Source of the DNA: Myxococcota bacterium
GTDB lineage: Bacteria; Myxococcota_A; UBA9160; UBA4427
DNA: 64,000 nucleotides
Assembly (NCBI GenBank): GCA_046583095.1
Contig: JAYGDB010000222.1
Location: 6,710 to 70,709 of the forward strand
Reading direction: 5' to 3'
Shown here: positions 1 through 64,000 of the stretch, one piece after another
Layout: each line of letters starts with the position of its first letter
How positions within the stretch are numbered: the stretch's first letter is position 1
The notes under the pieces: generated by a model
Databases searched by the model: none
What the model saw: only the letters and a program-made list of their open reading frames with translations
Told to the model about the DNA's origin: nothing
Position numbers and translations under genes: made by a program

Positions 1-366
1 GAAGGCTCGCGCTTCGCGCCCGGCCGCAAGAACTACAACCGCTTCGAGATCAACGGCAGCCTCGGCAGCATCGCGTTCGATCTCGAGCGCATGAACGAGG
101 TCGAGCTGTACACCCCCGAGGGGGCATCCAGCGGTTTCCGGACCGTCCTGGCGACCGAGGCCGAGCACCCGTACGCGGGAGCCTGGTGGCCGCCCGGTCA
201 CATCCTCGGCTACGAGCACACCTTCGTGCACACGGTGCTGGATCTGCTCCAGGCGCTCGAGAAGGGCAGGCTCCCGACGCCGAACTTCGAGGACGGCCTG
301 CGCAACCAGCAGGTGCTGGACGCGATCGAGCGCGCGGCGAGCGCACGGAGTTGGCAGCGGGTCTGA
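1..366 (+). CDS. Gfo/Idh/MocA family oxidoreductase, C-terminal part (5' truncated by window edge)
   Basis: Frame 1 is open from base 1: [33 protein letters not shown]...[14 protein letters not shown]...[20 protein letters not shown], a typical Gfo/Idh/MocA C-terminus. Confidence 0.85.
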
Positions 367-391
367 GCCCTCGCCAACTCACCGCCCGCAG

Positions 392-1660
392 TCAGGCGTG
401 CGCGTGCGGTGGAGTGCGAGAGTTCGTCCGTGACGTCACGAACTGGCTCAGCCAGCCCGCCAGCGCAACGGCGAACGTCGCCCGGTAGAGCACCCAAGCT
501 ACGAGCCCGTGGCGCAGCATCTCGGTGCCTGCGCCCCACCAGGACATGAAGGCGAACAGGTAGGTCATCGCCGCGAGCACGGTCGGCGCAAAGCTGATTC
601 CGGTGGCGTGCCCCGTGCGCCACCACGCGAACGGCGGCAGCAGCACTGCGGCCAAGAGCCAGAGCCAATTGGGTGGAGCGCTCGCTCGCTCGACCCACCG
701 GGCCGCCGATTCGATCCAGCGAAAGCGAGCACGAGCCGTGCCGTCGAAGTAGCGGCGGACGAGGTGGGTCGAGGCGTTCGGGGGAGCGAGCATCTTCCAG
801 GTCGTTCGATGCGACTCGAGGCGGCTCGCCGCCCACGCGAGGTAGCGGCTGCGACCGCCCTGCTCGATCCATGCCTCGACGGCGGGACTCATCGGGTATC
901 GGCTATCGGGCAGACCTGCTGCGCGGAACGCCGCCAGTGTCTCCGCGTCGCTGAAGACGTTCTGGTAGAGCGCGGTGTAGACCGGGATCGTCGAGCGCCT
1001 CGCGGCATCGCTGGTCCGAAGGCCGAGTACGAGAACCAAGAGCAGCACGCAGGAGCCAGCAGCGAAGCGTGCCCATTCCGCCCGCCGACCAGGCGGTCTT
1101 GCCGGCAACAGCACGAGCGCTGCGAATGGAAGCGCAAGGAGGTGAACATCGCGCACCGTCGCGAACGCGAGGACGGTTGCTGCCCACGCAGCGCCCAGCA
1201 ACGCGGTGCGCGGTGCGCGGAGCTTCGCTCCGTCACGGTCGAGGGCGCGGCGCAGCGCGAGCGAAAGCGCGAGCAAGAGCGCGAGAAGCGAGAGGGCCAG
1301 GGACTCGGTCATCAGCGCGGCATTCCAAGGCCGGACGAGTGGCGACAACGCGAACAGTCCGAGGAGCAGCACGCCGGCTGTACGTCGGAGCGTCCACCCG
1401 AAAAGACACCAACACGCGAGAGAGAGCCAGGATTGCGCCTGCACCAAGAAGGGGCCGGGGGGCACGATGCGTAGGAACAGCGGATAGGCTGGAGCGCGCC
1501 GCGCGTAGAGGTGCTGACTGTCGAGATCGTTGCCCCTGGCCTCGCGCAGGTAGTAAGCCGAATCCGGGTATCTGCGGAGCTCGGGCTCTTCGGGCCACGC
1601 CAGCGGGACGAGTGACAGCATTGCGAGCGCAGCGAGTGCGTGAAGGCGGCGGGGCGTCAT
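392..1660 (-). CDS. Multi-pass membrane protein, probable GT-C (ArnT/PMT-like) glycosyltransferase
   Basis: Many hydrophobic helices; YPDSAYY, RAPAYPLFL and LMTESLALSL motifs resemble GT-C superfamily loops. Confidence 0.55.
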   Translation of the reverse strand: MTPRRLHALAALAMLSLVPLAWPEEPELRRYPDSAYYLREARGNDLDSQHLYARRAPAYPLFLRIVPPGPFLVQAQSWLSLACWCLFGWTLRRTAGVLLLGLFALSPLVRPWNAALMTESLALSLLALLLALSLALRRALDRDGAKLRAPRTALLGAAWAATVLAFATVRDVHLLALPFAALVLLPARPPGRRAEWARFAAGSCVLLLVLVLGLRTSDAARRSTIPVYTALYQNVFSDAETLAAFRAAGLPDSRYPMSPAVEAWIEQGGRSRYLAWAASRLESHRTTWKMLAPPNASTHLVRRYFDGTARARFRWIESAARWVERASAPPNWLWLLAAVLLPPFAWWRTGHATGISFAPTVLAAMTYLFAFMSWWGAGTEMLRHGLVAWVLYRATFAVALAGWLSQFVTSRTNSRTPPHAHA

Positions 1661-1718
1661 TCGGGAGGCACGCCTGGCGGCCGCCCGAGATCCACGGGAA
1701 CGTTGCCGGCGACGTCCT

Positions 1719-2834
1719 TCAAGCGTCGAAGGTGTCGTCGGGGAGCCCGGCCGGCAGCGGGGCCGGACGTTCGCAGGTCGTCCGGGGCTGGGCGTGTCGG
1801 CCGTCGTCCGAGGCCGCCACGATCGACTCCATCAGGTCGAGGACGTGACTCGAGAGTTCGAGGGACGCGCGATGCGGACGCTTCTGCTGCACGCCGCAGA
1901 TCATGTCCGCCAGGCCGATGCCGCGACTCTGCTCGGCGTTGCCGTGGCTGAGGGGCATCTCGGTCCATGCCTGCTCGCCGCTCTTGCGGATCGTCACCGG
2001 GCCGCCGAAGGTGTTCGGATCTGGCACCGAGAGCGTGGCCTCGCTGCCGTAGATCTCGATGTTGCGCAGCCGGGTGGTCTGCACGTCGAAGCTCGTGGTG
2101 AGGTTCGCGACGGGTCCGCTCGCGAAGTCGAGTACGGCCGAGACGTGGGTGGGCACTTCGACATCCATCGTCTGGCCGCGCAGCGGCTGGCTGCCGATTT
2201 CTCGCTGGGCGTGGGTGATGCGAGCGGATCCGGTGATGCGGCGCACGGGGCCCAGGAGGTGGACGAGCGCGGTCAGGTAGTACGGCCCCATGTCGAAGAG
2301 CGGTCCCGCGCCGCGCTGATAGAAAGCCGCCGGGCCCGGATGCCAGCTCTCGGGCCCGGGAGAGAGCATGAAGCCGCTGGCTGCTACGGGCTCTCCGATG
2401 GCGCCGTCGTCGATCAGCTTGCGGCAGGTCTGCAGGCCGCCACCGAGGAAGGTGTCCGGTGCGCAGCCGACGCGGACGCCCATTTCCTTCGCCGCGCGGC
2501 CGAGTTCGAGGCCTTCGTCCAGCGTCAGGGCCAGCGGCTTCTCGCAGAAGACCGACTTCCCGGAGTCCACCACGCGACGGCTCACCGGATAGTGGGCGGC
2601 GGGGATCGTGAGGTTGACGACGACTTCGACGTCGTCGTCCGCAATCAGCCCGTCGGGCTCGAGCACTTTGGGGATGCCGTGCCTTTCGGCGAGTTCCTTG
2701 GCCGGATCGGGCAGTACGTCCGCGCAGGCAACGAGGTCGATGAACGGCAGGGCCGAGAGCTTCGCGGCGTAGACGTTGCTGATGTTCCCGCAGCCGATGA
2801 TGCCGACGCCTGTCCGGCTTCTCTGCGCGGTCAT
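1719..2834 (-). CDS. Gfo/Idh/MocA family oxidoreductase
   Basis: GIIGCGNIS Rossmann motif, NLTIPAAHY, CEKPLA, GCAPDTFLG, GPLFDMGPYY. Confidence 0.93.
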   Translation of the reverse strand: MTAQRSRTGVGIIGCGNISNVYAAKLSALPFIDLVACADVLPDPAKELAERHGIPKVLEPDGLIADDDVEVVVNLTIPAAHYPVSRRVVDSGKSVFCEKPLALTLDEGLELGRAAKEMGVRVGCAPDTFLGGGLQTCRKLIDDGAIGEPVAASGFMLSPGPESWHPGPAAFYQRGAGPLFDMGPYYLTALVHLLGPVRRITGSARITHAQREIGSQPLRGQTMDVEVPTHVSAVLDFASGPVANLTTSFDVQTTRLRNIEIYGSEATLSVPDPNTFGGPVTIRKSGEQAWTEMPLSHGNAEQSRGIGLADMICGVQQKRPHRASLELSSHVLDLMESIVAASDDGRHAQPRTTCERPAPLPAGLPDDTFDA

Positions 2835-3604
2835 GTGTGCCGTCCCTTCGAGATCCCCTCTGCGACCAGGTAGCGGTAGCTCTGCTCCACCGCCTCGAAC
2901 ATGTCCGTCGCGCAGTGATCGAGCTCGACGATGTGCCAGGCCGCTTGATCGGCCGCCGCAGCGATGCCCGCCAGATCGACGACACCTCCGCCCGCGGCGG
3001 TCATGGGGCTCTTGGGGCCATCTGCCGGGCCGTCCTTCAGGTGGAGCAGTCGCGCTCGGCTACCCAGGTCGGAGACCACCTGCACGGGATCCGCACCGCC
3101 CACCTGGGCCCAGTAGACGTCGATTTCGGCGAAGATCTCCGGCTCGAGTTGCTCGAAGAGCAGCGCGTGAGCAGGCTGGTCGTCGATCTTCGTCGAGAAC
3201 TCCCAGTTGTGATTGTGATATCCGAGCCGCATGCCTCGGGACGCCACGGTCTCGTAGGCGCGGTTCAGCTGATCCGCGGTGACCGAGATCTGCTCGCGAT
3301 CGGCGAAGCGGTCGGGAGGTAGAAACGCGACCACCAGGTCTTCGGCGCCGATTTCCTGCTGGAGGTCGAGGATCTCGGCGGCGGACTCACCGATCGGTAG
3401 CTGGATGTGCGAGCTGCTCACCGTCATGCCCGCGGCTTCGACGCGTCGGCGAAACTCCCGCGGCGGTAGACCGTGAAGGCCGGCGGGCTCGACGCCGATG
3501 AATCCGATCTGCCCGAGACGCTCGATGACTGCCGGGAAGTCGGCGGCCGCTTCCTCGCGGAGGCTGTAGAGCTGAACCGAGAGGGGGGCTGAAGGGTTCG
3601 GCAC
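2831..3604 (-). CDS. Sugar phosphate isomerase/epimerase (xylose isomerase-like TIM barrel)
   Basis: SVQLYSLR, YHNHNWEF, EIDVYW, LHLKDG, IVELD; 4-bp overlap with the downstream oxidoreductase. Confidence 0.9.
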   Translation of the reverse strand: MPNPSAPLSVQLYSLREEAAADFPAVIERLGQIGFIGVEPAGLHGLPPREFRRRVEAAGMTVSSSHIQLPIGESAAEILDLQQEIGAEDLVVAFLPPDRFADREQISVTADQLNRAYETVASRGMRLGYHNHNWEFSTKIDDQPAHALLFEQLEPEIFAEIDVYWAQVGGADPVQVVSDLGSRARLLHLKDGPADGPKSPMTAAGGGVVDLAGIAAAADQAAWHIVELDHCATDMFEAVEQSYRYLVAEGISKGRHT

Positions 3605-3882
3605 TGCGCATGGGTATCCGAACTCTCGGCCTGGCGCTAACTCCCGGCCGCGAATGAGTGCCCGCTCCCTCCTCGTTCAGCGCCGAAACGGGTCTGCGGG
3701 ACCCCGGGTTGACGCCGTTCCGATCTTGGAACTTGGCGAGCCGTACAAGCAACTGGATTCGCGCCGGAATTCGCATCGCATCCCGCAGCCGAGGAATAAC
3801 GCCCAGAGCGCTCGCCACAACACCGCCGATCCGACCACTGACCTGCGTTCGATCTGCCAACTCGAGAACGGAGGCTGCGCTT

Positions 3883-4362
3883 ATGATGCGCATGTTCGAG
3901 TGGACTGGCCGGCTGACGCTGGTCGCAATGTGGCTCCTGCTAGCGGCACCGGCGCATGCAGGCGGCGCATCCCTGAATGATGACCATGGGTCCTCGGGGC
4001 CGGAGGCTCCCGCATCCCTGGATGTGTCGCAGGCCGCAGTCAATTTTAGCCTGTACGACTTCTCGGCTGTCGACTTCGACGGCGCGATGCTCGGAGAACT
4101 CCTCGGTCGCCCGCATGCCCACGGCGCCCAGGCGTTCTTGGCCCTGTTCTCACCGGGGCATCGGGATGCCCCGGATCGGTCTCCTGGCCACGATGCGGAG
4201 CATGCCCCGATGGATGTCGAGCAGTGGTGGATTCGCCACCTCGGACCGCTCGCTCGCCACCTCCACTCCCAGGCGTCACAGCTGCCCGAGCCTTCTTCCG
4301 GATTGATGCTGACGTTGGGTCTCGCCGCCTGGATGGGCGTGAGGCGTCGCGCCCGCGTCTGA
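3883..4362 (+). CDS. PEP-CTERM sorting-domain protein (His-rich, secreted)
   Basis: GGAGG RBS at about 3870 before ATG 3883; signal peptide ending APAHA; C-terminus LPEPSSGLMLTLGLAAWMGVRRRARV (PEP + TM helix + Arg cluster). Confidence 0.8.
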   Translation: MMRMFEWTGRLTLVAMWLLLAAPAHAGGASLNDDHGSSGPEAPASLDVSQAAVNFSLYDFSAVDFDGAMLGELLGRPHAHGAQAFLALFSPGHRDAPDRSPGHDAEHAPMDVEQWWIRHLGPLARHLHSQASQLPEPSSGLMLTLGLAAWMGVRRRARV

Positions 4363-4574
4363 TCCGCCGGCAGTTCACCTCGCCCGCTGGTACTGCATCC
4401 CAAGCCCCGCCGCCGTCTCCGCTGACGATGGCCTTGGCTGTGAGGTCTCTCCTCGGGTTTGGCCATGTCCTGAGCGTCGAGGGCATGTTCTCGGGCATGG
4501 CTCGGAGCGTCGTACAAGCCACGCAGCCGGTGGGTGGGCGAGGCGTTCTTCGAAGCTCTGGAACACTGTCAGAA

Positions 4575-4844
4575 CTAGGAGTCCTTGCACTCCAGCCTGT
4601 CGATCGCGTGGACCGGTGCGTTGGGGCCGCTCATCAGCTCGGTGATAGCGCCGTAGACGAGTTGGTGTTGCTGGACGCGGCTCTTTCCCTCGAAGGCCCT
4701 CGAGACGACGGCGATCTCGAAGTGGCCGGGCCCGCGCGGGTCGATCCTGATTTCCGCGCTCTCGATGGCCGCGGCGATCGCCTCCCGGATCTGCTCCACG
4801 ACGACTTCCGGGGGCGGGCCCTGGTTGGCGATCTGTAGAGCCAT
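4575..4844 (-). CDS. bolA: BolA/IbaG family protein
   Basis: GHFEIAVVSRAFEGKSRVQQHQLVY...VHAI motifs; start overlaps the grxD stop. Confidence 0.9.
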   Translation of the reverse strand: MALQIANQGPPPEVVVEQIREAIAAAIESAEIRIDPRGPGHFEIAVVSRAFEGKSRVQQHQLVYGAITELMSGPNAPVHAIDRLECKDS

Positions 4845-5473
4845 CAGGCTTCTTCTGGCGCGTTGGGGTTCTCGATCTTGAACCCGGCCCCGCGCGGCGT
4901 ATCCACGGTCTCGATGCTCAGGCCCTCCGCCCGTTGGGCGCTCAGGGCGTCGATCAGCAAGCGGATGCCGTTCGCGTCGATCTCGATGTCGTGGCCGCGC
5001 CGCGGTGCCATCGCCAGGCTGGCTTGGTAACGGGAGTCGATTGCGAGGTGCAGTTCGCGTTCTTCGTCTTCGCCACCGGCGCCGGGAGTGGCCTTGCGCA
5101 GGGCCTCGGCAGCCTCGTCGCTGATCGTGATCGTCGGGCGGATGCTGAGATCCAGCTGGATCCCCAGTTTCTCGTGCAGCTCACCCGAGTCGAAGAGCTC
5201 CTGGATGATGTCGCAGCCGCCGATGAACTCACCCTCTACGTAGAGTTGTGGAATCGTCGGCCAGGCCGAGTAGGTCTTGATGCCGTCGCGCAGGGCCGCG
5301 TCCGAGAGCACGTCTGCCGTCTCGTACTCGGGAGTGAGGCTGTCGAGGATCTGGATGACGGTGGCCGAGAAGCCGCACTGGGGGGCCTGGCGGTTTCCCT
5401 TCATGAACAGCATCACGTGGTGAGAATGGACGAGATCGTCGATTTTCTGTTGAGTGGTGTCGTCGAGACTCAT
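4844..5473 (-). CDS. grxD: Monothiol glutaredoxin Grx4 fused to a C-terminal IscA/HesB-like domain
   Basis: LFMKG..PQCGFS, WPTIPQLYV.GEFIGGCDI; tail ITISDEAAE...LLIDALSAQRAEGLSIETV...GFKIENPNA is A-type-carrier-like; start moved to MSLDD (5473). Confidence 0.9.
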   Translation of the reverse strand: MSLDDTTQQKIDDLVHSHHVMLFMKGNRQAPQCGFSATVIQILDSLTPEYETADVLSDAALRDGIKTYSAWPTIPQLYVEGEFIGGCDIIQELFDSGELHEKLGIQLDLSIRPTITISDEAAEALRKATPGAGGEDEERELHLAIDSRYQASLAMAPRRGHDIEIDANGIRLLIDALSAQRAEGLSIETVDTPRGAGFKIENPNAPEEA

Positions 5474-5522
5474 GGGGTTCCGATATCGGTCAGGCTGGCT
5501 GCAGTTCGGGGCCGATGCTAGC

Positions 5523-5783
5523 TCAGCCGGAGCAGCGAGCGCTCCGGGGCGGAGTGCGGGCGCACTCCATGCCCTGGGTGACACCCCTTGACAGCGGAAC
5601 ACACGCGGTCGTCGTCGCCTGCATCCTAGCCATTTCTTCGTCCGGGCCCGAGACCGTCGCGCAGTTCTCACCTCCGCCGTAACGGATGCAGACGACGCAC
5701 TCCACCGAGGTCTCGGTGGCGGTCACGTAGAGCATTGCCACCAAGAAGATCGCCGCGATCACGACTCCCGCGAGGATCCTCAA
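5523..5783 (-). CDS. Small membrane-anchored Cys-rich hypothetical protein
   Basis: N-terminal TM helix, six Cys including CVVC; 4-bp overlap with the prc stop; coding-like codon use. Confidence 0.7.
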   Translation of the reverse strand: MRILAGVVIAAIFLVAMLYVTATETSVECVVCIRYGGGENCATVSGPDEEMARMQATTTACVPLSRGVTQGMECARTPPRSARCSG

Positions 5784-7876
5784 CTGTTCAAGAGCACCCA
5801 GTCCGCCAGGATGCGCAGGGCCTCCCGCTGCTGCGGCGTGGGCTCGTCGCTCTTGGACTCGGCGCTCGTCTCGCTCGGTCGCTTGGGGATGTGCACCAGA
5901 TCCGGGCTCGAGCCCGCGCCACCGGCGGTCGAGGCCACCGAGCCGTCCTCGGGGAGTCCCGAGTCGTCACCGCTGGCGGCCTGCTCGACACCCTCGGCGT
6001 CAGGCTCCTCCTCTCCTTCTTCCTGCGAAGGGGGCTTGTAGACGTCCGAGAGGTGAAGGACGCCATTGCGTTCCTTCGTCTCCTCGATCTGCTTCAGGAT
6101 TTCCGCGAATTCCTCGCTTTGCTCGGTCCGCTCGGCGGACTTGTTGGCGAGGCGGGTTACCGCGTCGGCGGTCACCGGCCGCCAGAAGCCGGGGGCGCTC
6201 GAGTTGGGGCCTGGCGCAGAGGCGGGGTCGATGAACGGGTCGATCTTCTGGCTCGGAAGCGAATAGTCCTGGTGTTTTTCTCCCAGCTCGTTCGCGCTGA
6301 AGAGCGACGGGAAGACGATGTCGGCTCGCACACCTTCGTGTTGCGTCGAATTGCCTCCCGGCCGGAAGAAGACGGCCGTGGTGACCTTCAGGGCGCCGAG
6401 CGGCGTGGCCAGGGGCACCATGCTCTGGACCGTACCCTTTCCGAAGGTGTGGTCGTCACCGACGACGATCGCACGGCGGTAGTCTTTCATGGCACCGGCG
6501 ACGATCTCCGACGCCGATGCGCTGATGCGGGAGGTGAGGAGCACCATCGGACCGCCGTAGAGCAGGGAGTCGTCGGGATCCCGCAGCACCTGCACCTTCG
6601 ACGAGCTGTCCTTCACAGCGACGACGCCGCCGTTGCGAATGAAGAAGCCGGCGATCTCGACAGAGTTCTCGAGCAGTCCACCGCCGTTGCGGGAGAGATC
6701 GAGGAGCAGCCCGTCCGCCTTCTCCTTCTTTACCTCGCGCAGGAGTTCTCGCATGTCGCGGGAGCTCTGCCGCTCGGTGGGATTGCGGCCGCCGTAGAAG
6801 GAAGGCAGCTCGAGGACAGCGAGCTTCAGGGTCTTGCCGCCTTCCACTTCGACCTCTTCGAAGCGGAGTGCAGCCGCCTGGTCTTCGAGCTTGATCTTGT
6901 CCCGGACGATGCTCAGGATCAGGCGCTCGGTCGTCTCGCCCTGCCGCAGGATCGACAGGCGCACCATGGTGCCTCGCTTGCCGCGGATGAGACGGACTAC
7001 GTCGCGCAGGTCCATGTCGATGATGTCGACGAATTCGCCGTCCGCCTGGGCGACGGCGATGATCTTGTCGCTCGGCTCGATGCCCCCGATTCGGTCCGCG
7101 GCGCCGCCCGGGATGATCTTCTCGACTACCGAGTATCCGTCGCGAGAGGCCAGCCCGACGCCGATCCCTTCGAGCGAGAGCTCCATTCCGATCTGGAAGT
7201 CCTCGACGGCCTCCTGCGTGAAGTAGTTCGAGTGGGGGTCGAGGGCCATCGCGAAGGCGTCGAGGAAGGACGCGTAGACATCGTCCTCTTCGAGTTCTTT
7301 CGCACGTTTCGTCATCAGCTCATAGCGGTGGATGAGCTTCCGCTTGGCTTCGGGCAGCTCTTCGCCATTGGAGAGGTAGTTCGAAATCTGGAAGTGGATC
7401 AGGCGGCCGTAGAGGTTGTCGCGCTCGGCGGTCGTCTTGGGGCGGGCGCGCTTCTCTGGGTCGATGATCAGCTCGACGCTCGAATCGAGCTGGTAGTCCT
7501 CCGCGCCGACGTACTTCGTCACGAAGGCTTGCATCTCTTCGTAGTGCTCGATCATCTCCTGGCGGAGGTCGAGCAGGGTCGTGCAATCGCCGCGCCGTAC
7601 ATCGTGGAAGACGCCCCGGAGTCGCGAGGCGAGCTTCTCCCTCTCGCCCGCGAGGAATATGGATTTCGAGGGGTCGAGTCGCTTGATATAGGAGTCGATG
7701 GTGCGCTGGCGCAGCTCGTCGTTCAGATAGCGGAATGAGTAGTGCTTGTTGAGATAGGCTGTTTGCAGCTCGGAGACGCGCTTGCAGGAGAGCCCCATGG
7801 CGGCAGCCGGGCTCGCAGCGATGAGTGCGCTCACGACGAGTAGGATCGAGAAGCTGGCTCGGGTCATCGATTGCAT
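5780..7876 (-). CDS. prc: Carboxy-terminal processing (tail-specific) protease, S41 family
   Basis: Signal peptide, LDPHSNY, LEGIG, PDZ region, LDLSRNGGG, SASASEIVAG, TFGKGTVQ; start placed at MQSM (7876). Confidence 0.92.
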   Translation of the reverse strand: MQSMTRASFSILLVVSALIAASPAAAMGLSCKRVSELQTAYLNKHYSFRYLNDELRQRTIDSYIKRLDPSKSIFLAGEREKLASRLRGVFHDVRRGDCTTLLDLRQEMIEHYEEMQAFVTKYVGAEDYQLDSSVELIIDPEKRARPKTTAERDNLYGRLIHFQISNYLSNGEELPEAKRKLIHRYELMTKRAKELEEDDVYASFLDAFAMALDPHSNYFTQEAVEDFQIGMELSLEGIGVGLASRDGYSVVEKIIPGGAADRIGGIEPSDKIIAVAQADGEFVDIIDMDLRDVVRLIRGKRGTMVRLSILRQGETTERLILSIVRDKIKLEDQAAALRFEEVEVEGGKTLKLAVLELPSFYGGRNPTERQSSRDMRELLREVKKEKADGLLLDLSRNGGGLLENSVEIAGFFIRNGGVVAVKDSSSKVQVLRDPDDSLLYGGPMVLLTSRISASASEIVAGAMKDYRRAIVVGDDHTFGKGTVQSMVPLATPLGALKVTTAVFFRPGGNSTQHEGVRADIVFPSLFSANELGEKHQDYSLPSQKIDPFIDPASAPGPNSSAPGFWRPVTADAVTRLANKSAERTEQSEEFAEILKQIEETKERNGVLHLSDVYKPPSQEEGEEEPDAEGVEQAASGDDSGLPEDGSVASTAGGAGSSPDLVHIPKRPSETSAESKSDEPTPQQREALRILADWVLLNS

Positions 7877-7956
7877 GATAACAGGCTCGTACCTCGGGGC
7901 CCCGCAGGGAGCGTCCTCTGCTTGTCGGACGAGCAGCCCCGGTACCTGAGGCTGGA

Positions 7957-8904
7957 TCAGGCCTGCGGGCGAAGGGCTGGCAGCACTTGTTCCGCGAAGA
8001 GTCGCGCGGGCTCGCGGGTGTCGCGACCGAAGAACTCGATCACGAACCCCGTACACCCGAGCTTTCGATGCCGGTCGATACAATCGATCACGCGCTCGGG
8101 CGTTCCCCAGATTCCGTGCTCTTCGAGTCCGGCCCCGAGATGCCCGCCGTAGACCTTCTGCGCCTTCTCGAGAGAAGCGCGCGCCTGCGCGTCGGTTTCG
8201 GCGATCACGACGACGCACTGCTGGGAGACCGACAGGGTGTCGAAGTCGCGCTTCTCTTCGTCGCAACGGCGCTTCAGCGCCTCGATCTTCTGTGCCAGCT
8301 GAGCCTGGGCGATGGCCATGTTGTTCCAGATGTCGGCGTGTCGCGCGACGATGCCCATCAGCACCTTCTCTCCCCCGCCGCCGATCAGGATCGGAGGCCG
8401 CCGTGCGGGCTTCGGTTCGCAGATTGCGTCGCGGACCTGGAAGTGCTCGCCTTCCAAGCTGAAGCGTTCCTCAGTCCAGAGGCCGGTTAGGATCTGGACC
8501 ATTTCTTCGAGAGCGCGCATTCGCTCTCCCAGGTTCGGAAACCGACAGCCCGTCTGCTCGAACTCCGGTTGGAACCAGCCGGCGCCCAGGCCCATGATCG
8601 TCCGTCCCGACGAGACCTGGTCGAGGGTCGCGACCTGCTTGGCGAGGACCGCGGGGTTCCGAAAGAACGGCGGGGTGACGAGTGTTCCGAGTCCGACGTG
8701 CTCGGTGATGGCCGCAACGGCCGCGAGCAGTGTCCATGCCTCGAGGATCGGAAGCGTGGGAAGCGGCACGCCGTAGATGTGGTCGCATACCCAGACGGAG
8801 TCGAACCCGCAGTCATCGAACGCGATCGCGGTCTCGCGTACCTCCTCCCACGTGCGCTTGATCTGGGGCAAGGTGGCACCGAAGTGCAGGGATTCCTGAG
8901 CCAT
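7957..8904 (-). CDS. LLM-class flavin/F420-dependent oxidoreductase
   Basis: [55 protein letters not shown]. Confidence 0.9.
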
Positions 8905-9059
8905 CGGCCGGTTCCTTCCTCAGCGGTACTTCGAGTTGTCGGGGTGTCGCTTCTCGCCAAGTGCCTGGCGGCCTCCGCCGGCCTCGGCGATCTCCGTGTA
9001 TAGCTCCAGACCTACGAGGGCCACTATCATCCGTGCATCTTCCCCTTGCGGATCAGCCG

Positions 9060-10666
<1,607 letters not shown>

Positions 10667-10670
<4 letters not shown>

Positions 10671-11506
10671 GTGCTTTGAACGTCGAGCACATCGATTCGC
10701 TCTCGGATCCGCGCCTCGATGACTATCGGAATGTCCGAGACAAGGAGTTGCTTCGCGACCGCTCCCTCTTCATCGTCGAGGGGCGGGAGAACGTCCGCCG
10801 CTTGATCCGGGATTCGTCCCACCAGCCGCGATCGCTGCTGCTGTCGAAGCCGGCCTTTGAAGCGATGGCCGACTTCCTCGCGCAATTGCCCGACCCGATT
10901 CGCGTTCTCGTCGGGGCGAGGGAGGTCGTGAGCAGCGTGGCGGGTTTCGATCTGCATCGCGGTTGCCTCGCCGCGGTCGAGCGCAAGCCGAACGCCAAGC
11001 CGTCTTCGCTGCTTGCGGCTCCCGGGGAAAGCTCTCTCGTCGTGGTGCTCGAAGGGCTCGCGAATCCCGACAACGTGGGGGGCGTCTTCCGCAACGCGAT
11101 GGCGCTCGGAGTCGACGCGGTGCTGCTTTGCCCTCGTTGCTGCGATCCCCTCTACCGCAAGGCGATCCGGGTCTCGATGGGCGCTGCGCTCTGTGTTCCG
11201 ACCGCGCGCTTCGACCTTTGGCCCGGCGGACTCGAAGAGTTACGCGCCGCCGGCTACCGCATCGTTGCCATGCACCCCGGTCGGGATGCGGAAGAGGTCG
11301 GCACGGCCCGCTGGAGCCAGCACGTCCGGCAGCTCTCGCGGGTGGCGCTAGTGCTGGGCGCGGAGGGTAACGGGCTTTCCGCCGAGACCCTGGCCCTGTG
11401 CGACGAACGCCACCGGATCGCCATGGTTCCCGGCTTCGATTCCCTGAACGTCGCGACGGCCGCCGCGATCGCGCTGCATCATCTTTTCGTGGCGCGGTCG
11501 GGTTAG
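10667..11506 (+). CDS. TrmH/SpoU family RNA methyltransferase
   Basis: GTG overlapping fumA stop; [36 protein letters not shown]. Confidence 0.9.
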
Positions 11507-12072
11507 TGCGTGACTTCGTTACGGTCGTCTCGGGGGTGCCGCGCTCCGGCACCTCGTTGATGATGCAGATGCTCGCTGCCGGCGGGCTGCCACTGTTGGT
11601 CGACGAGCAGCGTCCTCCGGACGAGGACAACCCGCACGGTTATTTCGAGTACGCGCCCGTGAAGGCGTCCGCGCGCGACGTCGACTGGTGGGGTGGCGCC
11701 GCCGGCCGAGCCGTGAAGGTGGTTCACGCGCTGCTGCGGCATCTCCCCGAGTCGGGCGAGCTGCGGATCGTCCTGATGGACCGCGACCTCGGAGAAGTCC
11801 TGCGGTCTCAGCGCGCGATGCTCGAGCGGGTAGGCGGAGCGTCCGAAGCTGAGGACGAGATGGCCCTCGCGCGCGTCTTCGAGGCCCAACTCGACGAGGC
11901 GAGGGCCTGGGCGGTCGCGCGGCCGCGGACCGCGCTGCTCCCGGTTGCCCATCGCCGTTTGATCGAGTCTCCGGCCGAGGTGGTGTCGCGCATCCAGGCG
12001 TTCCTCGGAGGTGGCCTCGATGGAAGCGCCATGGTCGCGTGCGTCGACCCGGACCTGGTTCGCTCGCGGTAG
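11506..12072 (+). CDS. Sulfotransferase family protein
   Basis: VVSGVPRSGTSLMMQML PAPS-binding loop; DNPHGYFE. Confidence 0.85.
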   Translation: MRDFVTVVSGVPRSGTSLMMQMLAAGGLPLLVDEQRPPDEDNPHGYFEYAPVKASARDVDWWGGAAGRAVKVVHALLRHLPESGELRIVLMDRDLGEVLRSQRAMLERVGGASEAEDEMALARVFEAQLDEARAWAVARPRTALLPVAHRRLIESPAEVVSRIQAFLGGGLDGSAMVACVDPDLVRSR

Positions 12073-12079
12073 GCCGCGC

Positions 12080-12778
12080 CTAACTCGCTGCGACGAGGGC
12101 TCGGAACAGCGCAACGCGTGCCTCGCCGTCGAGCTTCTCGGGATGCCACTGCACGCCCACGACGAAGCGCTCCCCGGCGCCTTCGACTGCCTCGATCAGG
12201 CCGTCTGCACTTCGCGCGCTCACCACGAGTCCCTCACCGGGCGCTGCCACGGCCTGGTGGTGCAGGCTGTTCACCGAAGCGCTCGTGCCGAGGATGCTCT
12301 CGAGTTGGCTCCCCGGTGTGACCGAGAGCCCGTGGCGTCCCGTCGCTTCGGGAAGCGCGTGGTCATGGGCCTCCGGGACGTCGATCGGGACATGGTGGTG
12401 CAGACGGCCGCCGTGATGCAGGCAGAGGATCTGCATCCCGTAGCAGATTCCCAGGACCGGAATCCCTCGGTCGAGTGCGCTCGCGAGCAGGCGTCGGTCG
12501 AAGTCGAGCTGTGCGCGCGGTGTGGGCTCGAAGGTGACGTCGGCGGGGTAGGCGGGCGAAGCCGGGTCGGGCAGGAAATCGTCGCCGCCCGGTAGCACCA
12601 GCGCATCGATGCGTTGGGTCAGTGCGTCGACGTCTTCTTGGAGTGGGAGATGTAGCGCGACGCCGCCGGCCGCCTCCACGGCCCTCGCGTAGGCCCAGTC
12701 GATATAGAGGTAGTCGCGTTCGCGGTGCCAGCGCCCGCGATCGTCCAGTGATTGCGGGATTCCGACGATGGCTGCCAT
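12080..12778 (-). CDS. Gamma-glutamyl-gamma-aminobutyrate hydrolase family (peptidase C26)
   Basis: LPGGDD, PVLGICYGMQ (catalytic Cys), VNSLHHQAV, GVQWHPE. Confidence 0.9.
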   Translation of the reverse strand: MAAIVGIPQSLDDRGRWHRERDYLYIDWAYARAVEAAGGVALHLPLQEDVDALTQRIDALVLPGGDDFLPDPASPAYPADVTFEPTPRAQLDFDRRLLASALDRGIPVLGICYGMQILCLHHGGRLHHHVPIDVPEAHDHALPEATGRHGLSVTPGSQLESILGTSASVNSLHHQAVAAPGEGLVVSARSADGLIEAVEGAGERFVVGVQWHPEKLDGEARVALFRALVAAS

Positions 12779-12823
12779 GGCACAGGCAGTATATCGACGA
12801 ACGATGCGGCATGATTCCCTGGC

Positions 12824-13696
12824 ATGCCCCGCACCGTCATCGCTGGATGTGGCTACATCGGCACCGCGCTCGGGCTCGAACTCGCATCCGAGGGCCACGA
12901 CGTTTTCGGTCTTCGCCGCGACCCCAGTCGTCTTCCCGACAGCATCTATCCTCTACCGGCCGATCTCGGGCGGCGGGAGAGCCCGCTCGTCCTTCCCGAG
13001 CGGATCGACTTCGCGGTCTACTGTGTGGCTCCGGACTCCGGGACGGAGGCGGCCTACCGCCTCGCTTATCTCGATGGGCTCGAGAGCTTTCTGGGTGCCT
13101 TGAAGCAGCAGGGCGAAAGGCCTCGCCGTATCTTCTTTGCCTCGAGCACGTCGGTCTATTCGCAGCGCCGCGGCGAGTGGATCGACGAGGCCTCGACGGC
13201 GAGCCCGAGCCGTTACGCGGGCGAGATCCTCGTGGACGCGGAGCGTCTGCTGCTGGCCAGCGGCTTCGATGCGACGATTGTCCGCTTCGGCGGGATCTAC
13301 GGTCCGGGTCGGACGCGTCTCGTCGAGCAGGTCGAGCGCGGCGACGCGCTGCTCGACCCCGAGCCGCACTTCGCGAATCGCATCCATCGCGACGACGCCG
13401 CGGGCTTGCTCCGCCACCTGATCTCGGCTCCGGCGGCCGAGGAACTCTATCTCGGCGTGGATTGCGAGCCGGCGGACGAGGCCGATGTACTTCGCTTTCT
13501 CGCCGAGGAACTCGGCGTGACATCGCCTCGGACCCGCGGCGTGGAGGACCCGCCCGCGATTCGCCGGGCGGGCAGCAAGCGTTGCCGGAACGATCGGGTT
13601 CGAGCCACCGGCTACGGCTATCGCTACCCGAGCTACCGGGCTGGCTATCCCGGGGTCATCCGGGCCTACCGGAAAGCTCGCGCAGAGGCCGGCTGA
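12824..13696 (+). CDS. NAD-dependent epimerase/atypical SDR (YeeZ-like)
   Basis: IAGCGYIG, SSTSVY, RFGGIYGPGR, NRIHRDD. Confidence 0.88.
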   Translation: MPRTVIAGCGYIGTALGLELASEGHDVFGLRRDPSRLPDSIYPLPADLGRRESPLVLPERIDFAVYCVAPDSGTEAAYRLAYLDGLESFLGALKQQGERPRRIFFASSTSVYSQRRGEWIDEASTASPSRYAGEILVDAERLLLASGFDATIVRFGGIYGPGRTRLVEQVERGDALLDPEPHFANRIHRDDAAGLLRHLISAPAAEELYLGVDCEPADEADVLRFLAEELGVTSPRTRGVEDPPAIRRAGSKRCRNDRVRATGYGYRYPSYRAGYPGVIRAYRKARAEAG

Positions 13697-13745
13697 GCGG
13701 CAGGCTCGAGAGATGAGCCTGTGGGCGGCCTGCTAGCGTGAATCC

Positions 13746-14897
13746 ATGCCGCGCTCACCTCGAACTGCGCCGGGCGTCTTGAAGATGCCCGGGGCCGTCT
13801 ATTCGCCATTCGCGGATCGGATTGCGACCCACCCGGGGCCGATCTTCCCGCTCCACGTGGGGGATACCTGGATGGAGCCCTTCGAAGGCGGGCGGATGCA
13901 GGATCTCTCCGTCGACGACTACCCGGGTATGCACCGCTACTGCGATACGCGCGGGATTCCCGAGCTCGTCGATGCGCTCGTCGAGAAAGTGCGCGAGCGC
14001 AACGGACTCGCAGTGGAGCGCGAGTCGCTCCTCGTGGCCGGGGGCGCGACAGGGGGTCTCGCGACGGTCGTCGGGGCTCTCGTAGATCCGGGCGAGGAGG
14101 TGCTGATCCTGGCTCCCTTCTGGCCTCTGATCCGGGGCATCGTCCAGTCGTTTCGCGGTGTCCCGGTGGAGGTTCCTTTCTACGACCGTGTGGACTCGCC
14201 GGAGGCGGCCGTCGAGGCGGTGCGCGACCGCCTGAGCGAGCGCACGGTGGCCCTCTACATCAGCACGCCGTCGAATCCCACGGGTGTCGTGATCCCGGAG
14301 GAGTGGCTCGCAGCCCTCGCCGACTTCGCGCGTGTGAACGATCTCTGGCTGCTCTCCGACGAGGTGTACGAAGATTACGTCTACCGGGGGCAGCACGTCT
14401 CCCTGGGTCCGATGGCGCCGGAGCGGACGGTGTCGGTCTACTCGTTCTCGAAAGCGTACGGGATGGCGGGCAACCGGGTGGGCTATCTCGCCGGCCCGAA
14501 GGACGTGATCGCCGAAGCTCGCAAGCTCGGCACCCACTCGTTCTACCACGCGCCGACATCCGGCCAGGTCGCAGCGGTTCGCGCGTTGCAGGGCGGGGCC
14601 GACTGGGTCGAGTCCGCGCGAGCCCTCTACCGTGAGGCCGGCCAGCACGCGGCGAGCGCGCTGAAGCTTCCGCCGCCCGGCGGCTCGACGTTCCTGTTTC
14701 TCGACGTGAATCACCTGCTCGACGACCGGGGACTGCACGGCTTCCTCGAGGACTGCTTCGAGGACGGCGTACTCGTCGCGCCGGGAGGCTCGTCCGGCGA
14801 GGCCTACAGCGAGTGGGTGCGGCTCTGCTACACGGCGGCTCCCCCCGAGCAGGTGCGTGAGGCGGTGGAGCGGCTTGCGGTGCGCGTGACCGCGTAA
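13746..14897 (+). CDS. PLP-dependent aminotransferase class I/II
   Basis: PSNPTG, SDEVYEDY, SFSKAYGMAGNRVG (PLP lysine). Confidence 0.92.
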   Translation: MPRSPRTAPGVLKMPGAVYSPFADRIATHPGPIFPLHVGDTWMEPFEGGRMQDLSVDDYPGMHRYCDTRGIPELVDALVEKVRERNGLAVERESLLVAGGATGGLATVVGALVDPGEEVLILAPFWPLIRGIVQSFRGVPVEVPFYDRVDSPEAAVEAVRDRLSERTVALYISTPSNPTGVVIPEEWLAALADFARVNDLWLLSDEVYEDYVYRGQHVSLGPMAPERTVSVYSFSKAYGMAGNRVGYLAGPKDVIAEARKLGTHSFYHAPTSGQVAAVRALQGGADWVESARALYREAGQHAASALKLPPPGGSTFLFLDVNHLLDDRGLHGFLEDCFEDGVLVAPGGSSGEAYSEWVRLCYTAAPPEQVREAVERLAVRVTA

Positions 14898-14910
14898 CTC
14901 CGGAACCGTT

Positions 14911-15351
14911 CTAGCCGGTGTCCCCGAACGAGCGGAGATTCGCGATGTAGTCCTCGGGGAGGTCGTGCTCGAGCGCACCGGTCAAGAGGTGATCCAGGTA
15001 CTCGTCGGACGGCGGGATCGACGGGGCGTCTGCCGCGCACTCGTACAGGTAGACGTGGGCGTGGAGTTCGCGATCGTCGGTCCGGAGCAGGCGGAACACC
15101 CCTCGCTCGTAGCCGGGCTCGAAGCCGTCCAACAGCGGCCAGGGATCTTCGGGGAGTGTCCACGCGACACCCCACGTCACGGCTCCGGCTGCCGGGACGA
15201 GATTCGCCTTGCCGCTGCCGTCGCGTCCGGGCTTGTTGAAGGCGAGTTGCCAGTCGCTCACGAAGGCCCGGCCCAGCGGCTCAGCAGCCGTCACCCGAGC
15301 CAGCAGCCGCGCGCTGCTCATGTTCGATCCGTAGGCAAAATAGATGGACAT
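14911..15351 (-). CDS. Gamma-glutamylcyclotransferase family protein
   Basis: MSIYFAYGSNM, LDGFEPGY, PSDEYL; real start at 15351 inside a long spurious ORF. Confidence 0.88.
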   Translation of the reverse strand: MSIYFAYGSNMSSARLLARVTAAEPLGRAFVSDWQLAFNKPGRDGSGKANLVPAAGAVTWGVAWTLPEDPWPLLDGFEPGYERGVFRLLRTDDRELHAHVYLYECAADAPSIPPSDEYLDHLLTGALEHDLPEDYIANLRSFGDTG

Positions 15352-15368
15352 GGCCCTATTATCCCCGA

Positions 15369-16727
15369 ATGGGTGCGACACCGCGCGCGGGAGTGAGTCG
15401 CATCGAGCTGCATCCCGAACTCGGCGTCTCCATGATGGGCTACGGCGCGCGAAAGGGCACCGCCGCGGCCCGGCACGATCCCCTCTTCGTCCGGGCGCTG
15501 TACGTGGAGGCGGGGGGTCGCCTGCTCCTGATCGAGATCGACGTCTGCCTGATTGCCGTCGCCCAGGCCACCGCGCTTCGCGATCGCATTGCCCGCCGGA
15601 CCGGTCTCGCGTGCGAACAGGTGATGATCGGCTGCATCCACACCCATTCGGGCCCCGAGACGGGACTGCTGCCGGTGCTCCTCGGGCGGGGTACGCCGAC
15701 CGAGGTGGAGCCGCTCTTCGATGCCGTGGTCGAGGCCGCCGTGCAGGCGTTCGAGGCGGCGGAGCCCGTGCGTCTCGGATCCGGAACCGCGCCCATCCGC
15801 ATCGGGCGCAATCGCCGGGTCGAGGAGGGCTCCGTCGATCCCCACGCGGTCGTGGCACGCATCGATCGCGCGGATGGCTCGCCCCTCGCCGTCCTCTACG
15901 TGCATGGCTGCCATCCGACTGCCCTCGGCCACGACAACCTCCACTTTTCTGCGGACTGGCCCGGCACGGCCTCGCGTGTCGTCGAAGAGGCACTGCCGGG
16001 TGCGGTCGCGATCTTCGTTCTGGGTGCTCATGCCGACGTCGATCCCCGCACGCGGGGTCTGCTGGACCTCGCGATCCCGGAGCAGAGCGTCGGCGTGGGC
16101 TTCGAGGAGATGGAAGCCCTGGGACGGGAGGTCGGGACCGCAGTCGCAAACTGCGCCGGCGCTCTCGAGACCCGGCCGGACTTCCTCGTGGCTTCGGCGA
16201 ACACGAGGGTGCCGATCCCCGTGCACGGGGCCGACGGGCGAGACGAGCACCTGAACGACCGAAGGCGCGATGCCTTGCGAGCGCTCGACCTGCCCGAGGA
16301 TCTCGAGCCGTCGACGGCCGAGTGGTACCGGCTCGAGAGAGAGGGCACGGCGGGTCTCTCGAGGCGCGAAATTCGCGAGCGTCTGTCTCGCGTTCGACTG
16401 CTGCTGAGGGATCGGACGGCGAATCGGATTGCCCAGGGGCTTCGGCCCGAGGTCGAGGTACAGGTACTGCGGCTCGGGCCGATCTGGCTGCTGGGCTTGC
16501 CCCTCGAGGTGACCGTCGACGTCGGGCGATCGTGGCGACAGGCCACGGGAGACCTCGGCTCGATCGTTTCGATCGCAAACGGTTGGATGCGATACCTGCC
16601 GTGTGCGGAGCACTACCGCGAGCGCGACGCGGCGCTCCACTACGAGATCCTGAACGCCACGTTCGTACCGGAGGCTGACGGCCTACTCGTGACCGCGGGT
16701 CTCGAACTTCGATCGGAGCTTGCGTGA
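15369..16727 (+). CDS. Neutral/alkaline ceramidase-like hydrolase
   Basis: MMGYG, HDPLFVRAL, HTHSGP, GCHPT, SADWPG. Confidence 0.82.
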   Translation: MGATPRAGVSRIELHPELGVSMMGYGARKGTAAARHDPLFVRALYVEAGGRLLLIEIDVCLIAVAQATALRDRIARRTGLACEQVMIGCIHTHSGPETGLLPVLLGRGTPTEVEPLFDAVVEAAVQAFEAAEPVRLGSGTAPIRIGRNRRVEEGSVDPHAVVARIDRADGSPLAVLYVHGCHPTALGHDNLHFSADWPGTASRVVEEALPGAVAIFVLGAHADVDPRTRGLLDLAIPEQSVGVGFEEMEALGREVGTAVANCAGALETRPDFLVASANTRVPIPVHGADGRDEHLNDRRRDALRALDLPEDLEPSTAEWYRLEREGTAGLSRREIRERLSRVRLLLRDRTANRIAQGLRPEVEVQVLRLGPIWLLGLPLEVTVDVGRSWRQATGDLGSIVSIANGWMRYLPCAEHYRERDAALHYEILNATFVPEADGLLVTAGLELRSELA

Positions 16728-17800
16728 AGAGACGGCTGGCGTGGGTCATGACGATGCTGTCGGCGCTCGCTTGCGGGGGCGGCCCGGGTGCGATTACCGA
16801 GTGCGTCGCGGCGGACGGAGTGACGCCGATCTGTGGGTTCCAGAATCCCGAAGACCTCGCCCACCTTCCGGGTGCGTCCTGGCTCGTCGTAAGCCAGTTC
16901 GCCGGGATGCAGGGCGGTGTCGGGAGTCTTCTCGCCTATCGCGTGGCGGACGGGCGCCGGCTCGTGCTCTTCCCCGATCCGGATGCGCTCCCCGCCGAGG
17001 GGCCGGCCTGGGGATCCCCGGAGTGTCCCGGGCCTCCGGACCCCGCGCGCTTCGCTCCACACGGGATCGACGTCGATCTGCGCTCCCACCGGCTGGCCGC
17101 AGTCGTGCACGGGCCCCGGGAAGCCGTCGAACTCTTCGAGATCGGCCAGTCACCCGACGGTCCGGCTCTGACGTGGCGGGGCTGCACGGTGATGCCGGAT
17201 GGCGTGGGGATCAACGACGTTGCGCTGCTTCCGGATGGCGGCTTCGTCGTGACGAAGATGTTCTCGCTCGGGCGATTCGCGCAGCTCCTATCGGTGGCCC
17301 AGATGTTGCTCGGCGCGACCACGGGTTATCTGCTCGAGTGGCATCCGGAGTCGGGTTTCCGACAGGTGCCCAACAGCGAGGGCTCGGCTCCAAACGGTGT
17401 GGTGGCGTCCCCCGACGGTCGCGAACTCTATTTCGCCGAGTGGGGGGAGTCCAGGGTCGTGCGGCTTCGCCGCGGCGCGGACGGAGACGTGCAGCGCGGA
17501 TACGCGAATCTTGGCCACCACCCCGACAACCTCACCTGGACCCGGGACGGTCGCTTGCTGGTGACGGGCCAGATCGGCCCGATCGGTGAACTGCTCGCCT
17601 GCGGCTCGACCGAGGAGGGCACCTGTCCGCTCCCCTTCTCGGTCTACCTGATAGAGCCCGCCACCTTGGATGTAAAGCTCGTCCTAGAGCACGCGGGCAG
17701 CGCCCATGGTGCCGGAACGGTCGCCCTCGAGGTGGGAGACGAGATCTTCATCGGGACCTTCGACGGCGACCGAATCGGGCGGGCGGCTTTTCGCCGCTAG
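16724..17800 (+). CDS. SMP-30/gluconolactonase (paraoxonase-like) lipoprotein
   Basis: Lipobox-like SALAC, NPEDL, FAPHGI, INDV, PNGV, PDNL beta-propeller motifs. Confidence 0.85.
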   Translation: MKRRLAWVMTMLSALACGGGPGAITECVAADGVTPICGFQNPEDLAHLPGASWLVVSQFAGMQGGVGSLLAYRVADGRRLVLFPDPDALPAEGPAWGSPECPGPPDPARFAPHGIDVDLRSHRLAAVVHGPREAVELFEIGQSPDGPALTWRGCTVMPDGVGINDVALLPDGGFVVTKMFSLGRFAQLLSVAQMLLGATTGYLLEWHPESGFRQVPNSEGSAPNGVVASPDGRELYFAEWGESRVVRLRRGADGDVQRGYANLGHHPDNLTWTRDGRLLVTGQIGPIGELLACGSTEEGTCPLPFSVYLIEPATLDVKLVLEHAGSAHGAGTVALEVGDEIFIGTFDGDRIGRAAFRR

Positions 17801-17823
17801 CTCTCTCGAGGAGAACGAATTGC

Positions 17824-18597
17824 GTGGGTGAGCTGGACGGAAGATCGGGACTCGTGACCGGCGGCGCTGCGGGAATCGGACGCAGCATCGCGAAGCGAAC
17901 GGCGGCGGAAGGCTCTTTCGTGCTCGTGTGCGACATCGACGAGGAGGGTGGGGCGTCCTGCGTCGAGGAGATCCGCAAGCACGGCGGGCGTGCCCACTTC
18001 ACCCGAACCGACATCTCCGTCGAGTCGCAGGTGATCGAGATGCTGGCCGCCGCCCGGGAGTTCGGCGGTGACGTCCACTGGGCGTGCAACAACGCCATGG
18101 GAGGCAGCCGGGCCTTCGGCCCCCTCGACGAGGTGACCGCCGAGGATTGGGATTCGGGTCTCGGAGTGACCCTCACGGGAACGTTCTTCTGCCTGAAGCA
18201 CGAGCTCCGAAGCATGCTCGAAACTGGGGGGGGCTCGATCGTGAACATCAGTTCGCCGTCGGGGCTGCGCGGCGAGACCTTCCTGGCTGCTTATTCGGCC
18301 GCGAAGGGAGGCGTCGAGGCACTCACGAAGACCGCGGCCGCCGAATACGCGACGCGCGGAATCCGCGTGAACTCGATCTGCCCCGGTGGGATCGCTACCG
18401 AGGCCATCGCCCGCTATTTCGAGCACTTCCCCGACATCGAGGAGAAGACGGTCGGCACCCACGCGATGCGGCGGCTCGGCCGGCCCGAAGAGATCGCCGA
18501 CGCGGTCGTCTACCTCGCCTCCGACCGTTCGAGCTTCGTCACCGGACACGCCCTGCACGTCGACGGGGGCATCTCGGTGAACTCACACATGATCTAG
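17824..18597 (+). CDS. Short-chain dehydrogenase/reductase
   Basis: TGGAAGIG, NNA, YSAAK, IRVNSICPG. Confidence 0.93.
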   Translation: MGELDGRSGLVTGGAAGIGRSIAKRTAAEGSFVLVCDIDEEGGASCVEEIRKHGGRAHFTRTDISVESQVIEMLAAAREFGGDVHWACNNAMGGSRAFGPLDEVTAEDWDSGLGVTLTGTFFCLKHELRSMLETGGGSIVNISSPSGLRGETFLAAYSAAKGGVEALTKTAAAEYATRGIRVNSICPGGIATEAIARYFEHFPDIEEKTVGTHAMRRLGRPEEIADAVVYLASDRSSFVTGHALHVDGGISVNSHMI

Positions 18598-18655
18598 TGG
18601 GTGGCGCACGGCCGGGGTCGCTTCGGGGCACGCACGCCTTCGCGCGGTTGCGCAG

Positions 18656-18874
18656 CTAGGCGGGGCTGTTCGCGACGGGCTGGGCGTTGTCCTCAGCGAC
18701 CTGGGCCTCGCTGTGGGACTCGATCCGAATGATGCGGTTGATCGTGGCGCTGCATCCCTGGCAACAGGTGCCGGCCCCGCAGGCGCGACCGACTTCAGAG
18801 ATCGTGAGCGCACCGTCGCGGACGGCGCGGCGCACGCTCCGGTCGGAGACTCCATTGCAGTGGCAGACGAGCAT
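18656..18874 (-). CDS. bfd: Bacterioferritin-associated ferredoxin, [2Fe-2S]-binding
   Basis: MLVCHCNGVSD...GAGTCCQGC, the Bfd CxC...CxxC pattern. Confidence 0.88.
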   Translation of the reverse strand: MLVCHCNGVSDRSVRRAVRDGALTISEVGRACGAGTCCQGCSATINRIIRIESHSEAQVAEDNAQPVANSPA

Positions 18875-18912
18875 CTTCGTCGAGGTTCCTCGGGTCGCGT
18901 GACAGTTCGAAG

Positions 18913-18948
18913 AGTATAACACTGAAATTGAAAATCAATGTCGATTTC
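18913..18948 (-). promoter_or_regulatory. Fur box with adjacent extended -10 promoter of bfd
   Basis: GAAATTGAAAATCAATGTC (18924-18942) matches the 19-bp Fur consensus at 14/19; minus-strand TGtTATACT at 18913-18921; AT-rich island in GC-rich DNA. Confidence 0.75.
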
Positions 18949-19102
18949 AACGAAATGAGACTTCGGTCGATTGGCTTCGAGTTCCATAAAGCTGTTTTTT
19001 TTCACAAACTTACGAGCTTCATCCGCGGGCTTGTGATTGCCTCGGGGGCGGGCGCCGAGTGACCGGATCCGACCCGCTCGCCGGCTAGGTTGCCCACCGC
19101 CC

Positions 19103-22100
19103 ATGCAGATCTACGTCAGCAACCATCTGGAGGACCTGGTCGCCGTTCTTGCCGAACGGGTTGCCGAGCCGTGTCCGGGCGGGCCCTTGTCCGCCGAGAC
19201 GATCGCCGTCCAGGGGCGTGGCATGGAGCGCTGGCTCGCCATGCAGCTCTCGCGGCGTCTGGGCGTGTGGGCGAATTCGCAGTTCCCATTTCCCCGGCGA
19301 TTGATCGACTGCGTCTTCGAGGCGGTCCTCGGTGCCGAGCCCGCAGGGGCTCTGCGCTTCGAACCCGAGGCGATGACATGGAAGCTCGCGGCCCTGCTAC
19401 CGGGTCTTCTCGAACGCGACGAGTTCGCGCCGATTCGCAGTTACCTGCGGCACGACGAGTCGGCGCTGCGGCGCGTCCAGCTGGCATCGCGCATCGCCGC
19501 GACCTTCGATCACTACGTGATCTACCGACCCGAGATGATCCGGAGCTGGGATCGCGGAGCCGACCACGAGGGATGGCAGCCGATCCTCTGGCGCGCGCTC
19601 GTGGGTCCGGGCGCTCCCGATCACGCGGCGGCGAGAGCCGAGGACTTCCTGGTTGCGATCGAGAAAGGCGAGGGTGCGCTCGAGGGTTTGCCTCCGCGCA
19701 TCCATCTCTTCGGGTTGACGACTCTTCCGCCCCTCTACGTGGATGTGCTCGCAGCTCTCTCGAAGCGGGTGGAGACGAATCTCTTCCAATTGGGCTGCAC
19801 CCGACGGCCCGAGGCCGCGGGAGCGGACGCGAATCCACTGTGGGACTCGCTGGGAGGCGTGGGTCGTGACTTCCACCATGTACTTACGGGTCGCGTCGCT
19901 GCGGCAACTGAGGTCGACCTGTTCCGGGATCCAGGCCTCGGCTCGATGCTGGCGAGGCTCAAGCGATCCCTGCTAGAGGGAGAGAATTCCGGCCCGGCAC
20001 CGATCGAGGAGGTGGACGGCTCCATCCGAGTCCACTCCTGCCACGGTCCCATGCGCGAGGTGGAGGTGCTGCAGGATCAGCTCACCCAGCTCTTCGAACA
20101 GGACGAGAACCTGGATCCGAGGGATGTCCTGGTGATGACGCCCGACATCGAAACCTACGCGCCGCTCGTCCAGGCGGTCTTCGGATCCTCGCGCTTCCCT
20201 CACCAGATTGCCGATCGGGGAGTCCGCGCCACTCACGAGATCGTCGATGCCTTCTCGCGGGTCCTCGAGGTGCTCCAAGGTCGCCTGACCGCGACCCACG
20301 TCTCCGATCTGATGATGCTGGACCGGATCCGCCGGCGCTTCGGAATCGAAGCCGCCGATCTCGACGTGCTGCTCGAGTGGATCCAGTCCGCCGGCATCCG
20401 CTGGGGCGTAGACGCAGCCCATCGTTCCCAGGTGGGGCAGCCGGCGTCGGAACAGAACACCTGGCGCCAAGGTCTCGACCGGCTGCTCCTCGGGCTTGCC
20501 CTGCCGGCGGACGCTGCGTCGATCTTCGCCGGTTTGCTGCCGACCCCCGGTGTCGATCTCGGCCGCGCCGATCTCCTCGGCCGCTTCGCGGAGTTCTGCG
20601 AAGCCCTGTTCGCGCTTCGGGAGGCGTTACAGGGCACCCGCTCCGTCGAGGCGTGGAGCCAGGATCTCGCACACGTCCTCGAGGTGATGGTCGATCGATC
20701 CGACGACGGGGCCGAGCAGCACGCGTCGATTCGCACGGCGCTCGCGGATCTCACGATGCGCGCGAAGCAGGCAGGCTTCGAAGAGGCGGTGGGGCTCGCG
20801 AGCGTGCAGCAGGAGCTGATGGGTCAGCTCGAGCGTCGAAGCTCCTCGCGTCGGTTCCTGGCCGGCGGCGTGACCTTCTGCGAGATGCTGCCGATGCGCA
20901 GCATCCCGTTCCGGGTCGTCGCGCTGCTGGGGATGAACGACGAGGCCTTCCCTCGCAATCGGGAGCCCCTCGGATTCGATCTGATGCCGGCGAGCCGCCG
21001 GCCGGGCGATCGCACCGCGCGGGAGGACGACCGCTATCTCTTCCTCGAGGCGCTCGTCAGCGTGCGCGAGCACCTGATCGTCACCTACGTGGGTCGCAGC
21101 GTGCAGGATGGATCCGAGCGCGAGCCCTCGGTGGTCGTTTGCGAGCTGCTCGACGAGCTCGGTCCCGATGCCCGTGAGCGGATCGTTACCGATCACCCGC
21201 TTCAGCCGTTCAGCCCGCGCTACTTCGACGGAAGCGACGTATCTGTCGTCAGCTATTCGGAGGCGAACTGTGCCGGGGCTCGGGCCCTCGTCGACGCACG
21301 AGCCGGATCGGGCTCCGAGCGCGAGCCCAGACTCTACGTTCCCGTCCCCCTGAACGCGGAGGGGCCGACCGACCGCGATGATCCGGAGGCCCGCAGGGTC
21401 GAAGTCGCCCGCCTGGGTCGTTTCTTCGAGCATCCGGTCCGAAGCTTTCTGCAGGATCGACTCGGTCTGTACCTGCGGGACGAAGCGCCGAAACTCGAGG
21501 ATCGCGAGCCGCTGGATCTCGACGGGCTGGCGAGCTGGAATCTCGGTGACCGGCTCCTCGCACTGACGCTGGCGGGTGTCGATCCGGAGCATGCGAAGGT
21601 GTTGCTTCGGGCGGAGGGCCTGCTCCCGCTGGGATCGCCTGGCGATCTCGAGGCCGAGAAGGCCGCGCTGGATGCGGGCGATCTGGCGGCCGCGGTTCGG
21701 GAGCTACAGCGGGGCGATGCGCGGGCTCCGATCGAGGTGAATCTCCGCCTGGGCGGCTGGCAGGTCGTTGGTGAGCTGGGCGATCTGTGGCCCAGCGGTC
21801 GTGTGGTCTTCCGCTTCTCGAGGGTGCCGCATGCATGCGAGCTCTCGTTCTGGGTCCATCACCTGGTGCTGAACTGCGTGGGCGGCGATGAAACTCCCCT
21901 CACGAGCTTTCTGGTGGCGCGTGGCGCAGATGCGAAGCGGATCGTGGTGCTCGAGTTGCCCCCGGTTCCGGACGCGGAGGCGCGCCTCGTGGATCTGCTG
22001 GCTCTCTACGAGCTGGGCGGATCGCTGCCGCTCCCCCTGTTTCCGAAGGCGTCTCGTGCGCAGGCGGACTTCGGACACAAGAAGGGTTGGCCCCTCGATC

Positions 22101-22297
22101 CAGCGCCCGTGGCGGTCACGGCCTGGGAAAACCCCTGGCGCATTCCGCCGGAGAAGAACGATCCCTATCTCCGCCAGGCGTTCCGGGACGTCGAGGTTCT
22201 GGCGCCCGGCCTCGCGCTACCCGGTGGCGAGACCTTCGTGTCTCTGGCGCGGCGGATCTACGAGCCGTACCTGCTCGCGCGGGTGGAGCAGACGTGA
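19103..22297 (+). CDS. recC: Exodeoxyribonuclease V gamma subunit
   Basis: YVSNHLEDL, QGRGMERWL, HSCHGPMREVEVL, VMTPDIETYAP, PMRSIPFRVVALLGMN, DDRYLFLEAL, HPLQPFS. Confidence 0.96.
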   Translation: MQIYVSNHLEDLVAVLAERVAEPCPGGPLSAETIAVQGRGMERWLAMQLSRRLGVWANSQFPFPRRLIDCVFEAVLGAEPAGALRFEPEAMTWKLAALLPGLLERDEFAPIRSYLRHDESALRRVQLASRIAATFDHYVIYRPEMIRSWDRGADHEGWQPILWRALVGPGAPDHAAARAEDFLVAIEKGEGALEGLPPRIHLFGLTTLPPLYVDVLAALSKRVETNLFQLGCTRRPEAAGADANPLWDSLGGVGRDFHHVLTGRVAAATEVDLFRDPGLGSMLARLKRSLLEGENSGPAPIEEVDGSIRVHSCHGPMREVEVLQDQLTQLFEQDENLDPRDVLVMTPDIETYAPLVQAVFGSSRFPHQIADRGVRATHEIVDAFSRVLEVLQGRLTATHVSDLMMLDRIRRRFGIEAADLDVLLEWIQSAGIRWGVDAAHRSQVGQPASEQNTWRQGLDRLLLGLALPADAASIFAGLLPTPGVDLGRADLLGRFAEFCEALFALREALQGTRSVEAWSQDLAHVLEVMVDRSDDGAEQHASIRTALADLTMRAKQAGFEEAVGLASVQQELMGQLERRSSSRRFLAGGVTFCEMLPMRSIPFRVVALLGMNDEAFPRNREPLGFDLMPASRRPGDRTAREDDRYLFLEALVSVREHLIVTYVGRSVQDGSEREPSVVVCELLDELGPDARERIVTDHPLQPFSPRYFDGSDVSVVSYSEANCAGARALVDARAGSGSEREPRLYVPVPLNAEGPTDRDDPEARRVEVARLGRFFEHPVRSFLQDRLGLYLRDEAPKLEDREPLDLDGLASWNLGDRLLALTLAGVDPEHAKVLLRAEGLLPLGSPGDLEAEKAALDAGDLAAAVRELQRGDARAPIEVNLRLGGWQVVGELGDLWPSGRVVFRFSRVPHACELSFWVHHLVLNCVGGDETPLTSFLVARGADAKRIVVLELPPVPDAEARLVDLLALYELGGSLPLPLFPKASRAQADFGHKKGWPLDPAPVAVTAWENPWRIPPEKNDPYLRQAFRDVEVLAPGLALPGGETFVSLARRIYEPYLLARVEQT

Positions 22298-25200
22298 CGG
22301 ATTCCGTCGCGAAGCAGGTCGTCCTCCACGGCACCTCCCTCGTCGAGGCGGGCGCCGGGACGGGCAAGACGCACACGATCGTCGAGCTGTACACGCGCCT
22401 CCTGCTCGAGCGAAGGCTGCGCGTTTCGCAAATCCTGGTCGTGACGTACACGGTGGCTGCCGTTGCCGAACTCCGAGGGCGAATCCGACGCCGCCTTCTC
22501 GAGCTCGCGGGATTGCCGCTGCCGGACACGGATCTCGAGTGGCTGCGCGAAGCTCTCCGCAGCTTCGACCAGGCCGCGATCTTCACGATCCACGGGTTCT
22601 GTCAGCGGGCGTTGCAGGAGCACGCCTTCGAAAGCGGCCGGGGCTTCGACACCGAGTTGGTGAGTGACGGGCGGCCACTCCTCACGGAAGTCGCCCAGGA
22701 CTTCTGGGTCCGGGAGCTGTACGCCGCGCCGCTCTTCCAGGTGGAGTATGCAAGGTCGCCATCGGCGCGGGTGGGGCCCGGCCAGCTGGCCGAGCTGGCC
22801 GAGCGAATCGCGATGCGCCCGGACATCGAACTCCGTCCCGCGCGCCGGCCGGTTCCCGACCTGGGGGTGCTCGAGAAGGAGTGGCGGAGCGCGTTCGATC
22901 GGGTCGCCCCGGTCTGGGCGTCGGACGGCGACGAAGTGCTCGAGATGCTCGCGACTGCGGCCGAGCAAGGGCAGCTGGACAAGCGGAGGTATCGGCGCGA
23001 CACGCTTCACTCGAAGTGGCGGCTCGCGATGGATGAGGCGATGCATGTTGCCCGGCCGGGCATCCAGAGGCGCTTCGACAAGCTGCCACTGCTCGGCACG
23101 AGCGGGATCGCGAATCTCAAGAACCAGCCCAAGCCGGCTCATCGCTTCTTCGATCTCTGCGATGAACTCGTTCGCGCTGAAGCGAGTCTGGATCAGGGTC
23201 TTCAGGATTGGGAGGTGAGCTTCCGCCACGACTTCGTCGCATACGCGAGCTCCGAGCTCGTCCGGCGCAAGAACGAACTCGAGATCCTGTTCTTCGACGA
23301 TCTCCTCCAGGGCCTGCGGGATGCGCTGGCGGGCGAACACGGGGAGCAGGTCGCGGAGGCCATTCGTCTCCGGCATCCCGTCGCGCTGATCGACGAGTTC
23401 CAGGACACGGATCCCATCCAGTACGAGATCTTCCGGCGGGTGTGGCACGGCCAGCCGGACCACGCCCTGTTCCTGGTCGGTGACCCGAAGCAGGCCATCT
23501 ACGCGTTTCGCGGTGCGGACGTCATGGCCTACCTCGATGCGCGAAGCGATGCAGCCGACGCGGTTCACGGTCTGCGCTGCAACCAGCGAGCGGATCCGGC
23601 GCTCGTGGCTGCCCTCAACGCGGTGTTCGGCTCGGCGCCTGCTCCGTTCGGTCGCGAGGAGATTCCATATCTGCCCGCCGAAGCGCGCGCCGACGGCCAC
23701 GACGCTCTCTCGGGTGAGTGCATTCAGGCCGGTCTCCGGATTCTCTGGTTGTCGCCGCCCGCGGGAGAGCAGGAGATCCCCCGCGCGCGGGGTGCAGGCG
23801 AAGTCAGCCGGGGGGTAGCGGCAGAGATCGCGCGGCTGCTCGCGTCGGAGCAGCGCATCGACGATCGCAGGCTGGTATCGGGGGATATCGCCGTCCTCAC
23901 GAGAACGAACCGGCAGGCGCGCTCCGTTCAGGCCGCACTGCACGAGAACGGAATCGTCGCCGTCCTGCAGAGCGGCGAAAGCGTCTTCGCGACGGACGAA
24001 GCGGAGGAGCTCGAACGCGTGATGCGGGCGATGGTCGAGCCCGAGAATCCGGCCTACCTGCGGGCCGCGCTGGCCACGACATTGCTGGGAGCTGAGGCTG
24101 GCGACCTGCTCGCCCTGGCTGCAGATGAGGACGGAGTCGAGTGGGACGCGTGGGTCCTGACGCTTCGGGAGTGTCGCCGCGCGTGGATGGAGCGGAGCTT
24201 CGTGCAGGCGCTTCGCGCGCTGTGGGTGGAGCGTGACGTCTCCGCGCGACTGCTCGGGCGACCCGACGGCGAGCGTCGCGTAACGAACCTGCTGCACCTC
24301 GGCGAGCTGTTGCAGGCTGCCGGGGTCGAGGCCCGGCTCGGTCCCCAGGCGCTCCTCTACTGGTTCGCGCGGCGCCGGCACGAGGCCGAGGGCTCGACCC
24401 CCGTCCTGGCCGAGGATGCCCAGCTGCGACTGGAGAGCGACGCCGATGCCGTCCAGTTGGTGACGGTACACCGCAGCAAAGGGCTCCAGTACGCGGTCAC
24501 GATCTGTCCCTTCTTGTGGGAGGGCACCGTTCCGCGCAACGATCCCTTGGTTCGCTTCCACGACCCCGAGAGCGGCGCGCTGGTGCTGGACGCGGAGGGC
24601 TCCGACGACAGCAAGTCACTGGCTCTCGAGGAAGCCCACGAGGAGAGCCTGCGTCTGTTGTACGTGGCGCTCACCCGGGCAAGGCACCACTGCTCGGTGG
24701 TTTGGGGGCGCTTCAAGGACGCAGGAACCTCGCCCCTCGCGCATCTGCTTCACCCGATCGCGGAGGGCGAGCCCCGGCCGGGCGAGAAGAGCGCCTCGAG
24801 TCGGCTCAAGAGCCGGTCGGACGAGGAGTTGCTGGCCGACCTCGATCGGATCGCGCAGATCGCGTCGGGTCACATCGTCGTTGAGGCGTGGGAGCCTCTG
24901 CGCGATCCGGTCGTGGTGGCATCCGACCCGGCGGCTCGGCACGATGCCGTGCGGGAACTCGCACCCGCGCGGGCGGTCCGGCGGTTTGCGCACACGTGGC
25001 GTTTGTCGAGCTTCTCGGGTCTCGTCTCCGCGGCGCCCGAAGCCGAGGAGGGACGTGACTACGACGCCCACTCGGGCCGGGGGCTCGCCCAGAGCGAGCG
25101 CCCCTCGGACGCCTCGGACCGGATCGCTCTCGCCGATTTTCCAGCCGGTGCGCTGCCGGGGATCCTGATCCACGAGATCTTCGAGAAGCTCGACTTCACG

Positions 25201-25866
25201 GTTGCGGACGAGCTTCCGGCAGTCGTCGCGAGTGAGCTGTCGCGACGGGGCTTCGCGGCTCGCTGGGGTCGGCCGCTGTCGCGGGCGCTGCGCGACGTCC
25301 TGTCGGTCCCGCTGGAGGCCGGGCAGCCGGCGAGCCATCTCGGAGCCCTGGCTCGGTCCGATCGGATCGACGAGATGGAGTTCATGCTGCCGGTGGCGGG
25401 GAGCGACGGGGGGCTCACCGCGGATGCGCTGGGCCGGGCCTTCGCCGAGCACGCAACGACGCCGTGGGTGCAACGGTACGCGGCGCGCGCGACGGAGCTC
25501 GGGTTTCCGGCGCTTGCGGGTCACCTGCGTGGCTTCATCGATCTCGTCGCTCGCCGCGGCGGGCGCTTCTCCGTCATCGACTACAAGTCGAACCGGCTCG
25601 GATCGGCGGCCTCGGACTACGCGCCGGAAGCGCTGCAAGACGCGATGGTCGAGCACGACTACGTGCTCCAATACCATCTCTACCTGGTGGCGCTGCACCG
25701 GCATCTCGCGCTGCGCCTGCCGGGCTACGACTACGACGAGCACGTGGCGGGAGCTTGGTACCTCTTCGTCCGGGGCATGTCCTCGTCTCACCCGCCCGGT
25801 TGGGGCATCGTGCAGGATCGCCCACCGCGTGGGCTGATCGAGGCGCTGTCGGAGTTGCTCGAATGA
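22294..25866 (+). CDS. recB: Exodeoxyribonuclease V beta subunit
   Basis: EAGAGTGKT, TIHGFC, DEFQDTD, GDPKQAIYAFRGAD, TVHRSKGLQY, RLLYVALTRA, nuclease GFIDL..DYKSN; GTGA overlap with recC. Confidence 0.96.
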   Translation: MTDSVAKQVVLHGTSLVEAGAGTGKTHTIVELYTRLLLERRLRVSQILVVTYTVAAVAELRGRIRRRLLELAGLPLPDTDLEWLREALRSFDQAAIFTIHGFCQRALQEHAFESGRGFDTELVSDGRPLLTEVAQDFWVRELYAAPLFQVEYARSPSARVGPGQLAELAERIAMRPDIELRPARRPVPDLGVLEKEWRSAFDRVAPVWASDGDEVLEMLATAAEQGQLDKRRYRRDTLHSKWRLAMDEAMHVARPGIQRRFDKLPLLGTSGIANLKNQPKPAHRFFDLCDELVRAEASLDQGLQDWEVSFRHDFVAYASSELVRRKNELEILFFDDLLQGLRDALAGEHGEQVAEAIRLRHPVALIDEFQDTDPIQYEIFRRVWHGQPDHALFLVGDPKQAIYAFRGADVMAYLDARSDAADAVHGLRCNQRADPALVAALNAVFGSAPAPFGREEIPYLPAEARADGHDALSGECIQAGLRILWLSPPAGEQEIPRARGAGEVSRGVAAEIARLLASEQRIDDRRLVSGDIAVLTRTNRQARSVQAALHENGIVAVLQSGESVFATDEAEELERVMRAMVEPENPAYLRAALATTLLGAEAGDLLALAADEDGVEWDAWVLTLRECRRAWMERSFVQALRALWVERDVSARLLGRPDGERRVTNLLHLGELLQAAGVEARLGPQALLYWFARRRHEAEGSTPVLAEDAQLRLESDADAVQLVTVHRSKGLQYAVTICPFLWEGTVPRNDPLVRFHDPESGALVLDAEGSDDSKSLALEEAHEESLRLLYVALTRARHHCSVVWGRFKDAGTSPLAHLLHPIAEGEPRPGEKSASSRLKSRSDEELLADLDRIAQIASGHIVVEAWEPLRDPVVVASDPAARHDAVRELAPARAVRRFAHTWRLSSFSGLVSAAPEAEEGRDYDAHSGRGLAQSERPSDASDRIALADFPAGALPGILIHEIFEKLDFTVADELPAVVASELSRRGFAARWGRPLSRALRDVLSVPLEAGQPASHLGALARSDRIDEMEFMLPVAGSDGGLTADALGRAFAEHATTPWVQRYAARATELGFPALAGHLRGFIDLVARRGGRFSVIDYKSNRLGSAASDYAPEALQDAMVEHDYVLQYHLYLVALHRHLALRLPGYDYDEHVAGAWYLFVRGMSSSHPPGWGIVQDRPPRGLIEALSELLE

Positions 25867-27710
25867 TCTCGACTCTCGAAGAGCTTCGCGGCCGCGGTGT
25901 GCTCTCGCCCCTCGACGATCGGTTCGCGCGTTCGATGACGCGTCTCGCTTCAGACGAGTGTCCGGAGGTGCTGCTCGCAGCTGCGCTGGCAAGCCGACAG
26001 GTGGCTCGGGGAGATGTATGCGTCGATCTGGCGTCTCTCGTCGAGGCATCGGATTTCGCCGAGGACGGCGAGGCCGTGACCTGGCCGCCTCTCGAGCCGT
26101 GGCTCGAGAGGCTTTCGACGAGCCCGCTCGTCGCCACAGGGGCGGACGGCTCCCCGGTGACGCCGCTGGTCCTCGACCGGTCGGGTCGACTCTACCTGCG
26201 CCGACTGTGGGAAGACGAGCAGTGGCTCGCCCAGGAGCTGACGGCTCGTGCGGCACACAGCTCCGATGCGGATGACGCGGACGCGTTGCGTGCCAGCATC
26301 GAGCGCCTGCTGCCGGTCGGCGGTTCGGAAGCAGAAGAGGCCCACTGGCCGCGGGTGGCGGCGGCAATCGTCGTCTCGCGCCGGCTGTGCGTGATCTCGG
26401 GTCGCCCCGGAACGGGAAAGACGACCACCGCAGCTCGTCTGCTCGCGGTTCTGGTCGAGCGAGCGCTGAGGTCTGGGCGGCCCGCACCCCGAATCGCGCT
26501 CGCGGCACCCACTGGCAAGGCGGCCGCCCGCCTCGCTGTGGTCATCGACCGGATCCGGAGCGAGATCGACTGCGCCCAGACGGTTCGTGACGCGATCCCC
26601 AGCGAGGCGGCGACGCTCCATCGCCTGTTGCGTGTGAACCCGCGCGCGCGCCCGGGACGTCGGGCCGTGGCCGAGCTGCGGACGGACGTCGTGCTGGTCG
26701 ATGAAGCCTCGATGGTGGATCTGGGGATGGCCGCGCGTCTCGTCAAGGCGTTGCCGAAGCATGCGAAGTTGATCCTACTGGGCGACGCGGACCAACTCGC
26801 GTCCGTGGAGGCCGGCAGCGTCTTCGCAGATGTCTGCGGCCCGCAGCGCGCTCCCGAGTACGGCGACGAGATGGCGTCGTGGATCGCCGAGGCGAGCGGG
26901 CAGTCCGTCCGCGTCGCCGCGTCGGGGGCGACCGCGATGCGGGAATGTGTCGTGACCCTGACGACGAGCCATCGCTACGGAGAGCAGAGCGGCATCGACG
27001 CACTCGCCCGGGCGATTCAGTCGGGTGACGGTCCCGGGGCTCTGGAGGTGCTCGCCGACGATGCGTTCCCCGACGTCCGGTTGGCGCCGCCGGCTGCCGA
27101 GGACGAGCTTCGCAACGCGATCCTCCGCGGTTACGGCCTCTTCGCCGGGGCCACCACGCCGCGCGAACAGTTGCTGGCCCTCGAGCGTTTCCGGGTGCTG
27201 TGCGCGGTGCGGGAAGGGCCGTTCGGCGTCAAGGCGTTGAATCAGGAGGTGGAAGCGGTGCTAGTGCAGTCGGGATGCCTCGCCCGGGCGCCGCGAGGCG
27301 CCGCCGGTGTTGCTGCCGGCCGTCCCATCCTCGTCAACCGGAACGCGCCGCACCTCGGGCTCTACAACGGCGACGTGGGCATTACCGATCCCAGCGGACG
27401 CGCTCGCGCCTTCTTCGAGGGCGGTGTCGGGGGCCTCCGCAGCTTCGGGATCGCCCGCCTTCCGGCCCACGAGTCCGTTTTTGCGATGACGGTTCACAAG
27501 AGCCAGGGCTCGGAGTTCGATGAGGTGAGGCTGATTCTGCCCGATGACCCGATTCCGTTGCTGACGCGAGAACTCGTCTACACCGCGGTCACGCGCGCGA
27601 GAGAGAAGGTGGTCGTGCATGCGCGCCCTGAAGTCTTGACGGCCGCAATTGCGCGCAGAACCGCGCGGGCGTCGGGGCTGCGGGACGCCTTGTGGGGCCC
27701 GCCCCGCTGA
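25863..27710 (+). CDS. recD: Exodeoxyribonuclease V alpha subunit
   Basis: SGRPGTGKTT, APTGKAAARL, DEASMVD, GDADQLASVEAG, NGDVG, AMTVHKSQGSEF; ATGA overlap with recB. Confidence 0.96.
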   Translation: MISTLEELRGRGVLSPLDDRFARSMTRLASDECPEVLLAAALASRQVARGDVCVDLASLVEASDFAEDGEAVTWPPLEPWLERLSTSPLVATGADGSPVTPLVLDRSGRLYLRRLWEDEQWLAQELTARAAHSSDADDADALRASIERLLPVGGSEAEEAHWPRVAAAIVVSRRLCVISGRPGTGKTTTAARLLAVLVERALRSGRPAPRIALAAPTGKAAARLAVVIDRIRSEIDCAQTVRDAIPSEAATLHRLLRVNPRARPGRRAVAELRTDVVLVDEASMVDLGMAARLVKALPKHAKLILLGDADQLASVEAGSVFADVCGPQRAPEYGDEMASWIAEASGQSVRVAASGATAMRECVVTLTTSHRYGEQSGIDALARAIQSGDGPGALEVLADDAFPDVRLAPPAAEDELRNAILRGYGLFAGATTPREQLLALERFRVLCAVREGPFGVKALNQEVEAVLVQSGCLARAPRGAAGVAAGRPILVNRNAPHLGLYNGDVGITDPSGRARAFFEGGVGGLRSFGIARLPAHESVFAMTVHKSQGSEFDEVRLILPDDPIPLLTRELVYTAVTRAREKVVVHARPEVLTAAIARRTARASGLRDALWGPPR

Positions 27711-27728
27711 GTTGATAACGTCGCGGCC

Positions 27729-28631
27729 GTGCAGAACGACGCGATCGTCATCGGTCACTTCGGACTCGACATCGAGGTCGCGCTCAAGGATGGTGAGCGT
27801 CGGCGGATTCGGGTTCGCAGGAGTAGCGACCCGGTGGTCGTGGGGGACCGCGTGAAGATCTCCGCGCGGGGCGCGGAACTCCTGACGCGCGAGACGATCC
27901 TCTCGCGACGAGATACGCGGAATCGGACGCGCGCAATCGCGGCGAATCTCGACGTGCTCGGAGTTACGATCGCGGGTCGCCCGCCGTCTCCACGGGGCTA
28001 CGTGGATCGCGTGATCGTGGCGGCGCGTGCGGCCCAGATCGAGCCGTTCCTCGTCGTCAACAAGTGCGACCTGGACGATTCAGCGGAGTTGTTCGAGCAG
28101 ATGCGCAGCCTCTTCGCCGCGAGCGACTCGAGTGTTCCGGTATTCGCGGTGAGTGCGCTCACGGGCGTTGGGCTCGACGGCATCCGCTTGCACCTGTCAG
28201 GGGTGCGCGGCGCCTTCGTCGGAACCTCGGGGGTTGGGAAGAGTTCACTCCTGAATGTGCTGGTGCCCGGCCTCGACCTCGAGGTGGGGGAGATCAACCG
28301 GCTCACTCGTCTCGGTCGCCACGTGACGACGCGATCGAGCCTGCACGTGCTTCCGGGCGGCGGAGAGCTGATCGACACGCCCGGCTTCCGGGACTTCGTG
28401 CCGGTGGATCTCTCCCCGGCCGACCTGGCCGCCTACTTCCCGTGTTTCGAACACGCCCTGGATCAGGGCTGTCGCTTCCGCGACTGCCTGCACCGCGACG
28501 AGCCGGACTGCGGAGTGATCGAAGCGGTCGCCGGTGGCGAGCTGGACGCGGCCCGGCACGAGATCTACCTCGGGCTGCTGGCCGATCTCGAACGCGTCGC
28601 AGAGCGCCAGGCTAGGGGCGCTCGAAGCTGA
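27729..28631 (+). CDS. rsgA: Ribosome small subunit-dependent GTPase A
   Basis: Circularly permuted GTPase: NKCD, GTSGVGKSS, GRHVTT, DTPG, Zn finger CRFRDCLHRDEPDC. Confidence 0.94.
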   Translation: MQNDAIVIGHFGLDIEVALKDGERRRIRVRRSSDPVVVGDRVKISARGAELLTRETILSRRDTRNRTRAIAANLDVLGVTIAGRPPSPRGYVDRVIVAARAAQIEPFLVVNKCDLDDSAELFEQMRSLFAASDSSVPVFAVSALTGVGLDGIRLHLSGVRGAFVGTSGVGKSSLLNVLVPGLDLEVGEINRLTRLGRHVTTRSSLHVLPGGGELIDTPGFRDFVPVDLSPADLAAYFPCFEHALDQGCRFRDCLHRDEPDCGVIEAVAGGELDAARHEIYLGLLADLERVAERQARGARS

Positions 28632-29436
28632 TCCGGCCGAGCTGGCCGGTGCGGAGTTCCCGCAGCAGGACGTCCGCGGCGCGATCGATGTCGAGACGAC
28701 CCCCGCGGCCGAGGAAGCCGCGGCCCCGCGCGATTCCGTTCAGCAACTCGGCGGTCTCCAGCCCGACGTCGGGGATCTTGTAGCGCTTCGTCAGCACCTC
28801 GGGATACTCGTCCCGCAGGAACTCGAGCGCGAAGAAGGCCACGTCGAAGGCGTCGTAGGCCGCCTTTCCGATGCCTCCGCTCGCCGCCAGGCAGTGGGCC
28901 CCGCGCTGGTCCTCGAGCTTCGGCCACAGCACACCGGGCGTGTCGCAGAGCGAGAAACCGATGTCGAGATCGACTCGCTGGCGTCGTCGAGTCACCGCCG
29001 GACGATCCTGGACCTCGGCGACGCGCCGGCCCTTCAAGCTGTTGATCAACGTCGACTTGCCGACGTTCGGGATGCCGACGACGAGGGCGCGGACGGGCCT
29101 TCCCGGCCCGCGGCGTTTCGGCACGAGCTGACGGCAGGCGCCCGGGATCTGCTTCACGTCGCCGGGCAGGTTGGCGCGCAGCGCCAGGGCCCGGAGTTTC
29201 TCGTCGGTCGACCACGCGGCCAGCCACGCCTGGGTCGCGCGCGGGTCGGCGAGGTCGGCCTTGGCCAGGATCCTCACGCAGGGCCGGTCTTCGCGCAGTT
29301 CTTCCAGCATCGGGTTCGCGCTCGCAGCGGGCAGCCTGGCGTCCAGGACCTCGATCACGACGTCGGTCTCGCGCATCGCCGCGGAGATCTCGCGCCGTGC
29401 CTTGTTCATGTGTCCCGGAAACCAGTTGATCGTCAT
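28612..29436 (-). CDS. rbgA: Ribosome biogenesis GTPase RbgA/YlqF
   Basis: [37 protein letters not shown]. Confidence 0.94.
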
Positions 29437-29524
29437 TTCGAAGAGTCTCAGGAGGGCGCGCGGGGTCGCAGATGATAACCTGCTGGCGAGGAGTCTCGGC
29501 TTGGGCTCCTGCAGGGGGTGTTCG

Positions 29525-30868
29525 TTGGCGGACTCCGTAAGAGGGTTGCTCGCCCGGGATGCGCCGGGCGGCCAGGTGACCGTTCAGGGCTGGCTGCGGA
29601 CGGCGCGGCACTCGAAGAACGTCTCGTTTCTCGAGGTGTCCGACGGTTCGTGCTTCGCCGGCATCCAGGCGGTGGCGGAGCCCTCCCTGCCGAACTACGC
29701 GGAGGGCATCGCCTCGCTCGCGACCGGCTGTGCGGTCGAGGTGACGGGCGAGCTCGTCGAATCCCCGGGCAAGGGCCAGCGCTACGAGATTCACGCCACC
29801 GAGGTCACGCTCGTAGGTGGTGTCGAGGACGACTACCCGCTCCAGAAGAAGCGCCACAGCTTCGAGTTCTTGCGAACCATCGGCCACCTGCGTCCGCGAA
29901 CGAACACGATGGGGGCCGTGCTGCGGGTTCGTGATGCGGCCTCCCGAGCCATTCACGACTTCTTCCACGAACGCGGCTTCGTGAACCTGCACTCTCCCGT
30001 GATCACCCTCTCGGATGCGGAAGGCGCGGGGGAGATGTTCCGGGTGACGGCGCTCGACGGCAGCGATTTCTTCGGAAGCCCGTCCTTTCTCACGGTGTCG
30101 GGTCAACTCGAAGCCGAGATCGGCGCCCTTGCACTCTCGAAGGTCTACACCTTCGGCCCGACGTTTCGGGCCGAGAACTCCCACACCAGTCGCCACTTGG
30201 CGGAGTTCTGGATGGTCGAGCCGGAAGTCGCGTTCTGCGACCTCGAGGGCCTGGCGGATCTCGCCGAGGATTTCCTGAAGACGATCTTCCGCCGGGTGCT
30301 CGACGACTGTCCCGACGACATGGACTTCTTCAACCAGCGCATCGACAAGACGGTGCTCGAGACTCTCGACCACATCATCAGGGCACCCTTCGAGCGGATC
30401 ACCTACACCGAGGCCATCAAGATCCTCGAAGATTCGGGTCGCTCGTTCGAATTCCCGGTGAACTGGGGGACGGACCTGCAGAGCGAGCACGAGCGCTATA
30501 TTGCCGAGGAGCATATCGGGCGCCCCGTCGTGGTTACGGACTATCCGAAGGGCATCAAGGCCTTCTACATGTATCTGAACGAAGACGATGAAACGGTCGC
30601 GGCCATGGACGTGCTGGTGCCCAAGGTCGGTGAGATCATCGGCGGCTCGCAGCGCGAGCACAGGCACGACGTGCTCGTGAAGCGGATCGAGGAGCACGGT
30701 CTCCCGCTGGAGCCGTACTGGTGGTACCTCGACCTGCGGCGTCATGGGACGGTTCCCCACGCGGGATTCGGACTGGGCTTCGAGCGGGTCGTACAGTTCA
30801 TGACGGGGATGGAGAACATCCGGGATGTCTCTCCCTTCCCACGGGCTCCGGGCCATGCCGAGTTCTAG
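29525..30868 (+). CDS. asnS: Asparagine--tRNA ligase (TTG start approximate)
   Basis: [60 protein letters not shown]. Confidence 0.95.
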
Positions 30869-31136
30869 AGCGCTCGCCTTTCTACTGGTCGTTGCATCAC
30901 TTGCTGGCGGCTGCGTTACGAGTCAGCGCGCAGATGTGATCGAGGCACGCGCGGCGCATCGCGCCTGCGTCGAGAAGCACCCCGAAGATGCCGATCGCGC
31001 TTGCGCGGAGCTGAAGGCGGAGGTGTGGGCTCGCGAGGAGAGATACATGGAGGACTCCCGCGGCGTCTGGGGGTGCCAAGAGGCGGGCGGCGGCCCGTGC
31101 GTTTCCACCGACCGCTCGCCCCGGATTCCCTACTAG
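30855..31136 (+). CDS. Small Cys-containing lipoprotein, hypothetical
   Basis: Hydrophobic signal with lipobox-like LAGGC; overlaps asnS 3' end; four further Cys. Confidence 0.65.
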
Positions 31137-31558
31137 TACTCGACTCCATCCAGGCGCTTGCCCAGGCTCATCACTTCGTCGACCTGGAAGCCGAGTCCCT
31201 TGTAGAAGTCGATCACGCCCTGGTTGCTACCGCGCACCTGGAGATTGATCTTGGCGCAGCCCAGCGCGCTGAGCTTGTCCTCGGCAAAGCGCATCAACTC
31301 GCTGCCCAGGCCGTGGCGCCGGAGGGACGGCGACACCGCCAGGTAGTTCACCCACCCGCGATGCCCCTCGTAACCCGCCATCACACTGCCGACGATGCGA
31401 GCGCTCTCCTCTGCGACGAAGAAGAGATCCGGCTGGAAGTCGACCTTTCGCGAGATGTCGAGACTGGGGATGTTCCACGCCACGACGAGATCACAGGCCT
31501 CCCACAGGGCAATTACCTGGTCCTGGTCGGAAGCGCGAAAAATTCGGATCTCGGTCAT
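31133..31558 (-). CDS. GNAT acetyltransferase (YpeA-like)
   Basis: VMAGYEGHRGWVNYLAV, RRHGLG, KINLQVR, MSLGKRL. Confidence 0.9.
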   Translation of the reverse strand: MTEIRIFRASDQDQVIALWEACDLVVAWNIPSLDISRKVDFQPDLFFVAEESARIVGSVMAGYEGHRGWVNYLAVSPSLRRHGLGSELMRFAEDKLSALGCAKINLQVRGSNQGVIDFYKGLGFQVDEVMSLGKRLDGVEY

Positions 31559-31589
31559 CTGCCCTCGAACGGCGCTGTGGGAATCCCGC

Positions 31590-32276
31590 TCAGTCCCTGA
31601 GCGCGAACTCCACGGGAAGCTCGAACGCGAGGTCGTCGGCCTCGAAGTGGGCGGGGACCGGTCCGAAGGGTGCGGCCCGCTTCGTGATCCGCAGCGCGTG
31701 ACGATCGAGGACCCGAGAGCCGGAACTCTCGGCGACCTGGCTGCTCTGGATCCGACCGTCGCGGTCGATGCGAACGCGTACCACGACGGTTCCCTCGACG
31801 CGCTCGTTTTTCGCCCGAGGCGGGTAATCGAGAACGGCGACGACCCGGGCATGCAAGTCGCTGAAGTAGTCGCTTCGGAATTCACCGGCCGGCTCGGTCT
31901 CGCCACCGTTCTGGAGATCCGCACCACGCGAGTCCCCGGCGGCGGCAGGCACCGCACCGGCGGCGACGTCGGGCAGCGGCTGGCTCTCGGTCTCGATGCG
32001 CGGCGCTGCTGCGGGGGTTGGCTCCCGGGTCGAGGACGGACGGGGAGGAGCTACCGGACGGGCTCTCGCCACTACCGCGGGTGGGGGAGCGGGCTCGGCG
32101 GCGGGCGTCCCCAAGGCAATGCGAAGCCGGGAAGCGGTACTCGCCTTGGCCTGTGGTTCCCCGATGCGCGCGAGGTCGGAAGACGTCAACGCGAGAAGCA
32201 GGAAGGCATGCAGTCCGATGGCCACGAGACCGGCGACGAGCCAGTCTGCCAGCCGGATCCGATCTTCAGCGGACAC
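31590..32276 (-). CDS. tonB: Energy transducer TonB
   Basis: TM helix with His, Pro-rich linker, YPPRAK..EGTVVV..SSG..LD C-terminal domain. Confidence 0.88.
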   Translation of the reverse strand: MSAEDRIRLADWLVAGLVAIGLHAFLLLALTSSDLARIGEPQAKASTASRLRIALGTPAAEPAPPPAVVARARPVAPPRPSSTREPTPAAAPRIETESQPLPDVAAGAVPAAAGDSRGADLQNGGETEPAGEFRSDYFSDLHARVVAVLDYPPRAKNERVEGTVVVRVRIDRDGRIQSSQVAESSGSRVLDRHALRITKRAAPFGPVPAHFEADDLAFELPVEFALRD

Positions 32277-32652
32277 GGCGCGTCACCAGTTCGACGTCGG
32301 GAACGCCCGCCTCGTCGAGTTGCTCCAGCAGGGGCAGGAAGATTCGGGCCGGGACGTCTCGGTCCGCGCGAATTTCGAGGCCCCCCGCCGCGCTCAGCTT
32401 GCGAACTTCGGTTTGAGAGAGCATCCGGTCTCCCCACACGATGCCCCCGGTCGAGTCGAGCACCAGGACCGGCAGGTTGCGGTCGGGACGCGTCGCGTCG
32501 GCGCTGGCCGTCGTGGGAAGCTCGATCGAGGTCGCCTCGGGCGGGCGCAACGTGCTCGTCAGCATGAAGAAGATCAGCAGCAGGAAGACGACGTTGATCA
32601 GCGGGACGACATTCTCGTTGCGCCGGGGTCGGCGCTGGGCTGAGAATTTCAC
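32266..32652 (-). CDS. exbD: Biopolymer transport protein ExbD
   Basis: VPLINVVFLLLIFFML, IRADR. Confidence 0.88.
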   Translation of the reverse strand: MKFSAQRRPRRNENVVPLINVVFLLLIFFMLTSTLRPPEATSIELPTTASADATRPDRNLPVLVLDSTGGIVWGDRMLSQTEVRKLSAAGGLEIRADRDVPARIFLPLLEQLDEAGVPDVELVTRRVR

Positions 32653-33044
32653 GGCGCGTCTCGGCGCTCGAGCGCGACGTCCGAGACTCCGCCCTGCTCG
32701 ACGGCCTCGAGGGTGTCGACGATGGCCTGTAGCGTTGCGTCCGGGGCCGCAGCCACCACCACGCTGCGGCCGTCACGCTTGGCGTGAGCCGCCGCGGCGA
32801 CGAGTTCTCGCGTCGAGACGATCCGCTCGTCGAGTCGCGCTTTGCCGTCGTCCTCGATCACCACGCGCAGGAAGTCGGTCTGGGGTGCGGCTTGCGCGTT
32901 GCCCGCCCGCACGACCAGCGGCAGCGACCCCTCGACGTCGAAGCGACTCGCGAGCATGAAGAAGACGAGCAGCAGGAAGACGACGTCGATCAACGGCGTC
33001 AGGCTGGGCTTGCGCCGTTTGCGTAGAGGGGGTTCAAAGTGCAC
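32649..33044 (-). CDS. exbD: Biopolymer transport protein ExbD
   Basis: SLTPLIDVVFLLLVFFML. Confidence 0.9.
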   Translation of the reverse strand: MHFEPPLRKRRKPSLTPLIDVVFLLLVFFMLASRFDVEGSLPLVVRAGNAQAAPQTDFLRVVIEDDGKARLDERIVSTRELVAAAAHAKRDGRSVVVAAAPDATLQAIVDTLEAVEQGGVSDVALERRDAP

Positions 33045-33735
33045 GCGGGGATCCGGCGGGTCGCAACCGCGCTTGTTCCACCTCGTCGTTCGGGCTCTGC
33101 TCCGGGGTCGGAGCGTTGAGGACGCGGGTCACCGCGTCGCTCATCGTGCGCCGCACGCGATCGACCTGCGACTCGAACCACGCCAGTGCGGCCATCGCGG
33201 GGACGGCCACCGCGATCCCCACCGCGGTGGTGAGCAACGCCTCCCAGATGCCGCCGGAGAGAAGGCTCGGATCGACCCTGGCGCCGGCTTCTTCGAGACG
33301 CATGAACGCGCGAATCATCCCGAGTACGGTTCCCAGCAGCCCGAGCAGCGGAGCGAGGTTGCCGATCACCTCGAGGCCACGGAGGTTCGACTCGAGCGAT
33401 CCGATCTCCGCGTCGCCGGCGCGCTGCACCTCCTCGCGCACCGCCTCCGCCGACAGATCGTTCCGCTGGCGTTCCGTCAGCGCGATCGTGAGGACGCGCG
33501 CGATCGGGCTCGGCATTTCGCTCGTGACGGTGAGCGCGCGCGTCGCGTCTCCACTGCGGACCGATGACAGGACGTCCTCGAGCCAGGCCCGGCTCCAGAT
33601 TCGAAGGCGAGTGAACTGGTGGAGCTTCACCAGGATGATCGAGACCCCCGCCAAGGAGAGAAGCAGCAGGACGCCCATCACCCACCCGCCGCGCGCGACG
33701 AGTTCGAAGACCTGGGGGGCGAGGGCCGACTCCAT
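33034..33735 (-). CDS. exbB: MotA/TolQ/ExbB proton channel
   Basis: APLLGLLGTVLGMI, GGIWEALLTTAVG. Confidence 0.92.
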   Translation of the reverse strand: MESALAPQVFELVARGGWVMGVLLLLSLAGVSIILVKLHQFTRLRIWSRAWLEDVLSSVRSGDATRALTVTSEMPSPIARVLTIALTERQRNDLSAEAVREEVQRAGDAEIGSLESNLRGLEVIGNLAPLLGLLGTVLGMIRAFMRLEEAGARVDPSLLSGGIWEALLTTAVGIAVAVPAMAALAWFESQVDRVRRTMSDAVTRVLNAPTPEQSPNDEVEQARLRPAGSPRAL

Positions 33736-33823
33736 GGGGAGTGTTTCCGTTCGAAGGGTACGAAACCCGAGACGGTATCAGGCCGCGCAGACGGAGTCGC
33801 GGGTCTCGCGGTGGGTTTGCCGA

Positions 33824-35896
33824 TCAGTCCGAGGCCGGCTCGCGCTCGGGACCGTAGAACGGGCTCGACCAGGCAGCGCCGTCGATCTGCCGCACTCGCA
33901 GGTAGACGTACTCGCCCGCCGCGAGGGCCGGGATCTCGCGTTCTCCCTTCCAATCCAGGACGTCGTCCGCGTCGCTCGGCAACGAGGCGGTCAAACCCGT
34001 GCGGATGAAGTCGATCCCTTCGATGGGCGCGGTTCCGGCGATCTCATATCGCAGGAGCTGTGTGCCCGCTTCGGTGGGCGCTGACAGGCGGACGTCGAGA
34101 TAGATCCGGGGACCGTTCGTCGCGTAGGTGGCCCGCGCGCGCAGGGCCGCGAGCACGGCGTCGCGGGTCCGCTCCTCGGTGTAGAGGGCCGCCAGGCCGC
34201 TCGCCCCCGAGGCCGAAACCCATGCGAGCCCCGGGTGTCCGTCGTGGCTGTCACTGCTGCCGATGAAGCCGAAGCGGTAGCCGAGCTTCAGGGCGTCTCG
34301 AACGAAGTTACCGGCGACGGGGCTGTAGATCGGCTGGGGCGAGTCCGGGGCCTCGCTGCTTCCGTGTACGGAGACGATCTCGGTGACGGGTTCGAGCTCG
34401 GGCGGCGGCGCATAGGTCCAGTTCGTCGAGACGGGTCCCCCCGCAGAGTGATGCGCGAAGGTGAGTGCAGGCTGCCCCTCCAGGGCGCGCCAGAGTTCGT
34501 CGGGCGTGTCGAAACGTGGATCGATCGAACTGAGCACCTCGCCCTCGTCGCGGAAGTACAGAACGTGCCGGTGTCCCTGCAGCCAGCTCGTCCACTCGTA
34601 ACCAAGCAGGGTGACGAAGCGTCCCGGCTGGTAGTGGCTCTTGGCCGCCGCGCGGATCTGACTCCACATCTCCGGGTTCGCGTCGAGGAAGAGCAGACCC
34701 CAGTGGTCGTGATCCGTCAGGGCCGCGACGTCGAGGGCCGCAACATCCCGGGCGTAGTCGTAGAAGTCCGACGGGGTGCCGGTGCCGTCCGAGAGATGGG
34801 AGTGGCCGTGCAGATCGGCCCACAGCACGTGGCGCACGCCCCGGCGCACCACGAGGGGATTCGATTCGGCGGCGAGGGGGCCTCGTTCGGTCTCGGCCAG
34901 GAAGCGAAGCCGGTGGATTCCCTCGGCTTTCGCCCGGCCGACGATCGATCTGCGCCCGCGATCGGCGGCGCGGAACGCGATCCGCTCGGGCAGGCCTGTG
35001 ACTCCCGGCGCCTCGATGGAAATTTCGCCCTCCCAGCTCCTGCCGTTCACGCTGGGATCCGCGTTTCCCTCGGAGTCGAGCAGGGCGAGGGTGATGCGCA
35101 CCTCGTCGCCCGGCTCGGCGGTCGACGTTACGGTGGCGATCAGCCACCCGGGCTGGCTCGCCCGCACGAGAACGCTCGGGCTGTCCGGAAGCAAGCTGCG
35201 AACGCCGTCGCCATCCCCGTCGACGGCGATCCAGAGTCGCGACACCGATTCCGCGAAGCGATCGACCCGGGCGCCTGCGGCTCCGGCGCCATACACGATG
35301 TGAATCTGCTCCCCCGGCTCGAGCCCCCGGCCTCGAATCTCGATCACCATCAGCTGTGGCGCGACGAGGAACGCGTCCAGCAGGACGCCCTTCGCATCCG
35401 TGCTCACCTCGGTATATCCCGACGCGTCTTCCCATTGCGTCTGGGGATCGTCCCACTCCCAGAAGGGAGAGATCTGCAGGAACACGGTGCCGCCGTCCGC
35501 GACGCCAAGGGGGCCGGCCTCGTAGACGAGATGGAAGCGATTGCGCGACTCGGCCTCGACGATGTGCACGCCCTGGTCGCTGCGAGCTGCGGCCACGAAG
35601 TCGCCGCCGGGCGCCATCACGAGCACCTGCTCGAGCCATGCGCGTCCGCCGCCATCCGAGGCATGCCGCGGGGTCGTGAGATCTTCGATCAGAGGTTCGA
35701 CGGCGTCGGGATGTGCGTCGGCGGAGAGGGGTCCGAGCGGAGGCGAGGTCGAGGGAGCCGGAGCTTGTGAACCGGGCTCGGGCTCCGCCCCACACGCCAC
35801 GAGCCGCAGCGCGACGACGGCCAGCAGAGCCGCCTGCCGCGGTAACGCGCAACGGGGCGCGCGAGCTCTCACCTGACTGCGACTCCTGGCGTCCAA
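33824..35896 (-). CDS. PHP-like metallohydrolase (CehA/McbA, DUF3604-like), probable lipoprotein
   Basis: WADLHGHSHLSDG, LTDHD, GYEW, HRHV, GFIGSSDSHDGHPG, AWSSP; lipobox-like LVACG; exact start uncertain. Confidence 0.82.
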   Translation of the reverse strand: MDARSRSQVRARAPRCALPRQAALLAVVALRLVACGAEPEPGSQAPAPSTSPPLGPLSADAHPDAVEPLIEDLTTPRHASDGGGRAWLEQVLVMAPGGDFVAAARSDQGVHIVEAESRNRFHLVYEAGPLGVADGGTVFLQISPFWEWDDPQTQWEDASGYTEVSTDAKGVLLDAFLVAPQLMVIEIRGRGLEPGEQIHIVYGAGAAGARVDRFAESVSRLWIAVDGDGDGVRSLLPDSPSVLVRASQPGWLIATVTSTAEPGDEVRITLALLDSEGNADPSVNGRSWEGEISIEAPGVTGLPERIAFRAADRGRRSIVGRAKAEGIHRLRFLAETERGPLAAESNPLVVRRGVRHVLWADLHGHSHLSDGTGTPSDFYDYARDVAALDVAALTDHDHWGLLFLDANPEMWSQIRAAAKSHYQPGRFVTLLGYEWTSWLQGHRHVLYFRDEGEVLSSIDPRFDTPDELWRALEGQPALTFAHHSAGGPVSTNWTYAPPPELEPVTEIVSVHGSSEAPDSPQPIYSPVAGNFVRDALKLGYRFGFIGSSDSHDGHPGLAWVSASGASGLAALYTEERTRDAVLAALRARATYATNGPRIYLDVRLSAPTEAGTQLLRYEIAGTAPIEGIDFIRTGLTASLPSDADDVLDWKGEREIPALAAGEYVYLRVRQIDGAAWSSPFYGPEREPASD

Positions 35897-35980
35897 CAGT
35901 CGCTTTTCCCCTTTAGCGACGGGCCGTTCGGAAGCCCTTCATAGCGTATGGGGCTGCTTCTGGCCGGACGACCCGGTCGC

Positions 35981-36763
35981 TCAGGTTTCGAAGCTGCCGT
36001 CCGGGCGCCGTCGCCAGCCCCCCGCGGCGTGGTTGCCCCCGTCCACATGCAAGGTGGTTCCGGTCACGAATCGCGACAGGTCCGATGCCAGGTAGAGGGC
36101 GGCACCCGCGACGTCGTCGGGCTGCCCGGATCGGGCCAGCGGCGTCGCCGGGGGAGTGTCCCCCAGGCCTTCGAGCCCCGGGGTGGCAATCACATCGGGT
36201 GCGATGCAGTTCACGCGGATCTGCCTGTCTCCCAGTTCGAGGGCGAGGCTCTTCGTGAGACTCGCGACGGCGGCCTTCATCGCCGAGTAGACGGCGAAGC
36301 CCGGGCCCGCCCGGTGTGCCTCGATGGAGGTGAGGTTGATCACGGAGGCGCCGTCGGCGAGGTGGGGAAGGGCGGCGCGCACGAAGTGGCTGACGCTCGA
36401 GAAGTTCTCCTCGACGAGCGCGCGCTCGCCGCCCGGGGAAAGCTGAGCGAAGTCGGACGCGAAGGTGCCGCCCGCGTTGTTCACCAGCACGTGGATCGTC
36501 CCGGCCTTGCCCGCGACGTCCGCCACGAAGCCGGTCACGGCCTCAGCGTCTCGAACATCGAGCAGGGCCGTCTCGACGCGGCCCCCGTGCGCTTCGAGCG
36601 CTGCGGCAGTCTGCGCGAGCGCGTCTGCCTCGCGGTCGCACACTGCGACATCGGCCCCGAAGCGCGCGAAGGTTTCCGCGATGCAAGCGCCCAGCCCCAT
36701 GGCGGCGCCCGTTACGATGGCGCAGCGTCCGCGTAGCGAGAGGCTGTCGGGATCGATCGCCAC
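35981..36763 (-). CDS. Short-chain dehydrogenase/reductase
   Basis: TGAAMGLG, NNAG, YSAMK, IRVNCIAP. Confidence 0.92.
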   Translation of the reverse strand: MAIDPDSLSLRGRCAIVTGAAMGLGACIAETFARFGADVAVCDREADALAQTAAALEAHGGRVETALLDVRDAEAVTGFVADVAGKAGTIHVLVNNAGGTFASDFAQLSPGGERALVEENFSSVSHFVRAALPHLADGASVINLTSIEAHRAGPGFAVYSAMKAAVASLTKSLALELGDRQIRVNCIAPDVIATPGLEGLGDTPPATPLARSGQPDDVAGAALYLASDLSRFVTGTTLHVDGGNHAAGGWRRRPDGSFET

Positions 36764-38341
36764 TCAGGCGCTGGGGGGCTGCCTGAGTCGCTGGGCGAGC
36801 AGGGGCCCGGTCCAGGCCAGCCACTCGCACAGGACGGGCCGCGTGCGGCGGGGATCGATCAGATCGTGGACGCCGAAGATCTCGGCGCGCGGGAAGGGTG
36901 AGCGACCCTGGGCGAGTTTCTCCTCCAGCTCTCGTCGCTTGGCCTCCGGATCCTCGGCGGCCGCAATCTCGCGCCGGAACGCTACGGCGACGCCACCCTC
37001 GAGGGGCAGCGCGCCACTCTCGGCCGAGGGCCAGGCCAGCACGGTTCCGTAGGGACCGAAGTGGGCAGCGGCGGCGACGCCGTAGGCCTTGCGGACGTGC
37101 ACCGACACCCAGGGCACCGTCGACTCGACCACGGCGACGATCGCGTCCACGCCGTGGCGGATGGTTGCCGAGGCCTCGGACTCGGCGCCGATCATGAACC
37201 CGGGCTCGTCGACGAAGCTGACGATGGGCAAGTGGAAGGTCTCGCACAGGTTCACGAAGCGGCGGACCTTCTGGGCTCCGTCGGCGCCCATCGAGCCGCC
37301 GTAGATGGCCGGGTCGTTCGCGAGGATGCCGACGGGCTGACCGTCGAGCCGGGCCAGCGCGGTGATCTGCGAGCGTCCGTAGCCCGCGGTCATCTCGAAG
37401 AGCGATCCGCTATCGACGACCGCCTCGAGCAACTTCCGCATTTTGTAGATCTTCCGGCGATCCCTGGGGATGATTTCGAGCAGCGCCTCCTCGCAGCGGC
37501 CGGGATCGTCATCGCTGGCGATCGTCGGCGGGAGCAGCGAGACGTTGGTCGGCAGATAGCTCAAGAAGCGCTTGATCTGGTCGAGGGCGTCGGCTTCGTC
37601 GCGTCCCACGTTGTCGACCACGCCGCTGCGCGAATGGACCCGGGCGCCGCCGAGTTCGTCCTTTGTCAACTCGTCTCCCAGCGCGCGGGCGACGAGCGCC
37701 GGGCCGCCGATCAGCACCTGCGATGTCTCCTTCGTCATGACGGAGAAGTGCGAGGCCGCGAGTCGCGCCGCGGGAAATCCGGCCACCGCGCCGAGCGCCG
37801 CCGAGCAGACCGGCGCGATTCGCAGCACGCTCGCGATCGAAAGGAAGCGTTGCTCACCGAACATCTTCTCGGGCGCGGTTCGCGGCGGGGGCGTGCCGCC
37901 CTTCTTCTTTTTCCCCGCGTTGCTCGCCGCTCCGGCGACGCTGCCCCCGCCGCCTTCCAGGAAGCGGATGAGCGGCAGGCGGTAGTGGCGTGCGAGATCT
38001 TCCGAGTACACGCTCTTGCGCAGACCGGCGGGGGATGGAGATCCCCCGCGCTGGGTGAAGTCCTCGCCGCCCAACACGACCGGCCGTCCCTCCACCTTCG
38101 CGAACCCGACGACGTAGTTCGCGGGAGAGAAATCGACGAGGTTGCCCTCTTCATCGCGCTCCGGGTGACCCGCGAGGGGTCCGTGCTCGTGAAAGCTGCC
38201 CGGGTCCGCCATGTGGTCGATTCGCTCGCGCACGTTGAGCCGCCCGCGCGCGTGTTGTTTCTCGACGGCTTCGTCGCCACCCATCTTGCGGGCGAGTTCC
38301 CGGCGCTCCTCGATCTCTTCGACTTCTCGCTTCCAGCTCAT
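36764..38341 (-). CDS. Acyl-CoA carboxylase carboxyltransferase subunit
   Basis: MGG..AVEKQHARGRLNVRERI, DFTQRGGS, FVDEPGFMIG, DLIDPRRTR; start MSWKRE (38341). Confidence 0.9.
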   Translation of the reverse strand: MSWKREVEEIEERRELARKMGGDEAVEKQHARGRLNVRERIDHMADPGSFHEHGPLAGHPERDEEGNLVDFSPANYVVGFAKVEGRPVVLGGEDFTQRGGSPSPAGLRKSVYSEDLARHYRLPLIRFLEGGGGSVAGAASNAGKKKKGGTPPPRTAPEKMFGEQRFLSIASVLRIAPVCSAALGAVAGFPAARLAASHFSVMTKETSQVLIGGPALVARALGDELTKDELGGARVHSRSGVVDNVGRDEADALDQIKRFLSYLPTNVSLLPPTIASDDDPGRCEEALLEIIPRDRRKIYKMRKLLEAVVDSGSLFEMTAGYGRSQITALARLDGQPVGILANDPAIYGGSMGADGAQKVRRFVNLCETFHLPIVSFVDEPGFMIGAESEASATIRHGVDAIVAVVESTVPWVSVHVRKAYGVAAAAHFGPYGTVLAWPSAESGALPLEGGVAVAFRREIAAAEDPEAKRRELEEKLAQGRSPFPRAEIFGVHDLIDPRRTRPVLCEWLAWTGPLLAQRLRQPPSA

Positions 38342-38360
38342 GGCCGCTCCCTGGGCTCCA

Positions 38361-38867
38361 TCAGAAGAGCAGGGTTTCGCATTCGAGGGTGGCGAGGTCG
38401 ACCACGCCGATCGCATTGCGACCGGGCATGTGGCCCGCACACTCGCCGGGATTGAAGACGAGCGTGCCTCCGCGCTCCTCGAGGTGGTAGCAATGATCGT
38501 GGCCGTGGAGGATCAGGGCGGGGGCGGCTCCCCGGTCCTGGGCCTCCGGCAGGCTGTGCTCGAAGTCCTGTGGATCGTGCACCACCCACAGGCGGCGATC
38601 CTCCCAGTCGAGTTCGAGGGGCGGGTCCGAGAGGTGGATGCCGAAGCGCCGGGCGGCGCTCTCGAGAGAGTCGCGCTCCGGAAGGTCGTTGTTGCCGTAG
38701 ACCGCATGCAGGGGAGCATCCAGCCCGGCGAGAACCTCGAGGGTCTTCCCCTGGGTGATATCCCCGGTGTGGATGACCCGATCTACGCGGGCGTCATTCA
38801 GGATCTCGACGATCCGCGAGACATTGGGGAGGTGGTTGTGGGTGTCGCTGACGATGCCGATCCGCAT
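38361..38867 (-). CDS. YfcE-like metallophosphoesterase
   Basis: SDTH, HTGD, YGNND, HGHDH, NPGE. Confidence 0.9.
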   Translation of the reverse strand: MRIGIVSDTHNHLPNVSRIVEILNDARVDRVIHTGDITQGKTLEVLAGLDAPLHAVYGNNDLPERDSLESAARRFGIHLSDPPLELDWEDRRLWVVHDPQDFEHSLPEAQDRGAAPALILHGHDHCYHLEERGGTLVFNPGECAGHMPGRNAIGVVDLATLECETLLF

Positions 38868-38927
38868 GGCCGGACGACGGTAGCCCAGGGCTATGCTGAG
38901 CCGCCTCGAACCCAGGAGGCGACGGCC

Positions 38928-39794
38928 ATGCCCTACGAGACGCTGCTGACGGACCTCGAAGACGGGATCTTCACGCTCACCCTGAATCGCCCCGACAAGC
39001 TCAACGCGTTCACCGCCACCATGATGACCGACTACCTCGAGGTGCTGGACGAGATCGACGAAAACGACGACGTGCGGGTCGTGATCGTGACCGGCGCCGG
39101 GCGTGGCTTCTGTGCGGGCGCCGATCTTAGTGAGGGAAGCGGCACCTTCGATTCGAGCGGCGGCGAGCAAGACGGTCCCCCGCCGGTCCCCCGGGACGGC
39201 GGCGGACTCGTCACCCTGCGCATCTTCGAGTGCAAGAAGCCGTTGATTGCGGCGATCAATGGCCCCGCGGTCGGTGTTGGCATCACGCAGACGCTGCCGA
39301 TGGATATCCGGCTGGCCAGCGACCAGGCGAAGATCGGCTTCGTGTTCGCGCGCCGGGGTCTCGTGCCGGAGGCTTGCAGCAGCTGGTTCCTGCCCCGGGT
39401 GGTGGGGATCAGCAAGGCGATGGAGTGGGTGGCGACCGGCCGGGTGTTTCCGGCGGCGGAGGCCCATGCGGCCGGCCTCGTTTCGGAGCTACTTGCGCCG
39501 GAGGACCTGCTGCCCCGGGCACGAGAGTTGGCTGCCGAGATCGCGCAGAACACCAGCGCGGTCTCGGTCGCCCTGTCGCGGCAGATGCTGTGGAAGATGC
39601 TCGGTGCCGACCACCCGATGGAAGCCCATCGCATCGACTCGCGAGGCATCCAGTACATGGGAAGCTCGGCGGACGCCCGGGAAGGAGTCCAGAGCTTCCT
39701 CGACAAGCGGTCGCCGGCCTTCGGGATGAAGGTCTCGCAGGACCTGCCTGACTATTATCCCTGGTGGAAGGACCGGGCCTTCGAGGGCGACTAG
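38928..39794 (+). CDS. Crotonase/enoyl-CoA hydratase family protein
   Basis: LNRPDKLNAF, FCAGADL, AAINGPAVGVG, PEACSSWFLPR; AGGAGG RBS. Confidence 0.92.
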   Translation: MPYETLLTDLEDGIFTLTLNRPDKLNAFTATMMTDYLEVLDEIDENDDVRVVIVTGAGRGFCAGADLSEGSGTFDSSGGEQDGPPPVPRDGGGLVTLRIFECKKPLIAAINGPAVGVGITQTLPMDIRLASDQAKIGFVFARRGLVPEACSSWFLPRVVGISKAMEWVATGRVFPAAEAHAAGLVSELLAPEDLLPRARELAAEIAQNTSAVSVALSRQMLWKMLGADHPMEAHRIDSRGIQYMGSSADAREGVQSFLDKRSPAFGMKVSQDLPDYYPWWKDRAFEGD

Positions 39795-39856
39795 ACCGCG
39801 GCTCCAAAGTCACTGACGGCTAGGCTGCGCGGTCGCAGCCGTTATCATTCGCCCGA

Positions 39857-40498
39857 GTGATTGTCTGGATCCTTCTTGCCCTGTCTGTCGCCTACGCGGT
39901 CTGGCGGCTGTTTCTCGGCTACCCGAAGCCGAGCGGGCCTCATCGCCTGCTGGCGCGCCGGGAAGCGGCCTTTCTAGACGCTGCGGCCGAGGCGATGTTC
40001 CCGCCGGGCGGAGCGATTCCGCTGTCGGGCCGGGATGCAGACCTGCCCGGCTACGCGGAGGGCTTCCTCGTGTCTCTGCCCTCGCACCTGCGGTTGCAGG
40101 TGCGGGCGATGTTCATGCTCTTCGAGCAGGCGACGATCTTCTTGCCGGCGAAGGGATGGGGCGGTTTCCGGCGCTTCTCGTCGCTCGCTCCAGAGCAGCG
40201 GGTCGAGGTGCTCGAAAGTTGGTCGCAGAGCCGCTTCTTCTTGCGGAGGCTGGCGTTCACGGCTCTTCGAGCGGTGCTGACGATGGGTTACCTCGGGCAT
40301 CCGGTCGCGATGCGCTCCGTCCGGCTCGCGCCGTACGACCTTCCCTCGCTGGTCTGCGAGGGCGACCTGCTGTACCCGCGGATCGGAGCGCATCCGGACA
40401 GCATCCGCTTCACCGAAGCCGATCTCTCACAGAGCGATGGCACACCCCTGGATCTCGACGGTCCGGTTCACCCCGACTACACGGGAGACACGCGGTGA
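39857..40498 (+). CDS. Gluconate 2-dehydrogenase subunit 3-like partner of the GMC oxidase
   Basis: RRFSSL..EQR..LESW..SR...LRAVLTMGY pattern; 4-bp overlap with the GMC gene. Confidence 0.7.
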   Translation: MIVWILLALSVAYAVWRLFLGYPKPSGPHRLLARREAAFLDAAAEAMFPPGGAIPLSGRDADLPGYAEGFLVSLPSHLRLQVRAMFMLFEQATIFLPAKGWGGFRRFSSLAPEQRVEVLESWSQSRFFLRRLAFTALRAVLTMGYLGHPVAMRSVRLAPYDLPSLVCEGDLLYPRIGAHPDSIRFTEADLSQSDGTPLDLDGPVHPDYTGDTR

Positions 40499-42033
40499 GC
40501 GAGGACTCGACCCGGGGCGAGGTGCGCGTCTTCGCCCAGTACGACCGCGATTTCGACGAGGAGACCGACGTCGTCATCGTCGGCTCGGGCCCCTGTGGCG
40601 CCGTGGTCGCCTACGAGGTCGCGAAGGCCGGGCACCGGGTTCTGCTCCTCGAGGAAGGGCCTCCCTTCACGCCGTCGGAGTTCGAGCTCGAGGGAAGTCG
40701 ATCGATGGCACGCACGATGCGGGAGGGTGGGCTGCGAAGCACCCGCGGCACGATCCTGCCGACCATGCAGGCGATCGCGCTGGGCGGCGGGTCTCTCGTC
40801 AACTCGGCGATCTGTGTCCGCCCGCCGGAGTCGGTCTTCGAGCGGTGGGCGACGGGCTTCGACCTCGAGCGCACGAACCGCACGGAACTCGACCGCCACT
40901 ACGACAGCGTCGGAGACTTCCTCGGCATTGCCCCGACACCGGAAGAGGTGCTCGGTCGCCGCAACACCTTGTTTCGGGATGGTTGCGACGCCCTCGGTTA
41001 CGCGAGCGAGCCCATCAGCCGCAACGTGAAGGGCTGTCGAGGCAGCGGCGAGTGCTTCACCGGATGCCGCAGCCGTGCCAAGCAGAGCATGGACATCAGC
41101 TACATCCCCGCGGCGATCCGGCTCGGTGCACGCGTATTGACGTCTGTGCAGGTGCAGGAGGTGCTCCACACCGACACGCGGGTCACGGGTCTTCGCGGCC
41201 AGGTCGCCGAGCCATTTACGGGCAAGCTCAGCCACCGCTTCCGCGTGCGGGCAAAGATCGTCGTGATGGCGGCGGGCTGCATGGCGACCCCCGTGCTCCT
41301 GCAGCGCAGCGGGAACCTCGCGAACCGTTCCGGGCAGGTCGGCGAGAACCTGCAGTTCCATCCGGGTATTGCCATAGCCGGCTTCTTTCCGGAGCGGACC
41401 GACCCCCAGTTCGGGGCGACCCAGGGCTATCACAGCCTTCACTTCCTCGACGAGGGCTTCAAGCTCGAGACCCTCTGGGCGCCCCCGGCCGTGATGGCGG
41501 TACGGATGCCGGGCTTCGGTCATCCGCTCCAGCAGATCTTCTCGGAGTTCCCGCAGATGGCGGTGTGGGACGCAATCGCCAGCACCCACAAGTCCCTCGG
41601 CAGCGTGCGACCTCGCCGCCGGGGCCTGGATCCGACCCTCACCTGGAACATGCATCCCGACGACGTGCGCATCGTCGCGCGCGCACTCTGGGTGCTGGCG
41701 GAGATCTTCTTTGCAGCCGGGGCCACGAAGGTCATGCCCGGCGTGAACGGCATTGCCGACGTGATGCACTCTCTCGACGAGGCCGAGCCCCTGCGCAGTC
41801 ATCCCTTCAAGCCGAGCGATCTGGTCTCCGGTGGAAACCACGCCTTCTGTACCACCCGCATGCACGGGGATCCGAGCCGCGGAGTCGTGGACGAGGACGG
41901 CCTCTGCCACGACCTCGACAATCTCTACATCGCCGACACCGGGATCTTCCCACAGTGCCCCTCGGTGAACCCGATGTTCACCGGGATGGCCCTGGCCCAC
42001 CGCCAGGCCGAGAAGCTGGTCTCGCGTCTCTGA
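40495..42033 (+). CDS. GMC family oxidoreductase
   Basis: DVVIVGSGPCG, LGGGSLVNS, VGENLQFHP, NLYIADTGIFP..PSVNP. Confidence 0.92.
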   Translation: MSEDSTRGEVRVFAQYDRDFDEETDVVIVGSGPCGAVVAYEVAKAGHRVLLLEEGPPFTPSEFELEGSRSMARTMREGGLRSTRGTILPTMQAIALGGGSLVNSAICVRPPESVFERWATGFDLERTNRTELDRHYDSVGDFLGIAPTPEEVLGRRNTLFRDGCDALGYASEPISRNVKGCRGSGECFTGCRSRAKQSMDISYIPAAIRLGARVLTSVQVQEVLHTDTRVTGLRGQVAEPFTGKLSHRFRVRAKIVVMAAGCMATPVLLQRSGNLANRSGQVGENLQFHPGIAIAGFFPERTDPQFGATQGYHSLHFLDEGFKLETLWAPPAVMAVRMPGFGHPLQQIFSEFPQMAVWDAIASTHKSLGSVRPRRRGLDPTLTWNMHPDDVRIVARALWVLAEIFFAAGATKVMPGVNGIADVMHSLDEAEPLRSHPFKPSDLVSGGNHAFCTTRMHGDPSRGVVDEDGLCHDLDNLYIADTGIFPQCPSVNPMFTGMALAHRQAEKLVSRL

Positions 42034-42131
42034 TTGCCCCCGCGGGAGCGGCTGCCGATTACCGCTTCACCCCGCAGGCGTCTGATCCGATCAGTCAGTA
42101 AGGCAACCCGTTCCCGGCCTGCGAGGAAGCC

Positions 42132-42476
42132 ATGAAGAGGCCCCGTGTTCTGATCCTGTGCGTGTCCCTCGGGTTGGCAGCCCTGCTGTCGGCGGGCCCG
42201 GCCCTCGCCCGTCCGTCGAACCGGACGGAATGTCGGCGAATCACCCGCCAGATCGATCACTTCAGGGATGTCGCCGCGATGGCGGCGCGACGGGGAAACG
42301 AGACCTGGTTCAACGGCACGGTCGATCACATCCGGCGCCTCGGGGAGCGGCGGGTTCGCCTCTGCCCGGAGTACCAGGAGCCGAACTACAAGGCCATTTA
42401 CGCGCAGTGGACGAAGGCGATGATCAAGAGAGCCGCCAAGTTGTTCATCTCCTACTCGACGTTCGGCGCGTTCTGA
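42132..42476 (+). CDS. Small secreted hypothetical protein
   Basis: GAGGA RBS, signal peptide ending GPALA, two Cys in the mature part. Confidence 0.7.
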   Translation: MKRPRVLILCVSLGLAALLSAGPALARPSNRTECRRITRQIDHFRDVAAMAARRGNETWFNGTVDHIRRLGERRVRLCPEYQEPNYKAIYAQWTKAMIKRAAKLFISYSTFGAF

Positions 42477-42528
42477 GGCAGGCACGACTGCGCTAGCTTG
42501 GTTCTCCTGACATCCCGGAGGACCCCCC

Positions 42529-43137
42529 ATGAAGCTCTACGATTCGAAGATGGCGCCGAATCCCCGGCGCGTTCGCATTTTCCTTGCCGAGAAAGCCATC
42601 GATGTGCCGACCGTCCAGGTCGACATCGGTGCCAAGGCAAACCTCGAGCCGGGATTCCTCGCCCTGAATCCTCTGGGCCGGGTTCCCGTCCTCGAACTCG
42701 ATGACGGCACCTGCATCGCCGAGAGCGTCGCCATCTGCCGCTACTTCGAAGGCCAGCAGCCCGATCCTGCCTTGATGGGTGTCGACGCTCAGGACGCCGC
42801 AGTCGTCGAGATGTGGCAGAGACGCATGGAGCAGCAGGTGCTCGAGAACATCGCGGGCTGCTTCCGGAATACCCACGACTTCTTCAAGGGCCGCATCCCC
42901 CAGGTGGCCGAGTACGGCGAGGTCTGCCGGGGCTCGGCAACGGAACGCCTGGCCTGGCTCGACGAGGTGCTCGCCGACAGTGAGTTCATCGCCGGCGATC
43001 GCTACACGATTGCCGACATTACGGCCCAGGTCGGCATCGACTTCGGCCGGGTCACGAAGATCGGGATCCAGCCCGACCAGAAGAACCTGGCGCGCTGGCA
43101 CGAGGCCGTCTCGGCCCGGCCGAGCGCCAGCGCCTGA
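42529..43137 (+). CDS. Glutathione S-transferase family protein
   Basis: APNPRRVRIFLAEK, NPLGRVPVL, ESVAICRY, FIAGDRYTIADI. Confidence 0.93.
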   Translation: MKLYDSKMAPNPRRVRIFLAEKAIDVPTVQVDIGAKANLEPGFLALNPLGRVPVLELDDGTCIAESVAICRYFEGQQPDPALMGVDAQDAAVVEMWQRRMEQQVLENIAGCFRNTHDFFKGRIPQVAEYGEVCRGSATERLAWLDEVLADSEFIAGDRYTIADITAQVGIDFGRVTKIGIQPDQKNLARWHEAVSARPSASA

Positions 43138-43159
43138 GACCCGGGAAGAGGAGGGCGCC

Positions 43160-44176
43160 ATGAAGCAGAATCGGCTGGGCCGAACGGGCCTCGTCGTCTC
43201 CGAGATCGGCATCGGGACGATGACCTTTGGCACGATGGCGGACGAGTCCGAGAGCCATGCGATCCTCGACCGAGCGTTCGATGCCGGTGTCACCCTGCTC
43301 GACACGGCGGAGATGTACCCCGTTCCACCGAACGTCAAGTACGCGGGACGCTCGGAAGAGATTTGCGGCAAGTGGCTGAAGAACCGGCCACGCGACTCGG
43401 TCATCATTGCGAGCAAGGTGGCGGGCCCGGGGGGCGGCTGGTTTCTGGGCCCGCTTCGCTCGGGGCACACTGGGCTGGATCGTCACAACATCGAGCGCGC
43501 GGTCGAAGAGAGCCTGCGACGTCTGGACACCGATTACATCGATCTCTACCAGACCCACTGGCCGGATCCCGACTTCCCGATCGACGAGACGCTCGAGGCC
43601 CTCGACCGGCTCGTCGAGGAGGGGAAGATCCGGTACATCGGCTGCTCGAACCAGAGCGCCTACGGTCTGACCAAGAGCCTCTGGTCGGCGGACCGCAACG
43701 GCACCGTTCGCTACGAGACGATCCAGAACAATTTCAGTCTGGTGAATCGTCGCTTCGAGGACGAGTTGGCCGAGGTGTGTCGGCGCGAGCAGGTGAGCTT
43801 GCTGCCCTACAGCCCGCTCGCCGGGGGTGTGCTGTCGGGCAAGTACCAAGAGGGCAAGTGGCCCGATGGCGCTCGCTTCAGTCTGTACCGGAAGGACAAG
43901 GCTCGGGGGGCCAGCATGACGGCGCGCTTCATCAACGAACGCAGCCTGGCGGCGGTCGACGGATTCGGGCAGCTCGCCGCGGACGCGGGGCACTCGCTCG
44001 CGACCTTCGCGACGGCCTGGACGCTCTCCCGCACGTTCGTCGGGTCGACCCTGATCGGAGCTACGAGCGTCGCGCAGCTCGACGGGACCCTGGCCGCAGC
44101 GGGTGTGACCCTGACCGACGACGTCCTCGCGCACTGCGACGCGCTGTCGCGAGAGATTCCGTACCCACTCGGATGA
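43160..44176 (+). CDS. Aldo/keto reductase (Tas-like)
   Basis: GTMTFG, DTAEMYPVPP, DYIDLYQTHWPD, YSPLAGGVLSGKY. Confidence 0.93.
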   Translation: MKQNRLGRTGLVVSEIGIGTMTFGTMADESESHAILDRAFDAGVTLLDTAEMYPVPPNVKYAGRSEEICGKWLKNRPRDSVIIASKVAGPGGGWFLGPLRSGHTGLDRHNIERAVEESLRRLDTDYIDLYQTHWPDPDFPIDETLEALDRLVEEGKIRYIGCSNQSAYGLTKSLWSADRNGTVRYETIQNNFSLVNRRFEDELAEVCRREQVSLLPYSPLAGGVLSGKYQEGKWPDGARFSLYRKDKARGASMTARFINERSLAAVDGFGQLAADAGHSLATFATAWTLSRTFVGSTLIGATSVAQLDGTLAAAGVTLTDDVLAHCDALSREIPYPLG

Positions 44177-44985
44177 GATCCTTCGCCGCGTGCGTCCTCG
44201 GCCTCGCGTGCTCCGTGTTCGTTGCTGAAGCGGCAACCGCGAAGGACCGCGGTGCCGACGGAAAGTTCGAGAAGCGCGTCTCGTCCCACTTCTTCCTGTA
44301 CCAGGACGTGGATATCGACCGCACCTCGGGGTTCCGCGGATCGCGACGCTTCGAGAACAAGGTGCTCGAGACCCTCGAGTCCGCCTACGACTCGCTCGAC
44401 GATCTGCTCGGGCTCCGGCCGTCCCGCCGGATCGAGGTGAGAATCTGGGATCCCGACATCTTCGATCGGGAGTTCGCTTCGCTGTTCCGATTCTCGGCGG
44501 TGGGCTTCTACTCGGGCAAGATCCACGTCCGCGGTGATACCGAACTGCGCGCGCCCCTGGTCCGCACCCTCCACCACGAGCTGGTGCATGCCGCCTGGGA
44601 CGCGGAGGCGCCTTCGTTCCTGCTGCCGGCCTGGCTCAACGAGGGTGTGGCGCAGTGGTTCGGGGCACGCGGCGTCGGGCAGCGCAGGTTGAGCCCCGGC
44701 CAGGCGGGAGCGGTGGCGCAGCTCGGGGGCCAGGGGCTGCTGGTCTCGCTGCTGGACGCAAGCGCTTCGAGCTTTTCGCACCTCGAGCCCGAGTTCGCGC
44801 GAATCGCATACCTGCGGTCGTACGCGTTCATCGACTTTCTCGCTCGCCGCCACGGGGACGACTCGCTCCGGCGACTGTGCAAGACCCTGGTTCGCAAGCG
44901 GAACATCGACCGCGCCTTCTCCGTGACGTTCGGGACGGATCTCGACGGACTCGCGCGACGCTTCGTCTCGGAGTATGGATCGTAG
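44173..44985 (+). CDS. Secreted zinc metallopeptidase (peptidase MA-like)
   Basis: Signal peptide; HELVH (HExxH) followed by PAWLNEGVA. Confidence 0.8.
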   Translation: MRSFAACVLGLACSVFVAEAATAKDRGADGKFEKRVSSHFFLYQDVDIDRTSGFRGSRRFENKVLETLESAYDSLDDLLGLRPSRRIEVRIWDPDIFDREFASLFRFSAVGFYSGKIHVRGDTELRAPLVRTLHHELVHAAWDAEAPSFLLPAWLNEGVAQWFGARGVGQRRLSPGQAGAVAQLGGQGLLVSLLDASASSFSHLEPEFARIAYLRSYAFIDFLARRHGDDSLRRLCKTLVRKRNIDRAFSVTFGTDLDGLARRFVSEYGS

Positions 44986-46024
44986 AGTGATGGCCCGGCT
45001 GGCGAAGCGTAGAATCACGGTTGCGGTGCTTTTCCTGGCCGCGTCGCCGGCTTTCGCCGCGCAGGACGAGGCTTCGGAGCCGCTTCCGCGCCTGAAACGC
45101 TCGACCGGGGACGACGCGGCCACCCTGGCGCCGATCGGGATCACAGACGCGCGGACCCTCGCCAAGAACCAGTGGGCGCTCTCCTACCGCTACGAGTTGA
45201 TCCACAGCGACGGCATGCTCGATGGCTCCGGTCACGAGAGCGCCGACGACGTGTTGGCACTGTTCGAGGAGACGCCGCGCAAGCGCGACGTACGGGCCCA
45301 CCTGATCGGGGTCTCGTACGCGCCCCACAGCCGGGTGACGCTGTCCGCCAAGTTGCCCGTCATCACGCAGCGGACGCACGTCGTCGCAGCGGGCTCACCG
45401 CTGGACCGTTTCACTACCCGCTCCGGCGATGTCGGCGATCTCGAGTTGCGCGCGCTGGTCCCGTTCATGCGGAACCGGAACCAGAGCCTCCAGCTCGAGA
45501 TGGGCATCACCGCGCCGACAGGATCGATCAGCAAGCACGACGAGGGTGCCGGTGGGATGCGCGAGCGGCTCACGGTTCCGCAGCAGACCGGATCGGGGAC
45601 GGTCGATCTACTGCCGGGCTTCGTCTACCGCGGGCGCGCGGAGACCCTGTCCTGGGGTGTGCTCGGACGGGGCACGTTCCGCACCTACGAGAACCGCGGA
45701 GACTACCGTCTTGGCAACGAATACCTGCTTTCGAGCTGGCTCAGCCAGTCGTGGACGGATTGGATCAGCACTTCCGTGCGCCTGTCCTGGACTCGGCGCG
45801 ACTCGACCCACGGCGGGGACGTCGCCGTCCGCAACCCCGAGGGCGATCCGAAGCGCCTTGCCGGGGAGTTCCTCGAAGTCGGACCCGGCGTCAACTTCCA
45901 GTTGCCCTGCTTCGGTGAGCCGCGCTTCGGCGTAGAGATGACCTGGCCGTTCTACCAGACTCTCGATGGACCGCAGCTCGAGCGTGACTGGCAGTTGACG
46001 GCCGGATGGCAGTGGGCCTTCTGA
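44975..46024 (+). CDS. Outer-membrane beta-barrel protein (SphA/MetA-pathway transporter-like)
   Basis: Signal peptide, GDVGD, APTGS, GSGTVD, amphipathic strands, C-terminal WQWAF. Confidence 0.72.
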   Translation: MDRRVMARLAKRRITVAVLFLAASPAFAAQDEASEPLPRLKRSTGDDAATLAPIGITDARTLAKNQWALSYRYELIHSDGMLDGSGHESADDVLALFEETPRKRDVRAHLIGVSYAPHSRVTLSAKLPVITQRTHVVAAGSPLDRFTTRSGDVGDLELRALVPFMRNRNQSLQLEMGITAPTGSISKHDEGAGGMRERLTVPQQTGSGTVDLLPGFVYRGRAETLSWGVLGRGTFRTYENRGDYRLGNEYLLSSWLSQSWTDWISTSVRLSWTRRDSTHGGDVAVRNPEGDPKRLAGEFLEVGPGVNFQLPCFGEPRFGVEMTWPFYQTLDGPQLERDWQLTAGWQWAF

Positions 46025-46102
46025 CGAGTTGGACTGCGGCCGCGGTCGCAGCCATCTCCAGCTGCAGTCGACTGGCGCCCGGGTTCCCTATCATTCCAGG
46101 CC

Positions 46103-47122
46103 ATGCGCGTCTCGGATCTCGCAGACCAGCTTGGCTGTCCCTTCGAGGGCGACGGGGATCACCGCCTGAGTCGAGTGGCGGCGCTGACGGATGGAAGCTC
46201 CGAGGCGCTCGGATTCGTGCGCTCGGAGAAGCTGCTCGCTGAGCTCGAGGCTTCGTCGATTGGCGCCGTGATCGCCCCGCCGGGGCTCGACACCGGCGGC
46301 CGTCCGGTGATTCGATCGAGCAACCCGGGGCTTCACTTCGCGCGTGCTGTCGCGCTGATCCATCCGCCATCGCTGCCGGAGCCTGGCGTTCACCCGCTGG
46401 CCCAGGTCGATCCGAGCGCCGATGTCGACGCGAAGGCGTCGATCGGTCCGCACTGCAGCGTCGGCGCGCGTTGCCGGGTGGCAGCGGGCACGGTGCTGCA
46501 TCCCCACGTCACCGTGTATCCGGACGTGGTCATCGGCCAGGACTGCATGCTGCACGCCCGCGTGGTGGTGCGAGAGGGGACCCGCCTGGGGGATCGGGTG
46601 GTGCTGCAGCCCGGCGTGGTACTCGGGGCGGACGGCTTCGGTTACGTGTTCGACGAGGACGGCGGCTGGGAGCACATCCCTCATACGGGCAACGTCGTGA
46701 TCGAGGACGACGTGGAGATCGGCGCGAACAGCACGATCGATCGCTCGATGCTCGGAGACACCCGGATCGGTCGCGGCACGAAGATCGACAACCTCGTGAT
46801 GGTCGGGCACAACTGCGAAATTGGAGAGCATACGATCGTGGCGGCACAGGTCGGAATGGCGGGTAGCTCCACGGTCGAGCGGCGCGTCGTGATGATGGGG
46901 CAGTCCGCGCTCGCCGGTCACCTCACCGTCGGCGAGGGCTCGTTCGTGGGCGGCCGCGCCGCAGTACACGGGGATGTTCCTCCGGCGACCCGTGTCTGGG
47001 GAACGCCCCACCTGGAGGAGCGGCGCTGGTTTCGCTCGACCGCCGTCTTCGCGAAGTTGCCCGAGCTCGTCAAGCGGGTCCGGGCCATCGAGAAGCATCT
47101 GGGGCTTCGCAAGCGCGATTGA
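46103..47122 (+). CDS. lpxD: UDP-3-O-acylglucosamine N-acyltransferase
   Basis: Hexapeptide repeats, GADGFGY, DDVEIGANSTIDR, TKIDNLVMVGHN. Confidence 0.95.
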   Translation: MRVSDLADQLGCPFEGDGDHRLSRVAALTDGSSEALGFVRSEKLLAELEASSIGAVIAPPGLDTGGRPVIRSSNPGLHFARAVALIHPPSLPEPGVHPLAQVDPSADVDAKASIGPHCSVGARCRVAAGTVLHPHVTVYPDVVIGQDCMLHARVVVREGTRLGDRVVLQPGVVLGADGFGYVFDEDGGWEHIPHTGNVVIEDDVEIGANSTIDRSMLGDTRIGRGTKIDNLVMVGHNCEIGEHTIVAAQVGMAGSSTVERRVVMMGQSALAGHLTVGEGSFVGGRAAVHGDVPPATRVWGTPHLEERRWFRSTAVFAKLPELVKRVRAIEKHLGLRKRD

Positions 47123-47191
47123 CACCGCGCCCGCGCGAACGACGCCGAGCGGCGGGCAACCAGAGCCGGCAAAGACCGCGGGCGTTCGCGG

Positions 47192-47932
47192 CTAGTTCGC
47201 TGCCAGCTCCTCGTCGATCAGCCTCTTGAAGCTCGCGAAGGGCTGAGCGCCCGACAGGAAGCGGCCGTTGACGAAGAAGGCCGGCGTCCCGGTCACGCCG
47301 AGCTTCTGTCCCTGCGCGGAGTCGGCGGCGATCCGCTTCTCGACCTTGTCCGAAGCCGAGTCCTTCTTGAATTTCTCGGTGTCGAGGCCGAGCTCGGTGG
47401 CGTATTCCAGGTACTTCTCTTCGCTCATGCCGCGCTGGTCGGCGAAAATCTTGTCGTGCATCTCCCAGAACTTGCCCTGCATCGCCGCGGCCTCTGAAGC
47501 GGCGTGTGCGGGGCGCGCCTTCGCGTGCATCGAGAGGGGCATGTGCTTGAAGGCGATCTGCACCTTGTCGCCGTACTCCTTCTCGATCTGGTCGAGCGTC
47601 GGGCCGACGCGCCGGCAGAAGGGGCACTGGAAATCCGACCACTCGACGACCTTCACCGGCGCCGAGGCCTTCCCGCGGGCCGGCGCATCGCCGACCTGCA
47701 CGTTGTATTTCTTGTTGGGATCGGGGCGGCCCGGTCGCGACGGTGGCGCGGCGGGTTGGGCCGGCGCGGCGGCGAGCTTGGCGGTCAATTCCTGCATCTG
47801 GCCGACTGCGGCGGCGAGCTGCGCGGAGCCTTCGTCGACCGAGCTCTTGAGAATCATGCCGGTGCTGACGAGCGCGAGGCCGATGACGACCGATGCCACG
47901 ATCAGCGAGCCTCCGGAAGATTGGTCCGACAA
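47192..47932 (-). CDS. Membrane-anchored DsbA/thioredoxin-fold protein
   Basis: AAGGAG RBS before TTG; TM helix; SDFQCPFC; GVTGTPAFFVNG. Confidence 0.9.
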   Translation of the reverse strand: MSDQSSGGSLIVASVVIGLALVSTGMILKSSVDEGSAQLAAAVGQMQELTAKLAAAPAQPAAPPSRPGRPDPNKKYNVQVGDAPARGKASAPVKVVEWSDFQCPFCRRVGPTLDQIEKEYGDKVQIAFKHMPLSMHAKARPAHAASEAAAMQGKFWEMHDKIFADQRGMSEEKYLEYATELGLDTEKFKKDSASDKVEKRIAADSAQGQKLGVTGTPAFFVNGRFLSGAQPFASFKRLIDEELAAN

Positions 47933-48098
47933 GCTTGTCTCCTTCGAGTCCTGAATGGGTCGCGGGAGCTTAGTCTCCCAGCTTGGGACTGACGAGCCCC
48001 GCGAGGGGTCGAGGGGGTTGGATGCCTACAGGGCTCCTTCGGTTCTGCGAGGAATTTTCTTCAGCGTGGGTTCCCCACTCCCTCGGGCCGTGGCGCGC

Positions 48099-48812
48099 TC
48101 ACGACTGGGTTCGCCCATCCCGCGCCCAGTCGGGGCGCGACCGCAACGGTGCCAGGTGGTTCGTGCGATTGAAGGACTCGACGCCGAACACCGAGCCTCC
48201 CGGGACTTCGAGGGTGTGGATCACCGAGATCCCCGCCCACGCGTGGGAGAAGCGCACCCACGCGAACGGGACCGGCTCGATTCCGAGGAGGTGCGAGATC
48301 AGTACCGCGTGGGTGCCCTCGTGGGCGAGGATCAGGATCCTCTGGCGGTGCGAGGGTAGGTGCCAGACACGATGGCCTGAGATTTCGTGGATCTCGAGGC
48401 GATGGTCTCCCTGCAGCAATCCCTCGACGCCGCCTGACACACGCTCGTAGAAGTGGCGAAAGCTCTCGCCGCCGGGCATGGCGTCCCACCACTGGTCGAG
48501 GTGTCGCGCGTTCGCCTCCCGGAAGAAGGCCTGCACCTGCTCACTGGTAAAGCCTTCCATCGGGGGCAGGCCGAGCTCTCGCAGCCACGACCGGATCTCG
48601 AACTCCATGCCGAGGGCGTCGGCGAGGGGTCGAGCAGTCTCGACCGCCCGTCGCAGGGGGCTGACGTAGAACGCGTCGAACTCTTGATGCGAGAGCGCGT
48701 CGGCGGTGAGCTTGGCCTGATCGCGGCCGAGGCGAGTGAGTCCCGGGTCGTCGACCGCCCGCCCGTCGGGCTCCCAGTCCGGTTGCGCATGGCGAATGAG
48801 TACGATCTCCAT
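48099..48812 (-). CDS. Histidine phosphatase family protein
   Basis: LIRHA, SPLRRAVET, GGES, AHEG; AGGAGA RBS before ATG 48812. Confidence 0.9.
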   Translation of the reverse strand: MEIVLIRHAQPDWEPDGRAVDDPGLTRLGRDQAKLTADALSHQEFDAFYVSPLRRAVETARPLADALGMEFEIRSWLRELGLPPMEGFTSEQVQAFFREANARHLDQWWDAMPGGESFRHFYERVSGGVEGLLQGDHRLEIHEISGHRVWHLPSHRQRILILAHEGTHAVLISHLLGIEPVPFAWVRFSHAWAGISVIHTLEVPGGSVFGVESFNRTNHLAPLRSRPDWARDGRTQS

Positions 48813-48895
48813 GCGGTCTCCTGTCCGGGGTTGGCAGCGGGGCGAGGAGGGAGGATCGGGGATACGCGGCGGCTCTGCTAGCGTCGCGCCTCGGC

Positions 48896-49069
48896 ATGGA
48901 CGCACTGTCCTCGTTTCATCCGGCGATTCGAACCTGGTTCGAGCGACGTTTTCCCGCCGGACCGACACCGCCCCAGCAGGCCGGCTGGCCGCCGATCGCC
49001 CGCGGTGAAGACACCCTGATCGCGGCGGTCCTCGAAGAAGAGCTGCAGCAGGATGTCGATACACCGTGA
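48896..49069 (+). pseudogene. lhr: Truncated Lhr-family DEAD/DEAH helicase (57-aa N-terminal stub)
   Basis: Translated by hand: MDALSSFHPAIRTWFERRFPAGPTPPQQAGWPPIARGEDTLIAA|[13 protein letters not shown]. The Q-motif region is Lhr-like, but the expected PTGSGKT is absent. Confidence 0.8.
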
Positions 49070-49956
49070 AGAATTCGGTCGCCTTCTGCTGTCTCGGCGT
49101 GATGGGATACCCGATGGCCGGGCACCTGGCGGCTGCCGGGCACCGTGTCTGTGTCTACAACCGCACGGCCTCGCGGGCGGACGCGTGGCTTGCGGAGTAC
49201 GAGCCGGCCCCGGAGGTCGAGCCTCGCTGTCGGATCGCAGCCTCACCCGCTGAGGCCGCGCGCGGCGTCGAGACGGTCTTCGTCTGCACGGGCAATGACG
49301 ACGATCTTCGCAGCGTCGTGCTCGGGCGCGACGGTGTGCTCTCGGGCATGCAGCCGGGTGCCACCCTGGTCGATCACACGACCGCGTCTCCCTCGATCGC
49401 ACTGGAGATCGACGCGCTCGCACGCCAGGCGGGCGTCGCCTTTCTGGATGCGCCGGTTTCGGGCGGCCAGGCAGGTGCCGAGAGCGGTGCACTCACCATC
49501 ATGCTCGGCGGCGAGCCCGCTGCCTACGCGGCCGTCGAGGCCCTCCTCGACTGCTACGCCCGCAAGCGGCTGTTGATGGGGCCGGCCGGCTCCGGACAGC
49601 TCACGAAGGCAGTCAATCAGATCTGCATCGCAGGGGTCTTGCAAGGGCTGTCGGAGGGGCTGCGCTTCGCCGAGTGCGCGGGTCTCGATGCAGCGCAGGT
49701 CGTCGAGGTGATTTCCCAGGGCGCCGCCCAGTCGTGGCAGATGGACAACCGAGCCGACACGATGCTCGAAGGCGAGTTCGATTTTGGCTTCGCGGTGGAT
49801 TGGATGCGGAAGGATCTCGCCATCGCGATGTCCGAGGCGGAGAAGACCGGCGCCCGGCTCCCGCTGACCGAACTCGTCGACCGCTTCTACGAGCGACTGC
49901 AGGAGCGGGGCGGCGGAAGGCTCGACACTTCGAGCTTGATCGAACTCCTTCGATAG
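49066..49956 (+). CDS. 3-hydroxyisobutyrate dehydrogenase / 2-hydroxy-3-oxopropionate reductase family
   Basis: [38 protein letters not shown]. Confidence 0.92.
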
Positions 49957-49993
49957 ACTTCGCGGCTCTCTTCAGAGCGACAAGGGAATCGAC

Positions 49994-51670
<1,677 letters not shown>

Positions 51671-51709
51671 CCGGCGATCTGTTCGCTAGGGGTCGAGCGC
51701 GCGGCGGGA

Positions 51710-52936
51710 TCAGGCGAAGGCCTTGCGGATCCGGTCGATGGCCTCGTCGACGTTCTCGTGGGAGTTGAAGGCCGAGATTCGGAAGTATCCCTCGCCGGCG
51801 GGTCCGAAGCCGGAGCCGGGTGTGCCCACGACGTGGGTCTTCTGCAGCAACTGGTCGAAGAAGTCCCAGGACGTGAGGCCGGCGGGAGTGCGAAGCCAGA
51901 CGTAGGGGGCGTGCTCTCCGCCGAAGACCGTGAAGTGCGCCGACGCGAGCCCTTCCCGCACGCGGCGGGCGTTCTCCATGTAGTAGGCGACCTGTTCGCG
52001 CGTCTCGGCGGCACCTTCGGGTGAGAACACCGCCGCCGCGCCGCGCTGGACGATGTACGGCACCTCGTTGAACTTCGTGGCCTGGCGCCGCGACCAGAGG
52101 TCGTGGATCGGCACTCGCTCGCCGCCGGGGGTCGTTCCGTTCAGCGCCCGCGGCACGACGGTATAGGCACAGCGGACGCCGGTGAAACCCGCGCGCTTCG
52201 AGAAGCTCCGCATCTCGATCGCGCATTCCTGCGCCCCGTCGATCTCGTAGATGGAGTGGGGGAGGGCAGGGTCCTGGATGAAGGCGTCGTAGGCTGCATC
52301 GAAGACGATCACGGTGTCGTTCTCGCGTGCCCACGCGACCCACTTCGCGAGGTTCTCCTTGGACGCGACGGCGCCGGTCGGGTTGTTGGGCGAACACAGA
52401 TAGGCGAGATCGACCCGCTCGCTGGGAGGCTCCGGCGTGAAGCCGTTCTCCTCGGTGGCCGCCAGGTAGTGGATGCCCGCGAAGATGCCGCGCTCGTCGG
52501 CCTCGCCCGTGCGTCCCGCCATCACGTTCGTATCGACGTAGACCGGGTAGCTCGGGTCGGTCACGAGTACCGAGCACTCGCTGCCGAAGATCTCCTGGAT
52601 GTTGCCGCTGTCCTGTTTGCTGCCGTCCGAGACGAAGATCTCGTCGCTCGAGAGCTCGACACCCCGGGATGCGAAGTCGCCCTGGAGGATGGCCTCGACG
52701 AGGAAGTCGTAGCCGTTCTCGGGTCCGTAGCCGTAGGCCTGCTGCAGCTGGTCTTCGACGGCCGCGTGCATGGCCCGGCCGATGGCCGGAGCCAGGGGGA
52801 GAGTGACGTCGCCGATCCCGAGCCGAATCACACTTGCATCGGGATGTGCCTCCGAGAAGGCGCGTACACGCCGTATGATCTCGGGGAAGAGATAGCCGGC
52901 GACGAGCTTGCGGTAGTTCTCGTTGATCTTCGCCAT
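51710..52936 (-). CDS. dapL: LL-diaminopimelate aminotransferase
   Basis: [48 protein letters not shown]. Confidence 0.95.
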
Positions 52937-53814
52937 CAGCGTGGAGCGAGCGCCTCCAGGATCGTCAGGTCGGGGCCGGGCTGCCCGTCGGGTCGGAACG
53001 GTTGAATGCAGACATGGTCGGCGCCCGCATCGTGATGCGCCTGGATTCGGTCGCCGATGGCCTTCTCGTCTCCCCACGCGACGATGGCGTCGACCAGGCG
53101 GTCGCTGCCGCCGTCGGCGAAATCGGCATCGTCGTAGCCGAATTGACGCAGGTTGTTCTGGTAGTTCGGCAGACGCAGGTAGGTCGTCATGTTCGCCCGG
53201 GCGATCTTTCGCGCCTTCGACGGATCGGTCTCGAGCAGCACCATCTGCTCGGGACACAGCCAGGCGTCGGGACCCATCACCTGGCGCGCTCGCGCGGTGT
53301 GCTCCGGCGGGACGAAATAGGGATGAGCGCCGCGGGTACGCTCGGCGGCGAGCCCGAGCATCTTGTCGCGCAGGGCGCCCAGGACGATCGGGGCGTCCTG
53401 CTTGGGATTCGTGCCCATGTAGAGGGCGGCGTCCAGTGCATCGAGTTGTTTGCGCATGGTCGTGACGGGCTTTGTGTACTCATGGCCGCGCACCTTCGAG
53501 ACCAGGTGCTCGTGCGAGACGCCGAGGCCCAGGACGAAGCGGTCCGGAGCCAACTCGGCGACGGTCTTGTGGATCGCCTTCAGGGTCATCGCGTCTCGCG
53601 CGTAGATATTCGCGATGCCGGTCGCGAGGACGAGCCTCTCCGTCTCGGCGGCCAGGAACCCGATGAACGAGAACGGGTCGCGGCCGACGGCCTCGGGGAT
53701 CCATAAGGCGGAGTAGCCCCACTCCTCGATGCGCTGCGCGAATGCGGCAGCCTCGGGCGCCGAGAAGGCGTCCAGCCAGCTCCACACTCCCAGCCGTCCG
53801 ATTTCGGTGCTCAT
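52936..53814 (-). CDS. F420-dependent LLM-class oxidoreductase (TIGR03620-like)
   Basis: [52 protein letters not shown]. Confidence 0.88.
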
Positions 53815-53927
53815 CCGGTTCTCCTCGAGAAAGTCGAGTTCCTGGACGCATCAGCTTACCCCACGGGTCTCGGGTGGGCCTCGTCCGGCCCGGGGCTGCG
53901 GGATATGCAAGACTCGGCTTCGCGGTG

Positions 53928-54518
53928 GTGTCCGAACGAACGAAACAACTCCTCATCGGGCTCGTCGCAGCGGCTGTGCTTGTGATTTCGGTTGGCTGGT
54001 TTGGTAGCGACTCCCTCGAGCGGGACAACGATTTCTGCAACGCCTGTCATCTCGAGCCCGGGCTCCCGCTGCACATCGACATCCGCGAAGACTTCGATGC
54101 CCGTCCCGTGGCGAGCCTGGCAGGAGCGCACGCGGCAGTGATGCGCCCGGCCGGCGGGCCCTTCCTATGCATCGACTGCCACGGCGGGGTGGGCTTGCTC
54201 GGCAGAGCTCGCGTCAAGGTGCTCGCCGGCAGGGACGCATTCTGGTGGGCGGTCGGGCACTTCGAGGAGCCCACCGGAATGCGGTGGCCGCTCTGGGACG
54301 CGGATTGCCGGCAGTGTCATCCGAACTTCGGCGAGGGGACGGACGCGACATCGGCCAACCCGCCGTTCCACGCGCTCGGCGTACACAACGTCGAACTCGG
54401 CGTGTCGTGTGTGGAATGCCACCTGTCTCACGAGACCGGTGGCGACGAAGACCTGTATCATCTGCGCCCGGTCCGCGTGAGAGCACAGTGCGCGCGGTGC
54501 CACGCTGAATTCGAGTGA
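53928..54518 (+). CDS. Membrane-anchored pentaheme cytochrome c (NapC/NrfH-like)
   Basis: N-terminal TM helix followed by five CxxCH: CNACH, CIDCH, CRQCH, CVECH, CARCH; GTG start approximate. Confidence 0.85.
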   Translation: MSERTKQLLIGLVAAAVLVISVGWFGSDSLERDNDFCNACHLEPGLPLHIDIREDFDARPVASLAGAHAAVMRPAGGPFLCIDCHGGVGLLGRARVKVLAGRDAFWWAVGHFEEPTGMRWPLWDADCRQCHPNFGEGTDATSANPPFHALGVHNVELGVSCVECHLSHETGGDEDLYHLRPVRVRAQCARCHAEFE

Positions 54519-54587
54519 TCCCGATGTTGCTTCTTGAGGAGACAGGTGGGCAGCCCCGGTTTCAGAGACAATCGAGAGGAGGGGAGC

Positions 54588-55394
54588 GTGATCGCACGCG
54601 GCCTCGCAGCGATGGCTGCGGCTCTACTGGTGTTCGTGTCGAGCGGGGCGAGCGGCTATCCCGGCGGGACGCCTGACTTTCAGACCGATGTGGCGCCGTT
54701 CTGCGCGGCTTGCCACTCGTCCGTGAACGTCGAATCGCTCGAGGGTGCCGGGGCCCGCGCCGAGAAGGAGCTTTCGGCGAACAAGCACTTGGCGCTGATT
54801 CTCCAGGGGCAGCGCCCGTACGAGAAGCTCGCGGTGGACGAGCGTGCGACCCTCGCCCGACAGATCCAGGCCGTCGAAGCGAATTCGAAGATCGAGTTCG
54901 TCGATTTCCCGTCCCAGGTGAAGAGCGGCGAGAGCTTCAGCATCACCGTGCTCGTGACGGGTGGCGCCGGTCCGGTGGTGGCTGTCGGTCTCGTGGACCG
55001 GGCTCACCGCTGGTACGCCCGCCCGGCGTCGTCCGCGGGCTGGGGCGTCATCGGCGCGCCGACCGTGATTGGGCCGGACGGCAAGCCCCAGAGCGACTGG
55101 CTCGAACGACGGCCCCAACAGCTGGGTCGTAGCGTCACCTTCGTGAACGTTACGGGTGTCCACTCGGACGCAGCCGCGGGCCAGTGGAGCCACTCGAAAA
55201 TCATCTACACGCTGCGCGCGCCGGCGCGGCCGGGCAACTATCCGATCGTCGGCGCCTACTTCTACGGCACCGAGAAGGCGACGGCGCTCGGGTCGAGCGA
55301 CCACCCGGTCTACGGCAAGCAGCCGCTCGGCGGCTATGGCGGCAAGTCCGGCCGGATCCAGTTCACCCAACCCCTGGTCATCACCGTCAAGTGA
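54588..55394 (+). CDS. Secreted single-heme (CAACH) protein with beta-rich C-terminal domain
   Basis: Strong GGAGG-type RBS before GTG, signal peptide, CAACH near the mature N-terminus, beta-strand-rich remainder. Confidence 0.75.
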   Translation: MIARGLAAMAAALLVFVSSGASGYPGGTPDFQTDVAPFCAACHSSVNVESLEGAGARAEKELSANKHLALILQGQRPYEKLAVDERATLARQIQAVEANSKIEFVDFPSQVKSGESFSITVLVTGGAGPVVAVGLVDRAHRWYARPASSAGWGVIGAPTVIGPDGKPQSDWLERRPQQLGRSVTFVNVTGVHSDAAAGQWSHSKIIYTLRAPARPGNYPIVGAYFYGTEKATALGSSDHPVYGKQPLGGYGGKSGRIQFTQPLVITVK

Positions 55395-57520
55395 GCGCGC
55401 CTGTGACGGGGAGGCGTTCGTGGACGGTCGTAGGGGCACTGCTGCTTTCGCTGGCATCGGGTCCGCTCGGCCTCGTGGCATGCGGCGACGACGAATTCGA
55501 GGCCGTGGCCCCGGCGCCGGTGCGGGAGGCGACACCCGCGAAGTCAGCGCGGAGCCGGCTCCGGAACGTCGCCCGGGATGTCGACGATGCCCGGCTGCGG
55601 GGCGCGGCGGCGGATCCCGCGAACTGGCTCAGCCACGGGCGCGACTACGCGGAGCAGCGCTTCAGTCCGCTCTCCCAGATCCACGCCAACAACGTGAGCC
55701 GCCTCCGGCTTGCCTGGTCGTTCGACACCGGCTTGCGGCGCGGACACGAAGCCACACCGCTCGTGGTGGATGGGGTGATGTTCGTGACCGGCTCTTGGAG
55801 CGTCGTCTTCGCCCTCGACGCCACCAGGGGGGAGGTCCTGTGGACGTATGACCCCGAGGTTTCGGAAGAAGTGGGACGCAAGGCATGCTGCGACGTCGTG
55901 AACCGCGGCGTTGCGGTCTACCGGGGACGCGTCTTCGTGGGAGCGCTCGACGGCCGGCTCATCGCGCTCGATGCCTCGACGGGCGAGCTGCAGTGGGAGA
56001 CGGTGACCGTCGATCAGGGCCAGCCGTACACGATCACCGGCGCGCCGCGGGTCGTCGCGGGCAAGGTGATCATCGGCAATGGCGGCGCCGAATTCGGTGT
56101 TCGCGGCTACGTTTCGGCCTACGACCCCGAGAACGGCGAACTCGTTTGGCGGAGCTACACGGTTCCGGGCGATCCCAGCGAGCCCTTCGAGTCGAAAGCC
56201 CTCGAGGAGGCCGCGTCGACCTGGAACGGCGAGTACTGGAAGCTCGGCGGCGGCGGCACGGCCTGGGACTCGATGGCCTACGACGCGGAACTCGGTCTCC
56301 TGTACGTCGGAACCGGCAACGGATCCCCGTGGCGCGCCGAGCTGCGGAGCCCCGGCGGCGGTGACAACCTCTTCCTGTCTTCGATCCTTGCCCTCGACCC
56401 GGAGACGGGCGAAATCCGCTGGCATTACCAGACGACGCCTGCCGACAATTGGGACTTCACAGCCACTCAGCACATGATCCTCGCCGAGTTGCCGATCGAT
56501 GGCGTACTGCGGAAGGTGATCATGCAGGCGCCGAAGAACGGCTTCTTCTACGTGCTCGACCGCGTCACCGGTGAATTCATTTCGGCCGAGGAGTACGTAC
56601 CCGTCAGCTGGGCAGACGGCGTGGATCCCGCGACGGGTCGGCCGATCCCGAACCCCAGCGGCGACTACGAGGAGGGCCTCGCCCTCGTGACGCCCATGTA
56701 CCTCGGCGGCCACAACTGGCAGCCGATGTCGTACAACCCCGTCACCGGGCTGGTCTACATCCCGGCGCAGGAGATGGCCGGGCCGTTTCGCAGGGATCCG
56801 CTCTGGGAGTTGCGGAGCGGGGAGTTCAACACCGGCGTCGACGCCACCGTTGGCACGCTCTTCTCCCGGGAGATCGTCTCGGGACACCTGCTCGCCTGGG
56901 ATCCGATCGAGCAGAAGGAAGCCTGGCGGCACCCCCACGGCATGCCCTGGAACGGCGGCACGCTCACGACTGCGGGCAACCTCGTGTTTCAGGGGACCGC
57001 GGATGGGCGCTTCCTCGCGCTGCGTGCCGACGATGGCTACCTGCTGTGGCAGAGCCACTCGGCCGGCACCGGTATCGGTGCCGCGCCGATCAGCTACCGG
57101 GTCGGGGGTGTGCAGTACGTCTCCGTCGTTGCGGGTTGGGGGGGCGCCTTCGCCCAGGTGGCCGGCGACGCATCCGCCGCGGCGCGGGTCGAGTCGAAGG
57201 GACGCGTGCTTGCCTACGCACTCGTCGACGAGACGATCACCCCGGAGGTCGTGGAATCCATGCTCGCCGCCCGGGATCCCGAGGTCGCCAAGGCTTCCGA
57301 CCTCTACCACAACTGGTGCTGGCGCTGTCACGGCGCGAATGGAATCGCCGGCGGCGTGAATCCCGACCTTCGAGACAGCGCCGCCGCTCTCGGCGACGCC
57401 TTCGTCCCGATCGTCTCGAACGGCCTCGCGGGCACCTCGATGCCCGGCTTCGCCCAGTGGCTCTCGGAGACGGAGATCCGGGTGATGCAGAAGTACCTGA
57501 TCGACCTGGCTGCCGATTAG
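55391..57520 (+). CDS. PQQ-dependent quinohemoprotein alcohol dehydrogenase (type II), probable lipoprotein
   Basis: GTGA overlap with upstream gene; lipobox-like LVACG; ACCDVVNRG, GNGGAEFGVRG, WDFTATQ, QAPKNGFFYVLDR; C-terminal CWRCH...MPGF cytochrome domain. Confidence 0.93.
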   Translation: MSAPVTGRRSWTVVGALLLSLASGPLGLVACGDDEFEAVAPAPVREATPAKSARSRLRNVARDVDDARLRGAAADPANWLSHGRDYAEQRFSPLSQIHANNVSRLRLAWSFDTGLRRGHEATPLVVDGVMFVTGSWSVVFALDATRGEVLWTYDPEVSEEVGRKACCDVVNRGVAVYRGRVFVGALDGRLIALDASTGELQWETVTVDQGQPYTITGAPRVVAGKVIIGNGGAEFGVRGYVSAYDPENGELVWRSYTVPGDPSEPFESKALEEAASTWNGEYWKLGGGGTAWDSMAYDAELGLLYVGTGNGSPWRAELRSPGGGDNLFLSSILALDPETGEIRWHYQTTPADNWDFTATQHMILAELPIDGVLRKVIMQAPKNGFFYVLDRVTGEFISAEEYVPVSWADGVDPATGRPIPNPSGDYEEGLALVTPMYLGGHNWQPMSYNPVTGLVYIPAQEMAGPFRRDPLWELRSGEFNTGVDATVGTLFSREIVSGHLLAWDPIEQKEAWRHPHGMPWNGGTLTTAGNLVFQGTADGRFLALRADDGYLLWQSHSAGTGIGAAPISYRVGGVQYVSVVAGWGGAFAQVAGDASAAARVESKGRVLAYALVDETITPEVVESMLAARDPEVAKASDLYHNWCWRCHGANGIAGGVNPDLRDSAAALGDAFVPIVSNGLAGTSMPGFAQWLSETEIRVMQKYLIDLAAD

Positions 57521-57544
57521 GCTCTCGGGCTGCGCGGCAGCCGG

Positions 57545-59008
57545 CTAGCTCTGCTTCTGGAACTCGCCCGCCGCGAGTCGGCGCATGTAGTCGTCGAGGT
57601 CCGCCTTGACCCTGCCGGTGAGCAGCAGGATGCCGGCGATGTTCGGGAAGGCCATGCCGAGGATCATGAGGTCGCCAAACTCGACAACGGCCTCCGCGGC
57701 GAAGATGGCGCCGGCCCAGGTGAAGAGCAGGAAGATCAGCTTGTAGAGGAGCACGCTGCGCAGGCCGAAGAGCTGCACCCAGCACTGCTCGCCGTAGTAG
57801 CTCCAGGAAATCATCGTGCTGAACGCAAAGGCGACGGCGGTGATCGAGAGCACGATCGGGAACCACGGAAACACCGTCGCGAACGCGAAGGAGGTCATCT
57901 GGATCCCGGTGCCGGCGTCGGGGTGCGCGTGGGCGCCGGTGACGACGATCACCGCGCCCGTCATCGCGCACACGATGATCGTGTCGATGAAGGGTTCGAG
58001 AAGGGCGACCAGACCCTCGCGCACCGGTTCGTCGGTCCGTGCTGCCGAGTGGGCGATCGCCGCCGAGCCGACACCTGCCTCGTTGCTGAACGCCGCCCGC
58101 CGGAAGCCCTGGATCAGGACGCCGACGAAGCCCCCGAGCCCCGCCTGGAACGAGAAGGCCTCTCTCACGACGATGCCGATCGCGGCCGGCACGGCCGCCG
58201 CGTTGATCGCCAGGATCAGCAGGCCCGAGGCGACGTAGATGATGCACATGACTGGGACGAGAACCGAGGCCACCTCTCCGATTCGCTTGATGCCGCCGAT
58301 GATCACCGTCCCCACCGCCAGAGCGAGAAGCAGGCCGAAGGCGACGGCGCCCGCGTCGCTGCCGAGCCACGGCGCGCTCTCCTCGAAGGTCTTCGCCACC
58401 TGGGCGAAGGCCTGGTTCGACTGGTACATGTTGCCCCCGCCGAAGCTCCCGCCGATGCACATCACTGCGAAGACCACCGCGAGGAAGCGCCCGAGTCCGC
58501 CCAGGCCCATTTCGGCGAGCCCGTCGCTCAGGTAGTGCATCGGTCCGCCCGAGATGCGCCCGTCCGCGCGCAGCACGCGGTACTTCTGGCCGAGGGTGCA
58601 CTCGACGAATTTCGAACTCATGCCGAGGAAGCCGGCAACGACCATCCAGAAGACGGCGCCCGGGCCTCCGACGCCCACCGCGAACGCCACGCCGGCGATG
58701 TTGCCGAGGCCGACGGTGGCCGAGAGGGCGGCCGAGAGTGCCTGGAAGTGGGAGATGTCGCCGGTATCGCCGGGCTGGCTGTAGCGGCCTCGCACGCAGT
58801 CGATCGCGTGACGGAATCCGCGAAAGTTGATGAATTGGAAGCGGATGGTGAAGAAGAGGGCGCCCAGCACGAGCCACAGCACGACGATCGGGAGCTGGAT
58901 TTCCGCCTCGCTCCCGTTGTCCCAGAAGGCGACGTCGAAGAACAGGACGGCGTCGATGGACGCGACGATCCGCTCCTTGAAGAACGACTCGAGGCTGTCG
59001 AGAATCAC
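57545..59008 (-). CDS. Alanine/glycine:cation symporter (AGCS family)
   Basis: ALSATVGLGNIAGVA, GGPGAVFWM, GGPMHY, FSNEAGVGS, EPFIDTI; GGGGAG RBS before GTG 59008. Confidence 0.93.
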   Translation of the reverse strand: MILDSLESFFKERIVASIDAVLFFDVAFWDNGSEAEIQLPIVVLWLVLGALFFTIRFQFINFRGFRHAIDCVRGRYSQPGDTGDISHFQALSAALSATVGLGNIAGVAFAVGVGGPGAVFWMVVAGFLGMSSKFVECTLGQKYRVLRADGRISGGPMHYLSDGLAEMGLGGLGRFLAVVFAVMCIGGSFGGGNMYQSNQAFAQVAKTFEESAPWLGSDAGAVAFGLLLALAVGTVIIGGIKRIGEVASVLVPVMCIIYVASGLLILAINAAAVPAAIGIVVREAFSFQAGLGGFVGVLIQGFRRAAFSNEAGVGSAAIAHSAARTDEPVREGLVALLEPFIDTIIVCAMTGAVIVVTGAHAHPDAGTGIQMTSFAFATVFPWFPIVLSITAVAFAFSTMISWSYYGEQCWVQLFGLRSVLLYKLIFLLFTWAGAIFAAEAVVEFGDLMILGMAFPNIAGILLLTGRVKADLDDYMRRLAAGEFQKQS

Positions 59009-59158
59009 GCGGTCTCCCCCTGAACTCGTTTCGGGCCCAACCGGACGAACCAGCCGCAGGGGGGAGAGCGGCGGCGCGAGCATACCGCCCGCCCCGCGCG
59101 CTGGCTTCGGGTCCGAACTCACTGCACGCCGCGACTGCCTGCTAAGCTCGCGCCCCGA

Positions 59159-61339
59159 ATGGAGGAATCACCCCCCGAAGCGTCTCGGACCCTGTCCGAA
59201 TTCGCGTCCAAGCAGCTGCTCGACGGCTTCGGCGTGAGCGTCACCCGTGAACGTCTCGCAGCGGACGCGGACGCCGCCGTCGCCGCCGCCGGGGCGATCG
59301 GCTTCCCGGTCGTCGTCAAGCTCTGCGGGGAACGGATCGCGCACAAGAGCGAACGCGACGGTGTGCGGCTCGGGCTCGGGGATGCGGCTGCGGTGCGCGA
59401 AGCCGCGATCGAGCTGTTCTCGCTCGTGCGACCCGAAGACGGCGACGTCTCCCTCCTCGTCGCGGAGATGGTGCGGGGTCAACGCGAGTTGATCGCGGGG
59501 CTGGTGCGGGATCCGCAGTTCGGTCCGTGCGTGATGCTCGGGCTCGGTGGCATCCTGACCGAGGCGCTCGGCGACGTCGTCTTCGCGGCAGCCCCCGTGA
59601 GCGAACGAGACGCCCACCGGATGATTGGCTCGCTGGCTGCGAGCCATCTGATCACCGGCAGTTTCCGCGGCGATCCTGCGGTCGATTCCGATGCCCTCGT
59701 CGAGATCCTCGTGGGCCTCTCCCGGCTGGCCCGCGAGCGTCCGGACATCGCGTCGGTTGATCTGAATCCGTTGATCGTCGCCGGGGACCGGCCGATTGCG
59801 GTCGACGCGCTGGTCGAGCTACGCGACGCGGTGGACGAGACTCCGGAGCCGCTTCCCGAGAGAAGCGCCGAGCCAGAACAGGTCCTGGAACGCTTCCGCC
59901 CACTCTTCCACCCGCGTGGCATCGCGGTCGCGGGTGTCTCGGGCCATCCCGGCAAGTTCGGCTTCGTGACGTTCCACAACCTGCTTCGCTTCGGCTACGC
60001 GGGAAAGCTCTTCGCCATCAAGCCCGACGGAGCCGAGGTGCTCGGGCGCGAGACCTACACGTCGGTGGATGCGATCCCCGACCAGCAGGCCGAGCTGGTC
60101 TTCGTATGCACGCCGAACCACGTGAACGTCCAGCTGCTGCGGGATTGCGCGAAGAAGGGCGTTCGAGCTGCCTTCGTGGCGAGTGCCGGGTACGCGGAAT
60201 CCGGCGACAACGGGCGCGAGCTGCAACGGGAGTTGGTGGCGGTGGCGGACGAACTCGGCATGCTCCTGGTCGGCCCGAATGGCCAGGGGGTGGTCTCCAC
60301 GAAGGACTCGATGTGCGCCCAGATCGTCCCGCCGTACCCGCCCGCCGGGCGCATCGGTGTCGCGAGCCAGAGCGGCAACCTCGTCTCTTCGTACCTCAAC
60401 TACGCGGTCGCCACCGGAGTGGGCATCAGCAAGGCCGTTTCGCTGGGCAACTCGGCGCAGACCTCCCTCGCAGATCTGCTCGATTACTTCGCCGTCGACC
60501 CGGACACGGACGTCGTGTTGGTGTACGTCGAGGGCATCGAAGACGGACGCGACTTCCAGCGCGCCGCGCGCCGACTCACACGCAGCAAGCCGCTGGTACT
60601 CGTAAAGGGGGGTGTCGGGGAGGCCGGTAAGCGTGCTGCCGCAAGCCACACGGGTGCTCTCGCGAGCGACGACCGGATCTTCGACGGCATCTGCAGGCAG
60701 CTCGGAATCCTGCGGGCTGAGACCATCGAGGAGGCGTTCGAATGGGCCGCCACGCTGGCGACGCAGCCGCTGCCGCGAGGCAAACGCACTGTCGTCTTCA
60801 CCAGCGTAGGCGGTTGGGGGGTGCTCGGCGCCGACGCCTGCCAGGCGGCTGGGCTCGATCTCGTGCCGTTGCCCGATGACGTGCGCGCGCGGATCGACGA
60901 GATGGTCCCGGCCCGTTGGAGCCGCAACAACCCGATCGATCTCGCCGGCGGCGAGACGCGCGACACCATTCCCGAGGTGATGGAACTGCTGTGCGCGCAT
61001 CCCGAGATCGACGCCGTCGTTCACCTCGGTCTCGGGATCCAGGCCGCGCAGGCGCGTGCGTTTCAATCGGGCCCGTTTCACCCGGACTACGGCATCGGGC
61101 GCATCGCGGAGTTCCACGAGCGACAAGATGCGCGCTACGCCGCAACGGCGCGCGACGTTTCAGAGCGCCACGGCAAGCCCGTGCTGTGTGCGACCGAGCT
61201 CGTATCTGCGGATCGGGAGAACGCCGGCGTGCGCGGGGTTCGGGAAGTCGGCCGCATTTGCTACCCGAGCGCTCACCGGGCGGTCGGGGCCCTTGCCGCC
61301 CTGACCCGCTGGGCGGACTTCGCGGGCGGTCGCGACTGA
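59159..61339 (+). CDS. ADP-forming acyl-CoA ligase, ATP-grasp domain N-terminal (beta-alpha fusion)
   Basis: LSEFASKQLL, AHKSERDGV, RDPQFGP, DLNP, then CoA-binding GPNGQG, SQSG, AASHTG. Confidence 0.88.
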   Translation: MEESPPEASRTLSEFASKQLLDGFGVSVTRERLAADADAAVAAAGAIGFPVVVKLCGERIAHKSERDGVRLGLGDAAAVREAAIELFSLVRPEDGDVSLLVAEMVRGQRELIAGLVRDPQFGPCVMLGLGGILTEALGDVVFAAAPVSERDAHRMIGSLAASHLITGSFRGDPAVDSDALVEILVGLSRLARERPDIASVDLNPLIVAGDRPIAVDALVELRDAVDETPEPLPERSAEPEQVLERFRPLFHPRGIAVAGVSGHPGKFGFVTFHNLLRFGYAGKLFAIKPDGAEVLGRETYTSVDAIPDQQAELVFVCTPNHVNVQLLRDCAKKGVRAAFVASAGYAESGDNGRELQRELVAVADELGMLLVGPNGQGVVSTKDSMCAQIVPPYPPAGRIGVASQSGNLVSSYLNYAVATGVGISKAVSLGNSAQTSLADLLDYFAVDPDTDVVLVYVEGIEDGRDFQRAARRLTRSKPLVLVKGGVGEAGKRAAASHTGALASDDRIFDGICRQLGILRAETIEEAFEWAATLATQPLPRGKRTVVFTSVGGWGVLGADACQAAGLDLVPLPDDVRARIDEMVPARWSRNNPIDLAGGETRDTIPEVMELLCAHPEIDAVVHLGLGIQAAQARAFQSGPFHPDYGIGRIAEFHERQDARYAATARDVSERHGKPVLCATELVSADRENAGVRGVREVGRICYPSAHRAVGALAALTRWADFAGGRD

Positions 61340-61540
61340 ATACATGCCGATCGGCTCCACCCGCGGGGTGCTGCCAGTGTCAGCTGCGATCGGTCGTTAG
61401 AAACTCCACTCGGTCACAACCTTACGAGCGCCCCGTCCGACACCGAGCCGTGTGCAAGCCACGCCCGGCGAGTTCGCGGGAGCGAGATCAGAACGCTGGT
61501 TCAGGGCCGTCGGGGAGCCGCAACTCGGCTTGGAAATGTT

Positions 61541-61570
61541 TTGACTTGCGAAGGAAATTATTCGTAAGAT
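61541..61570 (+). promoter_or_regulatory. Sigma70-like promoter with overlapping inverted repeat
   Basis: TTGACT-N18-TAAGAT; CTTGCGAA-N8-TTCGTAAG (61545-61568) is a near-perfect inverted repeat with one mismatch. Confidence 0.6.
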
Positions 61571-61705
61571 GCGCGCATGGTTGCGGCCGATTTGTGCACC
61601 CTCGCCCGGAGACGGGGAAGGGGTGGCTTGACGCCGCGCCGGTCTGCCGTCGTCCGGCGGGGAATGCGTACCGAGAACAGCATGACAGGAAATAGAGGAG
61701 ACCAA

Positions 61706-64000
61706 ATGGTTGGGGGTCGTTCTTCTCATCGTCGCGCCGAGAGGCTCAGGGCATTCGCCGTCGCCCTGATCGTCGCTTCGTCATTCACGGCCACGTCGGC
61801 CTGGGGATTCGAGGCCTTCGACGGCCGCCTGGAAGCGCACGGGGCATTTGTCAGCCAGCTGCGGGCGATGAACGCAGACTTCTCGGAAGACTGGGACGTG
61901 GCCCAGTGGTACAACGTCTTCACCCTCGAACTCGAGTTCGACCTGATCCAGGACACGGTCGGCCCGATCGATCTGCTTTCCGGCTTCATCCGTGCCGAGG
62001 TCCGATACGACTGCGTCTACTCGCGTGGCTGCGGGATGTTCCGTTCGATGAACGCCTTCGGGGATCGATCGAAGAGCCTGCCCCGGCGTCTGATGCCGAG
62101 TCAAGACCGCGTTCGCCACGCAGGCCGGATTCGGATCTTCAACCCGCTGGGCGAGGACGCGAATGGAAACGGCCAACCGGATCCCGGCGAAGACCTGGAC
62201 GGCGACGGCTACGTCACCATCGAGGCCACAACTGGCCGGATCTCCGGTCCGAACACGGATCCGGTCGGGCCCGCGAGGGAGCCGACCCTCTCGCTGTTCG
62301 CGAACGCCACGGGTGCGGACGGCTTCTCAGAAACCCAGAATACGCCGTACTGCTTAGATCCGCCCAGCGCTAACGCGCTCTGCGGTGTGCTCGCCGGCGG
62401 CAGTGTCGTATCCGACACCTGGGAGGACAACGACGACCCCTTCCCGGCCGTTGCTCGTGCGGGCGGTTATGCGGACTTCAAGTGGGCGGGAATCGGCGGC
62501 CCCTGGCTGCCGAAGAATTTCTTCAGGGCGAACGCGGTGGGCTCGAGCACCCCGAATCCGTTCGACAGCAGGACCGGCAGCTACGCGCTGCAAGCCTCGG
62601 TGTACAACGGCTACATCCTCTCGGCCAACGACAACGCGCCCCTGTTCGACGCCGCGGGCGTCCCGATCGATGAGATGGGGATACCCGATGGGGGAGATTA
62701 CAGGGATCGGGTTATCGCTGCGGCAACGAACGGTGGCGAAGACCTCAATATGAACGGCATTCTGGATCCCGGCGAAGACTTCGACGGAGACGGCCTGCTG
62801 GGTCTTGTCGTCGAAGACTTCGACTCAGACGGCGTTCTGGACATCGTCGAAGACTTCGACGGAGACGGTCTGCTGGGTATGGTCGCCGAAGATCTCAATG
62901 GCAACGGCATACTGGATCCCGGCGAAGACATCGATATGGACGGCATTCTGGACATCGTCGAAGACCTCAACGCCAACGGCGTGTTTGACGAAGGCGGGCT
63001 CGCAGCCCGAGGCTTGGCCGAGCTTCCCTATCGCCCGGTTCCGGTCTTCCGGGAGGACGGCGCGGGAATCGGCCAGGCCCAGAACCCGGGAGATGCGCGG
63101 GGCCTGTTCCTGCCCTCGTTGCCGCTGGCCCGCGCGCTCAACGCCGGGAGTCTCTCCCCCATCGAAAACGACTACAACTTCACCCAGAACCAGCGTGCCT
63201 GGAACCGCGGTGCCAGCCAGCGCGACGAGAAGGAGCTGAAGGAGGCCTATCTCGATATCGAACTCTTCGACAACCGGCTGTGGCTCCGCCTGGGCAAGCA
63301 GCACGTGGTCTGGGGCAAGACCGAGCTGATCACTTCTACCGACCAGTTCAACCCGTCCGATGCTGCACTCTCGTCCCTGCCGAGCCTCGAGGAGTCGCGC
63401 ATCGCGCTGTGGTCGGCGCGCGGTGTCTGGTCCTTCTACGAAGTCGGTCCGATCGACGACGTCCGACTCGAGCTCGCGTTCAGCCTCGACAACTACCAGC
63501 AGATCGACATCGGCGCCTGCGGTGAGGCGTACTCGCCGAACATCACGTGTACGCTTACCAATGGTACCTTCGCCCATGGCATTTTCGGCATCGGCCTTGC
63601 CGGCGTCGAGCAGCCCCCGTCTCCCTGGCAGAGCCTCAAGGGCTGGGAGATCGCCGCCCGGCTCGAGTGGCGTTACGACCGCTTCAGCTTCGCGTTGACG
63701 GACTTCTACGGCTACACCGATACCCCGGGCATCGAGCAGTTCAGCACCTACACGCGCAACGTCGATCCGGTCTCGGGCCGCCCGCGCGAGATCTTCTCCA
63801 CGCTATCCACGACCCGCCCGCGCAGGGATCCCTACACCCAAGAGCTTGTCACGAACATCGAGCAGATTGGCACCCAGGGGATCTGCATGACGGGCCGCGA
63901 AAGTGCCTGTCTGAATCCGAAGTTCGATCTCGACGGCGACGGCCTGCTCGATGGAATCGCTGCCGACGGCAGCGGAACCCTCGTCGTCAACCCGTACGAG
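61706..64000 (+). CDS. DUF1302-like large outer-membrane protein (3' truncated by window edge; absent from ORF track)
   Basis: GAGGAG RBS, ATG 61706, signal peptide ending SAWG; no stop seen in the part translated by hand, and the frame appears to run off the window; ELKEAYLDI...LRLGKQHVVWGKTE..TDQFNP motif. Confidence 0.8.
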   Translation, partial: MVGGRSSHRRAERLRAFAVALIVASSFTATSAWGFEAFDGRLEAHGAFVSQLRAMNADFSEDWDVAQWYNVFTLELEFDLIQDTVGPIDLLSGFIRAEVRYDCVYSRGCGMFRSMNAFGDRSKSLPRRLMPSQDRVRHAGRIRIFNPLGEDANGNGQPDPGEDLDGDGYVTIEATTGRISGPNTDPVGPAREPTLSLFANATGADGFSETQNTPYCLDPPSANALCGVLAGGSVVSDTWEDNDDPFPAVARAGGYADFKWAGIGGPWLPKNFFRANAVGSSTPNPFDSRTGSYALQASVYNGYILSANDNAPLFDAAGVPIDEMGIPDGGDYRDRVIAAATNGGEDLNMNGILDPGEDFDGDGLLGLVVEDFDSDGVLDIVEDFDGDGLLGMVAEDLNGNGILDPGEDIDMDGILDIVEDLNANGVFDEGGLAARGLAELPYRPVPVFREDGAGIGQAQNPGDARGLFLPSLPLARALNAGSLSPIENDYNFTQNQRAWNRGASQRDEKELKEAYLDIELFDNRLWLRLGKQHVVWGKTELITSTDQFNPSDAALSSLPSLEESRIALWSARGVWSFYEVGPIDDVRLELAFSLDNYQQIDIGACGEAYSPNITCTLTNGTFAHGIFGIGLAGVEQPPSPWQSLKGWEIAARLEWRYDRFSFALTDFYGYTDTPGIEQFSTYTRNVDPVSGRPREIFSTLSTTRPRRDPYTQELVTNIEQIGTQGICMTGRESACLNPKFDLDGDGLLDGIAADGSGTLVVNPYE
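62738..62989 (+). repeat. Seven tandem EDx(D/N)x(D/N)G repeats (36-39 bp units) inside the DUF1302-like gene
   Basis: EDLNMNG, EDFDGDG, EDFDSDG, EDFDGDG, EDLNGNG, EDIDMDG, EDLNANG; recurring DNA units such as gaagacttcgacggagacgg and ctggatcccggcgaagac. Confidence 0.88.

Follow-up and report, generated by a model that had tools for sequence, protein, structure and literature searches.

A putative lipoprotein quinohemoprotein alcohol dehydrogenase encoded in one operon with a pentaheme cytochrome and an undescribed monoheme protein in a Myxococcota bacterium: a candidate periplasmic electron-transfer module

Three adjacent genes for c-type heme proteins in a Myxococcota contig, the last of them encoding a pyrroloquinoline quinone (PQQ)-dependent alcohol dehydrogenase (ADH), raise the question of whether their products form one route from periplasmic alcohol oxidation to the quinone pool. 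The window, i.e. the whole stretch of 64,000 nt that was analysed, carries 57 called genes (20,019 aa), and all CxxCH motifs of these genes (7/7) fall in the three genes, here ORF1, ORF2 and ORF3, with a split of 5+1+1, a clustering that is beyond chance. The host is an uncultured marine-type myxobacterium. The features of the locus are, in positions of the window:

52936..53814, − strand: upstream boundary, luciferase-like oxidoreductase gene (Pfam Bac_luciferase), divergently oriented
53928..54518, + strand: ORF1, predicted membrane-anchored pentaheme c-type cytochrome, 196 aa, with a NrfH/NapC-like core (weak resemblance) and a fifth, C-terminal heme
54036-54050, 54168-54182, 54306-54320, 54408-54422 and 54489-54503, + strand: the five CxxCH motifs of ORF1
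54578..54582, + strand: Shine-Dalgarno-like GGAGG, 5 nt before the GTG start of ORF2, read from the sequence
54588..55394, + strand: ORF2, predicted secreted monoheme protein, 268 aa, GTG start; signal peptide, short helical heme region, then Ig-like beta-sandwich
54702-54716, + strand: CAACH motif of ORF2, beginning at residue 39
55391..55394, + strand: GTGA, overlap of the ORF3 start codon and the ORF2 stop codon, read from the sequence
55391..57520, + strand: ORF3, putative lipoprotein type II quinohemoprotein (PQQ and heme c) ADH, 709 aa
55472..55483, + strand: putative lipobox L-V-A-C of ORF3, residues 28-31; the N-terminus reads ...GPLGLVAC-GDDE
57317-57331, + strand: CWRCH motif of ORF3, beginning at residue 643, in the C-terminal Cytochrome_CBB3 domain
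57545..59122, − strand: downstream boundary, Na:alanine symporter gene (Pfam Na_Ala_symp), convergent

The gene layout given in the initial annotation, three co-oriented genes (+) with 5+1+1 CxxCH motifs at 53928-57520, was confirmed from the called ORFs, as was the overlap of the last two genes by GTGA, in which the GTG of ORF3 (55391-55393) runs into the TGA of ORF2 (55392-55394). Alternative starts were present for ORF1 (GTG at 53874, giving 214 aa) and possibly for ORF3 (second in-frame GTG at 55403). On either side the trio is flanked by a gene of the other strand, and ORF1-ORF3 thus constitute a self-contained three-gene unit. The luciferase-like and symporter genes are conserved backbone outside the module; the luciferase-like gene cluster (c1, 69 members) preceded ORF1 or ORF2 in most loci of the gene-order table, and the symporter cluster (c5) was found 3′ of ORF2 or of the ADH gene in related loci. 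No PQQ biosynthesis genes were seen within the window.

On the basis of profile and structure-derived matches, ORF3 is clearly a type II quinohemoprotein ADH. It scored 663.2 bits against TIGR03075 (PQQ-dependent dehydrogenase, methanol/ethanol family; cut-off 480.05) over profile positions 3-530 of 530, and aligned with the solved type II enzymes 1kv9 (E-value 5.2e-222, residues 64-704), 1yiq (2.5e-211) and 1kb0 (2.4e-194); the correspondence runs end to end and includes the PQQ propeller, the vicinal Cys pair and the heme c domain at the C-terminus. The Cytochrome_CBB3 profile covered residues 632-703 with 34 bits (cut-off 27), and the PedF profile TIGR04494 matched the same domain weakly (E-value 2e-6). 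The vicinal Cys166-Cys167 aligned with the Cys-Cys of the PQQ pocket in 1kv9, and the pair was present in 21/21 homologues from related loci.

Characterised type II enzymes are typically soluble in the periplasm and without a lipid anchor, whereas ORF3 begins with an N-terminus of lipoprotein type and then a linker, and its gene shares the operon with those of two c-type cytochromes. The L-V-A-C at residues 28-31, already noticed in the initial annotation, comes after a hydrophobic stretch and is for this reason regarded as a real lipobox. A hydrophobic N-terminus ending in a small residue and Cys recurred in 19/21 of the ADH homologues that adjoin ORF2 elsewhere (13 with the strict lipobox pattern, 6 with a relaxed one), the other two N-termini being cut off by start calling, and in ORF3 as well as in these 19 homologues it preceded a linker of ~35-45 residues. 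The TIGR03075 score, the solved-structure matches and the conserved lipobox together bear out the earlier description of the dehydrogenase as a type II quinohemoprotein ADH and putative lipoprotein.

Two other PQQ systems invite comparison. In type I PQQ-ADHs and methanol dehydrogenases (PedE/PedF, ExaA/ExaB, MxaF/MxaG), a dedicated c-type cytochrome acceptor is likewise encoded beside the dehydrogenase, but ORF2 is unrelated to the class I cytochromes PedF, ExaB and MxaG, and ORF3 already has a heme domain of its own. The type III ADH of acetic acid bacteria (8gy2), whose triheme c subunit reduces ubiquinone, resembles the chain proposed here in coupling a PQQ/heme c dehydrogenase to a membrane multiheme c protein. 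The differences are that the partner here is a NrfH/NapC-like pentaheme protein with an N-terminal helix, that the gene of monoheme ORF2 lies in between, that the host is a myxobacterium, and that ORF3 is nearer to type II enzymes (742 bits) than to the dehydrogenase subunit of 8gy2 (548 bits, E-value 3.9e-163). Among the Pfam and NCBIfam profile matches of ORF1 and ORF2, there was none to a family naming the type III cytochrome subunit.

ORF1 resembles NrfH and NapC, albeit weakly. Its CxxCH motifs begin at residues 37, 81, 127, 161 and 188, and a hydrophobic N-terminal helix was predicted at residues 3-32 (pLDDT 85-93) in a model that was poor overall. Pfam Cytochrome_C7 and Paired_CXXCH_1 exceeded their cut-offs, whereas Cytochrom_NNT (PF03264, NapC/NirT; 18.9, cut-off 24.1) and the NCBIfam NrfH profile TIGR03153 (27.4, cut-off 134.2) stayed below. 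Cytochrom_NNT did match 40/44 members of the ORF1 family at E-value ≤0.01 (best 3.3e-8). The best solved-structure match was NrfH (2j7a_C, E-value 0.0015), in an alignment that spans the helix with heme 1 and hemes 2-3; NrfH was also the top fold match, non-significant (E-value 2.6) and obtained with the poor model. In the alignment of the 44 sequences, 9/10 heme Cys and 5/5 heme His were invariant (C161 conserved at ≥90%), as were five further His (49, 68, 148, 153 and 168).

The weak alignment to 2j7a_C pairs K97 and D103 of ORF1 with K82 and D89 of NrfH, and across the 44 sequences K97 was invariant and D103 conserved at ≥90%. Lys82 of NrfH is described as touching a quinol analogue, and the K91Q exchange in CymA as abolishing the interaction with quinol (PMC2762525); Asp89 of NrfH is described as binding quinol (PMC3279761). 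ORF1 thus appears to keep the quinol-site Lys and Asp of NrfH. It is further like NrfH, NapC and CymA in the N-terminal membrane helix and in the first four heme motifs, which follow the NrfH order, but differs from them in having five hemes instead of four and no counterpart of the Met in the CxxCHxM of NrfH heme 1. Hemes 1 and 2 are ~20 residues further apart than in NrfH, and a monoheme beta-sandwich protein takes the place of a reductase as partner. The proposal of a NapC/NrfH-type anchor is supported to the extent that ORF1 is a NrfH/NapC-like membrane cytochrome with one additional heme: the helix, the heme order and the quinol-site Lys/Asp agree with NapC/NirT/NrfH proteins, the sub-threshold Pfam and NCBIfam scores and the five hemes do not.

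ORF2 belongs to an undescribed family with no close solved fold, and its earlier designation as uncharacterised was borne out: no Pfam or NCBIfam family scored above cut-off, no solved structure was matched by sequence, and a Foldseek search of the AlphaFold2 model (pLDDT 90.1) against PDB returned only generic Ig-like folds (TM ≤0.36). Weak Cytochrome_CBB3 matches were obtained in 17/69 family members, none better than E-value 0.0085. Within the family, H67 and Y78 were invariant and C39, C42 and H43 99% conserved, and there was no conserved Met. In all 70 proteins with an intact N-terminus (70/70), a signal-peptidase-type site directly preceded Tyr24-Pro25, and the spacing from Tyr-Pro to the heme Cys was fixed at 15 residues.

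This predicted mature N-terminus, Tyr-Pro with a CxxCH 15 residues on and then a beta-sandwich, recalls the luminal domain of cytochrome f, where the alpha-amino group of Tyr1 serves as a heme ligand. Against that likeness, the invariant His67 of ORF2 offers an ordinary sixth ligand. Cytochrome f chains were found among the fold matches at ranks 35 and 43 (253-275 aligned columns, TM 0.23-0.24, rmsd 13-16 Å), and no cytochrome f family was among the Pfam families of the 69 ORF2 members in the 25 of 36 that were listed; the likeness is a lead only.

The beta-sandwich could instead suggest that ORF2 acts as a heme enzyme, a sensor or a binding protein of choice-of-anchor V or Reeler-like kinship, holding a substrate or surface and not carrying electrons. 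We consider this improbable. It would account for the many invariant charged residues of the sandwich (D137, R141, R175, E229 and R256, part of a wider set of invariant charged and aromatic positions) and for the weak matches of 66/69 family members (E-value ≤1) to the choice-of-anchor V profile NF041895, which extend over the heme stretch at the N-terminus as well as the sandwich. A protein-atlas feature search with ORF2 led likewise to clusters with Reeler in 13-29% of members (score 0.88-0.89), a lead only. Every NF041895 match was, however, below the cut-off of 42 bits, from 16.8 bits for ORF2 of the window to 33.7 bits for the best member (E-value 3.4e-8, profile positions 37-131 of 150), which makes the relation a remote lead and not a membership. 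Moreover, no Cys, His or Met able to form a second metal site is conserved in the sandwich, and the gene lies where a carrier would be expected, between those of a multiheme membrane cytochrome and of a dehydrogenase with a heme of its own.

Gene context was compared over 80 related Myxococcota loci sampled at species level, of which the 72 with both flanks visible were used for counts. The trio was present in 21/72 loci, ORF1 and ORF2 only in 35/72, ORF2 alone in 16/72, and ADH without both cytochromes in none (0/72). By this distribution the cytochrome pair is a widely kept unit and the ADH an optional add-on. Conservation of the trio across genomes, suggested as a check in the initial annotation, held in part: gene order and strand were identical in every trio, ADH lay directly 3′ of ORF2 in 20/21 loci that have it, and the ORF2-ADH junction overlapped by −4 or −1 in 13/21 related loci according to the gene calls made here, with a −4 stop/start overlap between ORF1 and ORF2 in 17/52 loci; the pair without ADH and the solitary ORF2 are what departs from it. 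These same two classes go part of the way towards refuting the initial proposal, for which homologues of the two cytochromes apart from the PQQ enzyme had been named as counter-evidence; the cytochromes are therefore not an adaptor dedicated to the ADH, and ORF2 must have other partners.

One chromosomal backbone was common to all 80 loci, and the co-occurrence is therefore largely inherited and not independently re-assembled. When the ORF2 tree was split at its midpoint, the trio occurred in either half; on this tree the ADH state changed at least 7 times and ORF1 presence only 3 times, and the paired test had no power. Pairwise ADH distances correlated with the ORF1 distances (r 0.82) and the ORF2 distances (r 0.80), which fits an ancestral trio kept together; ADH was probably ancestral and then repeatedly lost. 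The operon structure, the identity of each protein and the presence/absence pattern over the 80 loci are thus what the analysis shows.

Such a history also accommodates a reading in which only ORF1 and ORF2 cooperate, while the ADH adjoins them by inherited synteny or shared regulation and passes its electrons to an acceptor from another locus, such as a cupredoxin or class I cytochrome c. The 51/72 loci that keep cytochrome gene(s) while lacking ADH agree with it, as do the repeated changes of the ADH state and the conserved backbone, where other, unrelated genes for cytoplasmic proteins (GST-like gene, P450, thiolase) are likewise gained and lost. The ADH has its own heme c domain, and type II enzymes elsewhere, described as Pseudomonas-type with azurin as acceptor, manage without a dedicated partner in the operon (PMC8348568). 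We nevertheless hold this reading to be rather unlikely, given the position of ADH directly 3′ of ORF2, commonly with a stop/start overlap, and its strict absence from loci without both cytochromes; in addition, the conservation of the lipid anchor and its long linker points to an ADH that is fixed in place and would need a mobile partner.

The reading that we tentatively favour is that the operon encodes a periplasmic alcohol-oxidising branch with the chain ADH, ORF2, ORF1, quinone pool. Lipid-tethered ORF3 would oxidise alcohol at PQQ and hand the electrons over to the heme c domain that it carries, soluble periplasmic ORF2 would take them onward, and ORF1, anchored in the inner membrane, would deliver them to the quinone pool. 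The ORF1-ORF2 pair would be the older unit and the one retained more widely, a general connection of the periplasm with the quinone pool that other donors use in species without ADH, and the ADH an optional donor plugged into it. We infer all protein contacts, the direction of flow and quinone reduction, in a chain that is plausible as a whole. Two heme proteins, one of an undescribed family, would then probably carry ADH electrons into the respiratory chain.

In support of this linear chain, the predicted features of the proteins point the same way, i.e. the ADH identity with its conserved lipobox, the helix, hemes and K97/D103 of ORF1, and the signal peptide, heme motif and His67 of ORF2. 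The constant order of the trio, the stop/start overlaps, the lack of any ADH without both cytochromes in the 72 loci, the presence of the trio in either half of the ORF2 tree and the correlated distances add to it, and the type III ADH of acetic acid bacteria, described as pairing a PQQ subunit with a multiheme c subunit attached to the membrane (PMC8348568), provides a precedent. Against it stand the non-independent co-occurrence on a single backbone, the other partners required for ORF2, and the scores of ORF1 below the NapC/NirT and NrfH cut-offs, together with its poor model. Energetics matter as well. Cultured myxobacteria use menaquinone, and the potentials of PQQ and of the heme c of type II ADHs are well above that of menaquinone. 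For menaquinone a potential of −74 mV is given (PMC2762525). Quinone reduction would thus be uphill if the host has only menaquinone.

The wiring proposed for MtoD-ImoA (Slit_2495) of Sideroxydans lithotrophicus is the same as that proposed here for ORF2-ORF1, but no sequence relation was found between the two systems: MtoD is a small class I cytochrome and ORF2 a modelled Ig-like sandwich, and ImoA is tetraheme, ORF1 pentaheme. ImoA, earlier proposed as a quinone reductase, is reported to have acted as a quinol oxidase (bioRxiv 10.1101/2022.01.10.475773), a finding that casts doubt on electron flow towards quinone, and NapC/NrfH-type proteins are treated as quinol dehydrogenases, not quinone reductases (PMC3279761; bioRxiv 10.1101/2022.01.10.475773).

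Both points agree with an alternative that is possible and nearly as likely as the linear chain, namely that ORF2 is a general periplasmic carrier fed by ORF1 as quinol dehydrogenase, with the ADH as a second, parallel donor and the acceptor, a terminal oxidase or periplasmic reductase, encoded elsewhere. The ADH would then donate to ORF2 as other PQQ-ADHs do to cytochrome c or azurin. Two parallel inputs in a tightly coupled operon are less economical than a linear pathway, no acceptor gene was found near the locus, and ADH with ORF2 alone occurred in 0/72 loci, a count of little statistical weight. The invariant His67 and the lack of a conserved Met in the ORF2 family suggest bis-His ligation; such hemes are usually low-potential and unusual for a donor to an oxidase. 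On the other side, a single role of ORF2 as general carrier would cover the trio, the ORF1-ORF2 pair and the solitary ORF2 alike, and the heme motif of ORF2 was intact and equally conserved across all three contexts.

Three co-oriented genes in the window encode a predicted PQQ dehydrogenase with proposed dedicated cytochrome partners, one of which comes from an uncharacterised protein family. The genes and their immediate flanks are:

52936-53814, minus strand: luciferase-like oxidoreductase, divergent, upstream flank of ORF1
53928-54518, plus strand: ORF1, pentaheme membrane cytochrome (196 aa)
54588-55394, plus strand: ORF2, secreted monoheme protein (268 aa), GTG start with GGAGG 5 nt before it
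55391-57520, plus strand: ORF3, PQQ/heme c dehydrogenase (709 aa), its GTG start overlapping the TGA stop of ORF2 as GTGA
57545-59122, minus strand: Na:alanine symporter, convergent, downstream flank of ORF3

Were ORF1 to start at an alternative GTG (53874), it would be 214 aa long, as is its closest database relative; ORF3 has a second in-frame GTG at 55403. The initial annotation had described three co-oriented genes with 5+1+1 CxxCH motifs, the GTGA overlap and a lipobox-like LVACG, every detail of which was borne out by the sequence; these seven are also all the CxxCH motifs among the 57 called genes (20,019 aa) of the window. The operon is tight, and its products are a PQQ/heme c dehydrogenase with a predicted lipid tether, a monoheme protein that is secreted, and a pentaheme cytochrome anchored in the membrane and carrying the quinol-pocket residues of NrfH. 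A promoter and terminator scan of 53600-57800 gave no signal above shuffled controls, and genes for PQQ synthesis, cytochrome maturation or quinone synthesis were absent from the window.

ORF3 is a predicted type II quinohemoprotein alcohol dehydrogenase, an initial assignment confirmed by TIGR03075 (663 bits, cut-off 480) and by an alignment spanning residues 64-704 to type II enzymes of solved structure, namely 1kv9 (E 5e-222), 1yiq and 1kb0; the type III dehydrogenase subunit 8gy2 and type I enzymes gave lower scores. A vicinal Cys-Cys pair and a C-terminal heme c domain are present. From the type II family, of which it is a member, ORF3 differs by a conserved lipoprotein signal. Its N-terminus consists of a hydrophobic stretch followed by L-V-A-C-G, and 19 of the 21 ORF3-type dehydrogenases (ADHs) adjoining ORF2 homologues elsewhere likewise have a hydrophobic N-terminus that closes with a small residue and Cys (strict lipobox pattern in 13, relaxed in 6; the other two lost their N-terminus through start calling). 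A low-complexity linker of ca. 35-45 residues follows the lipobox Cys. Such a lipid-anchor signal is unusual, and the literature searched, which leaves out most subscription journals, held nothing relevant on a lipoprotein quinohemoprotein ADH or on a pentaheme cytochrome with PQQ. A Tat signal (G-R-R-S-W, window 55391-55420) was also considered and dropped because the arginine pair is not conserved among the homologues; the N-terminus was read as a Sec/lipoprotein signal.

ORF1 comprises an N-terminal helix and five CxxCH motifs, which are invariant in the 44-sequence family alignment except for C161 (at least 90%). The same alignment shows another five invariant His residues, enough for a second His ligand on each heme. 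Cytochrome_C7 and Paired_CXXCH_1 were matched above cut-off. Initially, ORF1 had been regarded as a NapC/NrfH-type cytochrome. The resemblance stood, while the curated family cut-offs were missed (NapC/NirT 18.9 against 24.1; NrfH 27.4 against 134.2); of the 44 sequences in the family, 40 reach E ≤0.01 with the NapC/NirT model. The best solved relative was NrfH (2j7a_C, E 0.0015), in an alignment that takes in heme 1 together with the membrane helix, as well as hemes 2 and 3, and that pairs K97 and D103 of ORF1 with K82 and D89 of NrfH. K97 is invariant in the family and D103 nearly so. Lys82 of NrfH touches a quinol analogue, and the equivalent K91Q mutant of CymA is without quinol interaction (excerpt of PMC2762525); Asp89 is quinol-binding (excerpt of PMC3279761). 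ORF1 differs from NrfH in lacking the CxxCHxM methionine, and from NrfH and NapC in its scores below the family cut-offs and its five hemes. The AlphaFold2 model was poor (pLDDT 57.3), its fold search against the PDB ranking NrfH first at a non-significant E of 2.6, and a PDB profile search with the family alignment gave no significant match. We conclude from the sequence comparisons that ORF1 probably works like a quinone-pool cytochrome of the NrfH/NapC type with one extra heme, and it is not filed as a member of that family.

ORF2, as judged by sequence and profile searches, belongs to no described family. No Pfam or NCBIfam family scored above cut-off, and neither sequence nor family profile returned a significant match among solved structures in the PDB. 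A word-index search gave 918 relatives; the named ones come from Myxococcota-type metagenome bins and are all annotated as hypothetical proteins except for one cytochrome c553. The family is compact: an exhaustive search of 1.84 billion representatives returned only 162 clusters at 50% identity, about 30 of which were full length, with identity down to ca. 35%. Conservation is complete for H67 and Y78, 99% for C39, C42 and H43 and 91% for K66, and no conserved Met was found in the family alignment. His67 is the ordinary candidate for the sixth heme ligand. A search for fused ORF2 among longer proteins had a sole match, P0391 (995 aa, with a PQQ domain), which extends across both ORF2 and the ADH in a close relative of the window; its in-frame and out-of-frame stretches alternate, and we read it as a frameshifted gene-calling artefact and not a fusion.

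The AlphaFold2 model of ORF2 was confident (pLDDT 90.1), with short helices at the heme motif, a long helix at residues 83-99 and then a beta-sandwich, for which Foldseek found only generic Ig-like domains in the PDB (TM ≤0.36). A high-confidence predicted fold without a close solved counterpart makes ORF2 a reasonable target for structure determination and spectroscopy. One lead is a likeness to choice-of-anchor V and Reeler domains: the NCBIfam choice-of-anchor V model was weakly matched by 66 of 69 family members (best 33.7 bits, cut-off 42) over the N-terminal heme stretch and the sandwich, and a protein-atlas feature search returned partly Reeler-annotated clusters (score 0.88-0.89). Nothing relevant linking choice-of-anchor or Reeler domains to cytochromes or heme was found in the literature searched, most subscription journals being outside it. 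In all 70 intact ORF2 sequences a signal-peptidase-type site (A/V-x-A/G) immediately precedes an invariant Tyr-Pro, which lies exactly 15 residues before the first heme Cys. The heme of cytochrome f is ligated by its N-terminal amine, and the predicted mature Tyr-Pro N-terminus of ORF2, followed by CxxCH and a beta-sandwich, recalls that protein. This resemblance is speculative, cytochrome f chains among the fold matches reaching a TM of only 0.23-0.24 over the whole length. A bolder, speculative reading is that the alpha-amino group of the invariant mature N-terminal Tyr ligates the ORF2 heme, as in cytochrome f.

Species-representative genomes were scanned with a 9-sequence ORF2 alignment, and the best 80 of 159 confirmed relatives were analysed as loci centred on the ORF2 homologue (L001-L080) and covering up to 8 kb on either side, so that presence or absence of ORF1 and ADH refers to this site. 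Genes were called with a codon log-odds model trained on tblastn-confirmed homologues and clustered, and cluster representatives were annotated; start codons come from a heuristic caller, and presence was scored by tblastn (E ≤1e-5). All 80 loci share the backbone aminotransferase, FAD-linked oxidase, luciferase-like oxidoreductase, [ORF1] ORF2 [ADH], symporter and ADP-forming acyl-CoA synthetase. ORF1 was present in 59 of the 76 loci with at least 700 bp upstream (54 of these within 250 bp), and ADH in 21 of the 74 with at least 1000 bp downstream (20 within 250 bp). The proposed three-gene module was conserved in part: among the 72 loci with both flanks visible the trio recurs in 21, ORF1 and ORF2 stand without ADH in 35, and ORF2 stands alone in 16, with no case of ADH without ORF1. 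The cytochrome pair is thereby the widely kept core. A 4-nt overlap joins ORF1 to ORF2 in 17 of 52 loci; between ORF2 and ADH, an overlap of either 4 or 1 nt is seen in 13 of 21. The heme motif and all checked conserved residues of ORF2 are kept in trio, pair and solitary contexts (the few misses being N-termini truncated in gene calling), which argues that ORF2 functions without either neighbour encoded beside it. That ORF2 is not a carrier at all we hold to be very unlikely.

In a quickly built maximum-likelihood tree with 81 ORF2 proteins, presence of ORF1 changes at least 3 times, one change being a clade of 15 species without it, and presence of ADH at least 7 times. An independent-pairs test of ORF1 against ADH presence had 3 usable pairs only and no power, and the Fisher p of 0.0035 for their co-occurrence ignores shared ancestry and was not relied on; the presence/absence pattern proves less than the raw counts imply. 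Trios occur on both sides of the tree midpoint, and pairwise ADH distances show a correlation with ORF1 distances (r 0.82, 17 loci) and with ORF2 distances (r 0.80, 18 loci). These results are consistent with a trio that was ancestral here and from which the ADH was lost repeatedly, rather than with an ADH inserted repeatedly. The distance correlation resembles that among flanking genes. That the ADH is merely a syntenic neighbour of the two cytochromes we consider improbable.

The genes at and after the ADH position vary. In L009 (8815-11142, plus strand) ORF1-ORF2 are followed by two genes, one 4Fe-4S ferredoxin-like and the other encoding an aldehyde:ferredoxin oxidoreductase (AFOR_N/AFOR_C, E 1.7e-145), and the ADH slot thus holds another aldehyde/alcohol-related redox enzyme. 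A cytochrome P450 (cluster of 7) directly follows the ADH on the same strand in L044 (10931-12202), L048, L049, L054, L059 and L075, and various of a TetR regulator, a KshA-like Rieske oxygenase and an AurF-like protein follow it in L063, L068, L071 and L078. These following genes hint that some lineages have the ADH within a catabolic region. A MoaA-like radical SAM gene lies on the opposite strand between ORF1 and ORF2 in L067, L068 (2063-3127, minus strand), L071 and L078, and directly before ORF2 in L063, where ORF1 is ca. 4 kb further upstream. A GST-like gene (cluster of 10) directly follows ORF2 in L006, L013, L031, L043 (3473-4267), L050, L055 and L060, separating it in L006 from an ADH 49% identical to that of the window. 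The ADH homologue of L003 (8987-10925), counted as present, is split into at least 5 tblastn pieces with shifted coordinates, reflecting either a decayed gene or long-read indel errors. Metagenome-assembled genomes titled 'uncultured Spirochaetales/Spirochaetaceae', 'Opitutales' or 'Candidatus Binatia' (L013, L018, L022, L026, L029, L032, L039, L049, L052, L053, L057, L060, L072, L079, L080 and others) share the Myxococcota gene backbone and nest among Myxococcota in the ORF2 tree; the taxon names of these records look unreliable.

Electron exchange among the three proteins, and its direction, we infer. In the linear chain proposed in the initial annotation, the ADH would pass electrons to ORF2, ORF2 to ORF1, and ORF1 to quinone. 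We favour this chain tentatively, giving it somewhat less than an even chance. A single pathway would then use all three products, and the chain agrees with the translational coupling and with the ADH never occurring without both cytochromes. Type III enzymes, with a PQQ subunit and a multiheme subunit, provide a precedent (excerpt of PMC8348568). Complex prediction for ORF1 and ORF2 from their family alignments (A4 and A3, respectively) scored 0.18 and 0.14, the mark being 0.32, and, without controls, speaks neither for nor against binding. Cultured myxobacteria use menaquinones, and the potentials of PQQ and of type II heme c lie well above -74 mV. That value is the potential of menaquinone, against +112 mV for ubiquinone (excerpt of PMC2762525). 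No uphill step to menaquinone would arise if ORF2 were a general carrier that receives electrons both from the ADH and, via ORF1, from quinol, and delivers them to an acceptor encoded elsewhere. Such a role would explain the three genomic states by one function of ORF2, and agrees with the quinol-oxidising direction of NapC/NrfH proteins (excerpt of PMC3279761) and with the behaviour of ImoA, which is quinol-oxidising though proposed as a quinone reductase (excerpt of bioRxiv 10.1101/2022.01.10.475773). We regard this alternative as possible and nearly as likely as the linear chain.

PQQ alcohol dehydrogenases fall into three textbook types according to onward electron transfer. The operon joins a type II-like enzyme carrying a lipid anchor with an NrfH-like pentaheme cytochrome and a heme protein of an undescribed family, and no description of this gene combination was found in the literature searched, which omits most subscription journals. 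It is conceivable, though rather unlikely, that the trio constitutes a fourth architectural type among PQQ alcohol-dehydrogenase respiratory systems, acting in Myxococcota as an alcohol:quinone oxidoreductase made of three proteins; the type II-like enzyme on its lipid tether would then feed a monoheme shuttle that is soluble and represents a new fold family and, through it, an NrfH-type pentaheme cytochrome reversed as a quinone reductase. If true, the linear chain would be a new path by which electrons from periplasmic alcohol oxidation reach the membrane, would give the ORF2 family a function, and would possibly offer a NapC/NrfH-type quinone reductase, a direction debated for the Mto pathway of Sideroxydans. 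To our knowledge, little is known of respiration in the uncultured Myxococcota, the home of the ORF2 family. Ligation of the ORF2 heme by its N-terminal Tyr would make a bacterial, non-photosynthetic counterpart of the rare cytochrome f ligation, and the significance of the operon would grow if either this or quinone reduction by ORF1 were true.

Elsewhere in the window, a complete RecC-RecB-RecD operon (Exonuc_V_gamma, UvrD-helicase/PDDEXK, RecD_N) occupies 19103-27707 (plus strand), and a TonB-ExbD-ExbD-ExbB cluster at 31593-35800 (minus strand) adjoins a 658-aa DUF3604 protein. The gene at 61577-64000 (plus strand), open at the window end, encodes a large protein with many acidic Asp/Gly-rich repeats of ca. 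15-20 residues; these are DxDGDG-like, resembling calcium-binding repeats, and are followed by a DUF1302-like region.
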